From Candidatus Latescibacterota bacterium (GTDB taxonomy: Bacteria; Latescibacterota; UBA2968): a stretch of 64,000 bases of DNA. Below, piece after piece: positions 1-64,000 of the stretch (the first letter of the stretch is position 1; each line of letters begins with the position of its first letter). The stretch spans positions 1,280,001 through 1,344,000 of the forward strand of contig OZ242311.1 of the NCBI GenBank assembly GCA_965207885.1. The letters run 5' to 3'. The position numbers were made by a program, and so were the translations under genes. The notes under the pieces were generated by a model. That model worked only from the letters and a program-made list of their open reading frames with translations, had not been told where the DNA came from and did not search any database.

Positions 1-906
1 GCGGATATGCTCAATCATTGCACCATAGGTTTTGCCCGCATAAACGGGGTCCAGCAACAACCCTTCGGTTTGCGCGGCCAATAATACGGCCTCTTGCGCC
101 CCGGGCGTCAGTACACCATACGCCGGTCCCGCGTATTTGCCATAACTCTCAAAATCATCTGCCGTAAAACTCAGATCCAAATCCAGAATTTTACACACCT
201 CATTTGCCACCTCGGCGAGTTGCACATTCTTTTTGGCATCATCCTGTGGACTTGGACTTATGCCAATAATCCGCACATCAACACCCAGTGCTCTTGCCCC
301 AACGACAAGCCCGGTATGCGTATGCACACCCGCACACACATAGATGGCATCGGGTATCACATCCATTGCCTGCACCTGCTCCCACAATTCCAAAAACCCA
401 TCCACATAAGACACGCTGCGATAATAATACCCATCCGAACTCGTATTATAGACCCTGTGTCCATCGGTCTCTAACTTTTCAATGACGGCTACCTTCTCCT
501 GCTCGCTCTCAATCAAATGCACCTCTGCGCCAAACAGATGCGTGAGCAACAAATTGCCATTCACGGGATCTGCATGGTCATCCTTGCGCCCCACCATCAC
601 CGCCTTCAGACCCAGCCTCGCCGCAACCGCTGCGGTCAACCGCGACTGATTCGACTGCGACGCCGCGCCGTGAAGCAACACATCATATCCTTCATCCACA
701 GCGGGTGCTACGGAATATTCAAACTCGCGCACCTTATTCCCCCCAAACGCCAGCCCCGTCTGATCCTCGCGCTTGACCAGAATGCGCGGTCCGCCCAGCT
801 TTGCCGCCAACCTCGGGCAATCCATCAACGGCGTGGGCAAATCGGCAAGCGACAATCGGCTGCACGTCCCCAACGCCTCTCGAACCTCTCGAATCGAATA
901 GCTCAA
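1..906 (-). CDS. D-cysteine desulfhydrase/ACC deaminase family PLP enzyme (3' end runs off window)
   Basis: Not in ORF track. Manual translation gives LPTPL..KREDQTGLAFGGNKVRK, QSNQSRLTAA, GNLLL and EGLLLDPVYAGK. TTG start 8 nt after GAGGAG. Confidence 0.85.
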   Translation of the reverse strand, partial: MSYSIREVREALGTCSRLSLADLPTPLMDCPRLAAKLGGPRILVKREDQTGLAFGGNKVREFEYSVAPAVDEGYDVLLHGAASQSNQSRLTAAVAARLGLKAVMVGRKDDHADPVNGNLLLTHLFGAEVHLIESEQEKVAVIEKLETDGHRVYNTSSDGYYYRSVSYVDGFLELWEQVQAMDVIPDAIYVCAGVHTHTGLVVGARALGVDVRIIGISPSPQDDAKKNVQLAEVANEVCKILDLDLSFTADDFESYGKYAGPAYGVLTPGAQEAVLLAAQTEGLLLDPVYAGKTYGAMIEHIR

Positions 907-923
907 GGGTATCACTCCTCTTT

Positions 924-1970
924 TTAATTTTCTAATTCAACCGCCTGAAGCAGGGCCTGGATAAAGCCAAATTGAAAGGCAAATGCCTGTTCGAAATGCC
1001 CTTGCGCAGTGTGGCCTGGCGCGTGATCGGGAACAATCATGTGTGGATAGCCCACTTCCTTGAGCGCTTTCATCAGGACAAACATATTCATATCGCCCTC
1101 ATCCGGATAAACCTCCTGAAACTTGTTGCGCCCACCCGTTATATTGCGGAAGTGGATGAGGTTAATTTTTTTTCGCTTCCCAAAATAGCGAATAATATCG
1201 GCCACCTCATTGCGCGGATCCACAACGCTCTCCGCCATGCAACCGAGGCACAGATTGAGACCGTGATAAGGACTTGGGCAAATATCTATAAAACTCTTGA
1301 ACCCATCGTATCCACCCAGCACGCGATCAACACCTTTGTAACCCGGCGGCAACCAGGGATCGCACGGGTGACAGGCCATACGCACTTTGCATTCGGTGGC
1401 AACGGGAATAACGCGCTCCAAAAAAAACGTAATATTTCCCCAGTTCTGTTCCGCTGTAACCGGTTCATCATACCGCGACGTATCCGCATCGGCCTTAGAC
1501 AAATCCCACGTGGAATAGCGCACATCCCCTCGCCCGAGCGGAACGCTTTCAGTACGTTGATTTTCCATTTCGCAGAGAAAATACTTCAGCGCGGGAATAC
1601 CCGCATCTGCGGCAGCCCGCACCATATCGCAGGCGATCTCGATTTCTTTTTCCCCGTCTTTCCTATTCCCGCGCATAAACTCGGGCACAAAACTGCCATC
1701 GACATTCAGATGTTGCACCGGCAATGCCACCATTTCCACGGTAATACCGTGTTTTGCAGCTTTTTCTTTTTTTTCTACAATTTCTTCCACTGTCCAGCCG
1801 CGACTCGGATCTGACGTAATTTCTCTGGCGTCATTGAGCGCCATATTTGTAACGCCACATCGCGCGAGAAATTCGAGATGCTCATCCGACGTGGAAAAAC
1901 GCTGTGTACCAATGTGCATGCGCGGATTCTCCGGATCCCATTCTACGCCTGCATACATTTCGGCTGCCAT
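924..1970 (-). CDS. uxuA: Mannonate dehydratase family protein
   Basis: Motifs FLERVIPVA..VRMACHPCDP, HFRN, EGDMNM and PDH. ATG follows GAGGAG. Confidence 0.8.
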   Translation of the reverse strand: MAAEMYAGVEWDPENPRMHIGTQRFSTSDEHLEFLARCGVTNMALNDAREITSDPSRGWTVEEIVEKKEKAAKHGITVEMVALPVQHLNVDGSFVPEFMRGNRKDGEKEIEIACDMVRAAADAGIPALKYFLCEMENQRTESVPLGRGDVRYSTWDLSKADADTSRYDEPVTAEQNWGNITFFLERVIPVATECKVRMACHPCDPWLPPGYKGVDRVLGGYDGFKSFIDICPSPYHGLNLCLGCMAESVVDPRNEVADIIRYFGKRKKINLIHFRNITGGRNKFQEVYPDEGDMNMFVLMKALKEVGYPHMIVPDHAPGHTAQGHFEQAFAFQFGFIQALLQAVELEN

Positions 1971-2003
1971 GGTCAAATCTCCTCAATCTTCACACTTTTT
2001 GTA

Positions 2004-2027
2004 TCTTTGTGTCCTTGTGTCTCTGTG
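2004..2027. repeat. Three imperfect 8-nt tandem units TCTTTGTG/TCCTTGTG/TCTCTGTG in a divergent intergenic region
   Basis: Seen directly in sequence. Confidence 0.5.
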
Positions 2028-2155
2028 TGAGGCCCTCTCACGCCTTATGATAATGCAAGAAATTCTGGATAGCAACATGATTGGGGATTGTGAGAGGTGT
2101 AAAATTGTTGTATCTTCTCACTCCTCAAGTCCACCCCTATAAACTGGAGCTTTTT

Positions 2156-3394
2156 ATGCGAGTCGAAATCAACAAACACGCCCTGGATCGCGTGCCGATC
2201 TCGATAATTTTTGATGACTCGACTGTACTGGTAAATCTGAACTATTTTTTCATGCGAGACCGCCAGGCTGTAGATGGCACGGATTATCGCTGGGAAGATG
2301 TACCTGTGGTACATCCGGAATCGTTCACGCGCGAATTTGCCGAGTTCTGCTTGGAAAACGATGTAAAAGGCAAATTCAGTGTGGTCCCATGCCCCGCTGC
2401 GATTGGGCGAATAGACCATGGACTCCCCCTGTTCTCCAAAGCGCAGCAAGAAAGCTGGTTGGCGATGTGTCGGGAACTGATTATGCCCAACTACGACATC
2501 ACCCCGGAAATGATCACACACACCTTTGTGGTAGATCTGGAAACATTGCAACCTGTTGATCCAAACTTGTGGGAACAATGGGGATGGAACAATCTGCCAA
2601 CCGACGAAGAAGAGCGGGTAACAAATTATATCGCGCTGGCGTGTGAGATCTTGCACAATGTGGGCCTGACACCTGCAGGTGTCACAAGCCCGGGAGGATT
2701 TGGCAATCCAATAGACTTTTATGCAAAATGTGCGGAAAACGCCGTGCGAAGCGTAACGGGCAATCCAACACCGTATCTATTTAAGCGCGTATCGTCCAGT
2801 GGTCCGGTAGATTGCCCGGTGTGGTATCCCAAACCCGAACGCGGCGAAGCAATGGGTGAAGTGATCGCAGCGACGGGTGACCGCACGGGATCGTGGACCG
2901 GATATGGCGAAGTAGATGTAGATTATTACATCTCATCGGATCTTCAAGGTGGGCGTTTGCCCGAAGTCATCGACGCGGGCGACCCTGCCGTGATGATCAG
3001 CCACTGGCAGGGATTTTACGGAATACACAATGAAGACCACCGCGGGTTTCGGGCGTTTCAGACCATTGTGCGGCGGCTCAAAGAACGCGACCCCAATGGC
3101 GAGAAATCGCAATGGCGCAAATGCAGTGAAATTACCAATTATGCAATCGCGCGCGAAATGGCTGATGTCGCGGTAGAAGAAAAAATAATAACACTCGATT
3201 TACCCGTACAGGTGCCCGAATTCACATTGCGATTGCGCGATATAACAGTTGCAGGCGTAAAAATAAACGACAAACCCCTGACACCCGCGCTGACGAAAGC
3301 GGCCTTTCGAGATGGCACATTTTATCGAGATGGCGATATAACACTGGTAGCTTTCACGCCCGAAGGCCGAAATGTCAGAGTTGAAATAGAATAA
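2156..3394 (+). CDS. Hypothetical protein, possibly polysaccharide-deacetylase-like barrel
   Basis: Long ORF with GGAG RBS before ATG 2156. ISIIFDD start motif, KGKFSVVP, TSPGGFG and SHW resemble the NodB/GH57-type barrel. Confidence 0.6.
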   Translation: MRVEINKHALDRVPISIIFDDSTVLVNLNYFFMRDRQAVDGTDYRWEDVPVVHPESFTREFAEFCLENDVKGKFSVVPCPAAIGRIDHGLPLFSKAQQESWLAMCRELIMPNYDITPEMITHTFVVDLETLQPVDPNLWEQWGWNNLPTDEEERVTNYIALACEILHNVGLTPAGVTSPGGFGNPIDFYAKCAENAVRSVTGNPTPYLFKRVSSSGPVDCPVWYPKPERGEAMGEVIAATGDRTGSWTGYGEVDVDYYISSDLQGGRLPEVIDAGDPAVMISHWQGFYGIHNEDHRGFRAFQTIVRRLKERDPNGEKSQWRKCSEITNYAIAREMADVAVEEKIITLDLPVQVPEFTLRLRDITVAGVKINDKPLTPALTKAAFRDGTFYRDGDITLVAFTPEGRNVRVEIE

Positions 3395-3407
3395 CTGGAA
3401 AACAAGA

Positions 3408-5483
3408 ATGACAAAAGCAAAACTCAAACGAGAAATCGGCTTACTCGGCGTCTATGCCATAGCAACGGGCACGACCTTGAGCGCGGGATTCTTTTTATTG
3501 CCAGGACTGGCTGCCGAACAGGCCGGTGCGGCCATCGTACTGGCCTATATCGTCGCCGCTACGCCACTCGTACCCGCGATGTTCAGCATTATAGAACTGG
3601 CAACCGCTATGCCCCGCGCGGGTGGCGTGTATTATTTTTTAGACCGGTCACTCGGACCCTGGATGGGCACGCTTGGAGGCATTGGCACCTGGCTGGCACT
3701 CGTATTAAAAGTATCATTCGCACTCGTGGGCATGGGAGCGTACATCGCACTTTATGTACCCGAGTTGCCAATGACCCCCGTAGCCGTCGCAATTGCGGTT
3801 GGACTCGGCATACTGAATTTATTGGGCGCGCAGAAAAGCGGTGGATTTCAGATGGCACTGGTACTGGGTTTGTTGATGATCCTGGGGATATTTATCGGAG
3901 GAGGCGTACCCAATATTGAACAGGCGCGATTGACCGCGATATTCGAGGCAGATGTCCAGACGATTTTATCCACAGCGGGCCTGGTCTATATCAGTTATGT
4001 CGGCGTGACAACCGTAGCGAGTTTATCAGAAGAAGTAAAACATCCCGAGCGCAATTTGCCTCTGGGCCTCATCTTCTCATTGATCACAGCCGTTCTGGTC
4101 TATGCTCTCGGCACGGGCGTCATGGTCGGTGTATTGCCGCTCGAGCAACTGGTGGGAGATTTAACGCCCGCTGCCTCAGCAGCCAAAGCCGTATTTGGCG
4201 ATTGGGGCGCAATAATCATCTCCCTGGCAGCCCTCCTCGCCTTTACATCGGTTGCCAATGCCGGAATGCTTTCGGCTTCTCGCTTTCCTCTGGCAATGAG
4301 CCGAGACCACATGATGCCGAGACTTTTTCAGCATTTAAATACAAGAGGCGCACCCGTTCAAGGGGTATTGGTTACCATGGGCGTAATTGTTTTAATCCTC
4401 ATCTTTCTCGACCCAACCAAAATTGCCAAATTGGCCAGTGCGTTTCAATTATTGATGTTCGCGCTGGTATGCCTGGCGGTAATTGTCATGCGCGAAAGCG
4501 GATTGGCTTCCTACGACTCGGGATATCACTCACCACTGTACCCGTGGATGCAGTTATTCGGCATGTTAGCGTCGTGTACCTTGATTGTCCAGATGGGCTG
4601 GTTACCATCCCTATTTTCTGTCGCGCTGATCCTGCTGGGAACGATTTGGTACTTTAAATTTGCCCGGGACAAGGTCAACCGAGACGGCGCAATTTACCAC
4701 ATGTTTGAACGCTGGGGACAAAGGCGACACACCGGCCTGGATGTCGAACTGCGGAGTATCCTGAAGGAAAAGGGATTGCGCGACGAAGATCCCTTCGAAG
4801 AGATCGCAGCGCGAAGTTTGGTCATCGATCTGGATCGCCCGGCCGAATTTGAGGATATAGTCCGACAGGTATCGAAATGGTTATCGGATCGCGTACCACA
4901 CACCGTAGATGAAATCGAGAAACAATTGCTGGACCGCACGCATATTGGATCGACACCCGTGACACACGGCGTGGGATTGCCACATCTGCGAATTGATGGA
5001 ATCGAACACTGCGAAATGGTCCTCGTGCGATCACTGCCGGGTATTCACATCCAATTTACAGATCCACTGACCGAGCACGAAGTAGAAGCGCAGCTAACCG
5101 CGCTCTTTTTCTTATTCAGCCCAGAACACGACCCGTCACAGCACCTGCGTATCCTGGCACAAATCGCGCGGCGCGCAGACGATGAAAACTTCTTGCGCGA
5201 ATGGCACTCTGCCAGCGATGAAGTCGAGTTAAAAGAAGTCCTGTTGCGCGACGAAGCCTTTTTATTATTGACATTGCGCCGCGATCGCGCAACCGCCGAC
5301 CTCATTGGCCGCGCCCTGATCGAGACAGATTTTCCAGAAGGCTGTCTCGTGGCAATGTTGCGGCGTGGCGGGCGCATGGTGATTCCCCGCGGCAATACCG
5401 TACTGCAAGAAAATGATCGATTGACAATTTTGGGAAATAATGAAGGCTTGCGCAACCTCGAAGCGCGATTTGGCGGGCGGTGA
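3408..5483 (+). CDS. APC-family amino acid permease fused to PTS EIIA-like and TrkA-C domains
   Basis: About 12 hydrophobic segments with GFFLLPG, PRAGG and EEVKHPERNLP. EIIA motif GSTPVTHGVGLPH..HLRILAQIAR. C-terminal RCK-C (VIPRGNTVLQENDRLTILG). Confidence 0.85.
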   Translation: MTKAKLKREIGLLGVYAIATGTTLSAGFFLLPGLAAEQAGAAIVLAYIVAATPLVPAMFSIIELATAMPRAGGVYYFLDRSLGPWMGTLGGIGTWLALVLKVSFALVGMGAYIALYVPELPMTPVAVAIAVGLGILNLLGAQKSGGFQMALVLGLLMILGIFIGGGVPNIEQARLTAIFEADVQTILSTAGLVYISYVGVTTVASLSEEVKHPERNLPLGLIFSLITAVLVYALGTGVMVGVLPLEQLVGDLTPAASAAKAVFGDWGAIIISLAALLAFTSVANAGMLSASRFPLAMSRDHMMPRLFQHLNTRGAPVQGVLVTMGVIVLILIFLDPTKIAKLASAFQLLMFALVCLAVIVMRESGLASYDSGYHSPLYPWMQLFGMLASCTLIVQMGWLPSLFSVALILLGTIWYFKFARDKVNRDGAIYHMFERWGQRRHTGLDVELRSILKEKGLRDEDPFEEIAARSLVIDLDRPAEFEDIVRQVSKWLSDRVPHTVDEIEKQLLDRTHIGSTPVTHGVGLPHLRIDGIEHCEMVLVRSLPGIHIQFTDPLTEHEVEAQLTALFFLFSPEHDPSQHLRILAQIARRADDENFLREWHSASDEVELKEVLLRDEAFLLLTLRRDRATADLIGRALIETDFPEGCLVAMLRRGGRMVIPRGNTVLQENDRLTILGNNEGLRNLEARFGGR

Positions 5484-5498
5484 GTCCCTGCAACGAGA

Positions 5499-7043
5499 TC
5501 ACCCGTAGAGACGGCCAACAGTCTCGGGGTGTTTGCGAGCCTCGCGCATGAGGCGATTGCCCCATGTTGTGGGATATTTTCCCGTGACGCACCCCAGACA
5601 CAGGGTATCTGTTTCACACCCAATGCTGGAACCCAGATCGGGGACATCGAGGTACCTCAGGCTATCGACATCGAGATCGATAGCCATTTTTTTTAGCGTT
5701 TGTGTGCTGGGCAAACCGCGGTATCGCACCGGAACGTGTTCGGGGGCAAAGAGTTCGTCCAAAGTGGACATATCAATGCCGTAAAAACACGGCGCAACAA
5801 TGGGCGGACAGGCCACGCGCACGTGCACCTCGGTCGCGCCGCCGATATCGCGCACCTGATGGGCAAGGGTGCGAAGCGTGAGGGAGCGCACAATAGAATC
5901 TTCCACGAGGAAAACGCGCTTGCCCGATAAAACAGAAGCCAATGACGTGTATTTGCTCTTGGCACTCTGCGAGCGAGTGGTTTTGGGCTGGATAAAAGTG
6001 CGCCCCACATAGCGATTGCGAATCACACCTTCCATACAGGGCATATTCAGGTGGTGGGCATAGGCATCGGCTGCTGCTTTGGCCGTATCGGGAACGGGCA
6101 CAACCACACATGAATCGTCAATTTTCTGGCTTTCTTTCTCGGCCAAAATACGACCGGCCTCAGCGCGAGAAGTATAGACGCTGAGGCCATCAATTTCACT
6201 GGCAACATTGGAAAAATAGACCCATTCAAAAAAGCAACGAGCTGTTTTTTTCGGTTCCGTATAGCGCGCAACGCGCAAGTCACCATTTTCGACAATCACC
6301 ATTTCGCCGGGTTCGAGCCATTTTATATCGTTAAAACCGAGGTTAGAAAGAGCCGTTGATTCATTGGCTGCGGCAAAGAGATGGCCTTTCACCCCCCAGC
6401 ACATGGGATGCAAACCGAGCGGATCGCGCGAGACGAACATGCGCCCCGAGGCATCGAGAAAAGCGATATTATAAGCACCGTCAAAATCGCGGGAAAGCGA
6501 GCGCATCACATCGGCCAGATCGGGTGGGTTTTCACCTTTCAATCGATACGCCAGGGTGTGCATGATAATTTCGGTATCGATATTGAGGGTAAAGTGATAC
6601 CCCTGCTTGGACAACAGGCGTTCGCGCAACAGCGTGTAATTGGCCAGATTGCCATTAAAAGCCAGACTAAACCATTTCCAAATACGCCCGTGCTGCCGTT
6701 CAAAGGGCTGTGCATAGCCCACATCGTCTTCGCCACTCGTAGCATAGCGCGTATGTCCAATCGCAGCAATCCCTGCATATTGGTTGATAATAGACTGGAA
6801 TTTACCGGGATGCGACATGCGGAAGGCTTCGGTAACACCACCCAGATCTTTAAACGTGCGCAACAGGTGATCGCGATTGGGGTGATAGGCGCAATACCCC
6901 GCGGCGAGTTGTCCCCTGTTTTGGAGGTCGAGCAACATACTCGGCATAAGTGACGCAACATTTTCAAAATCATCGGTATCGCCGTTTCCCTTGAGCCAGT
7001 AGAGGGCTGCCACGCCGCATTCGTGGCCGATATCTTCGCTCAT
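5499..7043 (-). CDS. purF: Amidophosphoribosyltransferase
   Basis: HECGV, LQNRGQ, GHTRYAT, CFFEWVYF, NRYVGRTFI, VEDSIVR and PCFYGID. Confidence 0.95.
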   Translation of the reverse strand: MSEDIGHECGVAALYWLKGNGDTDDFENVASLMPSMLLDLQNRGQLAAGYCAYHPNRDHLLRTFKDLGGVTEAFRMSHPGKFQSIINQYAGIAAIGHTRYATSGEDDVGYAQPFERQHGRIWKWFSLAFNGNLANYTLLRERLLSKQGYHFTLNIDTEIIMHTLAYRLKGENPPDLADVMRSLSRDFDGAYNIAFLDASGRMFVSRDPLGLHPMCWGVKGHLFAAANESTALSNLGFNDIKWLEPGEMVIVENGDLRVARYTEPKKTARCFFEWVYFSNVASEIDGLSVYTSRAEAGRILAEKESQKIDDSCVVVPVPDTAKAAADAYAHHLNMPCMEGVIRNRYVGRTFIQPKTTRSQSAKSKYTSLASVLSGKRVFLVEDSIVRSLTLRTLAHQVRDIGGATEVHVRVACPPIVAPCFYGIDMSTLDELFAPEHVPVRYRGLPSTQTLKKMAIDLDVDSLRYLDVPDLGSSIGCETDTLCLGCVTGKYPTTWGNRLMREARKHPETVGRLYG

Positions 7044-7052
7044 AAAAATCTC

Positions 7053-8162
7053 CTATCCCAATGCCTGATTCTGCATATAATGAATCCCAGCAACGATTTC
7101 TTCGCGCGTCACATCATCTCGTGGCACAATTTTCCCAATCCGCTCGGGCAATACAAAGCGGATGACACCGTCCCGCGCTTTCTTATCGCTTGCCATTCGC
7201 GCCAACACCTCATCGACCTTCAAATCGGGCACACCCCTGGGAATGCCCAAACGGGCAATAAGTGCATTTTGCCGCTCAAACGCATCTTGCGACCACATCT
7301 CCTTTTGCACAGCAATATACCCTGCAGCCAGCATCCCCAAACACACCGCCTCGCCGTGTTTGTAATAATCGTAATGCGTCACCACTTCCAGGGCGTGTCC
7401 CACCGTATGGCCGTAATTCAAAATTTCGCGCAAGCCCTTCTCGGTTTCATCGGCGGCCACAACACCCGCCTTGATGCGACACTGTTGGGCAACGAGCCAA
7501 TTGATCTGATCCGCAGGCAGGCTTAAATTTACCGCACCCTCAATACAATCTTCCAAAAACGCCACCAGACCGAGATCGCGTATAATCCCGTGCTTGACCA
7601 CCTCTGCCATACCTGCTCGCACTTCGCGTTTGGGCAAAGTATCAAGTGTAGCCGTATCGATCAACACCAACTTTGGCTGGTGAAAAGCACCGATCATGTT
7701 CTTTCCCAAAACGTGATCAACAGCTGTTTTGCCTCCCACACTGGCATCGACCTGCGCTTCCAGTGTCGTGGGCACCTGCACAAAATCGACCCCCCTTAAA
7801 TACGTCGCAGCGACAAAACCAGCCATATCGCCGACCACACCACCGCCCAATGTCACAATACAGGATTTCCGATCCATTCCCGCCGCGATCAAATCGCCAT
7901 AGATCTGCGAGGCCGTCTCGAGCGTCTTGTATTGCTCCCCATCGGGCACAGTTACGACCACAACCTTCACACCGGCACGCACGAGACTCTGCTGAACCGT
8001 ATCGAGATAGAGCGCGGCAACCGTCGGATTGGTCACAATTGCCGCTGTTTCTCCCAACCCGCGTTCCGCATACAAATCCCCCAAATCGCGCAAACAATTG
8101 CGACCGATTAAAATATCGTAACTTCGATCAGCTAAATCAACCGTCACTATTTCCATTGTCAA
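7053..8162 (-). CDS. aroB: 3-dehydroquinate synthase (alternative start ATG 8156)
   Basis: GGGVVGDMAGF, QVPTTL..VDASVGGKT, KNMIGAFHQP, LNYGHTVGHA and HGEAV. Confidence 0.96.
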   Translation of the reverse strand: MTMEIVTVDLADRSYDILIGRNCLRDLGDLYAERGLGETAAIVTNPTVAALYLDTVQQSLVRAGVKVVVVTVPDGEQYKTLETASQIYGDLIAAGMDRKSCIVTLGGGVVGDMAGFVAATYLRGVDFVQVPTTLEAQVDASVGGKTAVDHVLGKNMIGAFHQPKLVLIDTATLDTLPKREVRAGMAEVVKHGIIRDLGLVAFLEDCIEGAVNLSLPADQINWLVAQQCRIKAGVVAADETEKGLREILNYGHTVGHALEVVTHYDYYKHGEAVCLGMLAAGYIAVQKEMWSQDAFERQNALIARLGIPRGVPDLKVDEVLARMASDKKARDGVIRFVLPERIGKIVPRDDVTREEIVAGIHYMQNQALG

Positions 8163-8707
8163 TCCCGATCCAGAACGCGCTGTAATTCAATAAGAGCTGT
8201 CTCTGCTGTGTCTTCGGGCGTGTGATCATTTGTCGAGGTTGCAAACGCATCTGCACGCGCATAAAAACGCTCTCGCTCTGCCATCATCACCTCAATTTTG
8301 TTTTTCAAACCCTCGTCATCCAGCCCGGCCAGCAAGGGCCTTTCATCGCGCTTGCGACTGACCCGTTCAAAAATCGTATCGACAGAAGCGCGGAAACAAA
8401 GACATACACCTGTCTCGCGAATAACCGCCCAATTTCGCTCCTGCGTAATGGCACCACCCCCGAGCGACACGACCACATTGCTCATCTTCGATGCCACGAC
8501 AACCGCCTGGTGTTCCAACTGGCGAAATGCGGTCTCACCGTCTTGTTCAAAAATCTCGGGAATAGTTTTCCCAGCAGCATCGACCAGCAATTCATCTGTA
8601 TCGACAAAGGTCCGCTTCAACCACCCGGCCAAAATGCGCCCAACTCTGGTTTTCCCAGTAGCCATAAAACCGGTGAGAAATATGGGTTTATCAGGTAGAT
8701 CAAACAC
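8159..8707 (-). CDS. aroK: Shikimate kinase
   Basis: GFMATGKT P-loop, GETAFR, LGGG and RPLL. Confidence 0.95.
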   Translation of the reverse strand: MFDLPDKPIFLTGFMATGKTRVGRILAGWLKRTFVDTDELLVDAAGKTIPEIFEQDGETAFRQLEHQAVVVASKMSNVVVSLGGGAITQERNWAVIRETGVCLCFRASVDTIFERVSRKRDERPLLAGLDDEGLKNKIEVMMAERERFYARADAFATSTNDHTPEDTAETALIELQRVLDRD

Positions 8708-8729
8708 AGCGCTCTTCCACTATACGGTA

Positions 8730-10436
8730 TCACATCTGTTCTGGCGTTTTCATCCCCAGCAAAGTTAGGCCCGATGCCAGCACCGTCTTAATCGCATAGA
8801 CCAGTGCAACGCGGGCAGCCGTCAAATCCGCTTGTTCAGAAATAACCTGATGGGCATTGTAAAACCGATTGGCGACCGTACACAATTCAATCATAAGCGT
8901 TGTCACGACAGAGGGTTCGTATTCGTCTGCAGCTTTTTGAATCTGCCCTGGAAATCGCGCAAGACACTTGACGACCTCAATGGCTTCTGGCTCATTTAAC
9001 AACGCGAAGTCGATATCCCTCGGCGGCAAAGTACCGTCATAGCGCCGCAACACGCTGCAATATCGCGCGTGGGTATATTGCAAATATGGACCGGTTTCGC
9101 CGTTGAAATTTAAAACCTCGTCCCAATCAAACACAATATCGCGCGTCCGTTTGGAATCCAAATCCGCAAAAATAATCGCACCAATGCCCACATCTCGTGC
9201 AATCTGATCACTATTGGGCAAATCGGGATTCTTATCGGCAATAATTTTTTGCGTCAACTCAATCGCGCGATTCAGCACATCTTCCAAAAAAACCACATTG
9301 CCCCTGCGCGTTGAAGCCCCACTGCCATCTTTGAATCGCAGCCGCCCAAATTGCACATGCGCGCATTTTTTTCGCCAATCGTATTCCATCAATTCCAACA
9401 CCTGAAACAACTGGCGAAAATACAGCGATTGCGCCACATCCACCACATAGAGCAATTTTTCAAAGCGATATGTTTCCCACCGATACTCCAGCGCGGCCAA
9501 ATCGCGCGTACCGTACAATGTCGCATCGTCGCTTCGCAATGCGATCAAAGGCGGCATATCCCATTTTTCCAAATCCACAATAGTTGCGCCTTCACTCTCG
9601 GTCAGCAACCCCTTTACCCGCAATCGATCCAATGTCGCGGGCATCTTATCCTGGTAAAAACTCTCCCCAGCAATCGACTCAAACCCAATGCCCAGCATAT
9701 CGTAAACGCGATCAAACTCCTTAAAACTCACATCCACGCACACCTGCCACATCCGCACGGCTTCTTCATCGCCATCTTCGAGGCGGCGAAACCAATCGCG
9801 GGCTTCTTGTTCGAGTTTGGGATTGTCTTCAATCTCCTCATTAATGCGAATATAGAGTTCCAACAACTTCTGAATGGTAATATCCGCCGTCAATTCGCCC
9901 TCACCCCAGTAATTCCACGCCAGAATCAATTTCGCAAACTGAGATCCCCAATCGCCCAGATGATTCACCCCAATCACTTCATAGCCCAATGCCCGATAAA
10001 TATTTCGCAAAGCATTGCCAATCACAGTTGACCGTAGATGGTGAATACCAAATGGCTTGGCAATATTGGGATGCGAAAAATCGATCACAACCGTCTTTCC
10101 AACACCGTGATCTCCGCGTCCGTAATCCGCACCCTGTTCGAAAACTGCCGAGAGTGTCTCCCCCACCAAATTGGTCTTCGGCACAAAAAAATTGAGATAC
10201 GGACCTGTGGGACGCACCTCGGAAATTCGCTCACCCGTCGCAATTTGTGCAGATAGTTCTTCGGCAATCAGATGGGGTGCTTTGCGAAAAATTTTGGCCA
10301 ACGTAAAACACGGCAATGCATAATCGCCCATCTCGGGTTTTGGCGGCGTTTCGATCAGCGCCCTCACATCGCCACAAGACATCTCAGTTGCTTTTGACAC
10401 CTGCAATACAATTTCTTCGACAAAAGGATTGACCAT
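8730..10436 (-). CDS. argS: Arginine--tRNA ligase
   Basis: DFSHPNIAKPFGIHHLRST (HIGH region), NHLGDWG, STRRG, GETGPYLQY and C-terminal EQM. Confidence 0.95.
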   Translation of the reverse strand: MVNPFVEEIVLQVSKATEMSCGDVRALIETPPKPEMGDYALPCFTLAKIFRKAPHLIAEELSAQIATGERISEVRPTGPYLNFFVPKTNLVGETLSAVFEQGADYGRGDHGVGKTVVIDFSHPNIAKPFGIHHLRSTVIGNALRNIYRALGYEVIGVNHLGDWGSQFAKLILAWNYWGEGELTADITIQKLLELYIRINEEIEDNPKLEQEARDWFRRLEDGDEEAVRMWQVCVDVSFKEFDRVYDMLGIGFESIAGESFYQDKMPATLDRLRVKGLLTESEGATIVDLEKWDMPPLIALRSDDATLYGTRDLAALEYRWETYRFEKLLYVVDVAQSLYFRQLFQVLELMEYDWRKKCAHVQFGRLRFKDGSGASTRRGNVVFLEDVLNRAIELTQKIIADKNPDLPNSDQIARDVGIGAIIFADLDSKRTRDIVFDWDEVLNFNGETGPYLQYTHARYCSVLRRYDGTLPPRDIDFALLNEPEAIEVVKCLARFPGQIQKAADEYEPSVVTTLMIELCTVANRFYNAHQVISEQADLTAARVALVYAIKTVLASGLTLLGMKTPEQM

Positions 10437-10461
10437 AAAAGACTACCTCTTCTCCAGTTCC

Positions 10462-10926
10462 CTATTTCAAAATATCCAAATCCAAAATTTTCTGTACATC
10501 GGCCTTCACTTGTGCGGGCACGCGAAACCGATAGCTCTTTCGTTGAGAAATGAGTTCCAAATCCCGCTCGGTACGCCACACATATCTCGAAAAACGCTGC
10601 CAGGGCATATAGCGCATACCCATCATCAATCCGCGCGCACTCATGGTCACGCGAATGGTAGCATACGCGATATAAAAAAATTCGAGAGAAAGCAAAAAAC
10701 CGAATAATTGCGGCACAAATCCCACGCCATCTGAGATCGCGGCTCCCCGAAACAGCACAATACCCCCCGTCACAATCAAAAGCACATCCCATCGCTTCTG
10801 CAAAAAAACCACCACAGGCTCTTGTGCATTGGACACATGACGTCGCAATCGCCAATACGCCACAATAGACGCGCCCAATAAAATGGGAGCGAGAATCAAC
10901 ACGATTTGTATAAGTGTCAAAGGCAT
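10462..10926 (-). CDS. Hypothetical membrane protein (about 3 TM segments plus a small beta-rich domain)
   Basis: Tightly packed in the operon, with hydrophobic segments. Confidence 0.6.
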   Translation of the reverse strand: MPLTLIQIVLILAPILLGASIVAYWRLRRHVSNAQEPVVVFLQKRWDVLLIVTGGIVLFRGAAISDGVGFVPQLFGFLLSLEFFYIAYATIRVTMSARGLMMGMRYMPWQRFSRYVWRTERDLELISQRKSYRFRVPAQVKADVQKILDLDILK

Positions 10927-10927
10927 G

Positions 10928-11689
10928 TTACGATTTCGACGCCAGATAAATGGTTGCAATCCCAAAGCTCAACCGAACCGCCTGTATATCGGCAAATCCC
11001 GCATCGAATAACCGCCCGCAAAAATCGGCACCTTCGGGAAAATGCATCACAGATTCATACAAATAGCGGTAGGCATTCGGGTCGCGGGAGATCATGTGTC
11101 CAATACGAGGCAAAATACGCTGAAAATAAAAATTGTAAAGGCCGCGGAACACAGGGGTTCGCGGCCTTGAAAACTCCAGCACAGCCACGCGCCCACCCAC
11201 CTTGAGCACGCGGCACATCTCGCTCAGGGCCGTTTCCAACTCGGCCACGTTGCGAATGCCAAATCCGATTGTCACGCCGTCAAATGTCCCCTCACAAAAG
11301 GGGAGACTCTCCCCATCGCCACACAAAAACGCGACCGGATTTGCTCGCGACTCATTTTTTTTTGTACCCTCACGCAACATCGGCACCGAAGGATCGACGC
11401 CGATCACCTGAATATCGCCAGCGCGCTTGCCGCATTCAAACCCCAAATCGCCCGTGCCCGTAGCCAGGTCCAAAATTCGCCAGTTCGGCCCAGGTTGCAA
11501 TCGGTCAATCGTCTTTTTTCGCCACAAAATATCAATGCCCAGGCTCAACAGGTGGTTGAGCAAATCGTATCTGCGGGCAATCCCGTCAAACATCTGCCGC
11601 ACAAAAGCGCGCTTGGCTTCTGGTTTGAGCAACACATCGCGCGCAATACCCGCAGGGGCTTTAGGGCTATCCCTGTGCTCACCTCTCAT
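10928..11689 (-). CDS. menG: Demethylmenaquinone/ubiquinone C-methyltransferase
   Basis: MFDGIARRYDLLNHLLSLG, LDLATGTGD, FGIRNV, RVLKVGG and AYRYLYES. Confidence 0.92.
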   Translation of the reverse strand: MRGEHRDSPKAPAGIARDVLLKPEAKRAFVRQMFDGIARRYDLLNHLLSLGIDILWRKKTIDRLQPGPNWRILDLATGTGDLGFECGKRAGDIQVIGVDPSVPMLREGTKKNESRANPVAFLCGDGESLPFCEGTFDGVTIGFGIRNVAELETALSEMCRVLKVGGRVAVLEFSRPRTPVFRGLYNFYFQRILPRIGHMISRDPNAYRYLYESVMHFPEGADFCGRLFDAGFADIQAVRLSFGIATIYLASKS

Positions 11690-12557
11690 TTTTTGTGCCG
11701 ACCCGTTTGACAACGACATTTTTCATCACATCGGTCGGTGGCTCAACACCCGTCCAGATCGCAAAAGACCGCGCCCCTTGAAAGACCAGCATATCCAGCC
11801 CTCCAAAAGCAGACGCACCAACCGATTGAAACGCGCGCATCAACTGCGTTTCCAGTGGATTGAACACCGTATCGTAGAGCACCAGATCCGGATGGACAGC
11901 GCGCACATCGTCAAGAGGCGAGGCATTGACCTCGGGATACATCCCCAGCGAAGTGGTATTCACAACCACACCCGCATCGGCAAACGCCCTGCATTGCGCA
12001 TCGACATCCAGCGCACCCACATCCATTTTTGTGCCCGTTATTCTTTCCATATCCACTGCCAGAGCCTCGGCTCGCTCGACCGTGCGATTCAAAATCGACA
12101 CCCGCTGCACCCCATCTTGCGTCCCCAGCGCATACGTCACAGCGCGGGCAGCCCCACCAGCACCAAGCACCACGCAATGCGCGGGAAATGCTTCAATCCC
12201 CGCAATATCGCGCAATGCCGTCAAGACGCCATAGACATCCGTATTGTATCCGACCAGCTCATCGTCTTCACGCGAAATGGTATTAACCGCACCCACAGCC
12301 AGCGCTTCTTCTGAAATGCGATCCAGATGTTCCATCACCGCCAGCTTGTGCGGAATAGTCACATTTAACCCGCGAATATTCAGTCCGCGCAACCCCTTCA
12401 TCGCCTCGCCCACGCGGTCGGGCAACACGTGAAAAGCCACATAACAATAATCCACATCTAATGCGGCGATTGCGGCATTGTGCATATCGGGAGAAAACGA
12501 ATGAGCCACCGGGTCGCCAATAACGCCCAGCACCTGACTTGTTGCGCGAATATTCAT
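11679..12557 (-). CDS. aroE: Shikimate dehydrogenase
   Basis: GDPVAHSFSP, NVTIPHK, GAVNT, NTDVYG, GAGGAA and MLVFQG. Confidence 0.95.
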   Translation of the reverse strand: MNIRATSQVLGVIGDPVAHSFSPDMHNAAIAALDVDYCYVAFHVLPDRVGEAMKGLRGLNIRGLNVTIPHKLAVMEHLDRISEEALAVGAVNTISREDDELVGYNTDVYGVLTALRDIAGIEAFPAHCVVLGAGGAARAVTYALGTQDGVQRVSILNRTVERAEALAVDMERITGTKMDVGALDVDAQCRAFADAGVVVNTTSLGMYPEVNASPLDDVRAVHPDLVLYDTVFNPLETQLMRAFQSVGASAFGGLDMLVFQGARSFAIWTGVEPPTDVMKNVVVKRVGTKNER

Positions 12558-12712
12558 CAAGACCTTCGACTGCCATCCAGCAAATCATTTACAAACTCGT
12601 CAGCAATATCAAAACTTTCCTTCCACGAGCAGTTGTATGTATAGCGTATAAATGCCACACCGCCCAGGATCATCAAAATCGCAAATAGCGCGAGCTTAAA
12701 AAGTATCTTCAT
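12557..12712 (-). CDS. Small 51-aa single-pass membrane protein MKILFKLALFAILMILGGVAFIRYTYNCSWKESFDIADEFVNDLLDGSRRS
   Basis: Below ORF-track cutoff. GAGGTG RBS, ATGA overlap with the upstream gene stop and TGATG overlap with the aroE start. Confidence 0.75.
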   Translation of the reverse strand: MKILFKLALFAILMILGGVAFIRYTYNCSWKESFDIADEFVNDLLDGSRRS

Positions 12713-13368
12713 ATTTTCACCTCTTTTGGTTGAACAACAGTAGATAAACAGGCAAATAACCCGGCGAAATCACGACACATATCACCCGTATTTGACACCC
12801 GGGTTTCGCCCTCGGCTACCAATCCCGCCAGAGTAAAGGTCAATCCCGTGAGGGCATCGCCGCCAGCATCGACCTCTATACCCTCAAGGCGCACAGGTCC
12901 CTGCACCACCAGACCATCGGGCATTTCGCCTGCCTTAGCCCCCATTTGACGCAAATTTTGAATCGTCAGTGATAGGCGGTCAACCTCTCCCTGGCGCAAA
13001 CCCTCTCCATCTCGAATAACCGTTTCGCCCGCGGCTTGCGTGCCCATCACAGCGAGAAAAGGCACTTCACGAATAAATAGATCGGTTTGCTCGCCCCCTA
13101 TACGCGTGCGCCGCAATTCAGACCCCTGGACTTTAATCGTACGCGTCACCTTAGACTTTGATCGCGTCACCTGAATGTCCAATTGTGCATTCAACCGCCG
13201 CAACAAATCCAATGCGCGGCGGGTCTTCCAATCGTCGCCCACGCAGTGAAGGGTTAAATCCGACTGCGATAACATCGCCGCAGCGCCGAGCAAATAAAGC
13301 GTGGTCTCAGGATCCCCTGGAACATCGCACTCACCAATAAGCCCACGCGCTTCCTTTACCTCATACAT
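12709..13368 (-). CDS. Half-size (219 aa) EPSP synthase-like protein, single lobe, catalytic residues degenerate
   Basis: GECDVPGD, GETVIRDGEGLRQGEVDRL, LRQMGA..E.PDGLVVQG and AGLVAEGET match the AroA C-terminal lobe. Confidence 0.8.
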   Translation of the reverse strand: MYEVKEARGLIGECDVPGDPETTLYLLGAAAMLSQSDLTLHCVGDDWKTRRALDLLRRLNAQLDIQVTRSKSKVTRTIKVQGSELRRTRIGGEQTDLFIREVPFLAVMGTQAAGETVIRDGEGLRQGEVDRLSLTIQNLRQMGAKAGEMPDGLVVQGPVRLEGIEVDAGGDALTGLTFTLAGLVAEGETRVSNTGDMCRDFAGLFACLSTVVQPKEVKI

Positions 13369-13378
13369 ACTTACCCCT

Positions 13379-14488
13379 CTAACGCAACCGCACTTGATAA
13401 CCCGCATCTCGCAAAATATCGACAGACCGATCGGCTTCCTCCTGCTGCCCAAACCCCATCCGAATCGTCCCCCCTTCGCCTTCGCGCACCTTCAGGACTT
13501 CAATATCTTCAATATTAATTCCTTCGGCAGATAAACGCGAGGCAACATCGGCAATCACACCGGGTTTGTCTTCCACCACCAGCAAAATTTCGTGAAGCGG
13601 ATGCAAAAACCCCTTGGAATCTCTGGGAATCTCTCCGCGAATGCGATTCGCATAGTCAAAATCTTCTGATAGTGCCTCTCGATCCACCTTCTCTCGTATC
13701 GCCACAAGCGCGTCGAGATACGCATTGATCATCTCTCGAATAGGACCGGCATTGGTCTGACAAATATCTCGCCACATCGCAAACGGACTGGAGGCAATGC
13801 GCGTCAAGTCGCGGAACCCACCCGCCGCCATTTGCAGGGGAAGGCCATCGGCCTCATTGAGCCTGCCCACCAATCCCACGAGCGTGGTAGCCATCATCTG
13901 CGGCAAATGGCTCACCGTCGCCGCGACCCGATCATGCGTCTCTGCCTCCATGCGCATAGAACGCGCACCAATGCATTGCACCAGTGCTGCAAGCGCATCC
14001 ACAGTTTCGTCGGAAACACCGCTTGCGGGCGTAAGCACATAAAGCGCGTTTTCAAACAAAAAGGGATCGGCAGCACCCACACCGCTCTTTTCCGACCCCG
14101 CCATGGGATGCCCGCCCACAAAATGCACATCTTCACGCGCAACCTGTTCTGCACATGCGACAATCGCGCCCTTCGTACTGCCCACATCTGTAATAATACA
14201 ACCCGGCGAGGCCGCTTTCACGACCGAGGGTAATTGCTCCAGAATACGCACAATGGGCGAACACAAAAATACCAGATCTGACCGCTTTACGCCATTGTCC
14301 ATCGCGTCGTATCCATAACCACTGTCAATCACATCGAGCGCACGGGCCTCTCGCAGGGTCTCCGCGCGGCTAATACCAATAATCTCGCGCCCAATACCCA
14401 GTCGCTTAAACGCCAGCCCCAGCGACCCGCCAATCAACCCCACACCCACAATGGCAATCGCGGCATCTGTAAACGGAGGATCGTTCAT
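13379..14488 (-). CDS. tyrA: Prephenate/arogenate dehydrogenase with C-terminal ACT domain
   Basis: GVGLIGGS, DVGSTK, GGHPMAGSE, HD..ATVSHLPQ, GFRDLTRIASS and ACT motif DKPGVIA. Confidence 0.93.
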   Translation of the reverse strand: MNDPPFTDAAIAIVGVGLIGGSLGLAFKRLGIGREIIGISRAETLREARALDVIDSGYGYDAMDNGVKRSDLVFLCSPIVRILEQLPSVVKAASPGCIITDVGSTKGAIVACAEQVAREDVHFVGGHPMAGSEKSGVGAADPFLFENALYVLTPASGVSDETVDALAALVQCIGARSMRMEAETHDRVAATVSHLPQMMATTLVGLVGRLNEADGLPLQMAAGGFRDLTRIASSPFAMWRDICQTNAGPIREMINAYLDALVAIREKVDREALSEDFDYANRIRGEIPRDSKGFLHPLHEILLVVEDKPGVIADVASRLSAEGINIEDIEVLKVREGEGGTIRMGFGQQEEADRSVDILRDAGYQVRLR

Positions 14489-14515
14489 ACAAATAACCTG
14501 ATACGATATAAAATA

Positions 14516-15541
14516 CTAAACCAGACCCGCCAGATCCTTCACAAAAATTTCCGTATCTTCCCATCCCAGGCACGGGTCGGTAATCGACTTCCCAAATATC
14601 CCCTCTTCGGGTTTTTGCGCGCCCTCTTCCAGATAACTCTCCACCATCAACCCGCGCACCACATTGTGAAGCAGCGCGGAATGGCGGCGGCTGCGCATCA
14701 CCTCCAGACCAATGCGCGGCTGTTCGGAAAACGTTTTATCTGAATTATTGTGATTGGTATCCACAATAATCGTCGGATTGCCCAACTTGCGCGTAAGATA
14801 TTGCTCGGCAACATGCATCAAATCTTCGTAGTGATAATTGGGGATGCTTCGCCCATTATACGACATCCCGCGCAACACCGCATGCGTCAGCGGATTGCCC
14901 GACGTACTGACTTCCCAGCCATTGTGAAAAAATACATGCGGCATTTGCGCGGCATAAATGGCATTGAACATCACATCCAGATCGCCACCCGTTGGATTTT
15001 TCATGCCCGCGGGCACATCGACACCGCTAATGGTCAGGCGATGATTCTGATTTTCAACAGACCGCGCCCCCACGGCAATATAACTCAGCAAATCCTCTAC
15101 ATAAGGCAAATTCGAAGGGTAGAGCATCTCATCGGCAGCCGTCAAATGCGACTCGCGAAAAGCGCGAATCTGCATCTGCCGAATGGTCTTAATCCCAACA
15201 ACCATATCGGGCATACCTTTGGGATCGGGCTGATGGGCCATGCCCTTATACCCTTCGCCAGTCGTGCGCGGCTTATTGGTATAAATCCTCGGCACGAGCA
15301 CCAATTTGTCCATCACCTGCTCTTGAAGCTGTGCCAGGCGATTTACATATTCACACACCGCATCGACATTGTGAGCCGAGCAAGGACCAATAACCAACAA
15401 AAACTTATCGCTCTTGCGCTCAAAAATAGCCCGAATCTCGGCATCGCGTTCTTCTTTCTTAGACTTTAAATCATCGGGCAGTGGCAAAACATCCCGGATC
15501 TCTTCTGCACTCGGAATGGGCTGAATCCGTTTGAAACTCAT
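14516..15541 (-). CDS. DAHP synthase, class I-alpha (AroF/G/H type)
   Basis: IGPCSAH, KPRTTG.GYKG, VGARS, GMKNPTGG, DTNHNN and KSITDPCLGW. Confidence 0.93.
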   Translation of the reverse strand: MSFKRIQPIPSAEEIRDVLPLPDDLKSKKEERDAEIRAIFERKSDKFLLVIGPCSAHNVDAVCEYVNRLAQLQEQVMDKLVLVPRIYTNKPRTTGEGYKGMAHQPDPKGMPDMVVGIKTIRQMQIRAFRESHLTAADEMLYPSNLPYVEDLLSYIAVGARSVENQNHRLTISGVDVPAGMKNPTGGDLDVMFNAIYAAQMPHVFFHNGWEVSTSGNPLTHAVLRGMSYNGRSIPNYHYEDLMHVAEQYLTRKLGNPTIIVDTNHNNSDKTFSEQPRIGLEVMRSRRHSALLHNVVRGLMVESYLEEGAQKPEEGIFGKSITDPCLGWEDTEIFVKDLAGLV

Positions 15542-15556
15542 AATAGTACCTTTTTT

Positions 15557-15838
15557 TTAAGACTCTGAATCTGAGTGATCTTCTTCCAACCGCAGTGACT
15601 CATCGATAATCTGTCTAAAAATGCGTTGCGCTGCTTCGTGACTCAAAGGACCGCCATTCAATTCGCGAATGCGGTTGAGGATCAGGGTTTCTCGTTCGGG
15701 GACATGAAAGGGCAAACCCTCGGCACGCTTAATTTTTCCCACAGACAGAGCATACCGAGCACGCTCATTGAGCAACTCGAGAATCTGATCATCTAAGGCA
15801 TCAATTTTCTCGCGCCAGAAATCCAGATCCCTCTCCAT
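15557..15838 (-). CDS. Monofunctional chorismate mutase (AroQ class)
   Basis: REKIDALDDQILELLNERA..GKIK..PERE..IFRQII. Confidence 0.9.
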   Translation of the reverse strand: MERDLDFWREKIDALDDQILELLNERARYALSVGKIKRAEGLPFHVPERETLILNRIRELNGGPLSHEAAQRIFRQIIDESLRLEEDHSDSES

Positions 15839-15841
15839 AAC

Positions 15842-16645
15842 CTACACACCCTCTCTCAAAGGGCCGACCAAAGACCCGACAAACGCCCCCACCTTTGCAA
15901 CCAGATCGGCCTCGTGTTGGTACTCGCCAATGCGGCGCACAATCGCGCTACCAACCACAACCGCATCGGCATATCGCGCAATTTCCGATACATGCTCGGG
16001 CGTTGAAATACCAAACCCAACGGCAATGGGCATATCTGTGTGCTGGCATATCGCAGACACCTTGCTTTGAATTTCATCAGCCAGAGAATCGCGCTCTCCC
16101 GTCACCCCGGTGCGCGACACATAATAGATAAAACCTCTGGTATGCGATGCAATCAGCTTCATCCGATCATCGCGCGTGGTAGGCGTCACGAGAAAAACCG
16201 TATCCAGCCCATGCACATCCATCTGCGCTTTGTAATCGCCGCCCTCTTCCGGAGGCAGATCCAGCATCAGAACACCATCCACCCCCACATCTGCAGCGCG
16301 TTTTACAAAGCGCTCCACACCGTAGCGATGAATCGGATTATAATACGTAAACAGCACAATGGGGATTTCGGTCTCCATCCGCACATCTGCAACCATAGAC
16401 AACACGCCCTCGAGCGTTGCGCCGGCGGCCAAAGCGCGTTGTGACGCCTCCTGAATCACGGGACCATCGGCCAGAGGATCTGAAAAGGGAACACCCAGTT
16501 CCAGGACATCCACACCTCGCCGATCCAGTTCCAACACCACCTGATGCGTGGTATTTAAGTCTGGATCACCCGCCGTAATATACGCGACAAAGCCCGTTCT
16601 GTCCGCTTTTCTCAAGTCTTCAAACCGCTGACCAATCCGCATCAT
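15842..16645 (-). CDS. trpA: Tryptophan synthase alpha chain
   Basis: [31 protein letters not shown] and VGFGIS. ATGA overlap with trpB. Confidence 0.97.
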
Positions 16646-17847
16646 CTCACTCCTTCGATAAACCGCGCCGCTTGCTGCACATCTTTGTCCCCGCGTCCCG
16701 ATAAATTGACCACCACAGTCTGATCTCGACTCATCTCGGGTGCCAACTTGCAAACATGGGCAATAGCGTGTGAACTCTCCAAAGCGGGAATAATCCCTTC
16801 GGTATGACTGAGCAACTCAAAAGCACTGAGTGCTTCCTCATCCGTCGCATACGTATAAGTCGTGCGCGCCATATCTCGCAAATAACAATGCTCTGGCCCC
16901 ACGCCCGAATAATCGAGACCAGCCGACACCGAATGCGTCAATGCGATTTGCCCATCATCATCTTGCAACACATAGATGCGCGCACCGTGCAAAACCCCCA
17001 AATCGCCGCCATTAAACCGCGCAGCGTGCTCGCCAGACTCAATACCGTGCCCTCCAGCCTCCACACCGATCATCTGGACATCGGTATCATCTAAGAAAGC
17101 GTGAAACAACCCAATAGAATTGCTACCCCCGCCCACACAGGCGACGAGTACATCGGGCAATCGGCCTTCTCTGTCTAAAATTTGAGCACGGGCTTCAACG
17201 CCAATAACCCGCTGAAAATCGCGCACGATCATCGGATACGGATGCGGTCCCAAAACCGAACCAAAAATGTAAAACGTATCCTCCACATTGGTCACCCAGT
17301 CGCGGATGGCCTCATTAATCGCATCCTTCAGGGTTTTGCTACCCGAATGGACACCCGTAACTTTCGCTCCCAGGAGCCGCATGCGAAACACATTGAGCGC
17401 TTGCCGTTCCATATCTTCAACACCCATGTAAATTTCGCATTTGAGACCGAACATCGCAGCCACAGTTGCCGTTGCCACGCCGTGTTGTCCGGCACCAGTC
17501 TCGGCAATAATCCGCGTTTTGCCCATTCGGTTGGCGAGCAAAATCTGCCCCATGGCGTGATTGATCTTATGCGCCCCCGTATGGGCTAGGTCTTCGCGCT
17601 TGAGATAAATTTTAGGACCGCCGAGTTCTTCTGTCAACCGGTCGGCAAAATAAAGCGGCGTGGGCCGCCCGACATACTCGCCCAAATATCGATCCAGTTC
17701 AGCCCAAAACCCGGGGTCGCGCTTTGCCTCCCGATAAGCCGCCTCAAGGTCTTCCAACAGCGCCATAAGCGTCTCGGGCACATATTGCCCACCATAAGGT
17801 CCAAAATGTCCGCGCGCATCGGGCAAATCACTCGCGTTTACAGCCAT
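16642..17847 (-). CDS. trpB: Tryptophan synthase beta chain
   Basis: [37 protein letters not shown] and NLSGRGDKD. Confidence 0.98.
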
Positions 17848-17860
17848 ATTGTATATCCTC

Positions 17861-18838
17861 TTAAATATCCCCAACGACTTGGTCGTAAAATGCCAGATAC
17901 CGATCGCAGTCATCACCATCGAGCAATGCCATTGCCTCGCGGGGATGCTGGTTGTGCTGACCCGTGATATTATAGGGCACCAGAGGTCCCCACATCATTT
18001 CGCGGCGCAACTTGACAAAATGCTCTTCCAGCAACTTATAGACGGGACGGATCTTAAACTTGGGATTCCGCAAAAAACCGAGCAACAATTCCATGGGACA
18101 ATTGCCCGCACCGCGACCCAATCCATCCACAGTAGCATCGACCCGATTGGCCCCCAAAATAATGGCCTCAATAGTATTGGCAAATGCCAGTTGCTGGTTA
18201 TTGTGCGCGTGAATACCCACCTCTTTACCCGAACCCTTGGTCGCCTCCATGTATTTTCGCACCAGCATATCGACCTGCTCGCGATACAGCGCACCGAAAC
18301 TATCCACCACGCAAATCGTGCCCACAGGGGTTTCCATCAGCACCTCTAACGCCTGATCAATCTCGACATCTTGCACCTTCGAAATCGCCATAATATTACA
18401 ACTCGTTTCATACCCCTTCTCGTGGGCATCGAGCAACATTTCGACAGTCTCGGGAATCTGCTCGACATAACACGCCACGCGCACCATATCGACCACGCTC
18501 TCGCTGGATGGCAGAATATCTTCGGCCCAATCGCTCTTGCCCGCATCCGCCATAATTGCGAGTTTCATCCCCGTCGCTTCGGGATCGTGATCCCCGGTAA
18601 TTTTGCGAATATCCTCTTCATCGCTGTGGCGGAACGCACCAAAATCTCTTTTGGGGAACATCTCTTTAGAGTTTCGGTAACCAATTTCCATATAATCAAC
18701 ACCCGCCGCGACACATGTTTCATACACGGCCTTCACAAAATCATCATCAAAATGATGGTCATTCATCAAACCGCCATCGCGGATCGTACAATCGAGTACC
18801 TTGAGTTCCGGACGGTAGGTAATCCAGGGTGCTTTCAT
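17861..18838 (-). CDS. DRE-TIM metallolyase (4-hydroxy-2-oxovalerate aldolase-like catalytic domain)
   Basis: [28 protein letters not shown] and GLGRGAGN. Confidence 0.85.
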
Positions 18839-18896
18839 AAAAAATCCTTCCTTTGGAATTAAGTAGTTAGTGAAAAATCTACATGCACCTGCACAA

Positions 18897-20159
18897 TCAC
18901 GCCGACCACCTCACCAAAAAGTAGCGGCGTTTGCCGCGGCGTATCACCAGATATTTTCCAGCCAGTCTTTCAGACGGCTTTAAGACATGACTCATATCTG
19001 TACAGCGTTCTCCATTAATATAAATAGCGCCGGTCCTGATATCTTCGCGCGCCTGTCGCCTGGACGACGAAATCCGCGCATCCACGAGCAAATCTATCAA
19101 GACCACTTCATCAACACCTTTGAGCGTGTAAGACGGCACATCGCTAAACCCTTCTGCGATCTCCTGTTCATTCAAATCCCGCAAATTGCCGTAAAACAGC
19201 GCCTCGGAAATATGCACGGCGCGATCTTTTGCGGCTGCACCGTGGATAAAAGTCGTCACCTCTTCGGCCAGCACGCGCTGCGCCTCGCGCTTCTCGGGTC
19301 GCGCCTCCACCTCTCGTTCCAATTCCTCTATGCGTTCGCGGCTCAAAAAAGTGAACAACTTCAAAAATTTCACCACATCGCGATCCGCTGCATTCACCCA
19401 AAACTGATAAAATTGATAGGGCGATGTCTTCTCGGGATCGAGCCATAACGTACCCGTCTCGGTCTTGCCAAACTTTGTCCCATCCGATTTTTCCAGCAAC
19501 GGGAAAGTCAACCCATACACAGTCTTATTGAGCACGCGCCGACACAACTCTATGCCCGCTGTAATATTGCCCCACTGATCGCTACCCCCGATCTGAAGCT
19601 CACAGCCATACTTTCTGTTCAACGCCATAAAATCATACGCCTGCAAAACCATATAACTAAATTCGGTAAACGAAATCCCGGTTGAAAGACGCGACGACAC
19701 CGACTCTTTGCCCAGCATATATCCCATTGAAAAGTGTTTGCCCACATCGCGCAAAAATTCAATCGTACGCAACTCCGAAAGCCAGGTATAATTGCTCACC
19801 ATCAGCGCCGGATTGTCCCTGGTCTCAAAATCCAGATACTTTTCCAATTGCGCGCGCTGGCACTCCGTATATGCCTGCACTACCTCCAGTGAATTCAACT
19901 GTCGCTCTTCTGCTTTCCCACTCGGATCGCCGATCAATCCCGTGCCCCCGCCCACGAGTGCAATGGGCTTGTGCCCCGCATCCTGAAAGCGACGCAATCC
20001 CATAATGGGAACCAGACTGCCCGCATGCAGACTATCGGCTGTGGGGTCAAATCCGCAATACAACGTCATCTGCCCCTCTGCCAAACGCCTGCGGAGCTTA
20101 TCCTCATCTGTCATCTGAAAAATATAGCCACGAAATGCCAAATCGTCTAACACATCCAC
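18897..20159 (-). CDS. tyrS: Tyrosine--tRNA ligase
   Basis: YCGFDPTADSLHAG, QIGGSDQWGN, KFGKT and C-terminal S4 domain. Confidence 0.97.
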   Translation of the reverse strand: MDVLDDLAFRGYIFQMTDEDKLRRRLAEGQMTLYCGFDPTADSLHAGSLVPIMGLRRFQDAGHKPIALVGGGTGLIGDPSGKAEERQLNSLEVVQAYTECQRAQLEKYLDFETRDNPALMVSNYTWLSELRTIEFLRDVGKHFSMGYMLGKESVSSRLSTGISFTEFSYMVLQAYDFMALNRKYGCELQIGGSDQWGNITAGIELCRRVLNKTVYGLTFPLLEKSDGTKFGKTETGTLWLDPEKTSPYQFYQFWVNAADRDVVKFLKLFTFLSRERIEELEREVEARPEKREAQRVLAEEVTTFIHGAAAKDRAVHISEALFYGNLRDLNEQEIAEGFSDVPSYTLKGVDEVVLIDLLVDARISSSRRQAREDIRTGAIYINGERCTDMSHVLKPSERLAGKYLVIRRGKRRYFLVRWSA

Positions 20160-20180
20160 GTTTTTATCTCCATATTCATA

Positions 20181-20786
20181 TCACGCCTTTGCGCGCGCCA
20201 AAAAATCTCGTACTTTTTTGTAATCCTTCTTCCCCGGCTCGGCTTCTACGCCACTACTCGTATCCACCGCATAGGGACCAACTCGCTCAATCGCCTCCTG
20301 AACATTATCCGGATTTAACCCACCAGCAAGAATAATGCGCCCATACTCTTTTGCCTCCACCGCCTTTGTCCAGTCAAATATCTCCCCCGTACCGCCGTAA
20401 AAACCCGCTCTCTCTGTATCCAATAAGAATGTATTGACCAGATACGACCCCATCGTCTGCACATCAAAATCGCGTCCCACGCGAAGCGCGCGAATCACCG
20501 GCACCGCATGCCCCAGACATGCTTCGGGAGGCTCATCCCCGTGCAATTGAATCGCCCGAAGCCCCGCCAACTTCACGGCAACGTCAATCTCTCGTTCCGA
20601 TGCATTCACAAACACCCCTACGGGAGTCACAAATGGCGGCAAATCAAAAACAATTTCTCCGGCTTTCTCGGGCGCAATATAGCGAAGGCTCTTCTCGTAA
20701 AAATTAAACCCCAGGGCATCTGCACCGTGATCAACCGCACACAACGCATCATCCCGATTTGTAACACCGCAAATTTTAGCTCGCAT
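20181..20786 (-). CDS. trpF: Phosphoribosylanthranilate isomerase
   Basis: KICG, QLHGDE, GGTG, LAGGL and DTSSGVE. Confidence 0.96.
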   Translation of the reverse strand: MRAKICGVTNRDDALCAVDHGADALGFNFYEKSLRYIAPEKAGEIVFDLPPFVTPVGVFVNASEREIDVAVKLAGLRAIQLHGDEPPEACLGHAVPVIRALRVGRDFDVQTMGSYLVNTFLLDTERAGFYGGTGEIFDWTKAVEAKEYGRIILAGGLNPDNVQEAIERVGPYAVDTSSGVEAEPGKKDYKKVRDFLARAKA

Positions 20787-21567
20787 GCCCTATCAACTCC
20801 TGCAACCTGGCGGCAATATCCGGTTCGCGCATCAAACTTTCGCCCACCAGCACGGCATCTGCGCCCGCATCTCGAAGCGCGACAACATCCTCCCGCGTAT
20901 AAATACCGCTCTCACTCACCTTCAACACATCATCGGGAATATGATCAATCAACCCATAAGTCGTATCCAGAGACGTATCAAAAGTCTTCAAATTCCGATT
21001 GTTAATCCCAACAACCTCTGCCCCAGCATCGAGCGCGACCATCAGTTCTTCTCTCTCGTGTACCTCCACCAGCGCATCCAGACCCAGCGCACGGCTCGTC
21101 GCTATAAATGAGGACAATTCTTCAGGCGTTAAAATCGACACAATCAACAACACAGCCGAAGCCCCAATCGCGCGCGCCTCGTAAATCTGATAGGGATCAA
21201 TCGTGAAATCCTTTCGCAAAATGGGCCGATCAACAACTGTTGAAATCTGAGTCAAATAATCTGCCGACCCCTGAAAAAATTTCTCATCCGTCAATACCGA
21301 AATCGCCGAAGCTCCATTTTCCACATAAATTTTCGCAATGCCCACTGCGTCAAAATCCCCGCGTATCACACCCTTAGAGGGCGATGCCTTTTTTACCTCG
21401 GCGATCACAGCAATATCATCCCCATCTACCAGCCCATCAAAAAACGAAGGCGGTTCCGGCGCCTCCTCGGCCAACTGCGCCATCTCCTCAAACGGCGTCT
21501 GCGCCATACACCTGGCGAGAAACCTGCGTTTATACGCCACAATTTTGTCGAGAATATTGCCGGCCAT
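20776..21567 (-). CDS. trpC: Indole-3-glycerol phosphate synthase
   Basis: IAEVKKASPSKG, SVLTD, LRKDF, GINNRNL and SESGI. Confidence 0.97.
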   Translation of the reverse strand: MAGNILDKIVAYKRRFLARCMAQTPFEEMAQLAEEAPEPPSFFDGLVDGDDIAVIAEVKKASPSKGVIRGDFDAVGIAKIYVENGASAISVLTDEKFFQGSADYLTQISTVVDRPILRKDFTIDPYQIYEARAIGASAVLLIVSILTPEELSSFIATSRALGLDALVEVHEREELMVALDAGAEVVGINNRNLKTFDTSLDTTYGLIDHIPDDVLKVSESGIYTREDVVALRDAGADAVLVGESLMREPDIAARLQELIGHAS

Positions 21568-21592
21568 AAAATCCCACCATCCTCAGACGGTG

Positions 21593-22657
21593 CTAAAGCC
21601 AAGACCGCGGATCGGGAACGGACACCCATCCATTTTCGCGTACTGACTGCAACCCCGCAATACCGGGCAGTGTCATATCCAGCGCCTGCATCAAATCTAC
21701 CGGCGGTGGCGATCCATTCGCAACCGCCCGCACAAAATCCAGAACAATGAGCATACTCGTTTTGCCGTGCCCTGCACCGAGCGCGCTCGAAAACTGGGGC
21801 AACTCGGGATGGTGGCATTCTTCGCGCGTCACCTGCTCCTTATTCCCCACCGAATAATAACACACCGTTCGGGCTTCGCGAAATCGCCCCGTCTCTAAAG
21901 AACCCTCATCGCCATAAAAACTCAAGAAATGGCTCATCCCATGCACATTCTGAAACGAATTGGTCAACCTGAACACCGCACCTTCTTCGGTTCGAAACAA
22001 AGCCGTCTGTACCCAATCTGCTTCATACCCTTCTAAAAACTCATCTCTTCCTGAAGCCGAAACAGCCATGACCTCAACCAGACGATCGCCCGTCATATTC
22101 AAATACGGCGACGTCCCATGTGTCGGATAAAGAAGGGGTTGTAAACTATTCCGCCAGGTCGGCCGCCTATCGGGATGTCGCCTCAACGCTTTTAGACCGT
22201 GAATATACTCGGCTTCGGCATAGTAAATACGCCCCAGCTTCCGCGCTTCATAAAGCGACCTGGCGCGCACCACACTGGGTTCATAGACCCAATTCTCAGC
22301 CATCATATAAATGCGGTCACTTTTTGAAATAACCTCGACCAGCACCCTTGCCTCATCCATAGTCAGCGCAGCGGGCACGGCACACAAAACGTGCTTACCG
22401 GCCCGGATCGCTCGAATCACCTGTTCTGCATGAAGCGGCGCGGGAGTAAAAATAGCCACCGCATCAATCCGTTCATCAGCGACCAGATCATCAAAAGCCG
22501 CATAACAAACATCGACACCCAACTGCTCTTTTGCCTCGTCCAGTTTCTCCTGCTGGATGTCACAAACAGCGACCAACTCAGTCTCGGCATACGCATCAAA
22601 CACCCGTGCCCAGGACATGCCAAATCGCAAACCAGCAACACCTACAGAAAGAGCCAT
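21593..22657 (-). CDS. Gfo/Idh/MocA family oxidoreductase
   Basis: N-terminal Rossmann fold, TPAPLH, AGKHVLCAVP, YAEAEYIH and YPTH. Confidence 0.85.
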   Translation of the reverse strand: MALSVGVAGLRFGMSWARVFDAYAETELVAVCDIQQEKLDEAKEQLGVDVCYAAFDDLVADERIDAVAIFTPAPLHAEQVIRAIRAGKHVLCAVPAALTMDEARVLVEVISKSDRIYMMAENWVYEPSVVRARSLYEARKLGRIYYAEAEYIHGLKALRRHPDRRPTWRNSLQPLLYPTHGTSPYLNMTGDRLVEVMAVSASGRDEFLEGYEADWVQTALFRTEEGAVFRLTNSFQNVHGMSHFLSFYGDEGSLETGRFREARTVCYYSVGNKEQVTREECHHPELPQFSSALGAGHGKTSMLIVLDFVRAVANGSPPPVDLMQALDMTLPGIAGLQSVRENGWVSVPDPRSWL

Positions 22658-22680
22658 TTTACCTCACTTCATCTCCAGAA

Positions 22681-23700
22681 TCATTCCTGACTCGCCGCGA
22701 CCAAAGCGTCCAACTTCTCCAACGCCTTGCCCGAGTCAATCACTTCAGCGGCGACCTGCACACCTTCGTTCAAATCACGCGCCTTATCGCCCGTCACAAT
22801 TGCCGCTGCCGCATTCAACAGCACAATATCGCGTTGAGGACCTTCCTCCCCATTCAGAATCGACCGCGTAATCTCCGCATTATAATCGGCATCTCCACCT
22901 TTTAGCGCATCGGCTGGCGCCTGCGCCAGCCCAAAGTCCCCAGGTGATACATCATACGTCGAAACCGATCCATTTTTCAATTCGCTCACCCTCGTCGGAC
23001 CCGTCAGCGTCATCTCATCCAAACCATCCGAACCGTGAACGACAAACGCGCGCTCCGCCCCCAGGGTCGCCAAAACACCTGCGAGTGTCTCGGTCAATGC
23101 CGCGCTGTACACACCGACCACCTGCCGCGTTGCACCCGCCGGATTGCTCAGCGGTCCCAGCGCATTGAAAATTGTCCGCGCACCAATTTCCCGACGCGGC
23201 CCAATCGCGTATTTCATCGCCCCATGCAACGAAATGGCAAACAAAAACCCAATCCCCACATCGTCCAGACACCTGCTCATCGTCTCGGGCGATGCCTCAA
23301 TACTCACACCCAATGCACTCAGCACATCCGCGCTACCACTTTGACTCGTTGCCGCGCGATTGCCGTGTTTGGCCACACACAAACCCGCCCCAGCCGCGAC
23401 AAATGCCGCAGTTGTCGAAATATTAAACGTGCCCGAATGATCGCCCCCCGTACCACATGTATCGACAATCACATCGTGCTTTGTCGCAATAGGCGTTGCC
23501 TTCTCGCGCATCACAGACGCGGCCCCGGCAATCTCATCAACACACTCGCCCTTCACGCGCAACGCAATCAAAAACGCGCCGATCTGTGCATCCGTCGCCT
23601 CGCCCGACATAATCTGATTCATCACATCCGTCATCTCATCCCGGCTCAAATCCGCACCTTCGATCACTTTTGCAATCGCCTCTTGTATGTTCATACTCAT
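22681..23700 (-). CDS. trpD: Anthranilate phosphoribosyltransferase
   Basis: DTCGTGGD, FNIST, AKHGNR, SGSADVL and DGLDE. Confidence 0.97.
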   Translation of the reverse strand: MSMNIQEAIAKVIEGADLSRDEMTDVMNQIMSGEATDAQIGAFLIALRVKGECVDEIAGAASVMREKATPIATKHDVIVDTCGTGGDHSGTFNISTTAAFVAAGAGLCVAKHGNRAATSQSGSADVLSALGVSIEASPETMSRCLDDVGIGFLFAISLHGAMKYAIGPRREIGARTIFNALGPLSNPAGATRQVVGVYSAALTETLAGVLATLGAERAFVVHGSDGLDEMTLTGPTRVSELKNGSVSTYDVSPGDFGLAQAPADALKGGDADYNAEITRSILNGEEGPQRDIVLLNAAAAIVTGDKARDLNEGVQVAAEVIDSGKALEKLDALVAASQE

Positions 23701-23716
23701 CTCCTCAGCTAACAAA

Positions 23717-24280
23717 TCATGCATCGAGAAAATTTTGCAGCAAATTCTTGCCTTCACCCGTCAAAATCGATTCCGGATGAAACTGCACGCCATCCACCGC
23801 CATATCTCGATGGCGCAAACCCATAATCACGCCATCATCGGTCTCTGCCGTAATTTCCAGACAAACGGGCAAACTCTCTCGCTCGACCACCAGCGAATGG
23901 TAGCGCGTGGCAATAAACGGCTCAGGTAATCCCTCAAAAATAGACTTCCTCGTATGATGAATTTCCGACACCTTCCCGTGCATAATCGTCGGCGCGCCCA
24001 CAATTTTTCCACCAAATGCCTGCCCGATGGACTGATGCCCCAGACAAACCCCTAAAATCGGAATTTCCCCCGCAAAATGCTGCACCAAAGCCACGGAAAT
24101 TCCCGCTTCGTTTGGCGTACACGGCCCCGGAGAAATCACGATCTTCTCAGGTGCGATATCCGCAATCTCTTCAAGTGAGATTTGATCATTGCGATACACC
24201 ACCAGATCCGCACCCAGTTCGCCGAGATATTGAACGAGGTTATAAGTAAAAGAATCGTAGTTATCAATGACGAGAATCAC
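23717..24280 (-). CDS. trpG: Anthranilate synthase component II
   Basis: [27 protein letters not shown] and QFHPES. Confidence 0.95.
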
Positions 24281-25752
24281 AACAACACTCCTCTTTCAGC
24301 CATTTCCACCGCCCGAAACAGTGCCCGCGCTTTGTTCACGGTCTCCTGATATTCGTATTCCGGCTCTGAATCAAACACCACACCACCTCCTGCCTGCACA
24401 TACGCTTTGCCATTCTTAATCACCAGCGTGCGAATGGCAATACACGTATCCATATTGCCCGCAAAATCGATATAACCCACCGCACCGGCATAAGGCCCGC
24501 GGCGCGTAGGTTCCATCTCGTCGATAATCTCCATCGCCCGAATTTTTGGCGCGCCCGACACCGTACCAGCCGGATAACATGCAAAAAGCGCGTCCAGCGC
24601 ATCGACACCCTCGTGCAATTCCCCGCACACATTCGAAACGATATGCATCACATGAGAATAGCGTTCAATCGCCATCTGCTCGGTCACGCGCACCGTATCA
24701 AACCTGGAAACGCGCCCCACATCATTGCGCCCCAGATCCACCAGCATAATATGCTCGGCGCGTTCTTTTTCATCTGCCAACAACTCCTGTGACAGCACCT
24801 GATCCTCTGCCTCTGTTTTGCCGCGCCACCGCGTCCCCGCAATAGGTCGCACCTGCACCACCCCGTCCTCTACCCTGACGAGCAACTCGGGCGACGCGCC
24901 CACGAGTTGATGATCTTTCAAATCGACGTGAAACATATAAGGCGACGGATTCACCGTCCGCAACGCCCGATAAATATCCAGTGCATCCACCGTCACATCC
25001 ATTGCAAAGCGCTGCGAAGGCACCACCTGGAAAATATCACCTGCCACAATGTATTCCCTGCAATGCGCCACCACATCCATATACGCTTCTTTGCTCGTAT
25101 TTGAAGTCACGACACACGAACTCGTGCCCGGTTTCAGAGACACATCCACCGGTTGCGCCAGTACCTCAATAAGTGTATCGATCCGTTTGACTGCATCCTC
25201 GTAATTCGCCTCCAAATCTCCCTCTGTATGCACATTGGCCATCACATGCACTTTGTGCGTCACATTGTCAAACGCCAGCACCGAATCGTAAAAGGAAAAA
25301 AATATATCGTCAAAACCGAGATCGTCTTCAACCGTCTCGGGAATGCGCTCAATCAAACGCACGGCATCGTAACTCACATAGCCCACAGCACCGCCTGTAA
25401 ATCGAGGCAACCCCTCCACAGGTTGCGAATGGTATTTTTTTAACAACCCACGCAATACCTCAATAGGCTCCCCGTCAAATAGTCGCAGCTCACCCGTCGT
25501 CGCATGTTCAATCGAAATTTTTGTTCCGCGCGAACGAAAAACCAGAAACGGATCCACGCCTAAAAACGAATACCGCCCAATCTGCTCGCCGCCCACCACG
25601 CTTTCAAACAAAAACGCATGCGATGATCTGGCGCGAATTTTCAAATAAGCCGAAACAGGCGTCTCCGTATCCGCGAGTAGTTCTCTTGAAATGGGAACGA
25701 GACCACAGTCTTTGCTCATCTTCTTCACAGTTTTGAGATCGGGTTGAATCAC
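24277..25752 (-). CDS. trpE: Anthranilate synthase component I
   Basis: [33 protein letters not shown] and [11 protein letters not shown] start after AAGGA. Confidence 0.96.
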
Positions 25753-25765
25753 TGGAAAATCCTTA

Positions 25766-25805
25766 AAGAAAATAAAAAAGGTCGTGAGCAGTTTGCCCAC
25801 GACCT
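25766..25805 (-). terminator. Intrinsic terminator (attenuator) upstream of trpE
   Basis: RNA: AGGUCGUGGGCA-AAC-UGCUCACGACCU (12-bp stem, one G-U pair) followed by UUUUUAUUUUCUUU. Confidence 0.9.
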
Positions 25806-25832
25806 CGTACTTTTATTTTCATACCAAAACAC

Positions 25833-25934
25833 TCAACACGCAGGACAAACCACACTCTTGGACGGGCGGCAATAATAATATCGACCGTCAAATCGACGCC
25901 AAAAATACCAGAAGTAGGTCGCAAAAGCGTTCAT
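25833..25934 (-). CDS. Aromatic amino acid attenuation leader peptide MNAFATYFWYFWRRFDGRYYYCRPSKSVVCPAC
   Basis: 33 codons, 11 aromatic (4 Phe, 2 Trp, 5 Tyr). AAGGA RBS at 25949-25945 (in-frame GTG at 25937 is an alternative start). Lies between the promoter and the terminator. Confidence 0.88.
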   Translation of the reverse strand: MNAFATYFWYFWRRFDGRYYYCRPSKSVVCPAC

Positions 25935-25975
25935 CACATCAAATTCCTTAAACCAGAGTTATATCGGACGCGCCA

Positions 25976-26003
25976 AAGATAACAAATTCTAAAACAGTGT
26001 CAA
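25976..26003 (-). promoter_or_regulatory. sigma70-type promoter of the aromatic operon
   Basis: TTGACA-16 nt-TATCTT with extended -10 TG. Confidence 0.7.
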
Positions 26004-26012
26004 GAGGGAAGT

Positions 26013-26783
<771 letters not shown>

Positions 26784-26803
26784 AAAACACCTCACAATCA
26801 GAT

Positions 26804-27475
26804 TTAAACTTCCAACGACATCGCATCAACCGGCTCCATCTTGGCAGCGCGATAGGCCGGCAAAATACCGCCAACCAGCGACAAAACAGAACCAATAACA
26901 ATAGCTTTAACACCATCTTCAAGAATTTGAGCCAGAGGAAGATGATCGAAAATCACCGTGCCAAAACTCGACATATTGAGCAATGCAGTCAGCAAAAACC
27001 CAATGATCACGCCAATAACCGTGCCTGCTGTACCCATAAACGTCGATTCGAGAATAAACAGCTTAATAATAAATCCGTCCAGGGCGCCCATACATTTCAT
27101 GGTGCCAATCTCGCGGAACCGCTCGGTAACAGACATCAGCATAGCATTGGCAATACCCACCAAACACACGAGCAGTGACAACACCACCAGCCATGCATCC
27201 TTCGACCGTTGCTGCATTGCGGCGGCACTGTCGGGATCAATTTCAACGCCCTTTTGTTGCAAGATCAAATTGATCTTGGGATCGCCAGCACCCATCAAAC
27301 CATCAATAATGGAATTGCCCGCCCAAATCGACATCAAAAAAGCGATAGCAAGCACAATACCACTCACCGTAATCAAAGATCGGCCAAATCGAATCTTAAC
27401 GCTATTAAAACTGATCTCAACCGCTTTGGAAAGCGGAAGAGATATCTGGGTATTGAGTTCGTGCTGCTGTGCCAT
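26804..27475 (-). CDS. Short FtsX-like ABC permease
   Basis: ANAMLMSVTERFREIGTMKCMGA and PAYRAAKMEPVDAM. Four TM segments with a very small periplasmic loop. Confidence 0.88.
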   Translation of the reverse strand: MAQQHELNTQISLPLSKAVEISFNSVKIRFGRSLITVSGIVLAIAFLMSIWAGNSIIDGLMGAGDPKINLILQQKGVEIDPDSAAAMQQRSKDAWLVVLSLLVCLVGIANAMLMSVTERFREIGTMKCMGALDGFIIKLFILESTFMGTAGTVIGVIIGFLLTALLNMSSFGTVIFDHLPLAQILEDGVKAIVIGSVLSLVGGILPAYRAAKMEPVDAMSLEV

Positions 27476-27516
27476 AAACGCCTCCAGTTACAAAAGAACT
27501 ACACTAATCGGTGTTC

Positions 27517-27545
27517 AACATAAACGCCATGTGCCCCTCTGTCAA
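27517..27545 (-). promoter_or_regulatory. Putative sigma70 promoter for the ABC pair
   Basis: TTGACA-17 nt-TATGTT. Confidence 0.5.
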
Positions 27546-27560
27546 GCCAAAATACCAGAC

Positions 27561-28280
27561 TTATTTATTATCGGCGTTGGTCTTTTTTCGCAAAAAATAG
27601 AATGTCAACAATTGCTTGAGAAACAAATAGTACTCAGTCCAGTTCAACTTGCTGCTGCTGTATTGCCGGTTGCGAAACACAAAGGGGACCTCTATAAAAG
27701 ACTCATAATGCCCCTTGACCAGAATCTCCAGTAAAATTTTATACCCCGGCGAAGTCAATGCCATGTCTTTAATAACGCGCCGATGCAAGAAAAAATAGCC
27801 CGCCAGCGGGTCTTGCACACCGGTTAATTGCCGCGCGAGAAATACCCCCAATTGAGAAATAAACCTGCGGTACCAGGCCCATTTTTCGACGTGACTCTCC
27901 GAATCAAACCGGCTACCAATAGCCAGATCGTGATCCCGCAACCCGTAAATGAGCTGAGGCAAAACAATGGGATCGTGGCTCAAATCGGCGTCAATCACCC
28001 CCAGGAGATCCCGCTCTGCCCGCTCAAAACCGGCCATCACAGCACTGCCCAATCCCAATTTCCCGGCGCGGTGAACCACCTGCACCGGATAGCGCTCCAC
28101 GAGTGATTCGGCCACCTCTCCCGTGCCATCGGGCGAATTGTCATCAACCACAATTAATTCGAGATCGATGTCGGGATGGTCTTTCAGAACGTCGAATATT
28201 TCTTCGGCCAATAAAGAAATGTTCTCGCGCTCGTTATAGGTGGGTGTAATCAGAGAAATACGGAGTATATTATCAGACAT
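27561..28280 (-). CDS. Polyprenol-phosphate mannosyltransferase-like GT2 (DPM1-like)
   Basis: PTYNEREN, VDDNSPDGT, GLGSA, DADLSHDP and GYKILLE. Confidence 0.88.
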   Translation of the reverse strand: MSDNILRISLITPTYNERENISLLAEEIFDVLKDHPDIDLELIVVDDNSPDGTGEVAESLVERYPVQVVHRAGKLGLGSAVMAGFERAERDLLGVIDADLSHDPIVLPQLIYGLRDHDLAIGSRFDSESHVEKWAWYRRFISQLGVFLARQLTGVQDPLAGYFFLHRRVIKDMALTSPGYKILLEILVKGHYESFIEVPFVFRNRQYSSSKLNWTEYYLFLKQLLTFYFLRKKTNADNK

Positions 28281-29169
28281 AGGTATTAACAATCCTGTGA
28301 AAGACGCTCTTTAATTGCCTCAAATTATGCTCAAAAGAGGCAGGTACAATATCACATAATGTTCCGGCAAGGGCGGTTGTCAACCCGGCTCGCAACGGGC
28401 GCTGTGCGAGCTGTCCAAATTCTGCGGACGTCATGGAAGATACCAGTGAAAAGTCAAGCTCCATCACAGCACAAATCCGTTCGACCATTTCAAAGCGCGT
28501 CAAAAAATCCGCCCCGCCAAAATGCACCACACCGCGGAAGTCAGTGCGGCACAGTTGAAAAATAAATGCGGCGAGTTCATCGACAAAAGTCGGATTTGTC
28601 CACTCGTCTATCACCACGCGAATCGCCTCGCGTCCTGCCAGCGATGAAATGGCCCAGGTCACAAAATTGGGCCGACAAGACGGGCGAAAACCGTACAATA
28701 CCGCCGTTCGCACCACAATGCCGGGGCAAAGTGCGTTCAGCAGAACAACTTCGCTTTCTAACTTGGTCTGCCCATACACATTCACCGGATGTACTTCATC
28801 GCCCTCGGCATAAGGCCCTTTCTCTCCATCAAACACATAATTGGTCGATAAGTTCACCAGACCGCATCCAACCCGTTCACACGCTTGAACCAAATTGCGC
28901 GTTCCATCGACGTGTATCGCATGCGCAAGCGCGGGATTGCGCTCGCATCCATCAACGCTTGTCATAGCTGCCGAATTGATCACCCACCGGGGGCGTACCT
29001 GTGCCACCACCTCGTGTACCAAATCGGGCCGTGTCAAATCTACGACGAGATGACCTTTTTCACCGTTGCGGGATGCGGGTACTCGCTCCCAATCACTGCG
29101 GGATGCATCGCAAAGCGCATGCCCCAAAAAGCCCGATGCGCCGATAATGAGCAACCGATTATTAGCCAT
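28273..29169 (-). CDS. rfbD: dTDP-4-dehydrorhamnose reductase family SDR
   Basis: GASGFLG, AAMTSVDGCE, STNYVFDG and YGQTKLESE. Confidence 0.82.
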   Translation of the reverse strand: MANNRLLIIGASGFLGHALCDASRSDWERVPASRNGEKGHLVVDLTRPDLVHEVVAQVRPRWVINSAAMTSVDGCERNPALAHAIHVDGTRNLVQACERVGCGLVNLSTNYVFDGEKGPYAEGDEVHPVNVYGQTKLESEVVLLNALCPGIVVRTAVLYGFRPSCRPNFVTWAISSLAGREAIRVVIDEWTNPTFVDELAAFIFQLCRTDFRGVVHFGGADFLTRFEMVERICAVMELDFSLVSSMTSAEFGQLAQRPLRAGLTTALAGTLCDIVPASFEHNLRQLKSVFHRIVNTYV

Positions 29170-30689
29170 TAGTTTTCGCTTTCCCGCACAAATAATGCCA
29201 ATGCGCGATTCAGCGCGCCAGCATATCCGATGCGATCTATATTGGGTCCAATCAGAGCTGTCAAAATCGCTTCGGCCCAATCTCGATAGCGCGGCATCTT
29301 CGTATGCACAAAAAGCCGCATAAAAACCTGCGCCGCTACGCCATTTCCCGAAGGCAGCCACCGATCAATAGCGGGCGAGAGCGCGACATCAACCTCGGGC
29401 ATTCGGTCACTCAAAGCGCCCGAAGAATCGGCAAAAACTGTCATAATCCGATCTGCATGCGCCCGCGCAAATAACAAATCGGCCTCGCGTTCCTGCACCT
29501 CAAACAAATCGAGAGCAGCGCGGATGATTAAAACCTGATCCAGCAAAAAACGAGGTGTATTCAAAGATCGCGCGTGGGCAAATAGACTATCATCCTGTAC
29601 AAATCTCATCTTAACTGTTTCAAAAATTCGTCGCCCAGCATCTAAAAAACGCCCCTCTCGAGTTTCGAGAAACGCCGCGCACAAACCCGAAATTGCCAGT
29701 GCATTCCAGCCCGAATAAATCTCTGCATCTCGCAATACATTTCCCGCCTGATCTCGAAAGCCAGCCAGCCCGGCCCCCAACAAAATATCGCCAGATACGG
29801 CAAATTGTTCGAGCACCGCATCGGCCAGATCGCGGGACAAATTTACCCGTGCAAACGCCCGCAGTAATTGGGCATTGACCGCCATGTGTTTTTCCGCATC
29901 AATCACAGGCCCGCGATGCGTTAATACCCCCAATACATAAACGCCGTCTGTATCGCGCCGTGCGCTGTGTGCAAAATTGATCAAAGGCGAATCAATACCC
30001 GCTTCTGCAAGCGCGAGAAGACCTTCGGGACCTGGATCAAAACCGCTTTTTATCACCGATTTCAAACTGTCGCGCACGCGGTGCAAAAGCGCTGCGCTCG
30101 GACTGATACGAGGGCGCGGATCTTTCTTTTTATCGCGTTCTACTCGCCGCTTCAACTCTGCCCGCTGCACCTCGAGCCTGACGAGCCTATCGGGATTGTC
30201 GTACAAAATTTGCACCCACCGCAACAGATCTATCATATCATCGGGATCGAGATAGGTGCTGCCCGTGATCCATTGTCCATCGGGCGTTAAAAAAGAGAGT
30301 GATGGAACCCCACCCAGACCAAAACGCTCAAATAAATCGGGTCGTTGATCGGCATCAACCCATATTGGCAGAGTGTAACGGGCAACCGCCCGTGCAATTT
30401 CTGAATCTTCAAAACACCGCGCTACCAGATCGCGGCACCAACCCGATCGCTGCGTATAAAAAAATAACAAAATGGGACGCCCGAGGATTCGGGCAGAATC
30501 TCTTTGGCTCCATGTCCGCCAGTTTATGCTTCCGCCATCCAACGCCGTTACATCTAATTTTGCCATCTCATTTCCCCCACCACATGCACCAGATAAAAAC
30601 CCAAGCACGAGTGCGATCCATATATTTTTTCGCAAAACCTGACCAACAGTACATAAATTTTGTAAAAAAAAATATGGAACTCGCTGCAT
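29169..30689 (-). CDS. YyaL/SSP411-like thioredoxin (DUF255) plus helical-barrel protein, probable lipoprotein (start uncertain; TTG 30635 possible)
   Basis: INWRTWS, VDADQRPDL, GGVPSLSFLTPDG, WNALAISGL and LPSGNGVAA. Lipobox LSGAC. Confidence 0.7.
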   Translation of the reverse strand: MQRVPYFFLQNLCTVGQVLRKNIWIALVLGFLSGACGGGNEMAKLDVTALDGGSINWRTWSQRDSARILGRPILLFFYTQRSGWCRDLVARCFEDSEIARAVARYTLPIWVDADQRPDLFERFGLGGVPSLSFLTPDGQWITGSTYLDPDDMIDLLRWVQILYDNPDRLVRLEVQRAELKRRVERDKKKDPRPRISPSAALLHRVRDSLKSVIKSGFDPGPEGLLALAEAGIDSPLINFAHSARRDTDGVYVLGVLTHRGPVIDAEKHMAVNAQLLRAFARVNLSRDLADAVLEQFAVSGDILLGAGLAGFRDQAGNVLRDAEIYSGWNALAISGLCAAFLETREGRFLDAGRRIFETVKMRFVQDDSLFAHARSLNTPRFLLDQVLIIRAALDLFEVQEREADLLFARAHADRIMTVFADSSGALSDRMPEVDVALSPAIDRWLPSGNGVAAQVFMRLFVHTKMPRYRDWAEAILTALIGPNIDRIGYAGALNRALALFVRESEN

Positions 30690-30776
30690 GGGAAAACGTC
30701 TAAACCGTTCAAAAAAGGCTTGACACATGGGAAGGATTTGCTGAAGTTCTAAAATACTTCAAAAACGGGGAAAAGC

Positions 30777-31040
30777 CTATTGAGGCGCGAATTTTTCTAT
30801 TGGGATAGCTTCGTCGATCAACATAATGGGAATCGCGTCCCGAATGGGATATAAAAAGACGCGATCTTCGCGCACCAAGCCGCCATCAATTGGCTGTTCA
30901 ATTTTTTGTCCGCCCCGGTTTTTAACCTCGCCTTTTTCAATCGCGCTGTTGATGGTGTCAATCAGCGGTTGATCGGCCAATTTTACGGGCGTTTTGTTCT
31001 CTGGACAGGCCAAAATATCGAGTAAATCCCGATCAATCAC
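30777..31040 (-). CDS. Trm112 family protein
   Basis: LLDILACP..YPIRDAIPIMLIDEA. Confidence 0.85.
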   Translation of the reverse strand: MIDRDLLDILACPENKTPVKLADQPLIDTINSAIEKGEVKNRGGQKIEQPIDGGLVREDRVFLYPIRDAIPIMLIDEAIPIEKFAPQ

Positions 31041-31255
31041 GGTTCTCTCCCTTCATCAATCACAAACTCGTGGTTTGAAAATAGTCAACACGCGAGTCTC
31101 AAACAAGCGGTTTTTTTGATTTTATCTCACCATTAATCAGGAAATTTGTCTATCGCATCACCGCTAAAGCGCTTTTTTTACATCAGTAAAATCCCATCGG
31201 CTATTTGTCCGATATCCGAGATGTGTCTGCTTTAGCGCGCGATGTTAGAATGCCC

Positions 31256-31299
31256 CCCGGTTGGCGGCGCGTTCACACGCGCTCACGGCCGGGTTTTTT
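31256..31299 (+). terminator. GC-rich hairpin plus T6 tract in the leader of the PorV-family gene
   Basis: CCCGGTTG/CGGCCGGG outer stem and GCGCGT/ACGCGC inner stem, then TTTTTT. Extended -10 TGtTAGAAT at 31243-31251. Confidence 0.5.
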
Positions 31300-31344
31300 C
31301 ATATCTTGCAGGCTTTCCGGCTAATTCTATAAAGGAGAATCCCC

Positions 31345-32409
31345 ATGAAACACCGCCTTCTCACCCTGTTCACACTTGGTATTGGCCTGCTCAGCACCCC
31401 TGCTTATGCAACGCCAGAAAGCCATGCCGCAGCCACTTTTTTGTTATTCGCACCATCGGCTCGCGCAGCGGGTATGGGCAATGCGTATGTCGCTATTGCC
31501 GATGACGCCAATGCCACGTACTACAATCCCGCCGCGCTGGCCTCATTACAAATTCACAGTCTCAGCACCACCCTTTACAAACCCGTTCCCCGACTGGCCA
31601 GCGACATCTTTTCGTCATTCGGTGCTTACACACACCCGTTTAGTGATATTGGCAATCTGGGATATAGCCTCATTTATAGTTCTTTGGGCGAACAACAACG
31701 CACCGATGAAGAGGGAAATCTTTTAGGTACATTTAAGAGCTACGGCATGGCCCTGGGCGTATCTTATGGCACGCATCTCTTCAAAAACCTGGCCCTGGGC
31801 ATCACAGTTAAATTCATCTATGAACATCTCTCCGACACAGGTGCAGGTATTGAGCAAGGCAAAGGTACAGCGACTTCTTTTGCCGGAGACATAGGTCTCA
31901 TGTGGGCAGCCACAGATCGGCTTAGCTTCGGCAGTGTGTTGCACAATGTTGGCCCAAACATGACTTTTATCGATGCCGATCAGGCAGATCCACTGCCACA
32001 AAATTTCGTTTTTGGCATTGCGTACAAAGTGATTAAAAACAACTCGTCTTCCCTGATGCTCACCGCTGATGTTTATAAACCCCTCGCCGCCGATGGTTTC
32101 TTTTCATTTATTTCCGGCTGGAATGACGACACCTTTGGTTGGAAGCCCAATCCGGGCGGCAATGGTTTTACGGAATTTGACGATATGGATTACCGCGTAG
32201 GTGCCGAATGGATGTACCAGCTTTCTGAAGATTCGGCTTTTGCTCTGCGCAGTGGCTATTCCTATGATAAAGACGGCAAACGCAATTTTCCCACCTTTGG
32301 GCTGGGCTTGAAATACAACTGGGCAAATTTCGATATCTCGTATTTTGTGCCGACAGAAGATACGCCTGCCAGCAATACATTCCGCTTCACGGGTGGATTT
32401 ATATTTTAA
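31345..32409 (+). CDS. PorV/PorQ family outer-membrane beta-barrel
   Basis: Signal peptide, FLLFAPSARAAGMGNAYVAIADDANATYYNPAAL, NVGP, DPLP and terminal Phe. Confidence 0.85.
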   Translation: MKHRLLTLFTLGIGLLSTPAYATPESHAAATFLLFAPSARAAGMGNAYVAIADDANATYYNPAALASLQIHSLSTTLYKPVPRLASDIFSSFGAYTHPFSDIGNLGYSLIYSSLGEQQRTDEEGNLLGTFKSYGMALGVSYGTHLFKNLALGITVKFIYEHLSDTGAGIEQGKGTATSFAGDIGLMWAATDRLSFGSVLHNVGPNMTFIDADQADPLPQNFVFGIAYKVIKNNSSSLMLTADVYKPLAADGFFSFISGWNDDTFGWKPNPGGNGFTEFDDMDYRVGAEWMYQLSEDSAFALRSGYSYDKDGKRNFPTFGLGLKYNWANFDISYFVPTEDTPASNTFRFTGGFIF

Positions 32410-32466
32410 TCCTCGCAGGTTCAGCAAACTGACTCTCTTTGCGACGAAGACATCAATTGAAATACA

Positions 32467-33810
32467 ATGCTAAATCTCTTGAGATATAATGCCAAACCTC
32501 GCCTTCTCGCGCTCGGTGCTGCCAGTTTGCTGAACTTCACGCTCTTAATTTCGCCTCTTTTCTCCCAAAATAGTAGTCCCCCCTCTTCGGATTTTAATGG
32601 CAATGGTGTCGTCGATTTCCCCGACTTCTTACTATTTGTCACCGCGTTTGGATCTCAAGCTGGTCAAGAGCGGTACGATGCGAAATACGATCTGGATGGA
32701 AATGGCGAGATTGCATTTGACGATTTTCTGTTATTTGTCGATAGCTTTGCGGCATCATCACAGCCACCACCCCCCAGCGATCCACGCCTGACGCGGATTG
32801 AACTACCTGAAGGATTCCACATTCGCATATACGCCGAAGGGGTAACAGGCGCTCGCTCGATGAGCCTCAGCCCAGACGGCACCCTGTTTGTCGGCACTCG
32901 CCCCAGCGGCCGCGTGTACGCACTGCGCGACGAAGACGGCGACCACAAAGCAGAGCGGGTCATCGTCCTCGCCCGCGGCCTGAATAACCCCAACGGCGTC
33001 GCCGTTAAAGATGGCGACCTGTACGTAGCCGAAATCAACCGCATCCTGCGCTATACCAATATCGAAGCACAACTCGACAACCCGCCGCAACCTGAAATCG
33101 TCAACGACGCTTTCCCCACGAATCGATCGCACGGCTGGAAGTTCATCCGCTTTGGTCCCGACGGTTTGCTGTACGTACCTGTCGGCGCGCCGTGCAACAT
33201 CTGCAATCGCGGAGACCCATACGCATCAATCGGAAGATTGGACACCAATAGCAACTTCAGCATCATAGCGCGGGGCATTCGCAACACAGTCGGCTTCGAT
33301 TGGCATCCGGAAACGGGTGAACTGTGGTTCACGGACAATGGAAGAGACAGAATGGGCGACGATGTACCACCGGACGAACTGAACAGAATAACCGCCAATG
33401 AACAGCACTTCGGCTATCCCTACTGCCACGGCACCAACATCGCCGATCCCGTATTCGGCGATCAGCGTAGCTGCGGCGAGTTCGTTGCGCCGGTCCAGAA
33501 TCTCGGCCCGCACGTAGCGGCTCTTGGAATGCGCTTCTACACCGGCGACATGTTTCCAGAGGAATACCGCAATCAAATCTTCATCGCCGAACACGGATCC
33601 TGGAATCGCAGCAGCAAAATCGGCTACCGCGTCACCCTGGTGCGCCTGAATGGCAATAGGGCGGTCAGCTACGAACCATTCGCAAAAGGCTGGCTTCAGG
33701 GCGAATCGAACTGGGGAAGGCCAGTCGATGTGCTCGTTATGCCCGACGGTTCCCTGCTGGTATCGGATGATCAGGCCGGTCTAATCTACCGCATCAGCTA
33801 TTCACACTGA
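32467..33810 (+). CDS. PQQ-dependent sugar/sorbosone dehydrogenase family protein with N-terminal dockerin-like paired EF-hand module
   Basis: Signal peptide, two DxNG/DxDG..DFLLF repeats and a Pro linker, then FGPDGLLYV.VGAPCN, GIRNTVG, AEHGSWN and GRPVDV. Confidence 0.85.
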   Translation: MLNLLRYNAKPRLLALGAASLLNFTLLISPLFSQNSSPPSSDFNGNGVVDFPDFLLFVTAFGSQAGQERYDAKYDLDGNGEIAFDDFLLFVDSFAASSQPPPPSDPRLTRIELPEGFHIRIYAEGVTGARSMSLSPDGTLFVGTRPSGRVYALRDEDGDHKAERVIVLARGLNNPNGVAVKDGDLYVAEINRILRYTNIEAQLDNPPQPEIVNDAFPTNRSHGWKFIRFGPDGLLYVPVGAPCNICNRGDPYASIGRLDTNSNFSIIARGIRNTVGFDWHPETGELWFTDNGRDRMGDDVPPDELNRITANEQHFGYPYCHGTNIADPVFGDQRSCGEFVAPVQNLGPHVAALGMRFYTGDMFPEEYRNQIFIAEHGSWNRSSKIGYRVTLVRLNGNRAVSYEPFAKGWLQGESNWGRPVDVLVMPDGSLLVSDDQAGLIYRISYSH

Positions 33811-33819
33811 TCTCGCATT

Positions 33820-36800
33820 ATGAATCTGAACAGACGCTTGACTATGACCCTCCTGCGCGGATGCTCAATCCTCCTGTATCTTATGGCTCTTTTTGTACAG
33901 CCCATTATGGCTGCGGATACCTATCGCTTCTTAGCCTTGCGCGTCTCCTTCCCCCCCGAAACCCCCGACAACGAAACCACCAGTGGAAACGGCACATTCG
34001 ATCTCAGCACATCCGAAAGTTCTGATCGCATCTATCCCTTTGATGCTCCCCCCCACGACCGCGCATATTTTGAAGCTCACCTGCAAGCTCTTTCCAATTA
34101 TTACCGCGACATATCCCAGGGACAACTGACCATCGAATACGATGTCTATCCACAAGATCCCACCGCGAGTTACGTCCTCGATACCCCCTTGATCGAATAC
34201 GGCAATGGACGCACGAGGCGCGAAATAAATGAGCGCGTCACGCGGCTCTTTCGGGATGGCATTCGCGCTGCAGATGCCGCAGATGGTACAACCATAGATT
34301 TCTCAAAATATCGCGCCTTTGCAGTATTTCACGCGGGACTCGGCGGAGAAGCAGGTCAAAAACTCAACGACATACCCTCGGCTTTTATTTTTCAACGCGA
34401 CCTCATCGAGTTCGCCGACGGCGCGATTGCCGTCAACAACGGAGCTTTTCAGGTGGCATCGGGCATGCTATTGCCCGAAGCCATCAGCACAAACGGTCGG
34501 GGCGGTCTCAATGGCACGCTCGCCCGATTTTTTGCCTCGCAACTCGGCTTGCCCGGTCTTTCGGACTTTGAAAACGATCTGCCCGCCATTGGCGACTGGA
34601 GTTTGATGGATACAGGCGCCAACAATCAAATTGACGCCGCGCGGCTGGGTCTCCAACCCCTGAGAAACGATCCCGAATCCACCAGCACAAATTTGATCGG
34701 ATTTTTGCCCAGTCGCATGACGGCCTGGTCTCGCATGCAACTCGGCTGGCTCGAACCACTCGAGATCACCCACAACGACACTGTAGAAATCGCTGCATCC
34801 GGCAGCGCGTCCGATCTTCCGCAGGCTATTCGCGTCCCCATCAGCGCCACGGAATACTTCCTGATCGAAAATCGCATCTCGCGCCTCAATATTGAAAATC
34901 GCATCCCACAAATCGAATTTTCCACCCCTCATAATGTCTGGCTTTCCGCAGACGACTACGATGCGTTTATACCTGGCTCGGGCATTCTCATCTACCACAT
35001 TGACGATGCGATTATTCGAGCCAGCGACGCAGAAAAACACATCAACAGCCACCCCGATTACAAAATTGCACCTGCTCAATATCGCCGCGGCATTGCTCTC
35101 GAAGAAGCCGATGGCTTGCAAGACATCGGCAATGTATCGGCCAGCCGCATCATTCAAGCTGGTATCATCTCATTAAGCAGTATCGAAGGCGCGCCAGAAG
35201 ACGCCTTTTACGTGGGCAACAACGCCTTATTTGGTCCCGATACCTCGCCAAATACCCGCAGCAATTTGGGCTATGAAAGCGGCATAACCATCGAAGTGCT
35301 CAGTCCACCCGGTGAAGTAATGACGGTTGCAATCCGTTTTGCCAATCGGCTGGACAACTGGCCGATTACAGACTTGAATCCCACGCGAGAGTCGCCCCGC
35401 GTCATCGACCTCGATAGAGATGGAATCAAAGAAATCCTTCACAGTTCTGGCGCGTGGAAAATCGCGGGTGAACAGCACAGCCTGGACGGCCTGCCTTTGG
35501 CATTTGCCACAACCCCTGCAATTGGCGACCTGAAAGAACTTGAATTCATCTATCATCGCGAAGAAACAACCCGAACGCACTGGCGTCCCAGTGGTACAGT
35601 CCACGAAACCGTCGATATCAATCCTCCTTCATCTTTTTCCACAACACCCGTCATAGCAAAATTCCCCACAATCGCTGTCGATATCTGGGGATGGAGCGAT
35701 GGGAAAATCGAATGGGGCAATTTTCTATCTGAAATCGCGGGCAACATCGCCCTGAGCGACGCCATACAATCGCTCGCCGTGGGCAATATCGACAGCGATT
35801 CGGACAATGAACTCATCGCCATTACCAGCAGTGCTCAGATCCACCTCATTCACGACACTGGTCAATCCACGCCACTCGCCACATTTGCGTCTCCCATCAT
35901 CGGCGGCCCGGCAATAGGCGACCTCGACCGCGATGGCAATGACGACATTGCAGTCGTCACAGCAGACGGCATCCTCTCCATCCTCGACGCCAACGGCCTC
36001 GCCTTTGCAAGCGACCCCGTGCCCGGCGGCGCGCATTCACCCCCTGTTGTCGCCGACCTCGACCGGGACGGATTTATCGAAGTCCTCTTTGGCGGCAACG
36101 GCAAACTCTATCTCTATCGCTTCAACGCCATCTTGCAAACCGAAGGCGCACTCGCCCTCCCGATAAAAGACGGCGCCGGCCCCATTGAAGCACCGCCCAT
36201 TCTCGCCGACATCAATAACGACACAACCCCCGATATTTTCGCGGGTACACGCGGTGGCCTCCTCTACGGACTGACCGCCGAAGGACATACTCTACCGGGC
36301 TTTCCCCTATTGGTACCCGGCCCCATTCTCTCATCGCCACTTATCGACGACCTTGACAACGACAGCACCCTGGAACTCATTATCTATACAGCTAACGGCA
36401 GTATGCACCTCTTTCATCTGGAAACAATTGACCCATCTTATACTGGCAACAAAATTATCTGGGGGCAACTCGGAGGAGGACCGGGCAACGCGGGAAAATT
36501 GCTCCAACAGCCTCTCGAAATCGCAACCCCAACAGACACCTCGCTTTTACCTGCGGCGCGAGCATACCTCTACCCCAACCCGATCCGCAATGGCGACAGG
36601 GCGCGCATCCGCTTTTTTTTATTAGAACCCGCCGAAATCAGTATGACCATTTACAACCCCCTCGGTGAAAAGATCGCCGACCTCACACACGACAATCCCA
36701 TGCCCAATACCGACAACGAAATCGCCTGGGATGTAGCCGATTACGCCAGCGGCCTATATATTTGTCGCCTACAAGCGAGCAATAGCACGCGCACAGAGGT

Positions 36801-36831
36801 GCGATTTATCAAAGCCGCGATAATTAAATAA
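33820..36831 (+). CDS. Secreted protein: M6 (immune inhibitor A)-like domain lacking HExxH, FG-GAP repeats and T9SS type-A-like CTD
   Basis: FHAG, IGDWSLMD, AWSRMQLGW, EYFLIENR and SGILIYHID. DLDRDG repeats. C-terminal YPNP..SGLYICRL. Confidence 0.8.
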   Translation: MNLNRRLTMTLLRGCSILLYLMALFVQPIMAADTYRFLALRVSFPPETPDNETTSGNGTFDLSTSESSDRIYPFDAPPHDRAYFEAHLQALSNYYRDISQGQLTIEYDVYPQDPTASYVLDTPLIEYGNGRTRREINERVTRLFRDGIRAADAADGTTIDFSKYRAFAVFHAGLGGEAGQKLNDIPSAFIFQRDLIEFADGAIAVNNGAFQVASGMLLPEAISTNGRGGLNGTLARFFASQLGLPGLSDFENDLPAIGDWSLMDTGANNQIDAARLGLQPLRNDPESTSTNLIGFLPSRMTAWSRMQLGWLEPLEITHNDTVEIAASGSASDLPQAIRVPISATEYFLIENRISRLNIENRIPQIEFSTPHNVWLSADDYDAFIPGSGILIYHIDDAIIRASDAEKHINSHPDYKIAPAQYRRGIALEEADGLQDIGNVSASRIIQAGIISLSSIEGAPEDAFYVGNNALFGPDTSPNTRSNLGYESGITIEVLSPPGEVMTVAIRFANRLDNWPITDLNPTRESPRVIDLDRDGIKEILHSSGAWKIAGEQHSLDGLPLAFATTPAIGDLKELEFIYHREETTRTHWRPSGTVHETVDINPPSSFSTTPVIAKFPTIAVDIWGWSDGKIEWGNFLSEIAGNIALSDAIQSLAVGNIDSDSDNELIAITSSAQIHLIHDTGQSTPLATFASPIIGGPAIGDLDRDGNDDIAVVTADGILSILDANGLAFASDPVPGGAHSPPVVADLDRDGFIEVLFGGNGKLYLYRFNAILQTEGALALPIKDGAGPIEAPPILADINNDTTPDIFAGTRGGLLYGLTAEGHTLPGFPLLVPGPILSSPLIDDLDNDSTLELIIYTANGSMHLFHLETIDPSYTGNKIIWGQLGGGPGNAGKLLQQPLEIATPTDTSLLPAARAYLYPNPIRNGDRARIRFFLLEPAEISMTIYNPLGEKIADLTHDNPMPNTDNEIAWDVADYASGLYICRLQASNSTRTEVRFIKAAIIK

Positions 36832-36836
36832 ACACC

Positions 36837-39800
36837 ATGTCTCACAAACTCACACAAACGATTCTCATTCTCCTGGCCCTGAGCACACAGGTACTCGCGC
36901 AATTTGACGCCAATCATCCCGAACTGAACTGGCGCGTCATTGAAACCGAACACTTCAAAGTCTATTACCATCAGGGTCTGGAAAAACTGGCTCCGCGTGC
37001 TGCCCAGGTCGCCGAAGACGCGTACGGCCCAATCGCGTCCTTTTACAATTTTGACCCCGACAGCAAAGTCCGCATCATCCTCAAAGACACCGAAGATTAT
37101 GCCAATGGCGCGGCGTATTATTACCACAACACCATCGAAATCTGGGTCTCCAACCTCGACTTTGCACTGCGCGGCAGTACAGATTGGCTCCCAAATGTGA
37201 TAACGCACGAATTGACGCACATCATCGCCCTTCAACTCGCCCGAAAATCCTCGCGGCGCATCCCCGCCATCTTCGTCAACTACCTGCAATATCAGGGTGA
37301 AGGCAAACGCGACGACATCCTCGCTGGCTACCCCAATGTCCTGGCTGCTTACGCCATTCCAGCCACCATCATTCCACCCTGGTTTGCCGAAGGGACGGCG
37401 CAATACATGGCACCGGGCGCACAACACGACCGCTGGGACTCGCACCGCGATATGATCTTGCGCCAGGCCACGCGCAATGGGAGCTTGCTCACCCGCGACG
37501 AAATGTCTGTCTTTGGCGCGAAAACAGGTCTCGGATTTGAAAAAGTATATGACCACGGCTATTCGCTCACCCTCTTTATTGTCGATACCTTTGGGCGCGA
37601 CAAACTCCCCGAATTATATCGGCAAATGAAAGTCTGGTGGCGCACGGATTTCGGCGGCGCAATCCGCGCAACTCTGGGCATCTCTGCAAGCGAATTGCAC
37701 ACGCGCTGGGTCGCATCGCTCAAAAAACGCTATGCGGATCAAAACGCACAGATCGAAACCAACCCCGCACAGGGCGACCTCATCCGCGACGATGGCTACC
37801 TCAACCTGCACCCCCGCTGGTCGCCCGATGGCACAAAACTCGCCTACCTCTCCAATAAAGGACGCGATTATGGGCGCACGAGTTTGATGGTCTATACCCT
37901 CGCCGACAGTAGCGTGGAACTCGCCGCTCCCAGCGCGGTTACAGCCTTTGACTGGTCAACCGATGGCGAGCAATTCCTCTACGCGCGCCACAGCCAACCC
38001 AACAAATATGGCGGGCGGCAATGGGACCTCTACACCATAGATCCCAAAGCCTCGAAATCGAGCCTGTTTCAAAATGTCAAAACCGCCATTGGCCTCGCGC
38101 GTGCCACCCTCCCCGGAGAAACGCGTCTCAGCACCGGCTCGCGCGGCATTCACCCGACCTATTCCCCAGACGGAACGCAAATTGCGTTTGTCAAAAATGG
38201 TGGAGGTAACACCAACCTCTGTATCCTCGACATTGCAGCAGACACCATTCGCTACCTCACATCCTTCGACGATGGCTCACAGGTTGCCACCCCGTGCTGG
38301 TCGCCCGATGGATCGCAAATCGCATTCTCGCTCTACCGAATCAGCACCTCGCGGGATATCGCCACCATTTCCACAACAGGTGGCGATTACACAGTGCGCG
38401 TTGCCTCCCGCGAAACCGATCGCGACCCGTGCTGGACACCCGATGGATCATCCCTCGTATTTGCCTCTGATCAAGACGGCATCTTCAACCTGTATCGCGC
38501 CAATCTATCCAGCGGCACAATAGACCGCCTCACCCGCGTGTACGGCGGTGCATTTCAACCCCACGTGCATCCAGATGGCGACCGCATCGCCTATGCCCAC
38601 TACGGCAAAAACGCCTACGAAATTCGCGTTATCTCCCAGCCGTTAAATGAACCCGTGGCGAGCAACATCTTTCAGGTTAACCCCTTCGCAGCCACAACGC
38701 CCAAACCCGCAATAGCGAGCCGCCCATACAAAAATGAATTTTCATCCACCACCATACTTCCGCGTCTGGCAATCGACAGCGGCAAACTCAAACTCGGCGC
38801 CATAGCGGGATCCGACGACGTCTTGCGAAAACAAACCTTTTTCATCAGTGGCCTGCTTGCCCACGACCTGGATATGGACCTGTACGCGCTTTACGAATAC
38901 CGCAAAAAACGGCCCACCTTTTTTCTCGAAGCCTATCGCATATCGCGCCACGTTGAAGAAGATATAATCAGCCGCGACGAAGACTTCCGCATCTACAACC
39001 GCACCTTCGCGCTGACGGGCATTGAAATAGGCGGCAAATACACCCTGAGACGCGGCGGTACGATCGACGCTCGTCTCGTGTATCATCGCACGGGCGCAGT
39101 TCTGGATCAAGCGCGGTTCAACGGCCTCAATCGCGACATAGTCGGTGCCACAACCCTCAATGGGTTCGACCTCGCCCTCACCTATCGTCTCAATGCCATA
39201 GGCCGCTCGCGCGACTCGGAAATCAACCCCCGATCCGGACGCCGTCTCGCGCTGCGTTACGACCGCTATTTCAACTGGTTCATCAGCGGCTTTGAGGAAA
39301 ACACCTCGCTAATTATCGAAACCTACGACCGCTATTTCTACAATCAGCTATCCCTCGACTGGAACGAATTTATCCCGGTTGCTCCCGGCCGCAGTGCGCT
39401 GAGTTTCCGCTTTTTTGGCGGCATAATCGACAGCGAAGTTGACGATACCTTTGACTTCTTCCTCGGTGGCTTGCCCGGCATGAAAGGATATACGTTTTAC
39501 AGCCTGGAAGGCCGCCGCGCCCTGATGTTGCGGTCGGCTTATCGCTTTCCCTTATGGTCGCGCATTGATCGACAAACCGGCCCGATCTACTCCGACCAAC
39601 TCTACGGCGCATTCTTTGCCGGAATCGCCCGCGCCTGGGATGGCACATCCGACGATGCAATACTCAAACGCGGCTGGAAACGCGAACTGGGCACGCAATT
39701 GCGCTACGACGCCACCTCGTTTTATCTTTTTCCCACACGCGCCAGCCTCGACGTAGCCTATGGCTTTGACCATGTGCCTTTGCAACGGGCTGGCGATCCA

Positions 39801-39878
39801 CTTGAACGAAGCGGCTTGAAGATTTATTTTACATTGTTATTTGGATTTGTTACAGATGTTGGGAAAGGCAACTTTTAG
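36837..39878 (+). CDS. Zincin (HExxH) + PD40/TolB beta-propeller + C-terminal Omp85-like barrel protein
   Basis: WRVIETEHFKVYY, THELTH, PPWFAEG, repeated P.WSPDG, LGGLPGMKGY loop and barrel-like C-terminus. Confidence 0.8.
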   Translation: MSHKLTQTILILLALSTQVLAQFDANHPELNWRVIETEHFKVYYHQGLEKLAPRAAQVAEDAYGPIASFYNFDPDSKVRIILKDTEDYANGAAYYYHNTIEIWVSNLDFALRGSTDWLPNVITHELTHIIALQLARKSSRRIPAIFVNYLQYQGEGKRDDILAGYPNVLAAYAIPATIIPPWFAEGTAQYMAPGAQHDRWDSHRDMILRQATRNGSLLTRDEMSVFGAKTGLGFEKVYDHGYSLTLFIVDTFGRDKLPELYRQMKVWWRTDFGGAIRATLGISASELHTRWVASLKKRYADQNAQIETNPAQGDLIRDDGYLNLHPRWSPDGTKLAYLSNKGRDYGRTSLMVYTLADSSVELAAPSAVTAFDWSTDGEQFLYARHSQPNKYGGRQWDLYTIDPKASKSSLFQNVKTAIGLARATLPGETRLSTGSRGIHPTYSPDGTQIAFVKNGGGNTNLCILDIAADTIRYLTSFDDGSQVATPCWSPDGSQIAFSLYRISTSRDIATISTTGGDYTVRVASRETDRDPCWTPDGSSLVFASDQDGIFNLYRANLSSGTIDRLTRVYGGAFQPHVHPDGDRIAYAHYGKNAYEIRVISQPLNEPVASNIFQVNPFAATTPKPAIASRPYKNEFSSTTILPRLAIDSGKLKLGAIAGSDDVLRKQTFFISGLLAHDLDMDLYALYEYRKKRPTFFLEAYRISRHVEEDIISRDEDFRIYNRTFALTGIEIGGKYTLRRGGTIDARLVYHRTGAVLDQARFNGLNRDIVGATTLNGFDLALTYRLNAIGRSRDSEINPRSGRRLALRYDRYFNWFISGFEENTSLIIETYDRYFYNQLSLDWNEFIPVAPGRSALSFRFFGGIIDSEVDDTFDFFLGGLPGMKGYTFYSLEGRRALMLRSAYRFPLWSRIDRQTGPIYSDQLYGAFFAGIARAWDGTSDDAILKRGWKRELGTQLRYDATSFYLFPTRASLDVAYGFDHVPLQRAGDPLERSGLKIYFTLLFGFVTDVGKGNF

Positions 39879-39892
39879 CCAAAGGACTCCCC

Positions 39893-40564
39893 ATGCGAAA
39901 ATTCACACTCTGCACCCTTGTTTTCGCGCTCATGTGCGGACAGGCCGCTGCGGAAAAATCGCCTAAAACGGCCTTCTTTCTCTCACTACTTGTACCGGGT
40001 CTGGGTGAATTATATGCCGGGGCCAAAATACGCGCAGTCGGGTTTATGGGCGCAGAAGCCCTCACCTGGACCGCTTATGTTTCATGGCGGGGCAAAGGCA
40101 ATGACATTAAGGAAGAATTTCGAGCGTATGCCGATCGGCATTGGCGGGAAGCGCGGTACAGCGCCTGGCGGGAATGGAACAAAACTCAGCCCGAGCCATA
40201 TCACGAAACCCACGCCCTGCCCTCCAAAAGCGAAGACACGCAGCAGTATTACGAACTCATTGGCAAATACCATCAATTTGTCTATGGCTGGGACGATGTG
40301 ACGGCTGACTTTTCCACCGATAACAAGAACGTGCCATCGTCACGCAGACTGGACTATGAAACCCGTCGCAACGACAGCAACAAATACCTCAAACGCGCGT
40401 CTGTTGTCACAGGCCTGGCCGTACTCAACCACATTGCCAGTGCCATACACGCCTCGGCCTATACGCGCACACTGCAAAAACAGACCGGGCCGAGCTTGTG
40501 GATCGACATCACGCCGGTTGATAGCCATGGACGGTCCATGGTCGAATTGAAAACGAGATTTTAG
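39893..40564 (+). CDS. Exported/membrane hypothetical protein (DUF5683/TM2-like)
   Basis: Signal peptide, KSPKTAFFLSLLVPGLGELYAG and QQYYELIGKY. Confidence 0.7.
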   Translation: MRKFTLCTLVFALMCGQAAAEKSPKTAFFLSLLVPGLGELYAGAKIRAVGFMGAEALTWTAYVSWRGKGNDIKEEFRAYADRHWREARYSAWREWNKTQPEPYHETHALPSKSEDTQQYYELIGKYHQFVYGWDDVTADFSTDNKNVPSSRRLDYETRRNDSNKYLKRASVVTGLAVLNHIASAIHASAYTRTLQKQTGPSLWIDITPVDSHGRSMVELKTRF

Positions 40565-40568
40565 CATC

Positions 40569-41192
40569 ATGAAAACACCATCCCAAATCCTGATCGTCTG
40601 CGCCTGTTTGCTCACGCCATCTGTCGCATTTGCCCAAGAAGCGAAATCACCCCAAAAAGCCGCCTTTTTGTCGGTTCTTTTACCCGGTTTGGGCGAGCGG
40701 TATGCGGGCGGGCGAAAATCCGCGAAATTTTTTCTCTTCACCGAAGGCATGTTCTGGACGGGCGTATTTGCATTTAAAAAACTCAACACCACGCGAGAAA
40801 ACACCTTCCGCGCCTATGCCGCGGCACGCGCTGGTGCAACCACGGAGGAAAAACCCAACTCTCACTACGACCGCCTGTCCAGTTACAACAGCATCTACGA
40901 CTACAATGCCCGATTGCAATACGTCGAGGGCACATCGGTCACCCCACTGCCAGAAACACCCGAAAACTTTTGGGAATGGGACACACCGTCTTCCCGCGAA
41001 CACTTTCGAGAACTGCGAAGCAAAGCCACCTGGGCGCGCACACGCAGTTTTCTCTTCGTGGGCGCACTCATCTTCAATCGCTTTGCCAGCGCGTTAAACG
41101 CCGCCAGCATCGCCGCCAAAACCCGTCCTATTGCAACAGTCTCCCCCAATACCTCTGGGGACTTACAGGTGAGACTCTCAGTCTGGTTTTGA
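40569..41192 (+). CDS. Paralogue of the preceding protein
   Basis: Signal peptide, KSPQKAAFLSVLLPGLGERYAG and NRFASALNA. Confidence 0.7.
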   Translation: MKTPSQILIVCACLLTPSVAFAQEAKSPQKAAFLSVLLPGLGERYAGGRKSAKFFLFTEGMFWTGVFAFKKLNTTRENTFRAYAAARAGATTEEKPNSHYDRLSSYNSIYDYNARLQYVEGTSVTPLPETPENFWEWDTPSSREHFRELRSKATWARTRSFLFVGALIFNRFASALNAASIAAKTRPIATVSPNTSGDLQVRLSVWF

Positions 41193-41194
41193 CA

Positions 41195-42721
41195 ATGCCT
41201 CCGCCAAAAACGCCCAAACGCGATTTGCGTTATATTTTTATTTTTTTTACCTGCTGCATTGCGCTTTCTTGCAGCGTAGCACACGCCCAACCCATCCCCC
41301 AAAGCGGAACCCACCTGATTCCACGCCAAACCACACCCTATCGCCCCGCAACCAAAACATCCTTCTCCTCACCTTTCCGCGTTGGCGATACGCTCACGCT
41401 GCCGGCATACAGTTTTCAACTCGTTGGCGGCGGGAAATACCACACCACAACAACCTGTCGCTATGTAGGCAGCCACTGTTACATTTTTGTAGAAGATGAC
41501 ATGTGGAACACCCCGCGCGTGACACAAACGGGCATTGAATCCCTTGCCCTTGCATTTGATAAATCCACCGCACGCCATCCCGATCGCGGTATTTATGAAA
41601 CTGTCACCGACCTCTTTGGCGATCCTCCAGATGTCGATGCCGATCCCCGCATACTCATCCTGGTACTCGACGTACTCGACAGTCCTATCACTGGCATCAC
41701 ATTTGTCGGTTATATCGATACCGACAACGAAGCCCCACCCGTCTCGCGCGAAATTATTTATATCGACGCCCGTCCTCTCGACATTGGCAGCAACCTCGCA
41801 CGCGCCACACTCGCCCACGAATTTCAGCACTTGATCCACTGGAAAGCCGATTTCGACGAAGCCAAGTGGCTCGACGAAGGGTGCTCGGAATACGCCGAAC
41901 TCGCCTGTGGATACAAAGACACGACAGCAGCAGCGACCGAAAATTTTCTCTCGCTCGCTGTCAATACAGACCTCACCTATTGGGAAGATCAGTTTTTTGA
42001 TTTTGACCAGGCGTATCTCTATATGACGTACTTCGCACAGCGCTATGGCGAGGGCGCACTCCGCAAACTCATCGCAGATCCAGACAGCAGCATAGCGAGC
42101 ATCGACAATGTCCTTCAATCGCTCGACGCGCCCGAACGCTTCGAGCACCTCTTTGGACAATGGGCCGCTGCTATGTACCTCGACGGTGAGGGCGACCTCG
42201 GCTATCGCGCCATTGACCTGCATCCCGCAAAGCGCGAAATCCTCACAATTCCGACCAATAACCTCACGCGACGCGCCACGCGCTGGGGCATAGACTATCT
42301 CGCTTTGGGCGAAACACCCGGCCTCGCCTTCACAATCCAATCCACAGGTGACAACGACCTCCTCGTCACACTCATCGCCGACGGAGAGCACCCCTTTGCC
42401 GCACCGATCCCCATTTCAGCCTTACAGAGCAAACGCATTCACACATCTGGCAATATTGCCAGAACCCTCGCCATCACCTCCACATCTGGCACAACAATCG
42501 GTTACACCCTCTCCGTATCTGAACTCGCGTCCGGCCCTGCAACATCAGACTTTGATGGCGACGGGGAAATCGGCTTCTCGGACTTCCTTGCTTTTGCCTC
42601 TGCCTTTGGCAAAACCGCAGGCGACGTTGGCTTCGACCCCACCTTTGACCTCGACGGCGACCTGCGCGTTACCTTCTCTGACTTCCTCATATTTGTCAAG
42701 AACTTCGGTGCAGACCTTTAA
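41195..42721 (+). CDS. Secreted zinc metallopeptidase (M30-like) with C-terminal dockerin-like module
   Basis: Signal peptide, FGDPPDVDADPRI, TLAHEFQHLI and WLDEG. C-terminal DFDGDGEIGFSDF/DLDGDLRVTFSDF. Confidence 0.8.
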   Translation: MPPPKTPKRDLRYIFIFFTCCIALSCSVAHAQPIPQSGTHLIPRQTTPYRPATKTSFSSPFRVGDTLTLPAYSFQLVGGGKYHTTTTCRYVGSHCYIFVEDDMWNTPRVTQTGIESLALAFDKSTARHPDRGIYETVTDLFGDPPDVDADPRILILVLDVLDSPITGITFVGYIDTDNEAPPVSREIIYIDARPLDIGSNLARATLAHEFQHLIHWKADFDEAKWLDEGCSEYAELACGYKDTTAAATENFLSLAVNTDLTYWEDQFFDFDQAYLYMTYFAQRYGEGALRKLIADPDSSIASIDNVLQSLDAPERFEHLFGQWAAAMYLDGEGDLGYRAIDLHPAKREILTIPTNNLTRRATRWGIDYLALGETPGLAFTIQSTGDNDLLVTLIADGEHPFAAPIPISALQSKRIHTSGNIARTLAITSTSGTTIGYTLSVSELASGPATSDFDGDGEIGFSDFLAFASAFGKTAGDVGFDPTFDLDGDLRVTFSDFLIFVKNFGADL

Positions 42722-42744
42722 CATAAAAAACGAAAGGCAATCCC

Positions 42745-44337
42745 ATGCCAATCACGACCCTTATTCACTCAGGCAAAATAATCGACGGCACCGGCAACCC
42801 CTATTTCTACGGCGACATAGCTCTTGAGAACGGCAAGGTCTCCACCATCGAACCGCCGGAGACCATCCCCCGCGACGGCATAGACGAAATCGTCGATGCA
42901 TCCGGTCACATCGTCTGTCCCGGCTTCATCGACATCCAGAGCCACTCCATCGTCCCACTCATGCGCGATGGCCGATGCCTCTCCAAAATCACACAGGGCA
43001 TCACGACTGAAATCATGGGCGAAGCGTGGACCCCCGCACCTGTCGGCGGCTCCAATACCCTCTCGCGATCTCTACCCAAAAACTGGCAGGAACGCGCGCG
43101 GGACTGGCATCGTTTCGGCAACTGGCTCGACGCCATGATCGAAGCTGGCGTCTCGCCCAACGTCGGCTCCTTCCTGGGCGCGGGCACCCTGCGCGCGCAG
43201 GCAATGGGCATGCGGATGGGCGAGCCAACCCCCGACGAAATGAAAACCATGCACCGCATCATGGCCGAATCCATGGAAGACGGCGCCTTCGGTCCCTCCT
43301 ATGCCCTCATCTACCCGCCGGACACATATACCAGCACGGATGAAATCGTCGAAATCTGCAAAACAACAGCGCGATTCGGCGGCATCTACATCACCCACAT
43401 GCGATCCGAAGCCGACAAACTTCTCGAAGCCCTGGACGAAGCCATCGAAATCGGACAGCGCGCCAACCTCCCGGTCGAAGTCTATCACCTCAAAGCCGTC
43501 CCCGAGCACAACTACCCCAAGATGCACCAGGTCATTGCGCGCATAAATCAGGTACGCGCCGAGGGCCTCGACATCACCGCCGATATGTATCCCTACACCG
43601 CCAGCGGCACCGGCCTATCCACTGTCCTGCCCACCTGGGTAGCCGCAGACGGCAAATTCTTCGACAACCTGCGCGATCCCGACATCCGCGCGAAAATCGT
43701 CTCCGAAGTCAGAAACCGCCAGGGCGAAATTCCCCGTCGTCCCGACCGAATCGCTCCAGTCGGATTTAAAAAACCTGAAAATCAGCAGTACATCGGCAAG
43801 CGCCTCTCTGAGATTGCCGAGATGCGCGACCAGGGCTGGATAGAAGCCACCATCGACCTCCTGCTCTCGGAAAACCAGCGCATCTTTACCATCTACCACA
43901 CCATATCCGAAGACAATGTCCGTCTCCAACTTCAGCTCCCCTGGATCAAAGTTTCCACCGACGCGGGCGGCGTCGATCCAGAACGGGTGGCTGCTGAAGG
44001 ACCGCTCCACCCCCGGTCGTACGGCACCTATCCCCGCGTCCTCGGCCACTATGTCCGCGACGAAAAGCTCATGCCACTCGAAGAAGCCATCCGTAAAATG
44101 ACCTCCTCAGTCGCCAATCGCCTCTCACTGTGGGACCGCGGGCGGCTCCAGCCCCACTGCTGGGCCGACGTCGTCGTCTTTGATTCCGACACCGTCGCTG
44201 ACCGCTCGACATTCGACGACTCCCACCAGCTCTCTATCGGCATCAGAGATGTCTTCGTCAACGGCATTCACGTCCTCAAAAATGGCGAACACACAGGCGC
44301 AACCCCCGGGATGTTCGTCAAAGGTCCAGGTGCGTAA
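42745..44337 (+). CDS. N-acyl-D-amino-acid deacylase (D-aminoacylase) family amidohydrolase
   Basis: IDGTG, PGFIDIQSHS, THMRSE, DMYPYTAS, HPRSYGTYPRVLG and EAIRKMTS. Confidence 0.9.
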   Translation: MPITTLIHSGKIIDGTGNPYFYGDIALENGKVSTIEPPETIPRDGIDEIVDASGHIVCPGFIDIQSHSIVPLMRDGRCLSKITQGITTEIMGEAWTPAPVGGSNTLSRSLPKNWQERARDWHRFGNWLDAMIEAGVSPNVGSFLGAGTLRAQAMGMRMGEPTPDEMKTMHRIMAESMEDGAFGPSYALIYPPDTYTSTDEIVEICKTTARFGGIYITHMRSEADKLLEALDEAIEIGQRANLPVEVYHLKAVPEHNYPKMHQVIARINQVRAEGLDITADMYPYTASGTGLSTVLPTWVAADGKFFDNLRDPDIRAKIVSEVRNRQGEIPRRPDRIAPVGFKKPENQQYIGKRLSEIAEMRDQGWIEATIDLLLSENQRIFTIYHTISEDNVRLQLQLPWIKVSTDAGGVDPERVAAEGPLHPRSYGTYPRVLGHYVRDEKLMPLEEAIRKMTSSVANRLSLWDRGRLQPHCWADVVVFDSDTVADRSTFDDSHQLSIGIRDVFVNGIHVLKNGEHTGATPGMFVKGPGA

Positions 44338-44376
44338 GCAGAATCATAGCTCACTTAAACTCTTGAGAGACGACTA

Positions 44377-45522
44377 ATGCCCGAAAATAAAAATACAGAT
44401 CTGTTACAGCGCAATTTCATCGACATGCTCAAGGCAACAGGTAGTTTGAAGAATAAGGCAATAGAACGTGCCCTCCAATCGACACCGAGACATCTGTTTG
44501 TTGATCGAATCCATGCATTGGGAAAACAGAAAGGCTTAATCGAGGTAGATCCAAAATGCCCCACCTCGAGCCAATTAAAGAGAATTTATTCCGACGAAGC
44601 TCTGCTCAGCCACCTCAATCCACCAAGCTCGACATCGCAGCCTTCTCTCGTCGTTCACATGCTGGACGTCCTATCCGTTCGCGCGGGACATCGCGTATTT
44701 GAAATTGGCGCAGGCACCGGATGGAACGCCGCTCTATTGGCCCATCTCGCGGGTCCCGACGGACGTGTTGTGACAATGGATATTCAACCCGATGTTACTC
44801 GCAGGGCACGCCTTCACTTGGAGCAACAGGGCACAAAAAACGTTCGTGTAATAACGGGTGATGCATCAAAAGGCTACGCGAAAGAAGCACCTTTTGATCG
44901 GCTGATCACCACGGTTACATGCCCAACCCTGTTCTCCGCCTGGTGGGAGCAACTATCGTCCAAAGGCGTAATGGTATTGACGTTGAACGACTTCCCGGGT
45001 GAGATCCAGTGCCTCATGTTGAAGTTACAAAAGCGAAAAGATCATCTCAGTGGGGAGGTAATTTCTCTTCCTGGATTTATGCTATTCACAGGCAGACATG
45101 GAATGACTCCTCAGTGGGATCAGGCTCAGAAATTGGTCGAGGAATTTGCCGAAAAACGACCAGCCGCCAAAGAGCGCGCTTCCTGGGCGGATATACAAGA
45201 CGGAAGGAATAGTTGGACTTTACGGAGGGATCTGGCGTTCTTTGCTCAACTTCAGGGATTAACCGTAATACCTATGCAGAATGCTTTTGTACTCACCACC
45301 CATAATAGATCGAATATCTGTATCATACACGAAAATCACATAACTGCATACGGAGGGAGGGAGTGTTTCGACAAACTCAAAGAAGCGCAAACAAAATGGC
45401 TTCATTCAGGTACACCATCCCGCCAGGACTACTGCGTAGAAGTATGGCCGAGTACTGTCTATCGAAAAAATAGCTGGGAGCTACGCCACGAAGATGTAAC
45501 CTTCATTTTTAGCCTAAAATGA
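44377..45522 (+). CDS. Protein-L-isoaspartate O-methyltransferase-like SAM methyltransferase with long C-terminal extension
   Basis: PRHLFV, SSTSQP, EIGAGTGWNAALLA, GD..KGY..EAPFDR. Confidence 0.8.
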   Translation: MPENKNTDLLQRNFIDMLKATGSLKNKAIERALQSTPRHLFVDRIHALGKQKGLIEVDPKCPTSSQLKRIYSDEALLSHLNPPSSTSQPSLVVHMLDVLSVRAGHRVFEIGAGTGWNAALLAHLAGPDGRVVTMDIQPDVTRRARLHLEQQGTKNVRVITGDASKGYAKEAPFDRLITTVTCPTLFSAWWEQLSSKGVMVLTLNDFPGEIQCLMLKLQKRKDHLSGEVISLPGFMLFTGRHGMTPQWDQAQKLVEEFAEKRPAAKERASWADIQDGRNSWTLRRDLAFFAQLQGLTVIPMQNAFVLTTHNRSNICIIHENHITAYGGRECFDKLKEAQTKWLHSGTPSRQDYCVEVWPSTVYRKNSWELRHEDVTFIFSLK

Positions 45523-45541
45523 CACGGACGCGGACAGACCA

Positions 45542-46459
45542 CTATGTGATCACACCGCGCTTGCGAAGCACATCATCCACCTCATCATCGCCCGTCAATT
45601 TGTCGGCAAAGTTGAACTCCGATCCCGCATTGAGCAGCAATTCGATCACTCCCGCATAATCGGCGTCTGGCGCAGGATGATTTGCCAGAAAATACATTGT
45701 TGAACCAAGCGCTGTACCACCATAGTCATTTTTTGACTCAACAGAAGCCCCGCAATCCAGAAGCATCTCGACCGTATCTCTTCGACCGCGTTGTGATGCC
45801 AGCATCAATCCCGTATTATTCGCCCCGCCCCTTGCGTCTATATCCACGCCGCGTTTGAGAAGACATTCTGCCACCCCAGTGTGTCCATACTTGCAAGCAG
45901 ACCAGAATGCCTCTTCCAATTCCCCACGGGATATACCTCCCTCATCGACAAATCTCTCGACCAGTTCAAGCTCCCCCAGGCCAGCGGCGACTTCGACATT
46001 CATAATCTTTGCACCGCATTTGAGAAGAGCCTGAACCGACTCGGGATACTCAGAACTAAGCGCGAGCCTCAGTGGTTCACCATCTCCCTTTATCCCATCT
46101 ACTCCGGCACCCGCATTGACGAATACGCTCACAAGCTCAGCAGCGACACCCGATTTATGTGGGTAAAAACTGGTCACCAGTGAAACAAGGGGTGTCGTCC
46201 CCGATCTCCCATCCAAAAACGTAGCATCTATCTCAGCACCAGCATCAATAAGCACATTTGCAACATCGACTGCGTTAGTCGGTGTCCTCTGCCGTTCATC
46301 TTCCACGCCATTTGCCGCCACATAGTGAATCAACATCGCCCTATGCGCTCTGGATGATCGCATGCGAATCAGATCAGGCTCTCTCTCGAGCAGCGATTTG
46401 AGCGTCTCAATATCACCGGAAATCACAGCATCAACTGCTTCCTCAAATTTCTTAGCCAT
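45542..46459 (-). CDS. Ankyrin repeat protein
   Basis: AVISGDIETLKSLL, ACKYGHTGVAECLLKRGVDID and TGLMLASQRGRRDTVEMLLDCGA. Confidence 0.88.
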   Translation of the reverse strand: MAKKFEEAVDAVISGDIETLKSLLEREPDLIRMRSSRAHRAMLIHYVAANGVEDERQRTPTNAVDVANVLIDAGAEIDATFLDGRSGTTPLVSLVTSFYPHKSGVAAELVSVFVNAGAGVDGIKGDGEPLRLALSSEYPESVQALLKCGAKIMNVEVAAGLGELELVERFVDEGGISRGELEEAFWSACKYGHTGVAECLLKRGVDIDARGGANNTGLMLASQRGRRDTVEMLLDCGASVESKNDYGGTALGSTMYFLANHPAPDADYAGVIELLLNAGSEFNFADKLTGDDEVDDVLRKRGVIT

Positions 46460-46556
46460 ATTTATTTATTCCTTAACAGTTAGAATTGCAAAAACGGTCG
46501 AGGTTTGCGATATTATCCAATATGCTGTGCAAAAAACCTTATAGTGTGGGGAACTT

Positions 46557-46706
46557 ATGAAAACGATTCAAATGGAAATTTTAGAAAAAAAACATCGCGA
46601 TGGATATAAAAAACACCCTGTAACAGAAGGTGAATTTGACATCTGGGAAACAGAACAAGTTTGGGGTGATCAATGTTGTATAGAAGGAGCTCAAAATGAA
46701 ATTTGA
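46557..46706 (+). pseudogene. Internally deleted RHH/CopG-type antitoxin relic (MKTIQMEILEKKHRDGYKKHPVTEGEFDIWETEQVWGD...)
   Basis: N-terminal MKTIQM and C-terminal LExKHRxGY..HPV..EF..WE.EQ.WGD resemble antitoxins of PemK/MazF pairs. The RHH helices between them are absent. Family match is from recollection. Confidence 0.55.
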
Positions 46707-46929
46707 CCGCATAACCTTTGATCCTAAAATGATGGGGGGACGCGCGTGTATCCGCGGCATGCGTGTAACGGTTTCTCTTTTGGTCAATTTGGTTGCAAAT
46801 CGGATGTCAACAGAAGAGATTCTTGAAGCTTATCCCTATCTCGAAGCTGAGGATATTCAACAAGCACTTCAATACGCTGCATGGCTCGCTGAAGAATCTA
46901 TCCATCCACTCGAACATGCGGCCCCATGA
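46696..46929 (+). CDS. DUF433 family putative antitoxin
   Basis: RITFDPKMMGGRACIRGMRVTV..EILEAYPYLEAEDIQQALQYAA. Confidence 0.9.
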   Translation: MKFDRITFDPKMMGGRACIRGMRVTVSLLVNLVANRMSTEEILEAYPYLEAEDIQQALQYAAWLAEESIHPLEHAAP

Positions 46930-47291
46930 AATTTCTTGCCGACATGGGTATATCCCCTCATACCGTATCTTTTCTTCAAACACAGGGATATGACGCGATT
47001 CACCTCCTTGAGCAACACCTTGAGCAACTATCAGATATTGAAATTTTTGAAAAAGCGCGTTATGAATCTCGCATCATCCTGACACACGATTTAGACTTTG
47101 CCGATATTCTTGCGGCCACTCAGGTTATCCTTCCCAGCGTAATCATCTTCCGTCTTAGAAATATGACACCACAAAATGTGAATCTATATCTTCTAACGAT
47201 TCTCAAACAGCATCAAAATGATTTAAGGCAAGGTACTGTTATCAGTGTTACAGAAGGACAAATCCGCAAGCGCCAACTACCAATCCCTTAA
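46926..47291 (+). CDS. DUF5615 PIN-like putative toxin
   Basis: MKFLADMGIS, D..I..KA, RIILTHDLDF and PSVIIFRL. ATGA overlap with the DUF433 gene. Confidence 0.88.
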   Translation: MKFLADMGISPHTVSFLQTQGYDAIHLLEQHLEQLSDIEIFEKARYESRIILTHDLDFADILAATQVILPSVIIFRLRNMTPQNVNLYLLTILKQHQNDLRQGTVISVTEGQIRKRQLPIP

Positions 47292-47318
47292 CCGCATCTG
47301 ATCAAAACATTTACCTGT

Positions 47319-47993
47319 TCAAACCCCCTCATCCTTCACCACTTCCCCATCGAGCAAATGCACAATGCGTTTGCTATAGCCCGCCCACTTTTCCGAATGC
47401 GTCACCTGCACAATCGTTGTCCCTCCCTCGTGCAAACTGGTAAACAGATTCATCACATGTTCGCCCTGCGTGGAATTTAAGTTTCCAGTAGGTTCATCGG
47501 CCAGAATCACACGCGGTTTAATCACCACCGCACGCGCAACACCTACGCGCTGTTGTTCGCCGCCAGACAATTGATGAGGAAACAAATCCTTCTTCTCCAC
47601 CAGATCAAACTCATCCAGCATCGCATTCACCATCTCTTCGCGTTCATCGCTCTTCACCTTCTTGTACAACAAAGGTGTCTCGATATTGCCGTACACAGTC
47701 AACTCATCAATCAAATGATAGCTCTGAAACACAAAGCCGATATTGTTCTTGTGGCAATCTGACCGCTCGCGCTCGCGCATCTTATGCACGGCATCGCCGT
47801 CAAACAAATATTCCCCTCTATTCGACGAATCCAGCATACCCATAATGTGCAACAACGTAGATTTGCCCGAACCGGAAGGCCCCATAATAGATACAAACTC
47901 CCCAGACGCAACCTCCAGATCAATCCCCTGCAACACAACCGTCCGAATAAAACGCGACGAATACCACTTTTGAATACCCGACATCTGAATCAT
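47319..47993 (-). CDS. Orphan ABC ATP-binding protein (MacB/LolD type)
   Basis: GPSGSGKST, LSGGEQQRV and [16 protein letters not shown]. Confidence 0.92.
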   Translation of the reverse strand: MIQMSGIQKWYSSRFIRTVVLQGIDLEVASGEFVSIMGPSGSGKSTLLHIMGMLDSSNRGEYLFDGDAVHKMRERERSDCHKNNIGFVFQSYHLIDELTVYGNIETPLLYKKVKSDEREEMVNAMLDEFDLVEKKDLFPHQLSGGEQQRVGVARAVVIKPRVILADEPTGNLNSTQGEHVMNLFTSLHEGGTTIVQVTHSEKWAGYSKRIVHLLDGEVVKDEGV

Positions 47994-48052
47994 CTCGGAC
48001 CTCCTCTATAAACTAATTTTGAACGACGGATCAAATTGTAACGCCCATCCTA

Positions 48053-48069
48053 TGCAATATCCGTGCCAA
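48053..48069 (-). promoter_or_regulatory. sigma54 (-24/-12) promoter
   Basis: TTGGCACGGATATTGCA matches TGGCAC-N5-TTGCA. Confidence 0.8.
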
Positions 48070-48132
48070 AATACATATTTTATTATTTTTCAACATGTTA
48101 TAAAAAATCGGCCAAATTGCACAACACTGCAA

Positions 48133-48171
48133 GTGTCCGATATTGATACACAGGTGTCCGAAAATGAACAC
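48133..48171. promoter_or_regulatory. Tandem putative enhancer (bEBP UAS) sites
   Basis: GTGTCCGATATTGATACAC and GTGTCCGAAAATGAACAC, starts 21 bp apart, each quasi-palindromic, upstream of the sigma54 site. Confidence 0.55.
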
Positions 48172-48181
48172 TTAAAACCAA

Positions 48182-49057
48182 CTATACCTTCACCTTCAAC
48201 GCACCCGGAACAACCTCAATCTTTGCGGGAACCTCACACATCGGTTCGCCATCGGCAAAAATCCACAAGGGATCATCGGACTCAATCTGCAAAGTTCTCG
48301 TCTGCACAACGCGCACAGCAGAATGACCAACATGAGCGCCGGAATACGCGCGCAAAAACATCCGCAAAACCGTCCAGCGCGAAACATCTGCCACAATGCA
48401 CACATCCAGCACCCCATCGTCAACAATGGCATCAGGTGCAATTTTAATCCCACTCCCATAAAAAGGCGCGTTTGCCGTTGCCGCCAGTAAAATACGCCCT
48501 TCAAAAACGCCAAAATCTCCCCTCAAACGCACAAAAGGAGATCGATATCCAGATAGTGTTCGCAAAACCGCCAGACAATAGGACGCTGTCCCACCCAATC
48601 TCGAAGGTCGAGACCGCGCCCTTTGCGCCACCACAGTATCGAAACCCAAACTCGCAACAGTCGCAAAAAATCGGTCACCCACTTTCCCCAGATCAATCGC
48701 GCGATCCACCCCATGCACCAGCGTATTGACCACATCCTTCACATCTCTGGACAAACCCAATGCCCGCGCCAAATCATTCCCCCGACCACAGGGCACAACC
48801 CCCAAAACCGCGTCTGAATTTGCAAGCCCATTGACCACCTCATGCACTGTCCCATCGCCCCCACATGCAGCAACCTGTCGCACCCCTCGCGCCAACGCTT
48901 CCCGCGCTAACCGCTCGCAATCGCCCGGTGCTCCCGACATCATCAAATCGACATATACACCGCGCTTGTGCAACAAATCCGCAACCCGCTCACCTGTACG
49001 CCTTGCACGGCCACGTCCCGAAACGGGATTTGCAATAATTGTCCAGTGATTTGACAT
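48182..49057 (-). CDS. Diacylglycerol kinase family (YegS/DagK-like) lipid kinase
   Basis: NPVSGRG, GGDGTVHEVVNG, PCGRGNDLAR, N..FYGSG and ADGE. Confidence 0.9.
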   Translation of the reverse strand: MSNHWTIIANPVSGRGRARRTGERVADLLHKRGVYVDLMMSGAPGDCERLAREALARGVRQVAACGGDGTVHEVVNGLANSDAVLGVVPCGRGNDLARALGLSRDVKDVVNTLVHGVDRAIDLGKVGDRFFATVASLGFDTVVAQRARSRPSRLGGTASYCLAVLRTLSGYRSPFVRLRGDFGVFEGRILLAATANAPFYGSGIKIAPDAIVDDGVLDVCIVADVSRWTVLRMFLRAYSGAHVGHSAVRVVQTRTLQIESDDPLWIFADGEPMCEVPAKIEVVPGALKVKV

Positions 49058-49104
49058 CAAATTAAAAAGAAAACTCATCTCATGATGAGATGAGTAAAAA
49101 TAAG

Positions 49105-50302
49105 CATGGTACACGACAAAACTTAAATTGTTTTAAACAGTGGCGGATTACTCAGTAAACGAATGCATATGAGGAACTGTTGGGTTTGTTGGTTTATATT
49201 GAGCAGGACATACTGCAAATAGTCCAACCCATATCGGAAGAGACTTTTCTCCATCCGCCCGTGATTTTTGATCGTCAAAGGATTTGTTTTTGCTATCCAT
49301 TCGCCGATGATATGCGCCCAGATGCAGGCAATGGCCAAAAGCGCGATGAGTTTCTCAATGCGGTCTTGATGTATAAGATGGGTCTCTTCCAGATTAAATC
49401 CTCGACTTTTAAGATTGGCAAAAAGGACTTCAATGCCCCATCGTTTTTTATAGGTATCCAATGCGGCTTGACCTTTTTGGTTGCTGGCAAGAATGAGGTA
49501 TTGGTCCTTCAATCTTAGTGCAGACAGATATACAGGCAGGTCATAAACGCGGTGGCGTTTGCACAAGTTGACCTGCTGATGGATATTAAGATTTTCAAAC
49601 CGTTTTCTTATGGGGATCTCTCTACCGCCTGATGAGACAAGAGCGTTTTCCTTGATGCGAATAACAAAGGGTATATTTTGTGTGTCTAACCACCTAAACC
49701 ATTCTCTTCCAATAAATTCTCTGTCTGCGACGACAACGCGGATATGCGATTTGCAGATGCAGTTGAGCATTTCTTGCATCAAATGGATACGCTCATCACT
49801 ATTGGAATTGCCCCGTTTTTTTAACAAGTGCCAACAGATAGGAAAGGCGACCCCTTCATAGATAATGCCTGCGGTTAGGATGTTGATATTGAATTTTCCC
49901 AACTTCCAATTGGTGCGATCTATTGAGACTATAAAATCCGACTTTATAGGTAATAAGTGCAAGATCAATTGTCTCACACACGCATAGGGTAAGGCAAAGT
50001 GGGCAAAGAAGCGTTGGATACGACGATAATTAGATTTCTGCTTGACGGTTCCATTGAGTGCGTTTGCCAGTTTCATAAAATTGACGCTACGCAATTTTAT
50101 CAGCGACAATATGAACGCAGCGGTAAACGTTATTCGGGCTTTATGCCAGTGAAAATATCCTTGCATAATCGTTTGAAGTTCAATAGTTTCAGGAGACATA
50201 GACCTGTGCCTTGTTAAGATGAGAAAGGTTTGTCTTGGGACATTCAAACCTAACTCTTTTTAGCTTTTTTCACAGGTCTTTTATTTTTTGTCGTGTACTA
50301 TG
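49105..50302 (-). mobile_element. Intact IS4-family insertion sequence (1198 bp)
   Basis: TIRs CATGGTACACGACAAAA (49105-49121) and CATAGTACACGACAAAA (reverse, 50286-50302), 16/17 identical. 9-bp target duplication AAAAATAAG at 49096-49104 and 50303-50311. Confidence 0.93.
49123..50199 (-). CDS. IS4-family DDE transposase
   Basis: IDRTNW, ADREF and YKKRWGIEVLFANLKS (YREK-type motif). Confidence 0.92.
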   Translation of the reverse strand: MSPETIELQTIMQGYFHWHKARITFTAAFILSLIKLRSVNFMKLANALNGTVKQKSNYRRIQRFFAHFALPYACVRQLILHLLPIKSDFIVSIDRTNWKLGKFNINILTAGIIYEGVAFPICWHLLKKRGNSNSDERIHLMQEMLNCICKSHIRVVVADREFIGREWFRWLDTQNIPFVIRIKENALVSSGGREIPIRKRFENLNIHQQVNLCKRHRVYDLPVYLSALRLKDQYLILASNQKGQAALDTYKKRWGIEVLFANLKSRGFNLEETHLIHQDRIEKLIALLAIACIWAHIIGEWIAKTNPLTIKNHGRMEKSLFRYGLDYLQYVLLNINQQTQQFLICIRLLSNPPLFKTI

Positions 50303-50335
50303 AAAAATAAGTTAAAAGTCGAACTTCTGGAGCAA

Positions 50336-50422
50336 CTACCCCGGTAACTTCCCCGGTAATTTGAACTCAAGCGTCGTGCCTTCCCCTTCTTGAATAAGAA
50401 TTTCAAGGTCAGAAGACGTCAC
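50336..50422 (-). pseudogene. Relic of an AlbA_2/Schlafen-like DNA-binding protein gene (MTSSDLEILIQEGEGTTLEFK...)
   Basis: Typical LIxEGEGxxLEFK N-terminus. In a shifted frame it continues as TGEVTGVVAPEVRLL, a linker-like sequence from the C-terminal part of such proteins. Confidence 0.55.
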
Positions 50423-50432
50423 ATTCTCTCCC

Positions 50433-51488
50433 TTAAATCCCGAACCTCTGCTTCAATTTTTGAATCCGATTAAAAGATTCGCAAATGCGATCTTCTCCAA
50501 CAACGCCATCTGCTACCGCCTGTACAATGGCCTTTTTTACCTCGTACACCTGCTCAATATTGTATTCCCCAATCTGGTTGGCGAGCAAAATCATATCAAC
50601 ACCTGCTTTTATCGCTTCAACAACCGCTTCCGTCAGACCATACGCCTCGACAATCGCCCCCATCTGCATATCATCGGAAATAACGACCCCATCAAAGCCC
50701 ATCTCATATCTGAGGAGTCTCGTCATAATATCATACGACAAAGTTGCCGGCCTCCCACTTTTGTCGAGCCTCCGATTCACGATATGCGCGGTAAGAATCG
50801 GATCATCATAGCCTTTCTGGATAAATTTTTGATACGGCAAAAGCTCTTTAGCACGTCGGTATGTCTGTGTGACATCGGTAACACCGAGATGCGTATCGCC
50901 CGCCGCGCTTCCGTGTCCGGGAAAGTGTTTCAGCGTCGGTATCACCTGCTGTTCTTGATGCGCCATAATAAAAACATTGGCATGCGCTACCACAGCCCTC
51001 GGAACATCGCTAAACGACCGCTCTATCGCGCCAATAGCCGGACTTTTGGGATCTATATTCACATCGACAACCGGAGCAAAATTCCAGTTAATCCCCAAGT
51101 CTTTCAATTCGCGCGCAAGAGCATCTGCTACCTTTTTCGTCTTACCTGGGGACTGCCTGCCGAGTTCTTGAGCAGAAGGCACAGAAACCGAAAATTCATA
51201 TTCCTCTTTCAGTCGGTTGACATACCCACCCTCTGCGTCAACCGCGATAAAATATGACGCTATGTCCTGAAGTGCTGAGGTCAACCTGCGCAGTTGACGC
51301 GGAGACGTAATATTCCGCACCACCTCACCTTTACTCGGCAGATCATAATCAAAAAGCACAACCCCACCGGGTTGAATATCCCGCAGTAGCGCAACAATAT
51401 CCCCATATAGAACATCGCCGCGAAAACCGATCATCAGCATCTGTCCCACGGCTTCCTCTATGGAAGTTCCAAGATCATCGGGCGTCAC
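50433..51488 (-). CDS. GH3 beta-N-acetylhexosaminidase (NagZ-like)
   Basis: GQMLMIGF, AVDAEGGYVNRL, FAPVVD, KHFPGHG..GDTH and SDDMQM. GTGA overlap with the SDR stop, GGAG RBS. Confidence 0.88.
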   Translation of the reverse strand: MTPDDLGTSIEEAVGQMLMIGFRGDVLYGDIVALLRDIQPGGVVLFDYDLPSKGEVVRNITSPRQLRRLTSALQDIASYFIAVDAEGGYVNRLKEEYEFSVSVPSAQELGRQSPGKTKKVADALARELKDLGINWNFAPVVDVNIDPKSPAIGAIERSFSDVPRAVVAHANVFIMAHQEQQVIPTLKHFPGHGSAAGDTHLGVTDVTQTYRRAKELLPYQKFIQKGYDDPILTAHIVNRRLDKSGRPATLSYDIMTRLLRYEMGFDGVVISDDMQMGAIVEAYGLTEAVVEAIKAGVDMILLANQIGEYNIEQVYEVKKAIVQAVADGVVGEDRICESFNRIQKLKQRFGI

Positions 51489-52297
51489 GCCATATCTCCC
51501 AAACCCTGATCCTTCATCTTCCTCTTCACCAGCCACTCGACAATTTTGGGATGAATCACTTGAAGAAAGGGCAATGCGCGGTGGTGCCAGGGAAGCACCA
51601 ATTCGCGCTTCTGTTTTCGCATAGCTTTCAAAATTGCCCTGCAACAATATTCTACAGAAAGTGCCTCTTTATTGTGCCGCTGTGAGGAATCGCCCAGTGC
51701 TTCACCATCCTTCCCAAAAGCGCGTCGTCTCAAATTCGTCCCCTGAAGCCAATGCGGCAAAACCGTCAACACCTGCACATCTTCCACTTCCAGACGCAGA
51801 GCGTTTAAAAAACCCAGCACCGCGTGCTTTGACGCGCCATATCCCGTATGCAGAGGCACGCCAAATTTGCCCTGCAAAGATGCAATGGCCACGATCATAC
51901 CCTTCGAAACTTTCAAATGTGGCAATGCCGCGTGCACGCAATAAACCAAACCGAGATAATTGGTATCCATCAGCTTGCGAAACACCCCCAAATCTTCCAC
52001 CTCGTCAAACCGCGCCCACATACTAATCCCGGCATTGGCAATCAAATAATCTACACGACCAAATGCAGCAATCGTCGCCTCAATCAATTGTTCGCAATCT
52101 TCGACCTGTGCCACATCCCCCACCACCGTCACCACCTGTGCGCCCAAATCCCGACACTGCTCAGCCGTCTCGCTCAGCTTTCCCTCTCGCCGAGCAAACA
52201 ATGCCAGATGTGCGCCCTGCTTCGCAAGTTCCAGAGCCAACGTCGCCCCAAGTCCCGAAGACGCGCCTGTAATAATCGCTACCTTATTGCAAAACAT
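51485..52297 (-). CDS. SDR oxidoreductase, DHRS7/DHRS7B-like; candidate acyl/alkyl-DHAP reductase
   Basis: TGASSGLG, ARR (NADPH-type), NAGIS, MDTNYLG, SLQGK and YGASK. Function inferred from operon context. Confidence 0.8.
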   Translation of the reverse strand: MFCNKVAIITGASSGLGATLALELAKQGAHLALFARREGKLSETAEQCRDLGAQVVTVVGDVAQVEDCEQLIEATIAAFGRVDYLIANAGISMWARFDEVEDLGVFRKLMDTNYLGLVYCVHAALPHLKVSKGMIVAIASLQGKFGVPLHTGYGASKHAVLGFLNALRLEVEDVQVLTVLPHWLQGTNLRRRAFGKDGEALGDSSQRHNKEALSVEYCCRAILKAMRKQKRELVLPWHHRALPFLQVIHPKIVEWLVKRKMKDQGLGDMA

Positions 52298-52331
52298 CGC
52301 GCCATTCAAAATCAGTTGGTCCTTTCCATTT

Positions 52332-54164
52332 TCAATCCGCAAACGCCCCATTGCCAATGGCAAAGATATTATTTGGATCCATCGCCTTTTTCATCTGCCG
52401 CAGCACTGCAATGCTATTTTCGCTTTGAATCTGCGGCAAAAAGCCACTGCGGAGCTTGCCCACGCCGTGATGGTGCGACAAAGACCCGCCGTGGTCTAAA
52501 ATCTCCTGCCGCAGCCGGCGCTCAATCGCGTGATAAACGCCAACCGAATCCTCAAGCCCCTGCGCGCAAAAACCCATAGTAAAATAAATACACACACCCG
52601 TGTGATAGGTCTGCGTCACGCGATAGGCCAAAAAGGGCTTGCCCGGCACGCCGTATTCTTCACACAAAACAACCAACTTCTTTTCCACCGCACCAATAAC
52701 ATCGTGAATATTAGTCCACGGCACAGAAGTCTCAAATGTCTCGCCCAAAATGTGAAACTGAGTAAAAAAATCGCGAATATACGCAATCCCAAACGTCAAC
52801 ATATACCCCCGCTCGCCCCTGTGCGCTCCGCCCGAAATACCACCGTATTTCTTCGCCAAACGAAAAATCGTCTTTGCCTGCTGCCGGACCTCGTCTTTTG
52901 TGCCTTCCATCACAATCGTACACGCCACCAACTGCTCTGGATCAAATCCCTTGACCTTAACCAAAAAAAATTGCTGAATATCCTGCTGGAGCTTCTTGAA
53001 TCCTTTTACCTCGGGCTTCAGCGCCTGCCCAAGCTGTAATTCCGTATTGTTCACCAGCCGAATACTCGCCGGAACTTGCCCTGTCTGCCGAAGTGCCTTT
53101 AAGTAAGCCACACCCCGTTCAAATGACGGAAACACCAGCGAGCCAAACTCCTGTGCTTCGGGCTGTTTATGGATCTTTATCGTCGCCCGGGTAATAATCC
53201 CCAAATTGCCCTCGCTACCAAACAAAAACGACCTGGGCTGCACACCTGTCGAATTGCGCGGCGTCGCATGGTGTGTCTTCACCTCCCCCGTCGGCGTCAC
53301 CAGCGTGGCCTCTATCACAATATCCTCAATATTGCCATACCGGTTCTTTTTCATACCACTGGCATTGGTCGCAATCCATCCCCCCAGAGTTGAAAACTCC
53401 AGACTATCGGGATCGTGTCCCGATGTGTATCCCAACTCATTCAGCGCAATCTCCAATTGCTTACCCGAAATACCCGCCTGCACACACGCTTGAAAATTCT
53501 CTTCATCCACCTGCACAATGCGATTCATGCGACGCATATCCACCGACGCGACCATCCGCGTCTCCGAAGTCGGAATTGCGAGCGCACCGCTCACATTCGT
53601 CCCACCACCATAGGGCACCAGCGCCACATTGTGGTCATTTGCAAGCTGGATAATAGCCTGAATATCCGCTTCTTCCTCTGGAAACAACACCACATCCACC
53701 AGACGTTCGGGCGGTCGATGGTACAAAATTTGATACACCTCATCCACGCTCAACTGCCCATGACTATGCACCAGACGCTCTATGTCCTCCTGAGAAACCC
53801 CATCTTCATTGAGCGCATCGCGCACCGCCCTCAAAAATTCATCATTTGCCACGGGCGCGGGCAAATCGCGGTGCTCGACCTCTTGCCCCATATCTTCGGG
53901 ACGGACCGGCACATTGAGCACCCCTTCGACAAAAGGCAAAAAATACGGCATCCGATAGCCACATAACGGATACCGCGTTCCCGTCACATGCACGGTCCTG
54001 TCATCGTCAAACTCAAACCGCGTATCCTTATACCCCCACTTGTGTGCAAACCGCTCGCCTTCTGCCCCCTCAGAAAAACGGTCTTTACTGGCAAAAGCGC
54101 GACGCCCTCGAACGAACAAAAATATCAACACCAGTAAAAAAGCGACAACCATCAGTTCATTCAT
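52332..54164 (-). CDS. Alkyl-dihydroxyacetonephosphate synthase (AGPS), FAD-linked, with N-terminal TM anchor
   Basis: KWGYKD, PYGGGTNVSGAL, GHDPDSLEFSTLGGWIATNASGMKKNRYGNIED, GSEGNLG, PASIRL, FETSVPW, RVTQTY..GVCIYF and GGSLSHHHGVGKLR. Confidence 0.9.
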   Translation of the reverse strand: MNELMVVAFLLVLIFLFVRGRRAFASKDRFSEGAEGERFAHKWGYKDTRFEFDDDRTVHVTGTRYPLCGYRMPYFLPFVEGVLNVPVRPEDMGQEVEHRDLPAPVANDEFLRAVRDALNEDGVSQEDIERLVHSHGQLSVDEVYQILYHRPPERLVDVVLFPEEEADIQAIIQLANDHNVALVPYGGGTNVSGALAIPTSETRMVASVDMRRMNRIVQVDEENFQACVQAGISGKQLEIALNELGYTSGHDPDSLEFSTLGGWIATNASGMKKNRYGNIEDIVIEATLVTPTGEVKTHHATPRNSTGVQPRSFLFGSEGNLGIITRATIKIHKQPEAQEFGSLVFPSFERGVAYLKALRQTGQVPASIRLVNNTELQLGQALKPEVKGFKKLQQDIQQFFLVKVKGFDPEQLVACTIVMEGTKDEVRQQAKTIFRLAKKYGGISGGAHRGERGYMLTFGIAYIRDFFTQFHILGETFETSVPWTNIHDVIGAVEKKLVVLCEEYGVPGKPFLAYRVTQTYHTGVCIYFTMGFCAQGLEDSVGVYHAIERRLRQEILDHGGSLSHHHGVGKLRSGFLPQIQSENSIAVLRQMKKAMDPNNIFAIGNGAFAD

Positions 54165-54179
54165 TTCACACCTCAATTT

Positions 54180-56120
54180 TCACGACTCTTCCGGATTCAA
54201 CAACGTCGCAATATGCACCGCTTGAAACAGCGCGGCAGCCTCGGACTGAATCCGCAGCGACCGTCTTTTGGGCAGTAAAGTCGTCTCCCCCAACATGGGC
54301 GGTGAGACCCACACATTGACCTGCCCCGGATTGATATTAATATTGCCCTTTGGACACTTGGGCCACAGCGCGTGAAGCCCGCGGTACGCAATCGGCACAA
54401 TCACCACATCCTGGGGCAATTGTGCAAACACTCCGTGTTGAAGCGGAAATTGCTGAACCGCAAAAGCAGCGGTCGTCGCCATGGGATAAATAACGCCCGG
54501 ACGCTCTGTCAATGCCTGTGCCACGCGCTGTGTCGTATGGCCCGCAGCACGGGATCGCTCGAGCATCACATAGCCATCGACATTTTCCAGAATCTGATCA
54601 AAAACCTCAGACGTCATCCCAAACTGCGTGATCTGTTTCGACCCAATTTTGATACCCGAGCGCGCCAGCCCAGTACGCGCCAGAATCACACAAGGTTCGG
54701 GTCTTTCCCATCCCATCGCATTCATAAACTCTCGAGACTGCAAAACTTTGTACAAAACGGGATGGTCAAACAAACTCTGATGCGTTGGCAAAAAGATAAG
54801 ACGCCGATCTTCTGCATCGGCTCCCAAATCTCGTACAATGGCTTCAAAATGGGGATCGATATAAACGTTGACGCGAATATCAAAAATATCCAGCGTGCGA
54901 CGTCCCCAATCGAGCCAGGTGCGCCATCCGGCTTCGCGGCGACGGATGGGATCGACTTCTCTTTCCAACAATTTCTTTTTTTGACGTCCTATCTTGAGCG
55001 AAGTCCCCATCCACCGGGCAAAACGCATTCCTCGCTGCAACTTTGAAAATTGCCCCCGACGTCCGACATTGGGATATTCCAAAAATCGTCCCCGTGCCGT
55101 ATCTGCGAGCAAAGCGGGAATTTCCATACGCGAAACACTTTGTCCAACACGATCGATTTGCGCGTTCACATCGCATATTAGCTTAACCGACAAATCAATC
55201 ATATCCCGCGTCAAATAACTATATTCCTGCCCATACCAATACAACCTGGGACGCAGCCTGGTGGGATCTTCCTGATGCGCGTGCAAAAATTCAATCAACA
55301 GCGCCTTGATGTCCAGCACATCATCATCTATCCCATCCGCATCCACATCGTCGCGCAACTGCGCCAAAGCCACCTCCGCATCCACAATAACCTTCCACAC
55401 CGACACGCCAAACCAGCCAAAATTCGTCAAATAATTATACCGCGTTGACAGCAACCCTCCCGCGGCGATCAAATTGAGCGTGCGCTGTGCCACATCTTGC
55501 AGCAAATCACGCAAAGATCCCTCAATCCGCTCGCCATCTCGTTCACAACTGTACTCCTCGGCCCAGTGCGCATCCTCATCCGCCTCCACATTGTCAAGCG
55601 CCTCTGCAACAGCGCGGGCGTGCGACATTGGCACTTGTGTAATATGCACCTGAGCCAATGCCTCTTCCACGGCTTCGGGCGCGTGTAGCTCCGCCTGTGC
55701 CAGAGCCTTCAAATACAGGGATTGATACAACCTCAAAAAATCTTTCGCATCCCCGCGGCCTCGCTCGACAAATTGTCGCCTGAGTTGCAAATAAATTCGG
55801 CTGCCCAGGTGATATTGCGGAAGCAACTCCGCAAAAGGACGATACGCCTCGTCCAAACGCTCATCGCGAACCTCGGGCAAGCCTTGAAAAATCGCATCCA
55901 CAAGCTGTGCGCGAAATTGCAGCGCCTCCATATCCATCGCACCGCTCTGACTTTTGGGCCAGACAAGCGCATCTGGATCGAGACCGTCAAAATAGCCATC
56001 ATGACGCACCGCTTCGAGCATAAGCTGAACCGATTGGTCATAAATAGCTAACATCTGCTCCAGATCGTCGAGCAGTGTTTCGTGCAATGGACGAGTATCC
56101 GATCTATCGCGTGAGGTCAT
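54180..56120 (-). CDS. Glycerolipid acyltransferase (HX4D) with large unknown N-terminal domain; candidate DHAP acyltransferase
   Basis: Block I LIFLPTHQSLFD, block II GYVMLER, block III IYPMATT and block IV VVIVPIAY. Confidence 0.7.
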   Translation of the reverse strand: MTSRDRSDTRPLHETLLDDLEQMLAIYDQSVQLMLEAVRHDGYFDGLDPDALVWPKSQSGAMDMEALQFRAQLVDAIFQGLPEVRDERLDEAYRPFAELLPQYHLGSRIYLQLRRQFVERGRGDAKDFLRLYQSLYLKALAQAELHAPEAVEEALAQVHITQVPMSHARAVAEALDNVEADEDAHWAEEYSCERDGERIEGSLRDLLQDVAQRTLNLIAAGGLLSTRYNYLTNFGWFGVSVWKVIVDAEVALAQLRDDVDADGIDDDVLDIKALLIEFLHAHQEDPTRLRPRLYWYGQEYSYLTRDMIDLSVKLICDVNAQIDRVGQSVSRMEIPALLADTARGRFLEYPNVGRRGQFSKLQRGMRFARWMGTSLKIGRQKKKLLEREVDPIRRREAGWRTWLDWGRRTLDIFDIRVNVYIDPHFEAIVRDLGADAEDRRLIFLPTHQSLFDHPVLYKVLQSREFMNAMGWERPEPCVILARTGLARSGIKIGSKQITQFGMTSEVFDQILENVDGYVMLERSRAAGHTTQRVAQALTERPGVIYPMATTAAFAVQQFPLQHGVFAQLPQDVVIVPIAYRGLHALWPKCPKGNININPGQVNVWVSPPMLGETTLLPKRRSLRIQSEAAALFQAVHIATLLNPEES

Positions 56121-56129
56121 GGGAGAAGC

Positions 56130-57734
56130 CTAAACACCTGTCTTGAGCACATGGCGTTGCAAGCCGGGAATGTGAACCTCTTTTACGTAAGAGGGCCAAT
56201 TGATGCGCGAAACATCACAATTAAAAATTTCTCTATCTTCTGCATCCATGCTGTCAAACAACTGATTCATATTGTCGTTTTGAAATACGCAATCCAGAGA
56301 AATATAAGAACCATAAATATCGGTAAGCGACAGCGTATTTTCCAAAGTGGCATTCAAAATCGACAAATGGCGTTTCTGCTTTGAAATATCGACCAGAGGC
56401 ACCAAATTCAGTGCCCGTTGCAAAATTTTGAGGGGCAACAAATACTTATAGCGCAACTTTCGACGAAATTGTGACAGCGTCGGATAGGTCCACGGCGTCA
56501 CCGCAATGGGTTTGCCATTGCGGTCTCGCATTGGATTGTTCACAAAATACTCGTACACATACTGGACGACCTCACCTACCTTCACCGGATTCTTTGCACT
56601 TGTTGTCACATGGTAAACCTTCAAATCGGCATTTTCATGGATGGAAGGCAAAACACCGATAATCACATTGATAATAATATCCACGGGAATAACGTCTAAA
56701 ACCGCTTCTGGACGCGCGGGAAAATCCGTCAAACGCCCCTTGCCGTAGTGTACAATAAGTGGATCGGCCACTTTTAGCCCTTCCAGCCATCCCGGTTCTG
56801 GATCGGACAAACTGCTCTCAATAATAGAAGGGCGCACGATCACAGTTGGCAAATCGCCCCGGGTCTTGGCAACCATCTGCTCGCCCATGGCCTTGGTAAA
56901 AGAATAACTGTCGTGCCAGCCCAACTCTCGCCCGCGCTTTATCCCGCGTGCCACCATCCGTTCTCGCACCCATCGCTGGCGCAAAGCCTCCAACTGGTGT
57001 TCCCGCCGATGCGCTGTAACGCGCTTGCCCCGGTCCTGTCGGTCGAGTAAACGCGTGAATTCCGCAAACCGCTCCGGACTTCGCGACGCCGCCTCTACTT
57101 CGCGGCTATACGCCAGAATACCTTCAATTTCAGAATCCAGACTATAATCGGGCGCGCGACCATTTCCCATTTGTTGTGCCACCGTTTGATCGGGCACGGG
57201 CGCGTCTTCAGAAATGATCCGCTTTTGCCGTCCATTGACATAAGCCGTTGAAACATGCACGAGCACGGCATCGCGACACGCCTTGGCAAATTCGACAACG
57301 CGCCTGGCCCCAAGCGTATTTTGCATCAGCGCCGTATCCAGAGGCGCGTCGAAAACCACATTGGCTGCGCTGTTAATCACAATATCGACTTCACTGGCCA
57401 ACTGTGCATATGTCTCGGCGTCCATGCCGAGGTGATCTTGTGTCAAATCGCTCGGCACCGCAATGACTTTTTCGCGCATCACAAAGTCAAAACGATCCCC
57501 GAGTTTTGCGCGCAATCGCGCAAAAGCACTGGATTGCAAAATCTCCCTTTGCAGCCGGTCTTCGGCACTAATGGGCTTGCCCCCTCCCCGCCTTTGAGGG
57601 CGCACCATAAGATAAATGCGCCCAACATCTGGCGCATGGCAAAGGATTTTCCCCACCAATCCCTTGGCCAAAAAACCAGTTGCACCCGTAACAAAAAGAA
57701 CCTTGTGGTTCAAAAATGGAATAACAACACTCAT
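56130..57734 (-). CDS. Alcohol-forming fatty acyl-CoA/ACP reductase (FAR; NAD_binding_4 + Sterile domain)
   Basis: TGATGFLAK, NSAANVVFD, HVSTAYVNG, SYSFTKAMGE, IVRPSIIES, DVIPVD and FNCDVSRINW..HIPGL. Confidence 0.9.
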   Translation of the reverse strand: MSVVIPFLNHKVLFVTGATGFLAKGLVGKILCHAPDVGRIYLMVRPQRRGGGKPISAEDRLQREILQSSAFARLRAKLGDRFDFVMREKVIAVPSDLTQDHLGMDAETYAQLASEVDIVINSAANVVFDAPLDTALMQNTLGARRVVEFAKACRDAVLVHVSTAYVNGRQKRIISEDAPVPDQTVAQQMGNGRAPDYSLDSEIEGILAYSREVEAASRSPERFAEFTRLLDRQDRGKRVTAHRREHQLEALRQRWVRERMVARGIKRGRELGWHDSYSFTKAMGEQMVAKTRGDLPTVIVRPSIIESSLSDPEPGWLEGLKVADPLIVHYGKGRLTDFPARPEAVLDVIPVDIIINVIIGVLPSIHENADLKVYHVTTSAKNPVKVGEVVQYVYEYFVNNPMRDRNGKPIAVTPWTYPTLSQFRRKLRYKYLLPLKILQRALNLVPLVDISKQKRHLSILNATLENTLSLTDIYGSYISLDCVFQNDNMNQLFDSMDAEDREIFNCDVSRINWPSYVKEVHIPGLQRHVLKTGV

Positions 57735-57795
57735 AAAAGACCCCGGTATCCACAAAAAAAATTAAAACGCAACAGCACTAAAAACCACCTTCCCA

Positions 57796-57824
57796 ATTAA
57801 AGGAGTCCATTGGACTTATGTCAA
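57796..57824 (-). promoter_or_regulatory. Putative sigma70 promoter for the FAR-AGPS operon
   Basis: TTGACA-17 nt-TTTAAT (imperfect -10). Confidence 0.4.
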
Positions 57825-57872
57825 CCTCTTTCTCGCGCAGTTCACAAGCGCAAATCCTTATCAAAAATGGGG

Positions 57873-57901
57873 TTGACAAAAAAAAGCCCAACTCCTATCT
57901 T
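57873..57901 (+). promoter_or_regulatory. sigma70 promoter for the ndk-fab operon
   Basis: TTGACA-17 nt-TATCTT (same -10 hexamer as the aromatic operon promoter). Confidence 0.65.
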
Positions 57902-57951
57902 GTCCATCTTCAAGCCGATACAAGCCGTATTTCTCACATGGAATTTTATGC

Positions 57952-58350
57952 ATGGAACGCACCCTGCTCATCGTCAAACCCGACGCTGTTGCACAAAATG
58001 TAATCGGTGAAATCATTCGCCGTCTCGAAGAAAAAAATTTTCGAATTGTAAATCTGGAAATGGTTCGCCTCACGCGCCAACAGGCCGCCGAATTTTATAC
58101 AGTACATCGCCAACGGCCTTTTTACAACGACCTGCTCGATTTTATGACCTCTGGCCCCTGTGTGCCCGTGGCACTTGAGCGGGACAATGCCGTTGCATTT
58201 TTGCGCGAGGCCATTGGCAGCACCAATCCCGAAGAAGCCGCAGAAGGCACCATTCGCAAAGACTTTGCAACCAATATTCAAAACAATGCCGTACACGCCT
58301 CAGATTCACTGGAAAACGCAGCCAAAGAAGTGGCTTTCTTTTTTGGGTAA
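57952..58350 (+). CDS. ndk: Nucleoside diphosphate kinase
   Basis: ERTLLIVKPDAV, FMTSGP, GTIR and NAVHASDS. Confidence 0.97.
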   Translation: MERTLLIVKPDAVAQNVIGEIIRRLEEKNFRIVNLEMVRLTRQQAAEFYTVHRQRPFYNDLLDFMTSGPCVPVALERDNAVAFLREAIGSTNPEEAAEGTIRKDFATNIQNNAVHASDSLENAAKEVAFFFG

Positions 58351-58367
58351 AAGAGATCACCTAACTT

Positions 58368-58883
58368 ATGAAAATCGACCTGAGAGATATACAGGAAGGC
58401 GAAACCGAATTTGCGTTTGAAGAAACGCCAGCCGACCTGCACATTACCGAAGAAGACTCCCAATTTGCAGGTGCCATCAACACCCGTCTCGTCGTGTACA
58501 AATACGGCGACTCGCTCTCGGCCAAAGGGCAAACCACCTGTCTGGTGCGCCCCGAATGCGCGCGGTGCCTGGAACCCATCGAATTTCCCATCGTCATCTC
58601 ATACACATTCATCTTTCAAAAGGGTCGTCCCGACCAGATGGACGATGACGATGACGAAACGCTGATCTGGCTCAATGAAGAACCCGGCGAAATAGACCTT
58701 GGCAATGACGTAAAAGATTATATTTTGCTTGAACTACCCATGATCCCAACCTGCGCTGCATCGCCTTCTGGCCCTTGTGAACGCTATGAGCAAGATCCCC
58801 ACGAATTGCTGGAATACGAGCGTGAAAAGAGCCCTGACCCGCGTTGGGATGCTCTCCGCGCACTCAAAGAAAGCGAACAGTAA
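58368..58883 (+). CDS. yceD: YceD/DUF177 family protein
   Basis: CARCL, IDL..ILLELPM and DPRWDAL. Lies upstream of rpmF. Confidence 0.88.
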   Translation: MKIDLRDIQEGETEFAFEETPADLHITEEDSQFAGAINTRLVVYKYGDSLSAKGQTTCLVRPECARCLEPIEFPIVISYTFIFQKGRPDQMDDDDDETLIWLNEEPGEIDLGNDVKDYILLELPMIPTCAASPSGPCERYEQDPHELLEYEREKSPDPRWDALRALKESEQ

Positions 58884-58912
58884 ACAGAGCATTAATCAAA
58901 AAGGATACCACC

Positions 58913-59095
58913 ATGGCCAACCCCAAACGAAAAAGTTCAAATTCTCGCACCGGTAAACGCCGTGCCAATTGGAAATTGCGTTTACCCACCTTTAACGAAT
59001 GCCCCAACTGCGGGTATCAAAAAATACCCCATCGGGTCTGTGGAAATTGCGGTTATTACAATGGGCGCGAAGTGATTGAAACCGATGGCTTTTAG
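58913..59095 (+). CDS. rpmF: 50S ribosomal protein L32
   Basis: MANPKRKSS..CPNCG..PHRVCGNCGYY. Confidence 0.96.
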   Translation: MANPKRKSSNSRTGKRRANWKLRLPTFNECPNCGYQKIPHRVCGNCGYYNGREVIETDGF

Positions 59096-59139
59096 TTTGG
59101 TCTAACACCGCGCAGACTTTGAGGAGCAGAGTAATTATC

Positions 59140-60132
59140 ATGTATCCCCTTACAGCCACTATCAGCGGGGTGGGGCACTACGTCCCAGAACAAAAGCTGA
59201 CCAATGCCGACCTCGAAAAAATGGTCGATACATCCGACGAGTGGATCACTTCCCGCACAGGCATTAAAGAACGCCGCATCCTCAACGAGGGGTTGGGCAC
59301 ATCTTTTATGGCTCTAAAATCTATGGAAGCCATTCTGCACAACAAAGGACTCGATGCCAGAGATATCGACTTGATCATCGTTGCGACCATCACCCCCGAC
59401 ATGGTATTTCCGTCATCAGCCTGTCTGGTACAGGACCAAATTGGTGCCACAAATGCCTGGGCTTTCGACCTATCGGCAGCATGTAGCGGTTTTCTATATG
59501 CCCTAATGGTGGGAGGGCAATTTGTTGAAACGGGCGCACACAAACGCGTGGTCGTCATTGGGGCCGACAAAATGAGCAGCATCACAGACTACACCGACCG
59601 CGAGACCTGTGTGCTCTTTGGCGATGGCGCGGGCGCGGTTTTACTCGAACCCGGCGAACCCGGTTTGGGGCTTAAAGACTTTATTCTCTATTCTGATGGC
59701 AGCGGCGTAAAACATCTGCGACAACCCGCTGGCGGCAGTCTGCTTCCGGCCTCTCGTGAAACCGTTGATAAGAAAATGCACTATATTTATCAAGATGGTC
59801 GCGAAGTTTTCAAATTTGCAGTTCCCAAGATGGCCGAAGTTTCCGCTCAAATCCTCGAACGCAACGGCCTTGTCGGCAAAGACATCGCGCTTTTTGTGCC
59901 ACATCAGGCCAACAAGCGCATTATCGACGCCTGTGTTAAACGCACAGATATACCTAAAGATCGCGTTGTAGTCAATATCGACCGCTATGCCAACACCTCG
60001 GCTGCCACTATTCCCATTGGCCTGTCTGAAGCAGTCGAACAGGGCCGTCTCAGCCGCGGTGACAATGTGCTGCTCGCCAGTGCCGGTGCGGGATATACCT
60101 GGGGCAGCACCCTGCTAACCTGGGCTTATTAA
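59140..60132 (+). CDS. fabH: Beta-ketoacyl-ACP synthase III
   Basis: DTSDEWI, AACSGF, FGDGAGA, PHQAN and NTSAATIP. Confidence 0.97.
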   Translation: MYPLTATISGVGHYVPEQKLTNADLEKMVDTSDEWITSRTGIKERRILNEGLGTSFMALKSMEAILHNKGLDARDIDLIIVATITPDMVFPSSACLVQDQIGATNAWAFDLSAACSGFLYALMVGGQFVETGAHKRVVVIGADKMSSITDYTDRETCVLFGDGAGAVLLEPGEPGLGLKDFILYSDGSGVKHLRQPAGGSLLPASRETVDKKMHYIYQDGREVFKFAVPKMAEVSAQILERNGLVGKDIALFVPHQANKRIIDACVKRTDIPKDRVVVNIDRYANTSAATIPIGLSEAVEQGRLSRGDNVLLASAGAGYTWGSTLLTWAY

Positions 60133-61050
60133 ATGACAAAAAAAGCTTTCCTATTTCCAGGGCAAGGCTCCCAATTTGTTGGCATGGGATACGACCTGTA
60201 CAGGGCCGCACCAGAAGCGCACAAAATTTTTGATCTTGCCGACGATGTGCTCGACATAGACATCAAATCATTCTGCTTTAGCGGTCCTGCCGAGTCACTC
60301 AAACAAACCGCAGTCACACAACCGGCAATTTTTGCCCACAGCATTGCCGCTCTTGAAGTACTTAAAAGCCGGGGACTGAAACCCGACCTCGTGGCGGGAC
60401 ACAGTGTCGGAGAACTCGCCGCCCTCGTTGCAGCAGGTGTCATGCGCGTCGAAGACGGCTTTCGGGTCGTCAGCGTTCGCGGACATGCCATGCAAGTCGC
60501 GGGAAAAATTCGGCCAGGCACCATGGCTGCAGTGCTCGGTCTCGACGACGACGTAATGATTCGTCTTTGCGCTGACCTCAGTTCTTCGGGCCATGTTACA
60601 ACAGCCAATTTCAATTGCCCCGGGCAAGTGGTCCTATCTGGCGAGGAAAATGCCGTTGACGAAGCACTCGAAAAAGCCAAAGCACTGGGAGCCAAACGCG
60701 CCGTGCTCTTGCCCGTAGGCGGCGCATTTCACTCGGCCCTGATGCAGCCAGCCGTAACAGCACTGACCGATATACTCGACGATGTGCCATTTGCTCAAGC
60801 GCAAATTCCCGTAATACCCAATGTCACTGCTGAATCCACACGCGATCCAGATCTGCTCAAAGACCTGTTGATCGAGCAAGTTATTTCGCCGGTTCGCTGG
60901 ACCGAATCCATGCAACGACTCATTGCAGAAGGCATGACCGAAGCCCTCGAAGTGGGGCCAGGCAATGTACTCAAAGGACTCCTGCGCCGAATTGACCGAA
61001 ATATTCCAGTCCACGAAGCCGGCACATTGGAAGCTATAGAACAACTTTAG
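60133..61050 (+). CDS. fabD: Malonyl-CoA-ACP transacylase
   Basis: FPGQGSQ, TQPAI, GHSVGE and GAFHS. Confidence 0.97.
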   Translation: MTKKAFLFPGQGSQFVGMGYDLYRAAPEAHKIFDLADDVLDIDIKSFCFSGPAESLKQTAVTQPAIFAHSIAALEVLKSRGLKPDLVAGHSVGELAALVAAGVMRVEDGFRVVSVRGHAMQVAGKIRPGTMAAVLGLDDDVMIRLCADLSSSGHVTTANFNCPGQVVLSGEENAVDEALEKAKALGAKRAVLLPVGGAFHSALMQPAVTALTDILDDVPFAQAQIPVIPNVTAESTRDPDLLKDLLIEQVISPVRWTESMQRLIAEGMTEALEVGPGNVLKGLLRRIDRNIPVHEAGTLEAIEQL

Positions 61051-61077
61051 AGTGTTCAACTAACAGGTAACCATCCC

Positions 61078-61824
61078 ATGAACCGACTCACAGGTAAAAC
61101 AGCCCTTGTAACGGGCGGATCCCGCGGCATTGGCGAGGCCATTGCCCTGCGCCTTGCACGCGAAGGGGCCAACATCGCCGTATGTGCCAGCCAAAGCACA
61201 GAAGCTGCAGAAGCAGTGGCCGAAAAAATCCGCGCACAAGGCCGTGAAGCCCTTGTACAACAGACCGATGTCTCCAATGCCGAATCTGTTGAATCCCTTG
61301 TCGAAACCGTCCTCGACACCTGGGGCAAAATCGATGTGCTCGTCAACAATGCGGGTATCACCCGCGACAATTTGTTGATGCGTATGAAAGAAGACGAGTG
61401 GGATGCAGTTCTTGACGTCAATCTCAAAGGTGCGTACCATTGTATCAAAGCCGTCACCCGTCCCATGATGAGAGCGCGAGCCGGTCGCATCATCAATGTC
61501 TCATCGGTCGTGGGGCTTCTGGGCAATGCAGGGCAGATCAATTACGCCGCATCCAAATCGGGTCTTATTGGCCTGACCAAATCCGTAGCCAGGGAATTGG
61601 CCAGCCGCAATATTACGGCCAACGCCATTGCGCCCGGTTTTATTCCAACGGACATGACCGCCAAACTCAACGACAAAATACAAGAACAGTTGATCGCACA
61701 GATTCCACTGGGCAAACTCGGCAGTCCCGAAGATGTCGCCGCTGCCGCAGCCTTTCTCGCTTCTGATGACGCGGCCTATATTACCGGACAGGTTCTCGTT
61801 GTCGATGGCGGAATGGTGATGTAA
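61078..61824 (+). CDS. fabG: 3-oxoacyl-ACP reductase
   Basis: TGGSRGIG, NNAGITRD and NYAASK. Confidence 0.96.
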   Translation: MNRLTGKTALVTGGSRGIGEAIALRLAREGANIAVCASQSTEAAEAVAEKIRAQGREALVQQTDVSNAESVESLVETVLDTWGKIDVLVNNAGITRDNLLMRMKEDEWDAVLDVNLKGAYHCIKAVTRPMMRARAGRIINVSSVVGLLGNAGQINYAASKSGLIGLTKSVARELASRNITANAIAPGFIPTDMTAKLNDKIQEQLIAQIPLGKLGSPEDVAAAAAFLASDDAAYITGQVLVVDGGMVM

Positions 61825-61858
61825 ATAATCACTACACACTAATCACGGAGGGCTTCAC

Positions 61859-62098
61859 ATGACCGATGATATTCAACAAAAAGTTACTGACCTGATCGTT
61901 GACCAACTCGGCGTTGATGCCGATAGCGTCAATGCCGACGCCCATTTTATTGACGATCTGGGCGCAGACTCGCTCGACACAGTCGAATTGGTCATGGCTT
62001 TCGAAGAAGAATTTGACATGGAAATTTCCGATGAAGACGCCGAGAAGCTCGAAACAGTTGGCGATGCCATCGCATACTTAGACGAGCGTCTGGATTAA
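61859..62098 (+). CDS. acpP: Acyl carrier protein
   Basis: [20 protein letters not shown]. Confidence 0.98.
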
Positions 62099-62106
62099 CT
62101 CGGAAA

Positions 62107-62137
62107 CTGGAGGCTGGAACCAATCTCCAGCCTCCAG
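62107..62137 (+). other. Perfect 12-bp stem-loop between acpP and fabF
   Basis: CTGGAGGCTGGA-ACCAATC-TCCAGCCTCCAG, with no U tract, abutting the fabF RBS. Confidence 0.7.
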
Positions 62138-62148
62138 GAGGTCATTTA

Positions 62149-63399
62149 GTGAACAGACAACGCAGAGTGGTCATCACCGGCATGGGCGCACTTGCCCCCA
62201 ATGGCAATACTACGGAAAGCTATTGGGAAGCATTGTGCAATGGACAAACAGGTGTTGGCCCCATAACAAAATTTGACGCCACTGATTTCCGCGTGCAGTT
62301 TGCCGCCGAAATCAAAAACTTTGACCCAGCGCACTTTGGCATTGACCCTCGAAGCCAGCGCCGCATGGATCTCTTTACCCAGTACGCCATTGCAGCATCT
62401 GTTCAGGCCGTAGAAAATGCAGGTCTCGATATCAATAATGAACAGGCCGAACGCATCGGGGTTGTATTCGGCTCGGGTATTGGCGGCATCCAAACCTTTG
62501 AGGATCAGCACGAAGCCTATCGCAAAGACGGTCCAAGACGCATCAGTCCACTTTTTGTGCCCATGATGATCCCCGACATGTCCGCAGGTCAAGTATCCAT
62601 TCACCTCGGTGCCAAAGGCCCCAATTATACCACCGTCACGGCTTGCGCCTCGGCAGCCCATGCCATTGGCAATGCAGCCCGCGAAATTTGGGACGACGAG
62701 GCCGATGTCATGATCACGGGCGGGGCAGAAGCCGCCATTACCCCAATGTCAGTCGGAGGATTTGCCGCGGCGCGAACGCTTTCAACCCGCAACGACGCCC
62801 CAACGCAAGCCAGCCGCCCCTTTGACGCAGACCGAGATGGATTTGTAATTGGAGAAGGTGCCGGTGGGCTTGTTCTGGAAGAACTCGAACGCGCAACACA
62901 ACGGGGTGCCACCATCTATGCCGAAGTAGTGGGGACTGGCTACACTGGCGATGCCTATCACATTACCGGTATGGCACCTGGCGGTGAGGGAGGTGCCCGC
63001 GCCATGTGCCGTGCCATGCGGCAGGCACAGATCAATCCCGGAGACGTAGCTTATATCAATGCACACGGCACATCAACACCTGTGGGCGATCCGGCAGAAA
63101 CAGCCGCCATCAAATCCGTATTTGGCGACCGGGCCAAAAAGCTCGCCGTCAGTTCGACAAAATCCATGACCGGACATCTTCTGGGAGCTTCGGGTGCGAT
63201 TGAAACCATTGCAGCAACCCTGGCGGTTCACCACAATGTGGTACCGCCCACGATCAACTATGAAACACCCGACCCAGAATGCGACCTCGATTACGTGCCC
63301 AATGAAGCGCGAGAAATACCCGTTGAAATCGCCATCAGCAACTCCTTTGGCTTCGGAGGTCACAACGCAGTAATCATCCTGCGTAAGTTTCGCAACTAA
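62149..63399 (+). CDS. fabF: Beta-ketoacyl-ACP synthase II
   Basis: TACAS, NAHGTST, KSMTGHLLGA and SNSFGFGG. Confidence 0.97.
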   Translation: MNRQRRVVITGMGALAPNGNTTESYWEALCNGQTGVGPITKFDATDFRVQFAAEIKNFDPAHFGIDPRSQRRMDLFTQYAIAASVQAVENAGLDINNEQAERIGVVFGSGIGGIQTFEDQHEAYRKDGPRRISPLFVPMMIPDMSAGQVSIHLGAKGPNYTTVTACASAAHAIGNAAREIWDDEADVMITGGAEAAITPMSVGGFAAARTLSTRNDAPTQASRPFDADRDGFVIGEGAGGLVLEELERATQRGATIYAEVVGTGYTGDAYHITGMAPGGEGGARAMCRAMRQAQINPGDVAYINAHGTSTPVGDPAETAAIKSVFGDRAKKLAVSSTKSMTGHLLGASGAIETIAATLAVHHNVVPPTINYETPDPECDLDYVPNEAREIPVEIAISNSFGFGGHNAVIILRKFRN

Positions 63400-63410
63400 C
63401 GAGACCATGC

Positions 63411-64000
63411 ATGCTACGTGAATTGAAAGGGGGCGGTTTTATCCGACTCGGAACCGTCTTACAAACAATCAGGCGCTGGTCCGCGGGCGTCAGAGTGCGT
63501 TCCCAGGAAGAACTCCAACGCAAACTCGGTTATACCTTTTCCAATACCGCTTTACTCGAACAAGCCCTTAAACACCGGTCCCATGTTTACGTCACTCAAG
63601 AAGGCAGCATTGCTTCCAACGAACGCCTGGAATTTTTGGGCGATGCCGTGCTCGATCTCATTGTGACAGAACATCTCTACAATCAGTTTAAAAATAAAAG
63701 AGAAGGCGAACTCACACAGATCAAGTCTCTGCTCGTCAGCAAGGTCGTCCTGGCCGAAAAAGGCCGCAAAATCCAACTCGGAGAATATCTCTATTTGAGC
63801 AAAGAAGAAATCTCATCTGGCGGGCGCCAACGCACCTCAATTATCGGCGATGCTTTTGAAGCGCTCTTAGGTGCGATTTACCTCGATGGTGGACTTGAAG
63901 CTGCCCGCTCATTTGTCGAACGCACAATTCTAACCAATGTTGAAGAAATCCTCGCCGACGGCAACTATCTCAACTTCAAAAGCCTGCTTCTCGAACACAC
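63411..64000 (+). CDS. rnc: Ribonuclease III (3' truncated by window; start uncertain)
   Basis: Manual translation gives LLEQALKHRS, NERLEFLGDAVL, EGELT and DAFEALLGAIYLDGG. Confidence 0.93.
   Translation, partial: MLRELKGGGFIRLGTVLQTIRRWSAGVRVRSQEELQRKLGYTFSNTALLEQALKHRSHVYVTQEGSIASNERLEFLGDAVLDLIVTEHLYNQFKNKREGELTQIKSLLVSKVVLAEKGRKIQLGEYLYLSKEEISSGGRQRTSIIGDAFEALLGAIYLDGGLEAARSFVERTILTNVEEILADGNYLNFKSLLLEH

Follow-up and report, generated by a model that had tools for sequence, protein, structure and literature searches.

A one-lobed, catalytically degenerate AroA derivative in the aromatic operon of a Latescibacterota bacterium, probably retained for a non-catalytic function

The window analysed here (a stretch of 64,000 nucleotides of Latescibacterota DNA, taken at its full length) carries an aromatic operon in which the genes at the locus run in the order tyrA, aroA*, a 51-aa ORF, aroE, ubiE, argS, aroK and aroB. 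The gene that we call aroA* is an ORF of 219 aa, with its frame intact from ATG to TGA. It starts 10 nt after the tyrA stop codon, and its own stop overlaps the ATG of the 51-aa ORF in the sequence ATGA, and an earlier reading made from the sequence only, which had described an intact ORF placed after tyrA and coupled to the next gene, is confirmed. Searches for promoter-like sites (3 versus 2.6 expected) and terminator-like sites (6 versus 3.4 expected, sd 2.0) found nothing beyond chance. The genes and the named parts of aroA* are listed below.

13379..14488, reverse strand: tyrA, prephenate dehydrogenase with an ACT domain, upstream of aroA*; candidate partner
12709..13368, reverse strand: aroA*, 219 aa, one-lobed descendant of class II EPSP synthase, catalytically degenerate
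13306..13326, reverse strand: deletion junction, codons 15-21 of aroA* (DVPGDPE), crossover of two homologous PG motifs of the full-length ancestor
13198..13221, reverse strand: helix with R50, D54 and R57, a signature retained by dead copies
13066..13074, reverse strand: IRE (99-101), once the IDE motif, catalytic Asp lost
13009..13029, reverse strand: GETVIRD strand (114-120), containing E115, conserved among dead copies
12976..12999, reverse strand: LRQGEVDR, once LRVKETDR, Gly in place of Lys, Glu and Arg retained throughout the genus
12913..12936, reverse strand: KAGEMPDG hairpin (145-152), containing G147; KVGE or RVGE in most alleles
12850..12861, reverse strand: GDAL (170-173), once the xDHR motif
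12557..12712, reverse strand: 51-aa ORF, predicted single membrane helix and acidic helix, no family match; candidate partner
11679..12560, reverse strand: aroE, shikimate dehydrogenase, downstream; candidate partner

By sequence, the closest solved relatives of aroA* are class II EPSP synthases (E about 1e-25). Its first 19 residues match the N-terminus of these enzymes, the remainder matches their C-terminal half, and the Pfam PF00275 match covers only positions 225-405 of the 417 in the profile. The altered active-site motifs named in the sequence-only reading are all present, with IRE, RQGEVDR (125-131) and GDAL aligned to IDE, RVKETxR and DHR of the solved enzymes. GDAL is specific to the window allele, as residue 173 varies between L, R and H among 16 genus alleles. 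To audit the substrate site, we used 16 columns comprising K22, S23, R27, R124, Q171, D313, K340, E341, R344, H385, R386 and motif neighbours. These E. coli residue numbers come in part from a docking paper (PMC10305266). By this audit aroA* keeps 2 of the 16 substrate-site residues; the equivalents of K22, R27 and D313 are gone, and the losses within the kept half include those of D313, K340 and H385.

An AlphaFold2 model of the single chain (17-row alignment) is confident, with a pLDDT of 95.0 and a pTM of 0.91. Residues 1-214 of the model align with A. baumannii EPSP synthase 5buf over 214 positions (Z 27.3, rmsd 2.5), and the 5buf chain range matched is 314..751. On this model, aroA* is the N-terminal strand plus the C-terminal half of the enzyme, i.e., the discontinuous, terminus-bearing domain. 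The two-domain inside-out alpha/beta barrel is absent from its 219 aa, in which one domain is matched. The junction sequence follows motif 1 of the full-length relatives as far as VPG and continues from DP as motif 2; an in-register join of the two takes out 209 codons for four of these relatives and 213 for another. The junction match and the 5buf alignment agree with the original claim that the N-terminal strand runs through one VPGD into the second lobe, with the other lobe excised. Two homologous D-x-PG-[ND]-P motifs resemble one another at the junction site in the genus, which suggests that the deletion arose by recombination between internal repeats.

Class II EPSP synthase (AroA; PF00275, TIGR01356; 3rmt, 1rf4, 3roi, 5buf) is the direct ancestor of aroA*, at the same locus and with the same fold of the terminus-bearing domain, as seen from the structural match and from the tree and the synteny with intact class II enzymes. 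The ancestor is two-lobed, whereas aroA* is one-lobed, with few substrate-site residues and a score of 94.3 bits against the TIGR01356 equivalog cut-off of 287.25. We accordingly rejected aroA* as an EPSP synthase proper, since it fails the two-domain barrel, the substrate-site residues and TIGR01356. It was also rejected as a MurA (TIGR01072 42.8 bits versus a cut-off of 392.7; a separate MurA-type gene exists in the genome). Against structures of RtcA and Rcl1 it scores Z 11.0-12.3 (rmsd 3.3-3.7, 187-192 aligned) and shares with them the single three-repeat domain of the EPT/RTPC-like fold. It differs from both in its derivation from AroA by deletion, its 8-10% identity and its aromatic-operon context, and membership of the RtcA/Rcl1 family was rejected given this descent and a Pfam search in which only PF00275 matched and no RTC family did at E<=0.01. 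That one lobe of the enzyme can be a stable unit is seen from E. coli EPSP synthase, whose N-terminal domain has been solved in isolation (PDB 1p89; Z 13.3 to aroA*), but this is an engineered construct and the lobe opposite to that kept in aroA*. In a literature search outside most subscription journals and supplements, we met no account of an AroA that is non-catalytic or single-lobed.

The short gene is also present in every other genome searched from the genus (20/20, and 21/21 in all), at 75-98% identity, with lengths of 214-223 aa and no internal stop. Contigs from three of four runs, each of a different study, span the junction with no joint listed there; those from RNA runs show the presence of the junction, not transcription, level or strand, and the two RNA runs that gave the highest shares carry sponge and coral metatranscriptome labels. 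The presence in all genomes and the spanning contigs rule out a misassembly. Omega was 0.19 over 213 codons, close to but higher than the values of the neighbours tyrA (0.13, from 20 of 21 usable rows), aroE (0.16, partial, 232 codons) and the small ORF (0.14), with the highest pairwise dN/dS at 0.38 among 210 pairs and a Nei-Gojobori ratio of means of 0.139. Misassembly and neutral evolution of the short allele, both named beforehand as possible refutations, are thus contradicted, and the low omega, intact frames and confident fold uphold the view of a folded pseudoenzyme as opposed to a decaying pseudogene. We consider it very probable that aroA* is under selection for a non-catalytic function of some kind.

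The genome itself has three PF00275 matches only, namely aroA*, the MurA-type gene and an unlinked full aroA that scores 423 bits against the TIGR01356 cut-off of 287, and so the complete gene sought after the first reading exists elsewhere. Among relatives, 53 of 60 have a class I-like replacement aroA (near-full-length match at E<=6e-115), with motifs intact in all five copies read. Four of five genomes of f3 (we number families f1, f2 and so on) have another aroA type with RP, SSQ, KECDR, DHR and KSYP motifs and no match to the K22 and NSGT patterns used, which is likely to be active judging from these motifs. In f10 there is a third replacement type (one copy read, 15/16 sites, 428 bits). 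A replacement was found in neither G040 nor G053, and only in pieces in G027, these genomes being 84-95% complete. The unlinked aroA likely supplies the EPSP synthase chemistry in the lineages with dead copies.

To order the events at the locus, we compared it across the phylum. Sister genera and families carry genes of 400-447 aa at the same position. The AroA-like proteins of f5, f6, f7, f9, f11 and f12, six families of other classes of the phylum, keep 15-16 of the 16 sites in 9/9 audited, and in f7 and f9 the intact enzyme stands in the same order tyrA, aroA, small ORF, aroE. Within the window's class (f1-f4), all 29 audited proteins keep 0-4 sites; f10 also has dead full-length copies (0-3 sites in 10/10) with the small ORF next. 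Since full-length copies at the locus are dead and the intact ancestor persists in other classes, catalysis was lost first and the deletion came later, and the single-lobe form, judged from these sequences, is a late trimming of an older pseudoenzyme. This overturns the earlier tie between loss of catalysis and the single-lobe form, as the full-length relatives are equally dead. A full-length aroA here in close relatives had also been named as evidence against a retained pseudoenzyme; it is found as regards length, but not as regards function. In the full-length dead copies, the lobe kept in aroA* is more conserved than the deleted one in 276/276 pairs (0.43 versus 0.31 identity), while in 109 intact enzymes the two are nearly equal (0.47 versus 0.45) and nine intact enzymes of the phylum show a milder tilt in the same direction (0.67 kept versus 0.59 deleted).

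Family f4 has its own one-lobed aroA* in G056 and G058 (227 and 215 aa; L034 5661-6344 and L035 5718-6362), with a junction three residues longer than that of the genus and a predicted fold (pLDDT 93.9). In G056, unrelated ORFs of 69 and 320 aa are inserted between tyrA and aroA*. In a tree of the kept lobe (69 rows, deep branches weak), the single-lobe copies of the genus fall among the dead full-length copies of f1 (99/96 support), and those of f4 are placed outside f1+f2 (100/99 support). A single clade of the five single-lobe rows was rejected (p-AU 0.0105) in a test run after the tree was seen, on a group set by gene length. Going by this tree and test, the same lobe is shown to have been deleted twice, independently, in the genus and in f4. 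The deleted lobe is the only one removable by a single internal deletion that keeps both termini and the coupling, and hence the convergence is partly structural.

Dead copies have a shared signature. Among 56 of them from five lineages, R50 is kept in 56, R/K57 in 56, G147 in 55, D/E151 in 55 and E115 in 53, compared with 2% for R50, 22% for R57 (R only), 4% for G147 and 20% for E115 in the 109 intact enzymes; these counts and the locus counts overstate the independent evidence, as kin are not independent. Among the matches listed for 80 loci of other phyla, R50 occurs at 3, R57 at 24, G147 at 2 (both Zixibacteria) and E115 at 10. The dead-copy lineages that share these fixed residues are only 24-40% identical. 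G147 and E115 are already found in intact enzymes of f5, f7 and f9, so part of the signature predates the loss of catalysis. In f10 the old active-site set R125/D130/D171 is largely gone, and R50/R57/E115/G147 stay. Conservation is highest in the middle repeat (0.50 versus 0.35 and 0.39). From the topology of this fold, the signature positions presumably lie on a peripheral helix and an outer sheet, away from the old cleft; alternatively, the Arg and Glu residues could form an internal salt-bridge network.

Three neighbours are candidate partners. The small ORF (46-51 aa across its family, which is matched in 145/168 genomes of the phylum and often missed by length cut-offs) is the tightest neighbour of aroA*, present in 126 of 131 other genomes of the class; the five misses also have no aroA* match and probably reflect unassembled loci. 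Its N-terminal part is hydrophobic (mean hydropathy 2.5), it contains a conserved acidic helix, and the f10 versions have a Cys-rich tail; it gave no Pfam match above cut-off, no NCBIfam match and one unnamed Atlas cluster at 0.75. In f6 it is separated from aroA, in f13 it adjoins aroE where there is no aroA, and no small-ORF homologue was found at two Zixibacteria loci. A complex prediction of aroA* with this membrane peptide scored 0.00 in two runs, each with 59-row alignments and an uncertain peptide fold, which speaks neither for nor against a complex. At nearly all loci read, the gene immediately upstream is tyrA, and a family of TyrA-AroA fusions is known (NF011381). A dead copy fused to another domain was found in 0 of the 57 longer matches among 8000 candidates scored, all 57 being 414-447 aa, and an Atlas search with aroA* returned EPSP-synthase-type clusters only.

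The above analyses make it somewhat probable, in our judgement, that aroA* is what selection has kept of the class II EPSP synthase originally encoded in the operon: a single lobe, with its substrate site lost and a predicted single-domain fold, that likely binds another product of the same operon as a subunit without enzymatic activity. The proposed course starts from an intact class II aroA at the locus, which other classes of the phylum still have. In the dead-copy lineages, an aroA of another type that is not linked to the operon likely took over the chemistry; the full-length copies at the locus lost their active site while keeping the terminus-bearing lobe better than the other; and the other lobe was then deleted in the genus and, separately, in f4. 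What was preserved would be a binding surface on the outside of the lobe, remote from the former active site, made of R50, D54, R57, E115 and the [KRH]VG[ED] hairpin, for which the membrane peptide, TyrA or AroE is the candidate partner. Weighing against this reading are three relatives in which the gene is broken, deleted or absent upstream of the small ORF (G032, G034 and G083, detailed below), the positions of the small ORF in f6 and f13, and the lack of fusions and of common relaxation in neighbouring proteins. HisZ, which lost a domain and catalysis, offers a model for such a role, with the differences that its fold is unrelated and its partner and activity are proven, while the partner of aroA* is only a candidate. 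Like HisZ, aroA* is a dead enzyme paralog under selection in a biosynthetic operon. HisZ is described as a tRNA-synthetase paralog kept as a regulatory subunit of short-form ATP phosphoribosyltransferase in an amino-acid pathway (PMC9734150), and Rcl1 as working through binding of Bms1 (PMC4914098). By analogy, aroA* most plausibly acts like these enzyme-derived proteins that work by binding. A bolder version, which we regard as speculative and rather doubtful, is that a moonlighting binding face arose on AroA in the ancestor shared by Latescibacterota and allied phyla, that catalysis was afterwards outsourced to at least three different foreign aroA genes, and that the protein was pared twice to the face-bearing lobe, which would tether or regulate an aromatic-pathway complex together with the membrane peptide.

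EPSP synthase is the glyphosate target and a closely studied enzyme, and a dead, half-length copy points to a probable second, non-enzymatic job. As intact, partly degenerate, fully dead and one-lobed forms coexist, they amount to a natural deletion analysis that maps the residues of this second function, and if the interpretation is true, it is a clean natural case of two jobs of one enzyme split after gene replacement. In databases, many dead copies carry the label EPSP synthase, with consequences for pathway reconstruction and for classifying glyphosate sensitivity in this group.

We weighed the signature and the kept fold against other explanations. PyrR is a model of an operon regulator that binds RNA or a small molecule, and by analogy aroA* could be such a regulator of the aromatic operon, acting via its conserved arginines. 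RtcA and Rcl1, both RNA enzymes, are built around a single lobe of three repeats, and R50, 51, 57, 58, 86, 119, 125 and 140 are invariant within the genus and f1/f2. We find this unlikely, as the protein is not basic (26 K+R versus 31 D+E; the charge balance is mixed in four other single-lobe copies) and in f10 most of the arginines are replaced, often by acids (86, 119, 125, 140). More improbable still is a slowly decaying relic, kept mainly for translation into the coupled small ORF and aroE and selected only against misfolding. The stop-start overlap, the graded series from intact to dead, half and gone, and an omega highest of the four genes all fit such a relic, as do the losses in relatives: aroA* is broken by an out-of-frame deletion in G032 (L037 5877-6425) and deleted down to a 40-bp trace in G034 (L169 4650-4840), and G083 perhaps lost it, with small ORF-aroE standing without aroA* upstream (L163 2560-2850). 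However, omega is near that of the working neighbours, residues rare in working enzymes are fixed across divergent lineages, an aroA* match is present in 125 of the class's 131 other genomes, and, as G034 demonstrates, a simple deletion need not end the coupling. The small ORF stays in all three genomes, so neither gene depends on the other. Among ten neighbouring proteins in G032 and G034, no common relaxation was seen apart from a single K-to-R substitution in UbiE. Y24F is present in the small ORF of both genomes, but G023, where aroA* is retained, has it too.

We judge it very unlikely that the lobe has built a new site for catalysis or ligand binding from what is left of the half-site, perhaps in a homodimer that restores a two-lobed cleft. 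E128 and R131 (equivalents of E341 and R344) are kept in 15/16 and 16/16 genus alleles and G127 replaces Lys in most dead copies, but these positions vary in full-length dead relatives and in f3, f4 and f10, R173 is variable inside the genus, and the equivalents of K22, R27 and D313 are gone. The further proposal that aroA* is one half of a split EPSP synthase can practically be discarded, even with a cut exactly at the domain boundary, given that the one-contig, 97% complete genome holds a complete aroA and yielded no separate gene for the other lobe (tblastn best E 0.98 with five closest full-length relatives as queries; a 24-row profile also empty), and that the kept half itself is without D313, K340 and H385 equivalents.

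Returning to the preferred reading of a retained, non-enzymatic remnant, the tendency to degenerate AroA is, from the site audit, one that reaches beyond the window's class. Of 150 representative matches, 36 keep at most 11 of the 16 sites, including a Zixibacteria-named cluster that is partly degenerate and a single protein with a Gemmatimonadota name, and these retain the VGE-x-x-DG hairpin. The partly or fully degenerate AroA of these two lineages (L075 5001-6374; P0225, P0235, P0241, P0271 and P0310) possibly reflects separate losses of catalysis. Going by source names, the homologues of aroA* belong to Candidatus Latescibacterota, one close homologue is labelled Gemmatimonadota, and a scan of GTDB genomes gave, among the matches listed, mostly intact aroA.

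Some minor observations concern the surroundings of these genes. The unlinked aroA (L001 1486-2802; G000:C1:4861059-4862294) lies outside the aromatic operon, has His where Lys is usual before ETDR, and adjoins a 343-aa ORF that by eye resembles a PD-(D/E)xK nuclease. In the window, a 167-aa predicted membrane protein with no Pfam match lies between ubiE and argS (10462-10965, reverse strand) and is present in some f1 and f2 loci only, and an HMGL-like gene (pyruvate carboxyltransferase fold; 17861-18838, reverse strand) sits inside the aromatic cluster, between tyrS and trpB.

Follow-up and report, generated by a model that had tools for sequence, protein, structure and literature searches.

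A putative leader-peptide attenuator carrying Trp, Tyr and Phe codons ahead of an aromatic supraoperon in Latescibacterota

In a 64,000-nt stretch of DNA from a Candidatus Latescibacterota bacterium (contig OZ242311.1; hereafter the window), trpE is preceded by a short open reading frame containing Trp, Tyr and Phe codons, followed by an intrinsic terminator. We conclude, with a probability of about 0.6, that the region is a classical ribosome-mediated attenuator that controls read-through from a promoter-like site (P1) into an aromatic supraoperon of ~20 kb, and that it is a multivalent sensor matched to the content of that operon. To judge from the sequences, the operon is most likely switched on when the ribosome is short of these amino acids. 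Trp is very probably sensed by the leader, Tyr probably so, and for Phe the chances appear slightly below even; the evidence that all three might be sensed is good, if circumstantial. The anatomy of the region, its conservation, the content of the operon and the co-variation of the leader with an aminoacyl-tRNA synthetase (aaRS) gene are all read directly from the DNA.

The leader region

The leader and the genes behind it lie on the minus strand, and comprise the following features.

26003-25976, minus strand: promoter-like site P1, with -35 TTGACA (26003-25998), a 16-nt spacer and an extended -10 TG-n-TATCTT (25981-25976); 10 of 12 positions match and the TG is present
25949-25945, minus strand: Shine-Dalgarno (SD) sequence AAGGA of the leader, 10 nt ahead of the ATG
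25934-25833, minus strand: leader open reading frame, ATG at 25934, 33 codons and TGA at 25835-25833, peptide MNAFATYFWYFWRRFDGRYYYCRPSKSVVCPAC
25931-25914, minus strand: candidate segment 1 (anti-antiterminator strand), AACGCUUUUGCGACCUAC, codons 2-7, the partner of segment 2
25916-25899, minus strand: first aromatic cluster, codons 7-12, Y-F-W-Y-F-W (UAC UUC UGG UAU UUU UGG)
25889-25861, minus strand: hairpin around the Tyr codons, a possible pause hairpin, GACGG (25889-25885) with CCGUC (25865-25861)
25880-25872, minus strand: Tyr run, codons 19-21, UAU UAU UAU, which in relatives has three or four Tyr
25853-25839, minus strand: segment 2 (antiterminator 5' strand), GUGGUUUGUCCUGCG, codons 28-32, ending 4 nt ahead of the stop codon
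25806-25778, minus strand: intrinsic terminator (segments 3 and 4), a 13-bp stem GAGGUCGUGGGCA-AAC-UGCUCACGACCUU with the loop AAC
25777-25769, minus strand: U-tract UUUUAUUUU, right after the terminator
25764-24277, minus strand: trpE (anthranilate synthase I), SD AAGGA at 25764-25760 and GTG start at 25752; Chorismate_bind 319 bits, Anth_synt_I_N 129 bits
24280-7053, minus strand: rest of the co-directional aromatic cluster; gaps between the listed reading frames are at most 148 nt
7043-5499, minus strand: purF-like gene, next after the cluster

An earlier sequence-only reading of this DNA had proposed the promoter, SD sequence, leader reading frame, terminator and antiterminator. All lie where it placed them, on the minus strand, and its peptide was correct. 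The terminator with its U tract ahead of trpE is likewise present, with a stem that we count as 13 bp and not 12 bp as had been given. A GTG one codon upstream of the ATG is not the start of the leader because it is absent from relatives. Of the 21 genus leaders, 19 were compared ahead of the start codon, and (U)AAGGA is kept in 13 of them; a -10 resembling TGTTATCTT/TGTTAATCTT also occurs in the 40 nt upstream of leaders in other genera.

The SD sequence and GTG start of trpE lie directly downstream of the terminator and U-tract. Among the 21 genus genomes, that of the window and ~10 others have a U-tract that adjoins the SD sequence, with no room for a promoter between them. Nine other genera have a near-consensus promoter between terminator and trpE (in locus L112, TTGACA-18-TATTAT with 11 of 12 matches), and the attenuator there cannot therefore be the sole control; the window is unaffected by this.

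The operon behind the leader

The gene trpE heads a ~20-kb supraoperon of 20 genes, trpEGD-CF-tyrS-trpBA-CM-DAHPS-tyrA-aroE-argS-aroKB. The genes that follow it are trpG, trpD, a GFO/IDH/MocA oxidoreductase, trpC, trpF, tyrS, an HMGL-like gene, trpB, trpA, chorismate mutase (15838-15557), DAHP synthase, tyrA, a truncated aroA, aroE, a menG/ubiE-like methyltransferase, an unknown reading frame, argS, aroK and aroB. The NCBIfam scores are above the cut-off for tyrS (421 bits, cut-off 114), chorismate mutase (86, cut-off 70), aroFGH (236, cut-off 173) and argS (481, cut-off 262), and tyrA was called from the Pfam domains PDH_N and PDH_C. Terminator-like sites are not in excess within the cluster (24 found, 24.3 expected), and the gene order is conserved in nine of nine other genera examined. 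A sensor of several aromatic amino acids makes sense in this position because trpE heads a cluster of Trp, Tyr and shikimate genes that includes tyrS, tyrA, chorismate mutase and DAHP synthase. The supraoperon context behind trpE was absent from the sequence-only reading.

Conservation of the aromatic codons

The leader DNA is conserved in all 20 other genomes of the genus, and the reading frame in 21 of 21. Indels among these leaders are in-frame, 3 or 6 nt in length and confined to the core. In nine other genera all 30 evaluable genomes have a diverged leader of like build ahead of trpE, and across the order (10 genera) trpE is preceded by such a leader in 51 of 51 evaluable genomes; two genomes of the order were left unjudged owing to contig ends, and MAG loci of 60% identity or less were left out of the comparison. 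Several members of the genus have complete genomes.

Eleven of the 33 leader residues in the window are aromatic (two separated Trp, five Tyr and four Phe), against 9.3% of residues in the long reading frames of the genome (binomial P = 1.2e-4). The enrichment is specific to the frame, with an aromatic fraction of 0.33 in frame versus 0.09 and 0.06 in the other two; for the 51 leaders of the order the ranges are 0.15-0.39 in frame and 0.03-0.17 out of frame. Every one of these 51 leaders has at least one Trp, at least one Phe, at least two Tyr and at least three Arg codons, so that the three aromatic codon types expected upstream of trpE in relatives are indeed conserved. The most constant element is W12 followed by Arg (UGG CG), which is nearly invariant across the order, with TGGCG in at least 90% of the 51 sequences. 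Within the genus W9, F11 and W12 are invariant and F8 varies only synonymously. Codons 8-22 contain eight variable columns, of which four are synonymous third positions (F8, F15, D16 and G17), whereas codons 2-7 and 23-34 vary at all three codon positions. The twice-repeated Y-F-W noted in the window is present there, but it is not a conserved feature: codon 7 is Tyr in 11, His in eight and Cys in two of the 21 genus members, and YFWYFW is complete in 10 of 21.

The four Arg codons among the 33 of the window leader are not a significant enrichment (P = 0.18); in families f1 to f4 the leaders are enriched in Arg codons, with medians of 3-6 each. A search of the genome for further aromatic-rich, leader-like reading frames gave none that was convincing; the six candidates inspected are not followed by aromatic genes. 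No leader was found for pheA, which lies outside the operon.

The terminator, antiterminator and competing hairpins

The proposed antiterminator pairs GUUUGUCCUGCG (25850-25839) with CGUGGGCAAAC (25801-25791), forming 11 base pairs with one bulged U and two G.U pairs. Its 3' strand is thus the 5' arm and loop of the terminator, and the two structures would be mutually exclusive. This pairing exists as had been suggested, although in the window alone the complementarity does not exceed chance, as ~15% of random 20-mers from the window pair equally well with the G-rich terminator arm; its support is comparative. Of the five central pairs, four are standard throughout the 51 sequences and the fifth in 49 of them. 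Antiterminator cells are paired at 75% in register compared with 40-51% when the strands are slid, one flanking pair is changed on both sides, and the segment-2 core UG(C/U)CC is position-invariant in all 51. The terminator, too, is conserved in the RNAalifold consensus, with compensatory changes in four of 11 pairs, which bears out the covariation sought in relatives.

Both strands of the antiterminator change together across families. In f1-f3 UG(C/U)CC(AC) goes with GUGGGCA, while the leaders of f4 have (G/A)UGCGUCC with GGACGCA(U/C)C in most cases, or with GGGCGCACC, involving one G.U pair, in some leaders of genus g26. The energies of cognate and non-cognate duplexes (-14.2 versus -14.1 for the f1-f3 strands, -17.1 versus -12.8 for the f4 strands) tell the families apart in just one of the two directions, owing to the high GC content of the f4 arms. 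The position of segment 2 relative to the stop codon is also kept. Its core starts 5-12 nt ahead of the stop codon in 52 of 54 f1-f3 leaders and 10 nt past it in the other two; being within 12 nt of the stop in 54 of 54, segment 2 would therefore be masked by a terminating ribosome. The leader reading frame, the terminator and the exclusive antiterminator at the stop codon in relatives together lend strong support to the attenuator that the sequence-only reading had seen in this region.

The GACGG/CCGUC hairpin around the Tyr codons, proposed from the window, folds at -8 kcal/mol with z = -2.0, and nine of 200 shuffled sequences fold equally well. In genus g6 an analogous hairpin with a different stem, CCUUCCGG/CCGGGAGG, surrounds YY codons (locus L117, in which the fold of -20.6 kcal/mol comprises two hairpins). 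The duplex of segments 1 and 2 has energies of -12 to -18 kcal/mol in the genus; it is perfect in locus L019 (GCAAACCAC:GUGGUUUGC) and weak in the window (-12.2). A 1:2 helix is clear in g6 and g11, GGCGUGGGUA:UGCCCACGC, at about -20 kcal/mol, and other genera use other segment-1 sequences. The g6-type helix was rejected as a universal feature, since at 52% paired it equals the shuffles.

When the ribosome was modelled as a mask on the RNA, the probability of pairing between segments 2 and 3, P(2:3), was 0.74-0.77 with the A site at codons 5-12, 0.58-0.80 with it at the Tyr codons, and 0 for positions between codon 25 and the stop. P(2:3) is still 0.53 with no ribosome present, so the anti-antiterminator of the window is weak. 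With the ribosome placed on the Tyr codons the antiterminator is the minimum-energy fold, but at equilibrium the terminator always wins. It is favoured by ~6 kcal/mol at all ribosome positions, and equilibrium folding of the full transcript with a masked ribosome returns a terminator probability of 0.95 in every state and is hence uninformative. The proposed switch must therefore be kinetic.

Leader composition follows the embedded synthetase gene

In the sister family f4 a trpS gene takes the place that tyrS has in f1 and f2 (eight of eight loci, 360-381 bits, cut-off 177). The leaders differ in the corresponding sense. Those of f1 and f2 (n = 51) contain one or two Trp and two to six Tyr codons, with WW in none and YY or longer in 46, whereas those of f4 (n = 10) contain two to four Trp and up to two Tyr codons, with runs of WW or WWW, WW being present in nine of 10 and YY in none. 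Leader composition thus co-varies with the embedded synthetase gene, Tyr runs with tyrS and Trp runs with trpS; the contrast is essentially one phylogenetic split and not many independent events. These sister families offer a natural experiment on the evolutionary rewiring of attenuator inputs within the same type of switch.

A core W-Y-W-R-R-F (RWYWRRF) recurs in the distant outgroup family f13, ahead of an operon for which the 5.7-9.6 kb examined showed no aaRS gene. Some of the Tyr and Phe codons may therefore be inherited passengers, and need not be sensors. In outgroup families f5, f9, f10 and f11 (12 of 17 loci) the filter used did not find a leader and terminator, which does not imply their absence.

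The sequence-only reading had proposed that stalling for any one of Phe, Trp and Tyr gives an OR gate over the pathway. The occurrence of the three codon types in 51 of 51 leaders, the matching operon and the composition linked to the synthetase gene are in keeping with this. Against a clean three-way gate speak the f13 core, the unconserved YFW-YFW, the location of pheA outside the operon and the preference for the terminator at equilibrium.

A model for control of the supraoperon

We infer translation of the leader, stalling, kinetic competition between the hairpins and the identity of the codons that count from the features above. RNA polymerase starting at P1 would transcribe the 33-codon leader. 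An unhindered ribosome would reach the stop codon (25835-25833) and cover segment 2 (25853-25839), whereupon the terminator (25806-25778) would form and the transcript would end 16 nt ahead of the trpE start. When charged tRNA is scarce the ribosome is expected to stall, at the Trp, Tyr or Phe codons of FWYFW (codons 8-12) or at the YYY run (codons 19-21), leaving segment 2 free. Segment 2 could then base-pair with the terminator's 5' arm and loop while the 3' arm is still to be transcribed, and the polymerase would read on. Should the Tyr and Phe codons prove to be genuine inputs, an RNA of 100 nt would integrate the supplies of all three aromatic amino acids. The 20-kb operon behind it covers the entry enzyme and the steps of the shikimate pathway, both the Trp and the Tyr branch, and two aminoacyl-tRNA synthetases. 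The leader offers an annotation rule for a regulatory element that is so far unannotated and is conserved throughout a class.

An extension of this model, which we consider unlikely, is that the leader is an evolvable sensor with four inputs (Trp, Tyr, Phe and Arg), its codon make-up being re-tuned to the genes of the supraoperon. Trp runs would then go with an embedded trpS, and Tyr runs with embedded tyrS, tyrA and DAHP synthase; the Arg codons would report on Arg-tRNA for the embedded argS, and the Tyr codons in the hairpin loop might have a weight of their own. If this were so, three biosynthetic branches and two synthetase genes would be coupled to one RNA switch.

A simpler attenuator, in which just the UGG codons are regulatory, above all UGG-CG at codon 12, is a rather doubtful alternative to the multivalent sensor. 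The Tyr, Phe and Arg codons would be passengers, kept as hairpin-building nucleotides (CGN/NCG stems and a UAUUAU loop) or handed down from an ancient W-Y-W-R-R-F leader. No leader motif is better conserved in the order than UGGCG, and the Tyr codons occupy the loop of a conserved hairpin with a stem of Arg, Gly and Pro codons; yet synonymous UAU/UAC and UUU/UUC changes are tolerated, and between two species of genus g2 Phe and Tyr codons have been swapped (UAU UUC versus UUC UAU), so that the aromatic class is kept and the nucleotides are not. The RWYWRRF of f13, whose operon showed no aaRS gene in the stretches examined, would fit inherited passengers, and the Phe-Tyr-Phe leader aroR of Corynebacterium glutamicum is described as responding to Phe and not to Tyr (PMC11802643). 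It is nevertheless exactly in the lineages bearing tyrS instead of trpS that Tyr codons rise from 0-2 to 2-6 and the Trp runs are gone.

Three other readings are less probable still. That the leader is an independent small gene or sRNA with a constitutive terminator, acting in trans in the manner of rnTrpL/peTrpL and not primarily as a switch for trpE, is very unlikely. The strong promoter-like site between terminator and trpE in nine other genera would suit it, and trpL products of S. meliloti are described as working in trans, but there is no promoter room before the trpE SD sequence in the window and ~10 more genomes of the genus, the conserved antiterminator strand keeps its place at the stop codon, and a role in trans would supplement a cis switch and not replace it. 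It is highly improbable that a peptide containing W12, D16 and P24 arrests the ribosome in response to a free aromatic amino acid in the exit tunnel. TnaC has a conserved W-x3-D-x7-P, in which the Pro is the last codon before the stop. The W12-x3-D16-x7-P24 of the window has the same spacing, and the core FWRRFDGRYYY is conserved as a peptide within the family; 14 of the 21 genus members, those with YYYY, depart from that spacing, as does every other genus, and the Pro stands nine codons ahead of the stop codon and not beside it. Arrest by an end product would moreover be the wrong logic for a biosynthetic operon, since plenty of the product would turn it on, and the conserved 'VCP' tail is explained by the RNA (UGCCC : GGGCA), being untranslated in two of three g9 leaders. 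Hardly credible is an internal sigma-70 promoter made of TTGGCG and TATTAT in place of codons. TTGGCG-16-TATTAT at 25902-25875 matches at nine of 12 positions, but family f2 does not share this spacing (27 nt in g6), the resulting transcript would hold just segment 2 and the terminator, and the aromatic enrichment is frame-specific.

Comparison with known systems

The proposed attenuation mechanism is a known one. Like trpL-trpE of E. coli and Salmonella (the Yanofsky model), the leader in the window has a short reading frame with Trp codons, segments 1-4 and trpE as the first gene, an antiterminator and an intrinsic terminator with one strand in common, and a stop codon that lets the terminating ribosome mask segment 2. 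Unlike trpL it has 33 codons, with two separated Trp in the company of five Tyr and four Phe, and in place of trpEDCBA a 20-gene Trp/Tyr/shikimate/aaRS cluster would be controlled. Multivalent leaders are familiar in enterobacteria, where those of ilvGMEDA (Leu/Val/Ile) and thr (Thr/Ile) sense several amino acids per leader with long codon runs. The present leader similarly combines codons for several amino acids that the operon is needed to make; it serves another pathway, and its codons are interleaved with Arg and lie partly in a hairpin loop.

The trp genes of Bacillus are under the TRAP protein, and in Firmicutes T-boxes are the usual control of tyrS and aromatic operons, whereas here the sensor would be the ribosome, and the gene order and the membership of tyrS and argS differ. 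The resemblance is in organization: the aromatic supraoperon of Bacillus subtilis (aro-trp-hisC-tyrA-aroE), described in one account along with other supraoperons 'controlled by attenuation' (PMC1173090), likewise unites Trp, common-pathway and Tyr genes in one large unit with an attenuator in front. Leader-peptide attenuation of synthetase genes has been described for E. coli pheST (PMC11802643) and for Streptomyces trpS and leuS (PMC1262725). There, too, an aaRS gene lies under a leader rich in cognate codons, which fits tyrS with Tyr here and trpS with Trp in f4; in those systems the synthetase is the direct target, whereas here it lies in mid-supraoperon.

A further published case is the aroR-aroF attenuator of C. 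glutamicum (Neshat et al. 2014, in the review PMC11802643), with a Phe-Tyr-Phe leader before a DAHP-synthase operon. It was the only published mixed-aromatic leader found in our literature search. By the account in that review aroR lacks Trp codons, a separate trpL serves trp, and the response is for Phe only; the leader in the window differs from it in combining all three codon types before trpE, in an operon that includes tyrS and argS. The search, which subscription-only papers lay outside, found no Trp/Tyr/Phe leader before trpE and no tyrS-containing trp supraoperon.

Known RNA classes and public RNA

No Rfam family reached its gathering score. Rfam Trp_leader (RF00513) has no match in sequence or structure even at E up to 10. 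Among the other Rfam leader families, to the same limit, just L20_leader was returned, at 16.6 bits (gathering score 58.7) and on the opposite strand, and no T-box covariance model matched within 25000-27000 at E up to 10. The trpB ncRNA motif (RF04312) scores 24.6 bits (E = 1.4), below its gathering score of 59 bits, with the terminator half alone aligning; a weak match to rli42 is also to the terminator only.

Public RNA data contain Logan contigs from relatives that are 85-95% alike; such contigs show neither transcript ends nor levels. One metatranscriptome contig has the leader and stops just ahead of the terminator, another holds the 5' part of trpE, and a third spans leader, terminator and trpE.

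Architecture of the trpE leader

The region upstream of trpE is read here as a kinetic, ribosome-mediated attenuator, with a probability of about 0.9. Direct reading of the sequence finds every element that the sequence-only reading had listed, on the minus strand:

26003-25998 and 25981-25976 (-): promoter-like site P1, TTGACA, 16 nt, TG-TATCTT, 10/12 matches
25949-25945 (-): leader SD, AAGGA
ATG 25934 to TGA 25835-25833 (-): leader ORF of 33 codons, MNAFATYFWYFWRRFDGRYYYCRPSKSVVCPAC
25850-25839 with 25801-25791 (-): antiterminator, GUUUGUCCUGCG with CGUGGGCAAAC
25806-25778 (-): terminator, 13-bp stem and U-tract
25764-25760 (-): trpE SD, directly after the terminator
25752 (-): trpE GTG start

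Eleven of the 33 leader residues are aromatic, compared with 9.3% in the long ORFs of the genome (P = 1.2e-4), and four are arginine (P = 0.18). The Tyr codons are enclosed by a GACGG/CCGUC hairpin of -8 kcal/mol (z = -2.0 against shuffles). The mode of action would be that of E. coli trpL, although the attenuator region matches no Rfam family.

Two further features lie within the leader ORF. UUGGCG (W12-R13) and UAUUAU (the Tyr run), 16 nt apart, resemble a promoter (9/12 matches; 25875-25902, minus strand); this is probably coincidence, because family f2 of the same order does not keep the spacing. W12, D16 and P24 (25863-25901, minus strand) have the spacing of the key residues of the TnaC arrest peptide, and most relatives break it.

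Conservation of the leader

The leader DNA is single-copy in the genome. DNA searches matched it in 20/20 further genomes of the genus; genomes of other genera gave 0/20. Members of the genus retain the peptide core FW-x-FWRRFDGRYYY(Y), and indels in it are of 3 or 6 nt. Codons 8-22 contain eight variable columns, and F8, F15, D16 and G17 account for four, all synonymous third positions; codons 2-7 and 23-34 vary at every codon position. The twice-repeated Y-F-W described earlier is not conserved, its first Tyr being Tyr in 11, His in 8 and Cys in 2 of the 21 genomes of the genus.

trpE was found in 53/53 genomes of the order, and its upstream DNA was taken from 31 genomes of other genera and one further genome of the genus. 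The evaluable set leaves out L103, with 143 nt only before the contig end, and genome G040, where trpE is at the contig end. In 30/30 evaluable loci of other genera trpE is preceded by a leader with the same organisation but a diverged sequence (for example LWYWRRFDGRFYYYRQPS, MDSKNLYWRGYFYRFSRFYWEMQFRAVCPSF, ..FSWRGYFYRSYRWYYREVSDCCVCPRE and ..SFFWRYFWYYRYYRQAQERCMPTL). All three aromatic codon types, proposed as a check in relatives, occur in 51/51 leaders of the order (families f1 and f2), with a minimum of one W, one F, two Y and three R in each; Arg codons number 3-10. Aromatic codons make up a fraction of 0.15-0.39 when these leaders are read in frame, compared with 0.03-0.17 out of frame.

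In five genomes of the genus (L013-L017) an insertion of ~500 nt, holding two small ORFs of ~80 aa each, separates the conserved P1 region from the leader ORF. Nine other members have insertions of 40-140 nt between the terminator and trpE.

Terminator and antiterminator

The RNA can be described as four segments: the anti-antiterminator strand (1), the antiterminator 5′ strand (2) and the 5′ and 3′ arms of the terminator (3 and 4). Covariation, earlier put forward as a check, is seen in both structures in the alignment of 51 leaders. RNAalifold recovers the terminator, with compensatory changes in 4/11 pairs, and in the 2:3 antiterminator helix one flanking pair has changed on both sides. UG(C/U)CC(AC), which encodes the ‘VCP/CMP’ tail of the peptide, is complementary to GUGGGCA of the terminator arm. 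Four of the five central 2:3 pairs are standard in 51/51 sequences and the fifth in 49/51. The share of paired cells is 75% in register, falls to 40-51% on sliding and is reached by 0/500 shuffles. A control on the window by itself lends the model no support, since 15% of random 20-mers match the pairing with the G-rich terminator arm. The flanks are lineage-specific: GUUU with loop AAAC in the window's genus, GUAU with AUAC in genus g7 and ACG with CGU in g6.

In 52/54 leaders of f1, f2 and a further family, f3, the start of the segment 2 core is 5-12 nt upstream of the stop codon; in two it is 10 nt downstream. In the latter, both from g9, ‘VCP’ is wholly untranslated; the conserved tail is a feature of the RNA.

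Segment 1 varies by lineage. In g6 and g11 the terminator arm is mimicked by GGCGUGGGUA (W-R-G-Y codons), which forms a helix with UGCCCACGC (~-20 kcal/mol); this is the textbook four-segment design. Across the aligned leaders a helix of the g6 type is not a general feature. In g8, g10 and the window's genus segment 1 lies just 5′ of the first aromatic cluster, and in the window its pairing is weak (-12.2 kcal/mol).

Ribosome position and folding

The antiterminator is recovered as the minimum-energy fold of the window with the 3′ arm absent and a ribosome occupying the Tyr codons. In a masking model truncated before that arm the probability of helix 2:3 is 0.74-0.77 with the ribosome stalled at codons 5-12 and 0.58-0.80 with it on the Tyr codons; from codon 25 as far as the stop it is 0. 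Two controls lend the model no support: in the window that probability is still 0.53 with no ribosome, and at equilibrium the terminator, which exceeds the antiterminator in stability by ~6 kcal/mol, wins at all ribosome positions. In the kinetic mechanism the leader would be translated, a ribosome stalled at UGG and UAU/UUY would leave segment 2 free, and free segment 2 would capture the terminator 5′ arm ahead of synthesis of the 3′ arm. The Tyr-loop hairpin may act as a pause or timing element.

The downstream gene cluster

A co-directional cluster (minus strand) begins with trpE; it is a candidate single transcript, and its listed ORFs either overlap or lie at most 148 nt apart. The order is trpE, trpG, trpD, a GFO/IDH/MocA oxidoreductase, trpC, trpF, tyrS, an HMGL-like gene, trpB, trpA, chorismate mutase, DAHP synthase, tyrA, truncated aroA, aroE, a menG/ubiE-like methyltransferase, an unknown ORF, argS, aroK, aroB and a purF-like gene. 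Selected members are:

21593-22657 (-): GFO/IDH/MocA oxidoreductase, between trpD and trpC; no obvious aromatic role
tyrS: TIGR00234, 421 bits (cut-off 114)
17861-18838 (-): HMGL-like aldolase/synthase-type gene, between tyrS and trpB; no obvious aromatic role
15838-15557 (-): chorismate mutase, TIGR01807, 86 bits (cut-off 70)
DAHP synthase: TIGR00034, 236 bits (cut-off 173)
tyrA: ACT domain present
12709-13452 (-): aroA, C-terminal half of EPSP synthase only (Pfam positions 225-405 of 417); NCBIfam aroA 94 bits against a cut-off of 287
argS: TIGR00456, 481 bits (cut-off 262)

Terminator-like sites are not in excess within the cluster (24 found, 24.3 expected). The order, including tyrS and argS, is the same in 9/9 other genera examined. 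The tyrS of g8 and g11 (L135:4704-5828; L141:12795-13907) is of another form, 30-32% identical to the window TyrS and scoring 363-375 bits on TIGR00234, in what looks like a non-orthologous replacement with position kept. pheA lies outside the cluster and overlaps its upstream gene; no leader was found before it, nor a second aromatic-rich leader in a genome-wide scan.

The genome has two full-length EPSP_synthase-family genes elsewhere. The aroA position is 700-800 nt longer in most other genera and also short in g7. The HMGL-like gene is also present in g6 and g9 (84-90% identity).

Leader composition and the synthetase gene

Family f3, of the same class, has the operon with a leader of the same type (for example MSSNRASFFESSRFYYYWRFYGGDCPSR with tyrS, and MVQKGAIFFDYFRAYWWERALEEDCPLH in the sole genome with no W/Y aaRS gene in the locus). 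In the sister family f4 the cluster is trpE-G-D-C-trpS-CM-tyrA-aroA-aroE-argS-aroK-aroB-rimO. Its trpS scores 360-381 bits (cut-off 177) in 3/3 proteins scanned and is found by tblastn in 8/8 loci of sufficient length, compared with 0/9 f1/f2 loci; it is also absent from the window. Trp-type leaders precede the f4 operons (for example MTDNRTDNPRRWWWRFWSYETGQGCVHP); across the families the make-up of the leader varies along with the aaRS gene in the operon.

Aromatic codons in leaders of the two operon types
f1/f2 (tyrS), 51 leaders: W 1-2, F 1-5, Y 2-6; WW 0/51, YY 46/51
f4 (trpS), 10 leaders: W 2-4, F 0-3, Y 0-2; WW 9/10, YY 0/10

In f4 the terminator arm is CCGCGGACGCAUC (GGGCGCACC in some leaders of genus g26) and the distal leader strand is GAUGCGUCC or GGUGCGUCC; the two have changed jointly relative to f1-f3. 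The gain of a Tyr run and of further Phe codons, together with the disappearance of Trp runs, coincides with tyrS, DAHP synthase and the remaining Trp branch joining the operon. This is suggestive and not statistical proof, because it is essentially one phylogenetic split.

Seventeen loci from more distant families of the phylum were examined, in stretches of 2-9.6 kb of which nine reach trpF or beyond; no aaRS gene was found within these stretches. A leader and terminator occur in five loci of four families: f13 (MHVSFPMDAQRWYWRRFHKETCAVT, two loci), f6 (..ISFQWWAWWRGHIGGRVCPCGG), f8 (MTALRFSCSYYDWVWPPMEGGAER) and f12 (a weak candidate). This recurrence makes the W-Y-W-R-R-F core an old one, and the one Tyr and one Phe in it may have no sensing role. 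Of the three inputs of the proposed OR gate, the Trp codons are very probably regulatory and the Tyr codons probably so; for Phe a sensing role is tentative, the odds lying slightly against it. The Arg codons are unlikely to serve as an input for argS.

Among published mixed-aromatic leaders the nearest is C. glutamicum aroR, a Phe-Tyr-Phe leader before aroF reported to respond to Phe only (PMC11802643). Published work also describes leader control of aaRS genes, for pheST (PMC11802643) and for Streptomyces trpS and leuS (PMC1262725), and discusses supraoperons under attenuation (PMC1173090). Literature searches yielded no Trp/Tyr/Phe leader before trpE and no tyrS-containing trp supraoperon.

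Additional control sites and genes

Nine other genera have a near-consensus promoter between the terminator and trpE (CTTGACA-N16-19-TATTAT-like), absent from the window. In L112 (455-484) it is TTGACA-18-TATTAT (11/12 matches), with equivalents in L101-L116 and L120. Downstream of this promoter comes a conserved motif (~TATCTTGATAAAATTTCGATAGTTAG) containing the inverted repeat CTATC..GATAG; together these may represent a second promoter and its operator. Given this promoter, the attenuator is not the sole control in those nine genera.

The last gene of the f4 cluster, immediately downstream of aroB, encodes a radical-SAM methylthiotransferase of the rimO type (L153:12506-13867; L150:13017-14375). 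The L153 protein scores 447 bits on TIGR01125 (cut-off 357), and that of L150 has the same Pfam domains. Elsewhere in the window's genome are two trpS-like genes (G000:C1:4424060-4425019 and 2863653-2864642), each sharing ~34% identity with the TrpS of the f4 operon. A small ORF that lies outside the window (G000:C1:272185-272340, minus strand; MPRNPSGSCGGSTTTLHGGFDLKGHRNSWSPPNYRPSCCCLDSHLYSPPSDC), read by eye from the DNA, may encode a Cys-rich small peptide.

Follow-up and report, generated by a model that had tools for sequence, protein, structure and literature searches.

A four-gene operon in the window, the whole 64,000-nucleotide stretch of DNA that was analyzed, likely encodes an aerobic ether-lipid pathway that depends on AGPS, in its Latescibacterota form, judging by its sequence. 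A fatty acyl reductase (FAR), by its family, would convert a fatty acyl thioester into a fatty alcohol, and a 646-amino-acid acyltransferase-like protein (AT) would acylate dihydroxyacetone phosphate (DHAP) at sn-1. The alkyl-DHAP synthase (AGPS), by its close orthology, would then swap the acyl group for the alcohol to give 1-O-alkyl-DHAP, and AGPS exchange is known to proceed via a flavin-N5 adduct (PMC3509576). An SDR, placed in the pathway by linkage, would reduce the C2 keto group to yield 1-O-alkyl-sn-glycerol-3-phosphate, which would be acylated at sn-2 by the single PlsC-type enzyme of the genome, encoded elsewhere. A YegS/DgkB-type lipid kinase would re-phosphorylate alkyl(acyl)glycerols. 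The same four-step route to 1-O-alkyl-sn-glycerol-3-phosphate had been proposed in a preliminary description of the sequence; it is the best explanation of the FAR and AGPS homology and the SDR linkage, with the acyltransferase step weakly assigned.

Layout and conservation of the operon

The features of the locus are as follows.

56130..57734, minus strand: FAR gene (534 aa), ATG start; predicted fatty alcohol supplier
54180..56120, minus strand: acyltransferase-like gene (AT, 646 aa); predicted sn-1 (DHAP) acyltransferase
52332..54164, minus strand: AGPS gene (610 aa), alkyl-DHAP synthase; hydrophobic N-terminal segment
51485..52297, minus strand: SDR gene (270 aa), classical SDR; predicted acyl/alkyl-DHAP reductase
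50433..51488, minus strand: GH3 / NagZ-like glycosidase gene (Glyco_hydro_3, 1.1e-63), after SDR
49123..50247, minus strand: IS4-type DDE transposase (DDE_Tnp_1, 4.6e-16), between GH3 and the lipid kinase
48182..49114, minus strand: YegS/DgkB-family lipid kinase gene (DAGK_cat, 5.1e-33; YegS_C, 3.8e-39)
57735..57951, no strand: intergenic region between the divergent FAR and ndk genes
57952..63399, plus strand: ndk-yceD-rpmF-fabH-fabD-fabG-acpP-fabF cluster (Pfam matches), divergent from the operon

The tight, co-directional spacing reported earlier was confirmed at exact coordinates: all four genes lie on the minus strand and are separated by 9 nt (FAR/AT, 56121-56129), 15 nt (AT/AGPS, 54165-54179), and 34 nt (AGPS/SDR, 52298-52331). 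A translation check gave M as the first codon of all four open reading frames at the ATG starts used. Alternative in-frame upstream TTG starts are present at 57755, 54176, and 52363 and would shrink gaps or make genes overlap.

The order FAR-AT-AGPS-SDR was found in 14 of 15 genome loci retrieved with AGPS as the query, the kind of synteny that the preliminary description had suggested searching for. Furthermore, AT was adjoined by FAR and/or AGPS in 19 of 78 metagenome loci retrieved with AT as the query, at identities down to 46%. Because the same order recurs in genome and metagenome loci, the four-gene arrangement exceeds chance. The relatives are Latescibacterota, in line with the FCB-type lineage guessed previously. 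The host is a sponge-associated Latescibacterota bacterium, and its genome is a single contig that is 97% complete.

In two studies, sponge RNA libraries yielded contigs that covered parts of all four operon genes, and a single 3.6-kb contig from a relative at 93% identity covered both FAR and AT; such contigs may include DNA and are not proof of a single transcript. RNA-library contigs from two studies stop near 57738. Simple scans for promoters (20 sites versus 14.2 +/- 4.0) and terminators (18 versus 15.8 +/- 4.3) performed no better than on shuffled sequences, and a sigma-70-like site at 57873-57901, from scan counts not above shuffles, points toward ndk.

A candidate GTG start of the GH3 gene at 51488 overlaps the SDR stop codon as GTGA. 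GH3 follows SDR in 13 of the 15 genome loci (exceptions, L013 and L015) and in none of the metagenome loci (E<=1e-8), where the kinase, if seen, follows SDR; the GH3 gene is a passenger present in near relatives only. The IS4-type transposase had no match in any of the loci L001-L015. The lipid kinase scored 178.4 bits against TIGR00147 (cut-off, 118.65) and follows SDR in metagenome loci L017-L020, L023, L027, L035, L042, and L059; a kinase of this YegS/DgkB type usually completes the unit after SDR, as its fifth gene. The kinase is also the last gene of an alternative FAR-AT-HAD-ZnADH-LarN unit. On the divergent side, the fab cluster matched the Pfam families NDK, YceD, Ribosomal_L32p, ACP_syn_III, Acyl_transf_1, adh_short_C2, PP-binding, and ketoacyl-synt; rpmF is followed by fabH without an intervening plsX. 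The same divergent neighbors were found in L001-L012, L017, L026, L028, L035, and L106-L108.

Identification of FAR, AGPS, and SDR

The identities of FAR and AGPS are well supported by homology. FAR is a full-length protein that matched the Pfam families NAD_binding_4 (2.9e-65) and Sterile (the FAR C-terminal domain, 1.3e-15) and PDB entry 7eoz, "Fatty acyl-CoA reductase," with an E value of 4.1e-89, in agreement with its earlier naming as a fatty acyl reductase. It is the sole strong NAD_binding_4 match in the genome (next best, 5.9e-14), and FAR is present in 115 of the 151 phylum genomes sampled. AGPS contains FAD_binding_4 (1.7e-39) and FAD-oxidase_C (3.9e-38) domains. In phmmer searches, its residues 46-606 aligned onto residues 95-653 of guinea-pig AGPS (4bby; E value, 3e-153), and Dictyostelium AGPS was matched with an E value of 2.4e-88.

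Were the flavoprotein instead a D-lactate/glycolate-type oxidase, the cluster would be unrelated to ether lipids. This is consistent with a sub-threshold match to NCBIfam GlcD (170.9 bits; cut-off, 567.9) and with the only name given to its relatives by NCBI, "FAD-binding oxidoreductase." However, glycolate oxidase, the best non-AGPS flavoprotein, reached only 1.6e-24 and D-lactate dehydrogenase 3.8e-24, while the 4bby alignment extends through the AGPS-specific part that precedes the FAD domain. At the positions matching guinea-pig R419, R515, Y578, and H615-617, the bacterial protein has the same residues, and JGI names its relatives alkyldihydroxyacetonephosphate synthase. We regard an oxidase as scarcely credible, and the original call of an alkyl-DHAP synthase stands.

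The SDR matched adh_short (3.2e-47) and NCBIfam PRK06181 (302.8 bits; cut-off, 215), and its best matches among solved structures are clavaldehyde dehydrogenase and 11-beta-HSD1. Its family matches and public names are generic only. An orthologue was found in 105 of 151 phylum genomes, none of them without AGPS, and lay <=3 kb from AGPS in 96 of the 105. This strict co-occurrence and adjacency bear out its proposed role as a pathway partner, and its linkage to AGPS predicts an acyl/alkyl-DHAP reductase.

A divergent putative acyltransferase

AT is predicted to be an sn-1 (DHAP) acyltransferase, a weak assignment and the least secure in the operon. An N-terminal part of ~400 aa is followed by an acyltransferase-like HX4[D/E] domain of ~250 aa that has diverged strongly. 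No Pfam or NCBIfam family scored over its cut-off; PF01553 matched residues 438-579 below threshold (13.7 bits; cut-off, 23), over almost all of the model, and sub-threshold PF01553 matches were seen in 8 of 26 family members. The motif THQSLFDH occupies residues 446-453. Across the family (PTHQS..[D/E]H), His447 is invariant and the Asp of the HX4D motif is replaced by Glu in several members; motif III (YPMGTT) is without the usual Glu and Arg. Alignment of residues 400-646 with 31 PlsC-type sequences in hhalign placed motifs I-IV in register (E value, 0.0018; probability, 14.6%), compared with an E value of 0.42 for a control with the N-terminal part. When 1.84 billion proteins were searched exhaustively by profile, HMMER gave no bridge from AT to any canonical acyltransferase and delimited a narrow family (63 matches, about 7 full-length 50% clusters), and a PDB profile search with AT found nothing. 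Its relatives are annotated "hypothetical." The only other acyltransferase in the genome is PlsC-like and lies beside cmk. The earlier label of HX4D acyltransferase thus holds for the motif but not for detectable GNPAT/GPAT homology, given the PF01553 score; similarly, "eukaryote-type" is apt for FAR and AGPS and not demonstrable for AT and SDR.

Distribution of AT and loss of the canonical route

The phylum sample of 151 genomes included 114 from families f1-f4, the class of the window, and 36 from other families. FAR, AT, AGPS, and SDR were all concentrated in f1-f4: AT was found in 115 of the 151 genomes (among them 113 of the 114 in f1-f4, and G000) and AGPS in 109. Within f1-f4, PlsY and GpsA were each found in 0 of 114 genomes and PlsX scored over its cut-off in 1 of 114, while the other families keep PlsY (29/36), GpsA (29/36), and PlsX (33/36). 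Across the 151 genomes, AT occurs in a mirror-image pattern to PlsY and GpsA. None of PlsY, PlsX, PlsB, and GpsA was found in the window's 97%-complete, single-contig genome. Because neither PlsY nor GpsA was found in the class, PlsX was nearly absent there, and the genome showed no PlsB, AT is probably the general sn-1 acyltransferase of the lineage and not an ether-only enzyme; it may be the only one and may act on DHAP.

AT could alternatively be a housekeeping G3P acyltransferase that replaced PlsX/PlsY non-orthologously, with acyl-DHAP supplied by a side activity or another enzyme. AT lies <=3 kb from AGPS in 26 of 28 f1 and 18 of 19 f2 genomes but is adjacent to it in 0 of the 58 f3 genomes having both, where AGPS-SDR and FAR/AT lie apart, and eight genomes have AT with AGPS and SDR not found; linkage alone therefore does not prove ether or DHAP specificity. 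Unrelated genes neighbor AT in many metagenome loci, and the enzyme that AT mirrors, PlsY, is itself a G3P acyltransferase. GlpK is present in the genome (723.6 bits; cut-off, 498), so G3P could be obtained from glycerol and used by AT. Nevertheless, the enzyme that makes G3P de novo, GpsA, was found in none of the 114 genomes of this clade, and AGPS requires acyl-DHAP in a genome whose acyltransferases are AT and one PlsC-type enzyme. Six of the eight AGPS-negative genomes carry a Zn-ADH-containing module (directly after FAR-AT in G003 and G102), which fits the need for a reductase after acylation, and G020 retains PlsX, PlsY, and GpsA, yet has AT within a FAR-AT-AGPS-SDR operon. We therefore consider a G3P-specific AT unlikely.

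Pairs of FAR and an acyltransferase produce wax esters in other bacteria, and FAR and AT might serve storage or signaling by forming such esters or neutral alkyl lipids, with AGPS-SDR as a separate downstream unit. The separation of these pairs in f3 is compatible with this. Ether lipids of Myxococcus xanthus are partly neutral developmental lipids (PMC9131029). However, AT aligns weakly with glycerolipid acyltransferase motifs and has no wax-synthase Pfam match, its mirroring of PlsX/PlsY/GpsA loss points to membrane phospholipid synthesis, and the short gaps and the order kept across two families favor one unit, making wax-ester synthesis very improbable.

Comparison with known systems

The novelty first claimed for an AGPS-type operon was overstated. 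The M. xanthus operon MXAN_1676-1675-1674 encodes AGPS, a fusion of FAR with an acyltransferase, and a member of an NAD-dependent reductase family (PMC9131029). Of 92 Latescibacterota MAGs, 67 were reported to have agps homologues (PMC11868695), and such homologues are also reported from sponge Latescibacterota MAGs (bioRxiv 10.64898/2026.06.23.733905). In both operons, AGPS and FAR are joined by an acyltransferase and by a gene of an NAD(P)-dependent reductase family, mirroring the animal FAR/GNPAT/AGPS steps. Here FAR and the acyltransferase have a gene each, and there they are fused; the acyltransferase here comes from another family, which is unannotated and falls short of the PF01553 cut-off; and the reductase here is of the classical SDR type (adh_short), not of the epimerase/dehydratase family as there. 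The order here is FAR-AT-AGPS-SDR, usually followed by the lipid kinase, in a host clade that shows neither PlsY nor GpsA and hardly any PlsX. A further difference is that PEDS1/CarF was not found here, in a search without a positive control anywhere; the expected products are therefore alkyl (plasmanyl) lipids and not plasmalogens.

The animal peroxisomal pathway comprises FAR1, GNPAT, AGPS, the acyl/alkyl-DHAP reductase PexRAP/DHRS7B, and alkylglycerol kinase (PMC9131029). The predicted chemistry and step order are the same, AGPS is a close orthologue, FAR shares the two-domain architecture, and the lipid kinase parallels the alkylglycerol kinase salvage step. In contrast, the bacterium has no organelle or PTS signal, AGPS having a hydrophobic N terminus instead; AT is no detectable GNPAT homologue; and no desaturase was found (the same uncontrolled PEDS1 search), so plasmalogen is not expected.

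Family f3 encodes a 1429-aa fusion of FAR, AMP-binding, and PF01553 acyltransferase domains adjoining a YegS-type kinase, in which no ACP domain scored at E<=0.001. By domain content, it recalls the FAR, acyl-activating, and acyltransferase domains of myxobacterial ElbD (PMC9131029); such a fusion is absent from the window's genome, in which only one true FAR was found. The anaerobic PlsA/PlsR and Ger routes also yield bacterial sn-1 ether bonds, but by wholly different chemistry, the reduction of an existing ester.

Relative to the PlsX/PlsY and GpsA (and PlsB) route, AT appears to fill the first-acylation slot, although it has no sequence relation to PlsX or PlsY and is predicted to acylate DHAP, the reduction coming afterward, whereas the GpsA route uses G3P made by GpsA. 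The lack of any PlsY or GpsA match and the near-absence of PlsX in the class, together with a mirrored AT family, are apparently new within the literature searched. In this bacterium, AT seems to stand in for the enzymes by which bacteria usually begin phospholipid synthesis.

Gene order and surroundings

The preliminary description had reported four tightly spaced, codirectional genes. These were confirmed as head-to-tail open reading frames on the minus strand, with gaps of 9, 15 and 34 nt; longer TTG-started versions of the frames are possible alongside the ATG starts. The operon and the two genes that follow it are:

56130-57734, minus strand, fatty acyl reductase (FAR), 534 aa, ATG start
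54180-56120, minus strand, acyltransferase-like protein (AT), 646 aa, ATG start
52332-54164, minus strand, alkyl-DHAP synthase (AGPS), 610 aa, ATG start
51485-52297, minus strand, SDR, 270 aa, ATG start
50433-51488, minus strand, NagZ-like GH3 gene, candidate GTG start overlapping the SDR stop (GTGA)
49123-50247, minus strand, IS4-family DDE transposase, between the GH3 gene and a lipid kinase gene

The genome is a single contig of 6.23 Mb (97% complete, 5% contaminated). Its nearest public relatives are metagenome-assembled genomes (MAGs) labelled Candidatus Latescibacterota, so that the earlier placement in an FCB-type lineage was correct. In metagenome loci of more distant relatives, the gene immediately after the SDR is a YegS/DgkB-type lipid kinase; in the window, the GH3 gene and the IS4 transposase intervene. 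The transposase was seen in none of the 15 related genome loci, and in this strain its insertion may have uncoupled kinase and operon. A 10-pair hairpin (49095-49073) lies at the end of the transposase gene. The GH3 gene, which has no obvious tie to lipid synthesis, follows the SDR in near relatives only (13/15 genome loci, 0 metagenome loci).

Upstream of FAR, and divergent from it, lies ndk-yceD-rpmF-fabH-fabD-fabG-acpP-fabF. In bacteria, plsX is usually found between rpmF and fabH; here fabH directly follows rpmF (58844-59140), and the missing plsX matches its absence from the whole genome. Promoter and terminator scans gave counts not above those of shuffled sequences.

RNA-library contigs

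In two studies, sponge RNA libraries yielded contigs that cover portions of all four operon genes, several of them 99-100% identical to the window; one 3.6-kb contig, from a 93%-identical relative, spans FAR and AT. Since RNA libraries can contain DNA and such contigs do not prove a single transcript, they hint at expression and at a sponge-associated habitat. Three contigs that start at 56099-56111 fall short of bridging the FAR/AT junction under a 31-letter rule; no conclusion is drawn from them or from uncovered parts of the stretch. For the RNA-library runs X4-X18, shares below 0.2 were left out. At 57738, close upstream of the FAR start, contigs from both studies stop, and others start at 57938, close upstream of ndk; their loose ends are unlike the window and might mark transcript ends or strain variation in the intergenic region between the two divergent genes.

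FAR, AGPS and SDR

The first, third and fourth genes had been described from the sequence as encoding a fatty acyl reductase, an alkyl-DHAP synthase and an SDR, and all three assignments held. FAR carries NAD_binding_4 (PF07993, 2.9e-65, residues 22-365) and the FAR C-terminal "Sterile" domain (PF03015, 1.3e-15, residues 465-538), and matches a solved fatty acyl-CoA reductase (PDB 7eoz) with an E value of 4.1e-89. With both domains of the alcohol-forming fatty acyl reductases, it is predicted to carry out the four-electron reduction to the alcohol with acyl-CoA or acyl-ACP as substrate, and it is the sole strong member of its family in the genome.

AGPS has the VAO-type pair FAD_binding_4 (PF01565, 1.7e-39) and FAD-oxidase_C (PF02913, 3.9e-38). 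It matches the guinea-pig AGPS structure 4bby at 3e-153 (query 46-606 on chain residues 95-653) and Dictyostelium AGPS, 2uuu, at 2.4e-88. Y527, R369, R464 and H564-566 of the window's protein stand as Y, R, R and HHH opposite guinea-pig Y578, R419, R515 and H615-617. The Tyr and two Arg we take to be the equivalents of Dictyostelium Y508, R352 and R447, and the His-His-His loop presumably has a functional role in AGPS. In the cited part of PMC3509576, mutagenesis of the Dictyostelium enzyme points to the catalytic Tyr Y508 and to Arg R352 and R447, and an extra N-terminal domain is described as peculiar to AGPS; because the alignment spans residues 46-606, it includes this domain. The best non-AGPS flavoproteins, glycolate oxidase (1.6e-24) and D-lactate dehydrogenase (~1e-24), align only from query residue ~155-162. 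A D-lactate/glycolate-type oxidase, the alternative for a flavoprotein of this type, is therefore very unlikely, given the AGPS match of 3e-153 and the conserved R, R, Y and HHH. We assign the protein as an AGPS (EC 2.5.1.26), predicted to exchange the acyl chain of acyl-DHAP for a fatty alcohol. AGPS homologues abound in public data: of 8000 proteins scored, 5258 match at E≤1e-50, including Poribacteria at 64% identity.

The first 26 residues of AGPS comprise a hydrophobic stretch, VVAFLLVLIFLFV, followed by RGRR, and look like a membrane anchor. Animal AGPS carries a peroxisomal targeting presequence at its N-terminus.

The fourth gene product is a classical SDR (adh_short, 3.2e-47; PRK06181 above cut-off), with TGASSGLG, ANAG and YGASK in its translation (classical TGxxxGxG, NNAG-like and YxxxK). 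Among solved structures it is closest to clavaldehyde dehydrogenase (3.3e-29) and 11-beta-HSD1 (~5e-25), and neither these nor the public names give it a specific annotation.

The acyltransferase-like protein

AT is the problem case of the operon. No Pfam or NCBIfam family scored above cut-off. PF01553, the Pfam family of the GNPAT, GPAT and PlsB-PlsC acyltransferases, reached 13.7 bits (E 0.054) against a cut-off of 23, and was also sub-threshold in 8 of 26 aligned family members (E≤1, best 0.014), over model positions 13-131 of 132. His447, in the motif PTHQS..[D/E]H, is invariant in the 26 sequences, and the Asp of HX4D is D or E. When AT residues 400-646 were aligned by hhalign with 31 PlsC-type sequences of the phylum, an E value of 0.0018 was obtained over 146 columns, with a probability of only 14.6%; motifs I-IV aligned in register, with motif III reading YPMGTT versus the usual FPEGTR. 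The N-terminal 399 residues, used as a control, gave an E value of 0.42. The 31-sequence alignment supersedes one of the AT family with a single fused acyltransferase domain (E 0.023, probability 2%).

When 1.84 billion representative proteins were searched with a HMMER profile, 63 hits were returned, ~7 of them full-length clusters and none above 665 aa, and no canonical acyltransferase was among them. AT relatives are ~650-aa "hypothetical proteins". Apart from one odd hit, the protein P0180, which was spurious and unrelated, all hits were members of the AT family or fragments. Searches of the PDB with the AT protein and with the family profile gave chance matches only, and the N-terminal ~400 residues matched nothing. 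In the ESM Atlas, a homologue of AT (P0046) met acyltransferase-named clusters only at 0.89, a value that counts as a lead only. Long open frames around AT in one phylum genome (G110) resemble high-GC artefacts more than fusions. The exhaustive search gave no AT hit above 665 aa, so that it records no fused form.

For the HX4D acyltransferase that had been proposed, the invariant His and the low-probability alignment of motifs I-IV point in its direction, but PF01553 stayed below its cut-off, and the searches of the 1.84 billion proteins and of the PDB gave no bridge to canonical members. The last 250 residues are predicted to form a divergent acyltransferase domain, the weakest of the four assignments.

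Conservation of the operon

The four genes co-occur in related genomes, with FAR-AT-AGPS-SDR order in 14 of the 15 genome loci retrieved with AGPS (only alignments that spanned over half of the query were used); in the fifteenth, L013, just AGPS and SDR are present. Metagenome and phylum loci were annotated with alignments of more than 80 query residues (more than 60 for the 78 metagenome loci retrieved with the AT family). FAR and/or AGPS stand beside AT in 19 of these 78, with AT identities as low as 46%. In the remaining 59, many of which extend 7 kb to either side, neither FAR nor AGPS adjoins AT, and its neighbors there are unrelated (Gfo/Idh/MocA, MR/MLE, alanine racemase, PhyH).

Gene occurrence was then taken from an even sample of 151 phylum genomes, in which f1 to f4 are the families of the window's class; as the sampled genomes are kin, the counts reflect few evolutionary events, not 151 independent trials.

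Occurrence of the four operon genes among 151 phylum genomes
FAR: 115 genomes; f1 29/29, f2 19/19, f3 61/64, f4 2/2, others 3/36
AT: 115 genomes; f1 29/29, f2 19/19, f3 62/64, f4 2/2, others 2/36
AGPS: 109 genomes; f1 27/29, f2 19/19, f3 60/64, f4 1/2, others 1/36
SDR orthologue: 105 genomes; f1 27/29, f2 19/19, f3 57/64, f4 0/2, others 1/36

AT and AGPS lie within 3 kb of each other in f1 (26/28), f2 (18/19) and f4 (1/1), also in G020, a genome outside the class, and in none of 58 f3 genomes. FAR-AT-AGPS-SDR is one conserved unit in part of the clade. AGPS and the SDR are no more than 3 kb apart in 96 of the 105 genomes with both (f3, 51/57), and the SDR is never found without AGPS among the 151 genomes; this pair is therefore the constant core. 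The four genomes with AGPS and no SDR comprise two fragmentary or split matches and two whose only match is a diverged AGPS-like gene with an SDR-like gene behind it, described below. The pairing is the best available argument for the SDR as the alkyl-DHAP reductase. Acyl/alkyl-DHAP reductases (EC 1.1.1.101) include DHRS7B/PexRAP and Ayr1.

Several loci depart from this arrangement. FAR of f3 genomes lies mostly within a ~1400-aa open frame; in one of them (G120, L118 5314-9603), a 1429-aa fusion joins FAR (NAD_binding_4 and Sterile), an AMP-binding enzyme and a canonical PF01553 acyltransferase. The fusion gene and a YegS-type lipid kinase gene are transcribed divergently, and lgt comes after the fusion. 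In L005, a two-ORF cassette (9842-10695; 187 and 97 aa, 4-nt overlap) lies between AGPS and SDR and may be a small mobile or toxin-antitoxin-like pair. The AGPS-SDR gap measures 0.7-1.0 kb in L006, L007, L009-L011 and L014; the window has no such gap. A second, diverged AGPS-like gene, at 45-47% identity and with an SDR-like gene (29-33%) behind it, occurs in L153 (2470-11268; G107, f4), L109 and L021, and may represent a distinct AGPS subtype. In G107, an AMP-binding enzyme, FAR and AT precede it, and a HAD hydrolase follows.

Missing PlsX, PlsY and GpsA

No PlsY, PlsX, PlsB or GpsA, the usual bacterial glycerolipid entry enzymes, was found in the window's genome, with controls positive in 8, 9, 2 and 10 of 14 reference genomes, respectively. 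Its single PlsC-type acyltransferase gene lies beside cmk. The same pattern extends across the class:

Occurrence of the entry enzymes among sampled genomes
PlsY: f1-f4 0/114; other families 29/36
GpsA: f1-f4 0/114; other families 29/36, adjoining plsY
PlsX over cut-off: f1-f4 1/114 (a strong hit in G126, a genome with 7% contamination); other families 33/36

In G102, PlsX gave a weak hit of 24.4 bits, below cut-off. The AT family is distributed as the mirror image of PlsY, GpsA and PlsX, in 113 of 114 f1-f4 genomes versus 2 of 36 others. There are two exceptions: G003 has AT and none of PlsY, GpsA and PlsX, while G020 keeps all three together with AT inside a FAR-AT-AGPS-SDR operon. The latter sits on a 7-kb contig (L152, G020:C112); the complete unit may have been acquired laterally, or its presence may reflect a binning artefact.

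The most economical interpretation is that the AT family took over the first glycerolipid acylation. With no de novo synthesis of glycerol 3-phosphate (G3P) and an AGPS that requires acyl-DHAP, AT would use DHAP as its acceptor. A strict DHAP-only reading is weakened by a bona fide GlpK in the window's genome and by eight genomes with AT in which AGPS and the SDR were not found.

An alternative module behind FAR-AT

A Zn-dependent dehydrogenase orthologue (ZnADH) was found in 7 of the 151 genomes (G003, G100, G102, G108, G127, G136 and G015). The first six are also six of the eight AT-positive genomes in which AGPS was not found; the other two, G049 and G054, are fragmented f1 assemblies. The arrangement is seen in two phylum genomes and in two metagenome contigs:

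L099 (G003), 7060-18612, FAR-AT-HAD-ZnADH-LarN-like(-YegS-type kinase)
L157 (G102), 6473-14319, FAR-AT-HAD-ZnADH-LarN-like(-YegS-type kinase)
L025 (metagenome), 4535-12058, FAR-AT-HAD-ZnADH-LarN-like(-kinase)
L037 (metagenome), 211-10221, FAR-AT-HAD-ZnADH-LarN-like(-kinase)

The HAD-ZnADH-LarA_N-like unit sits where AGPS-SDR sits in the window. AGPS-SDR and HAD-ZnADH-LarN look like alternative modules behind FAR-AT, each with a reductase, which would fit the need for a reductase after acylation. FAR-AT-HAD-ZnADH-LarN may be an AGPS-independent ether or acyl-DHAP-reducing module.

Proposed pathway and relation to known systems

The mechanism that we consider most likely, and hold with good though not full confidence, is one in which FAR and AT, as a DHAP acyltransferase, would act first, followed by AGPS and then by the SDR, giving 1-O-alkyl-sn-G3P; PlsC would follow, with the lipid kinase serving salvage. 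A search for the ether-lipid desaturase PEDS1 (PF10520) gave 0/1 and 0/151 genomes, with a control positive in no genome, and says nothing on absence.

A wider reading, which we put forward tentatively and hold somewhat short of probable, is a class-wide switch to a DHAP-first phospholipid pathway through a new ~650-aa acyltransferase family, in place of the universal bacterial entry in which GpsA makes G3P and PlsX/PlsY or PlsB acylates it. The family would acylate DHAP, so that the glycerolipid backbone would be built the peroxisomal way. Reduction of the keto group would come only after this acylation, through the AGPS-linked SDR in most genomes and through the Zn-dependent dehydrogenase of FAR-AT-HAD-ZnADH-LarN in the remaining ones. 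As FAR is class-wide, ether lipids would then be a default membrane component and not an accessory one.

The AGPS route in bacteria is established in Myxococcus xanthus, where an operon noted in 2006 and tested in 2014 comprises MXAN_1676 (AGPS, ~42% identical to the human enzyme), MXAN_1675 (FAR1-like and GNPAT-like) and MXAN_1674 (NAD-dependent epimerase/dehydratase family), as summarized in the cited part of PMC9131029. Like MXAN_1676-1674, the operon in the window groups AGPS with genes for FAR, an acyltransferase and an NAD(P)-dependent reductase; unlike in M. xanthus, its genes are unfused, and its acyltransferase and reductase families differ. Three further sources are relevant in their cited parts: PMC13012113 reports single genes from several phyla and the full set of four from 73 genomes in six phyla, PMC11868695 reports agps homologues in 67 of 92 Latescibacterota MAGs, and bioRxiv 10.64898/2026.06.23.733905 reports them in sponge Latescibacterota MAGs. 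The core idea of the preliminary description, a four-step ether-lipid operon, is therefore not new in kind: its function was read largely correctly, the acyltransferase is its weakest step, and its novelty was overstated. Literature searches on Latescibacterota ether-lipid operons, and on bacterial enzymes described as acyl-DHAP reductase or DHAP acyltransferase, returned only the papers cited here. In the literature searched, supplementary tables aside, we did not find described the unfused five-gene unit, the strict AGPS-SDR pairing, the unannotated AT family and its complementarity with PlsX/PlsY/GpsA, or the alternative Zn-ADH module.

Ether lipids are central to the "lipid divide" and to the debate on the origin of the eukaryotic plasmalogen pathway (cited part of PMC13012113). 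The present findings extend the AGPS route beyond Myxococcota, as a compact and conserved operon of abundant sponge and marine symbionts. They also suggest candidates for two parts that the bacterial pathway still lacks: an alkyl-DHAP reductase, always accompanying AGPS, and a DHAP acyltransferase from an unannotated family. If the DHAP-first reading is true, surveys for GNPAT homologues would miss the AT family, and if the class is truly without GpsA, PlsX and PlsY, it would offer a rare bacterium whose phospholipid backbone enters as DHAP. If true, the findings would provide a gene set for reconstituting bacterial alkyl-glycerolipid synthesis, and environmental monoalkyl glycerol ethers would become assignable to their producers.
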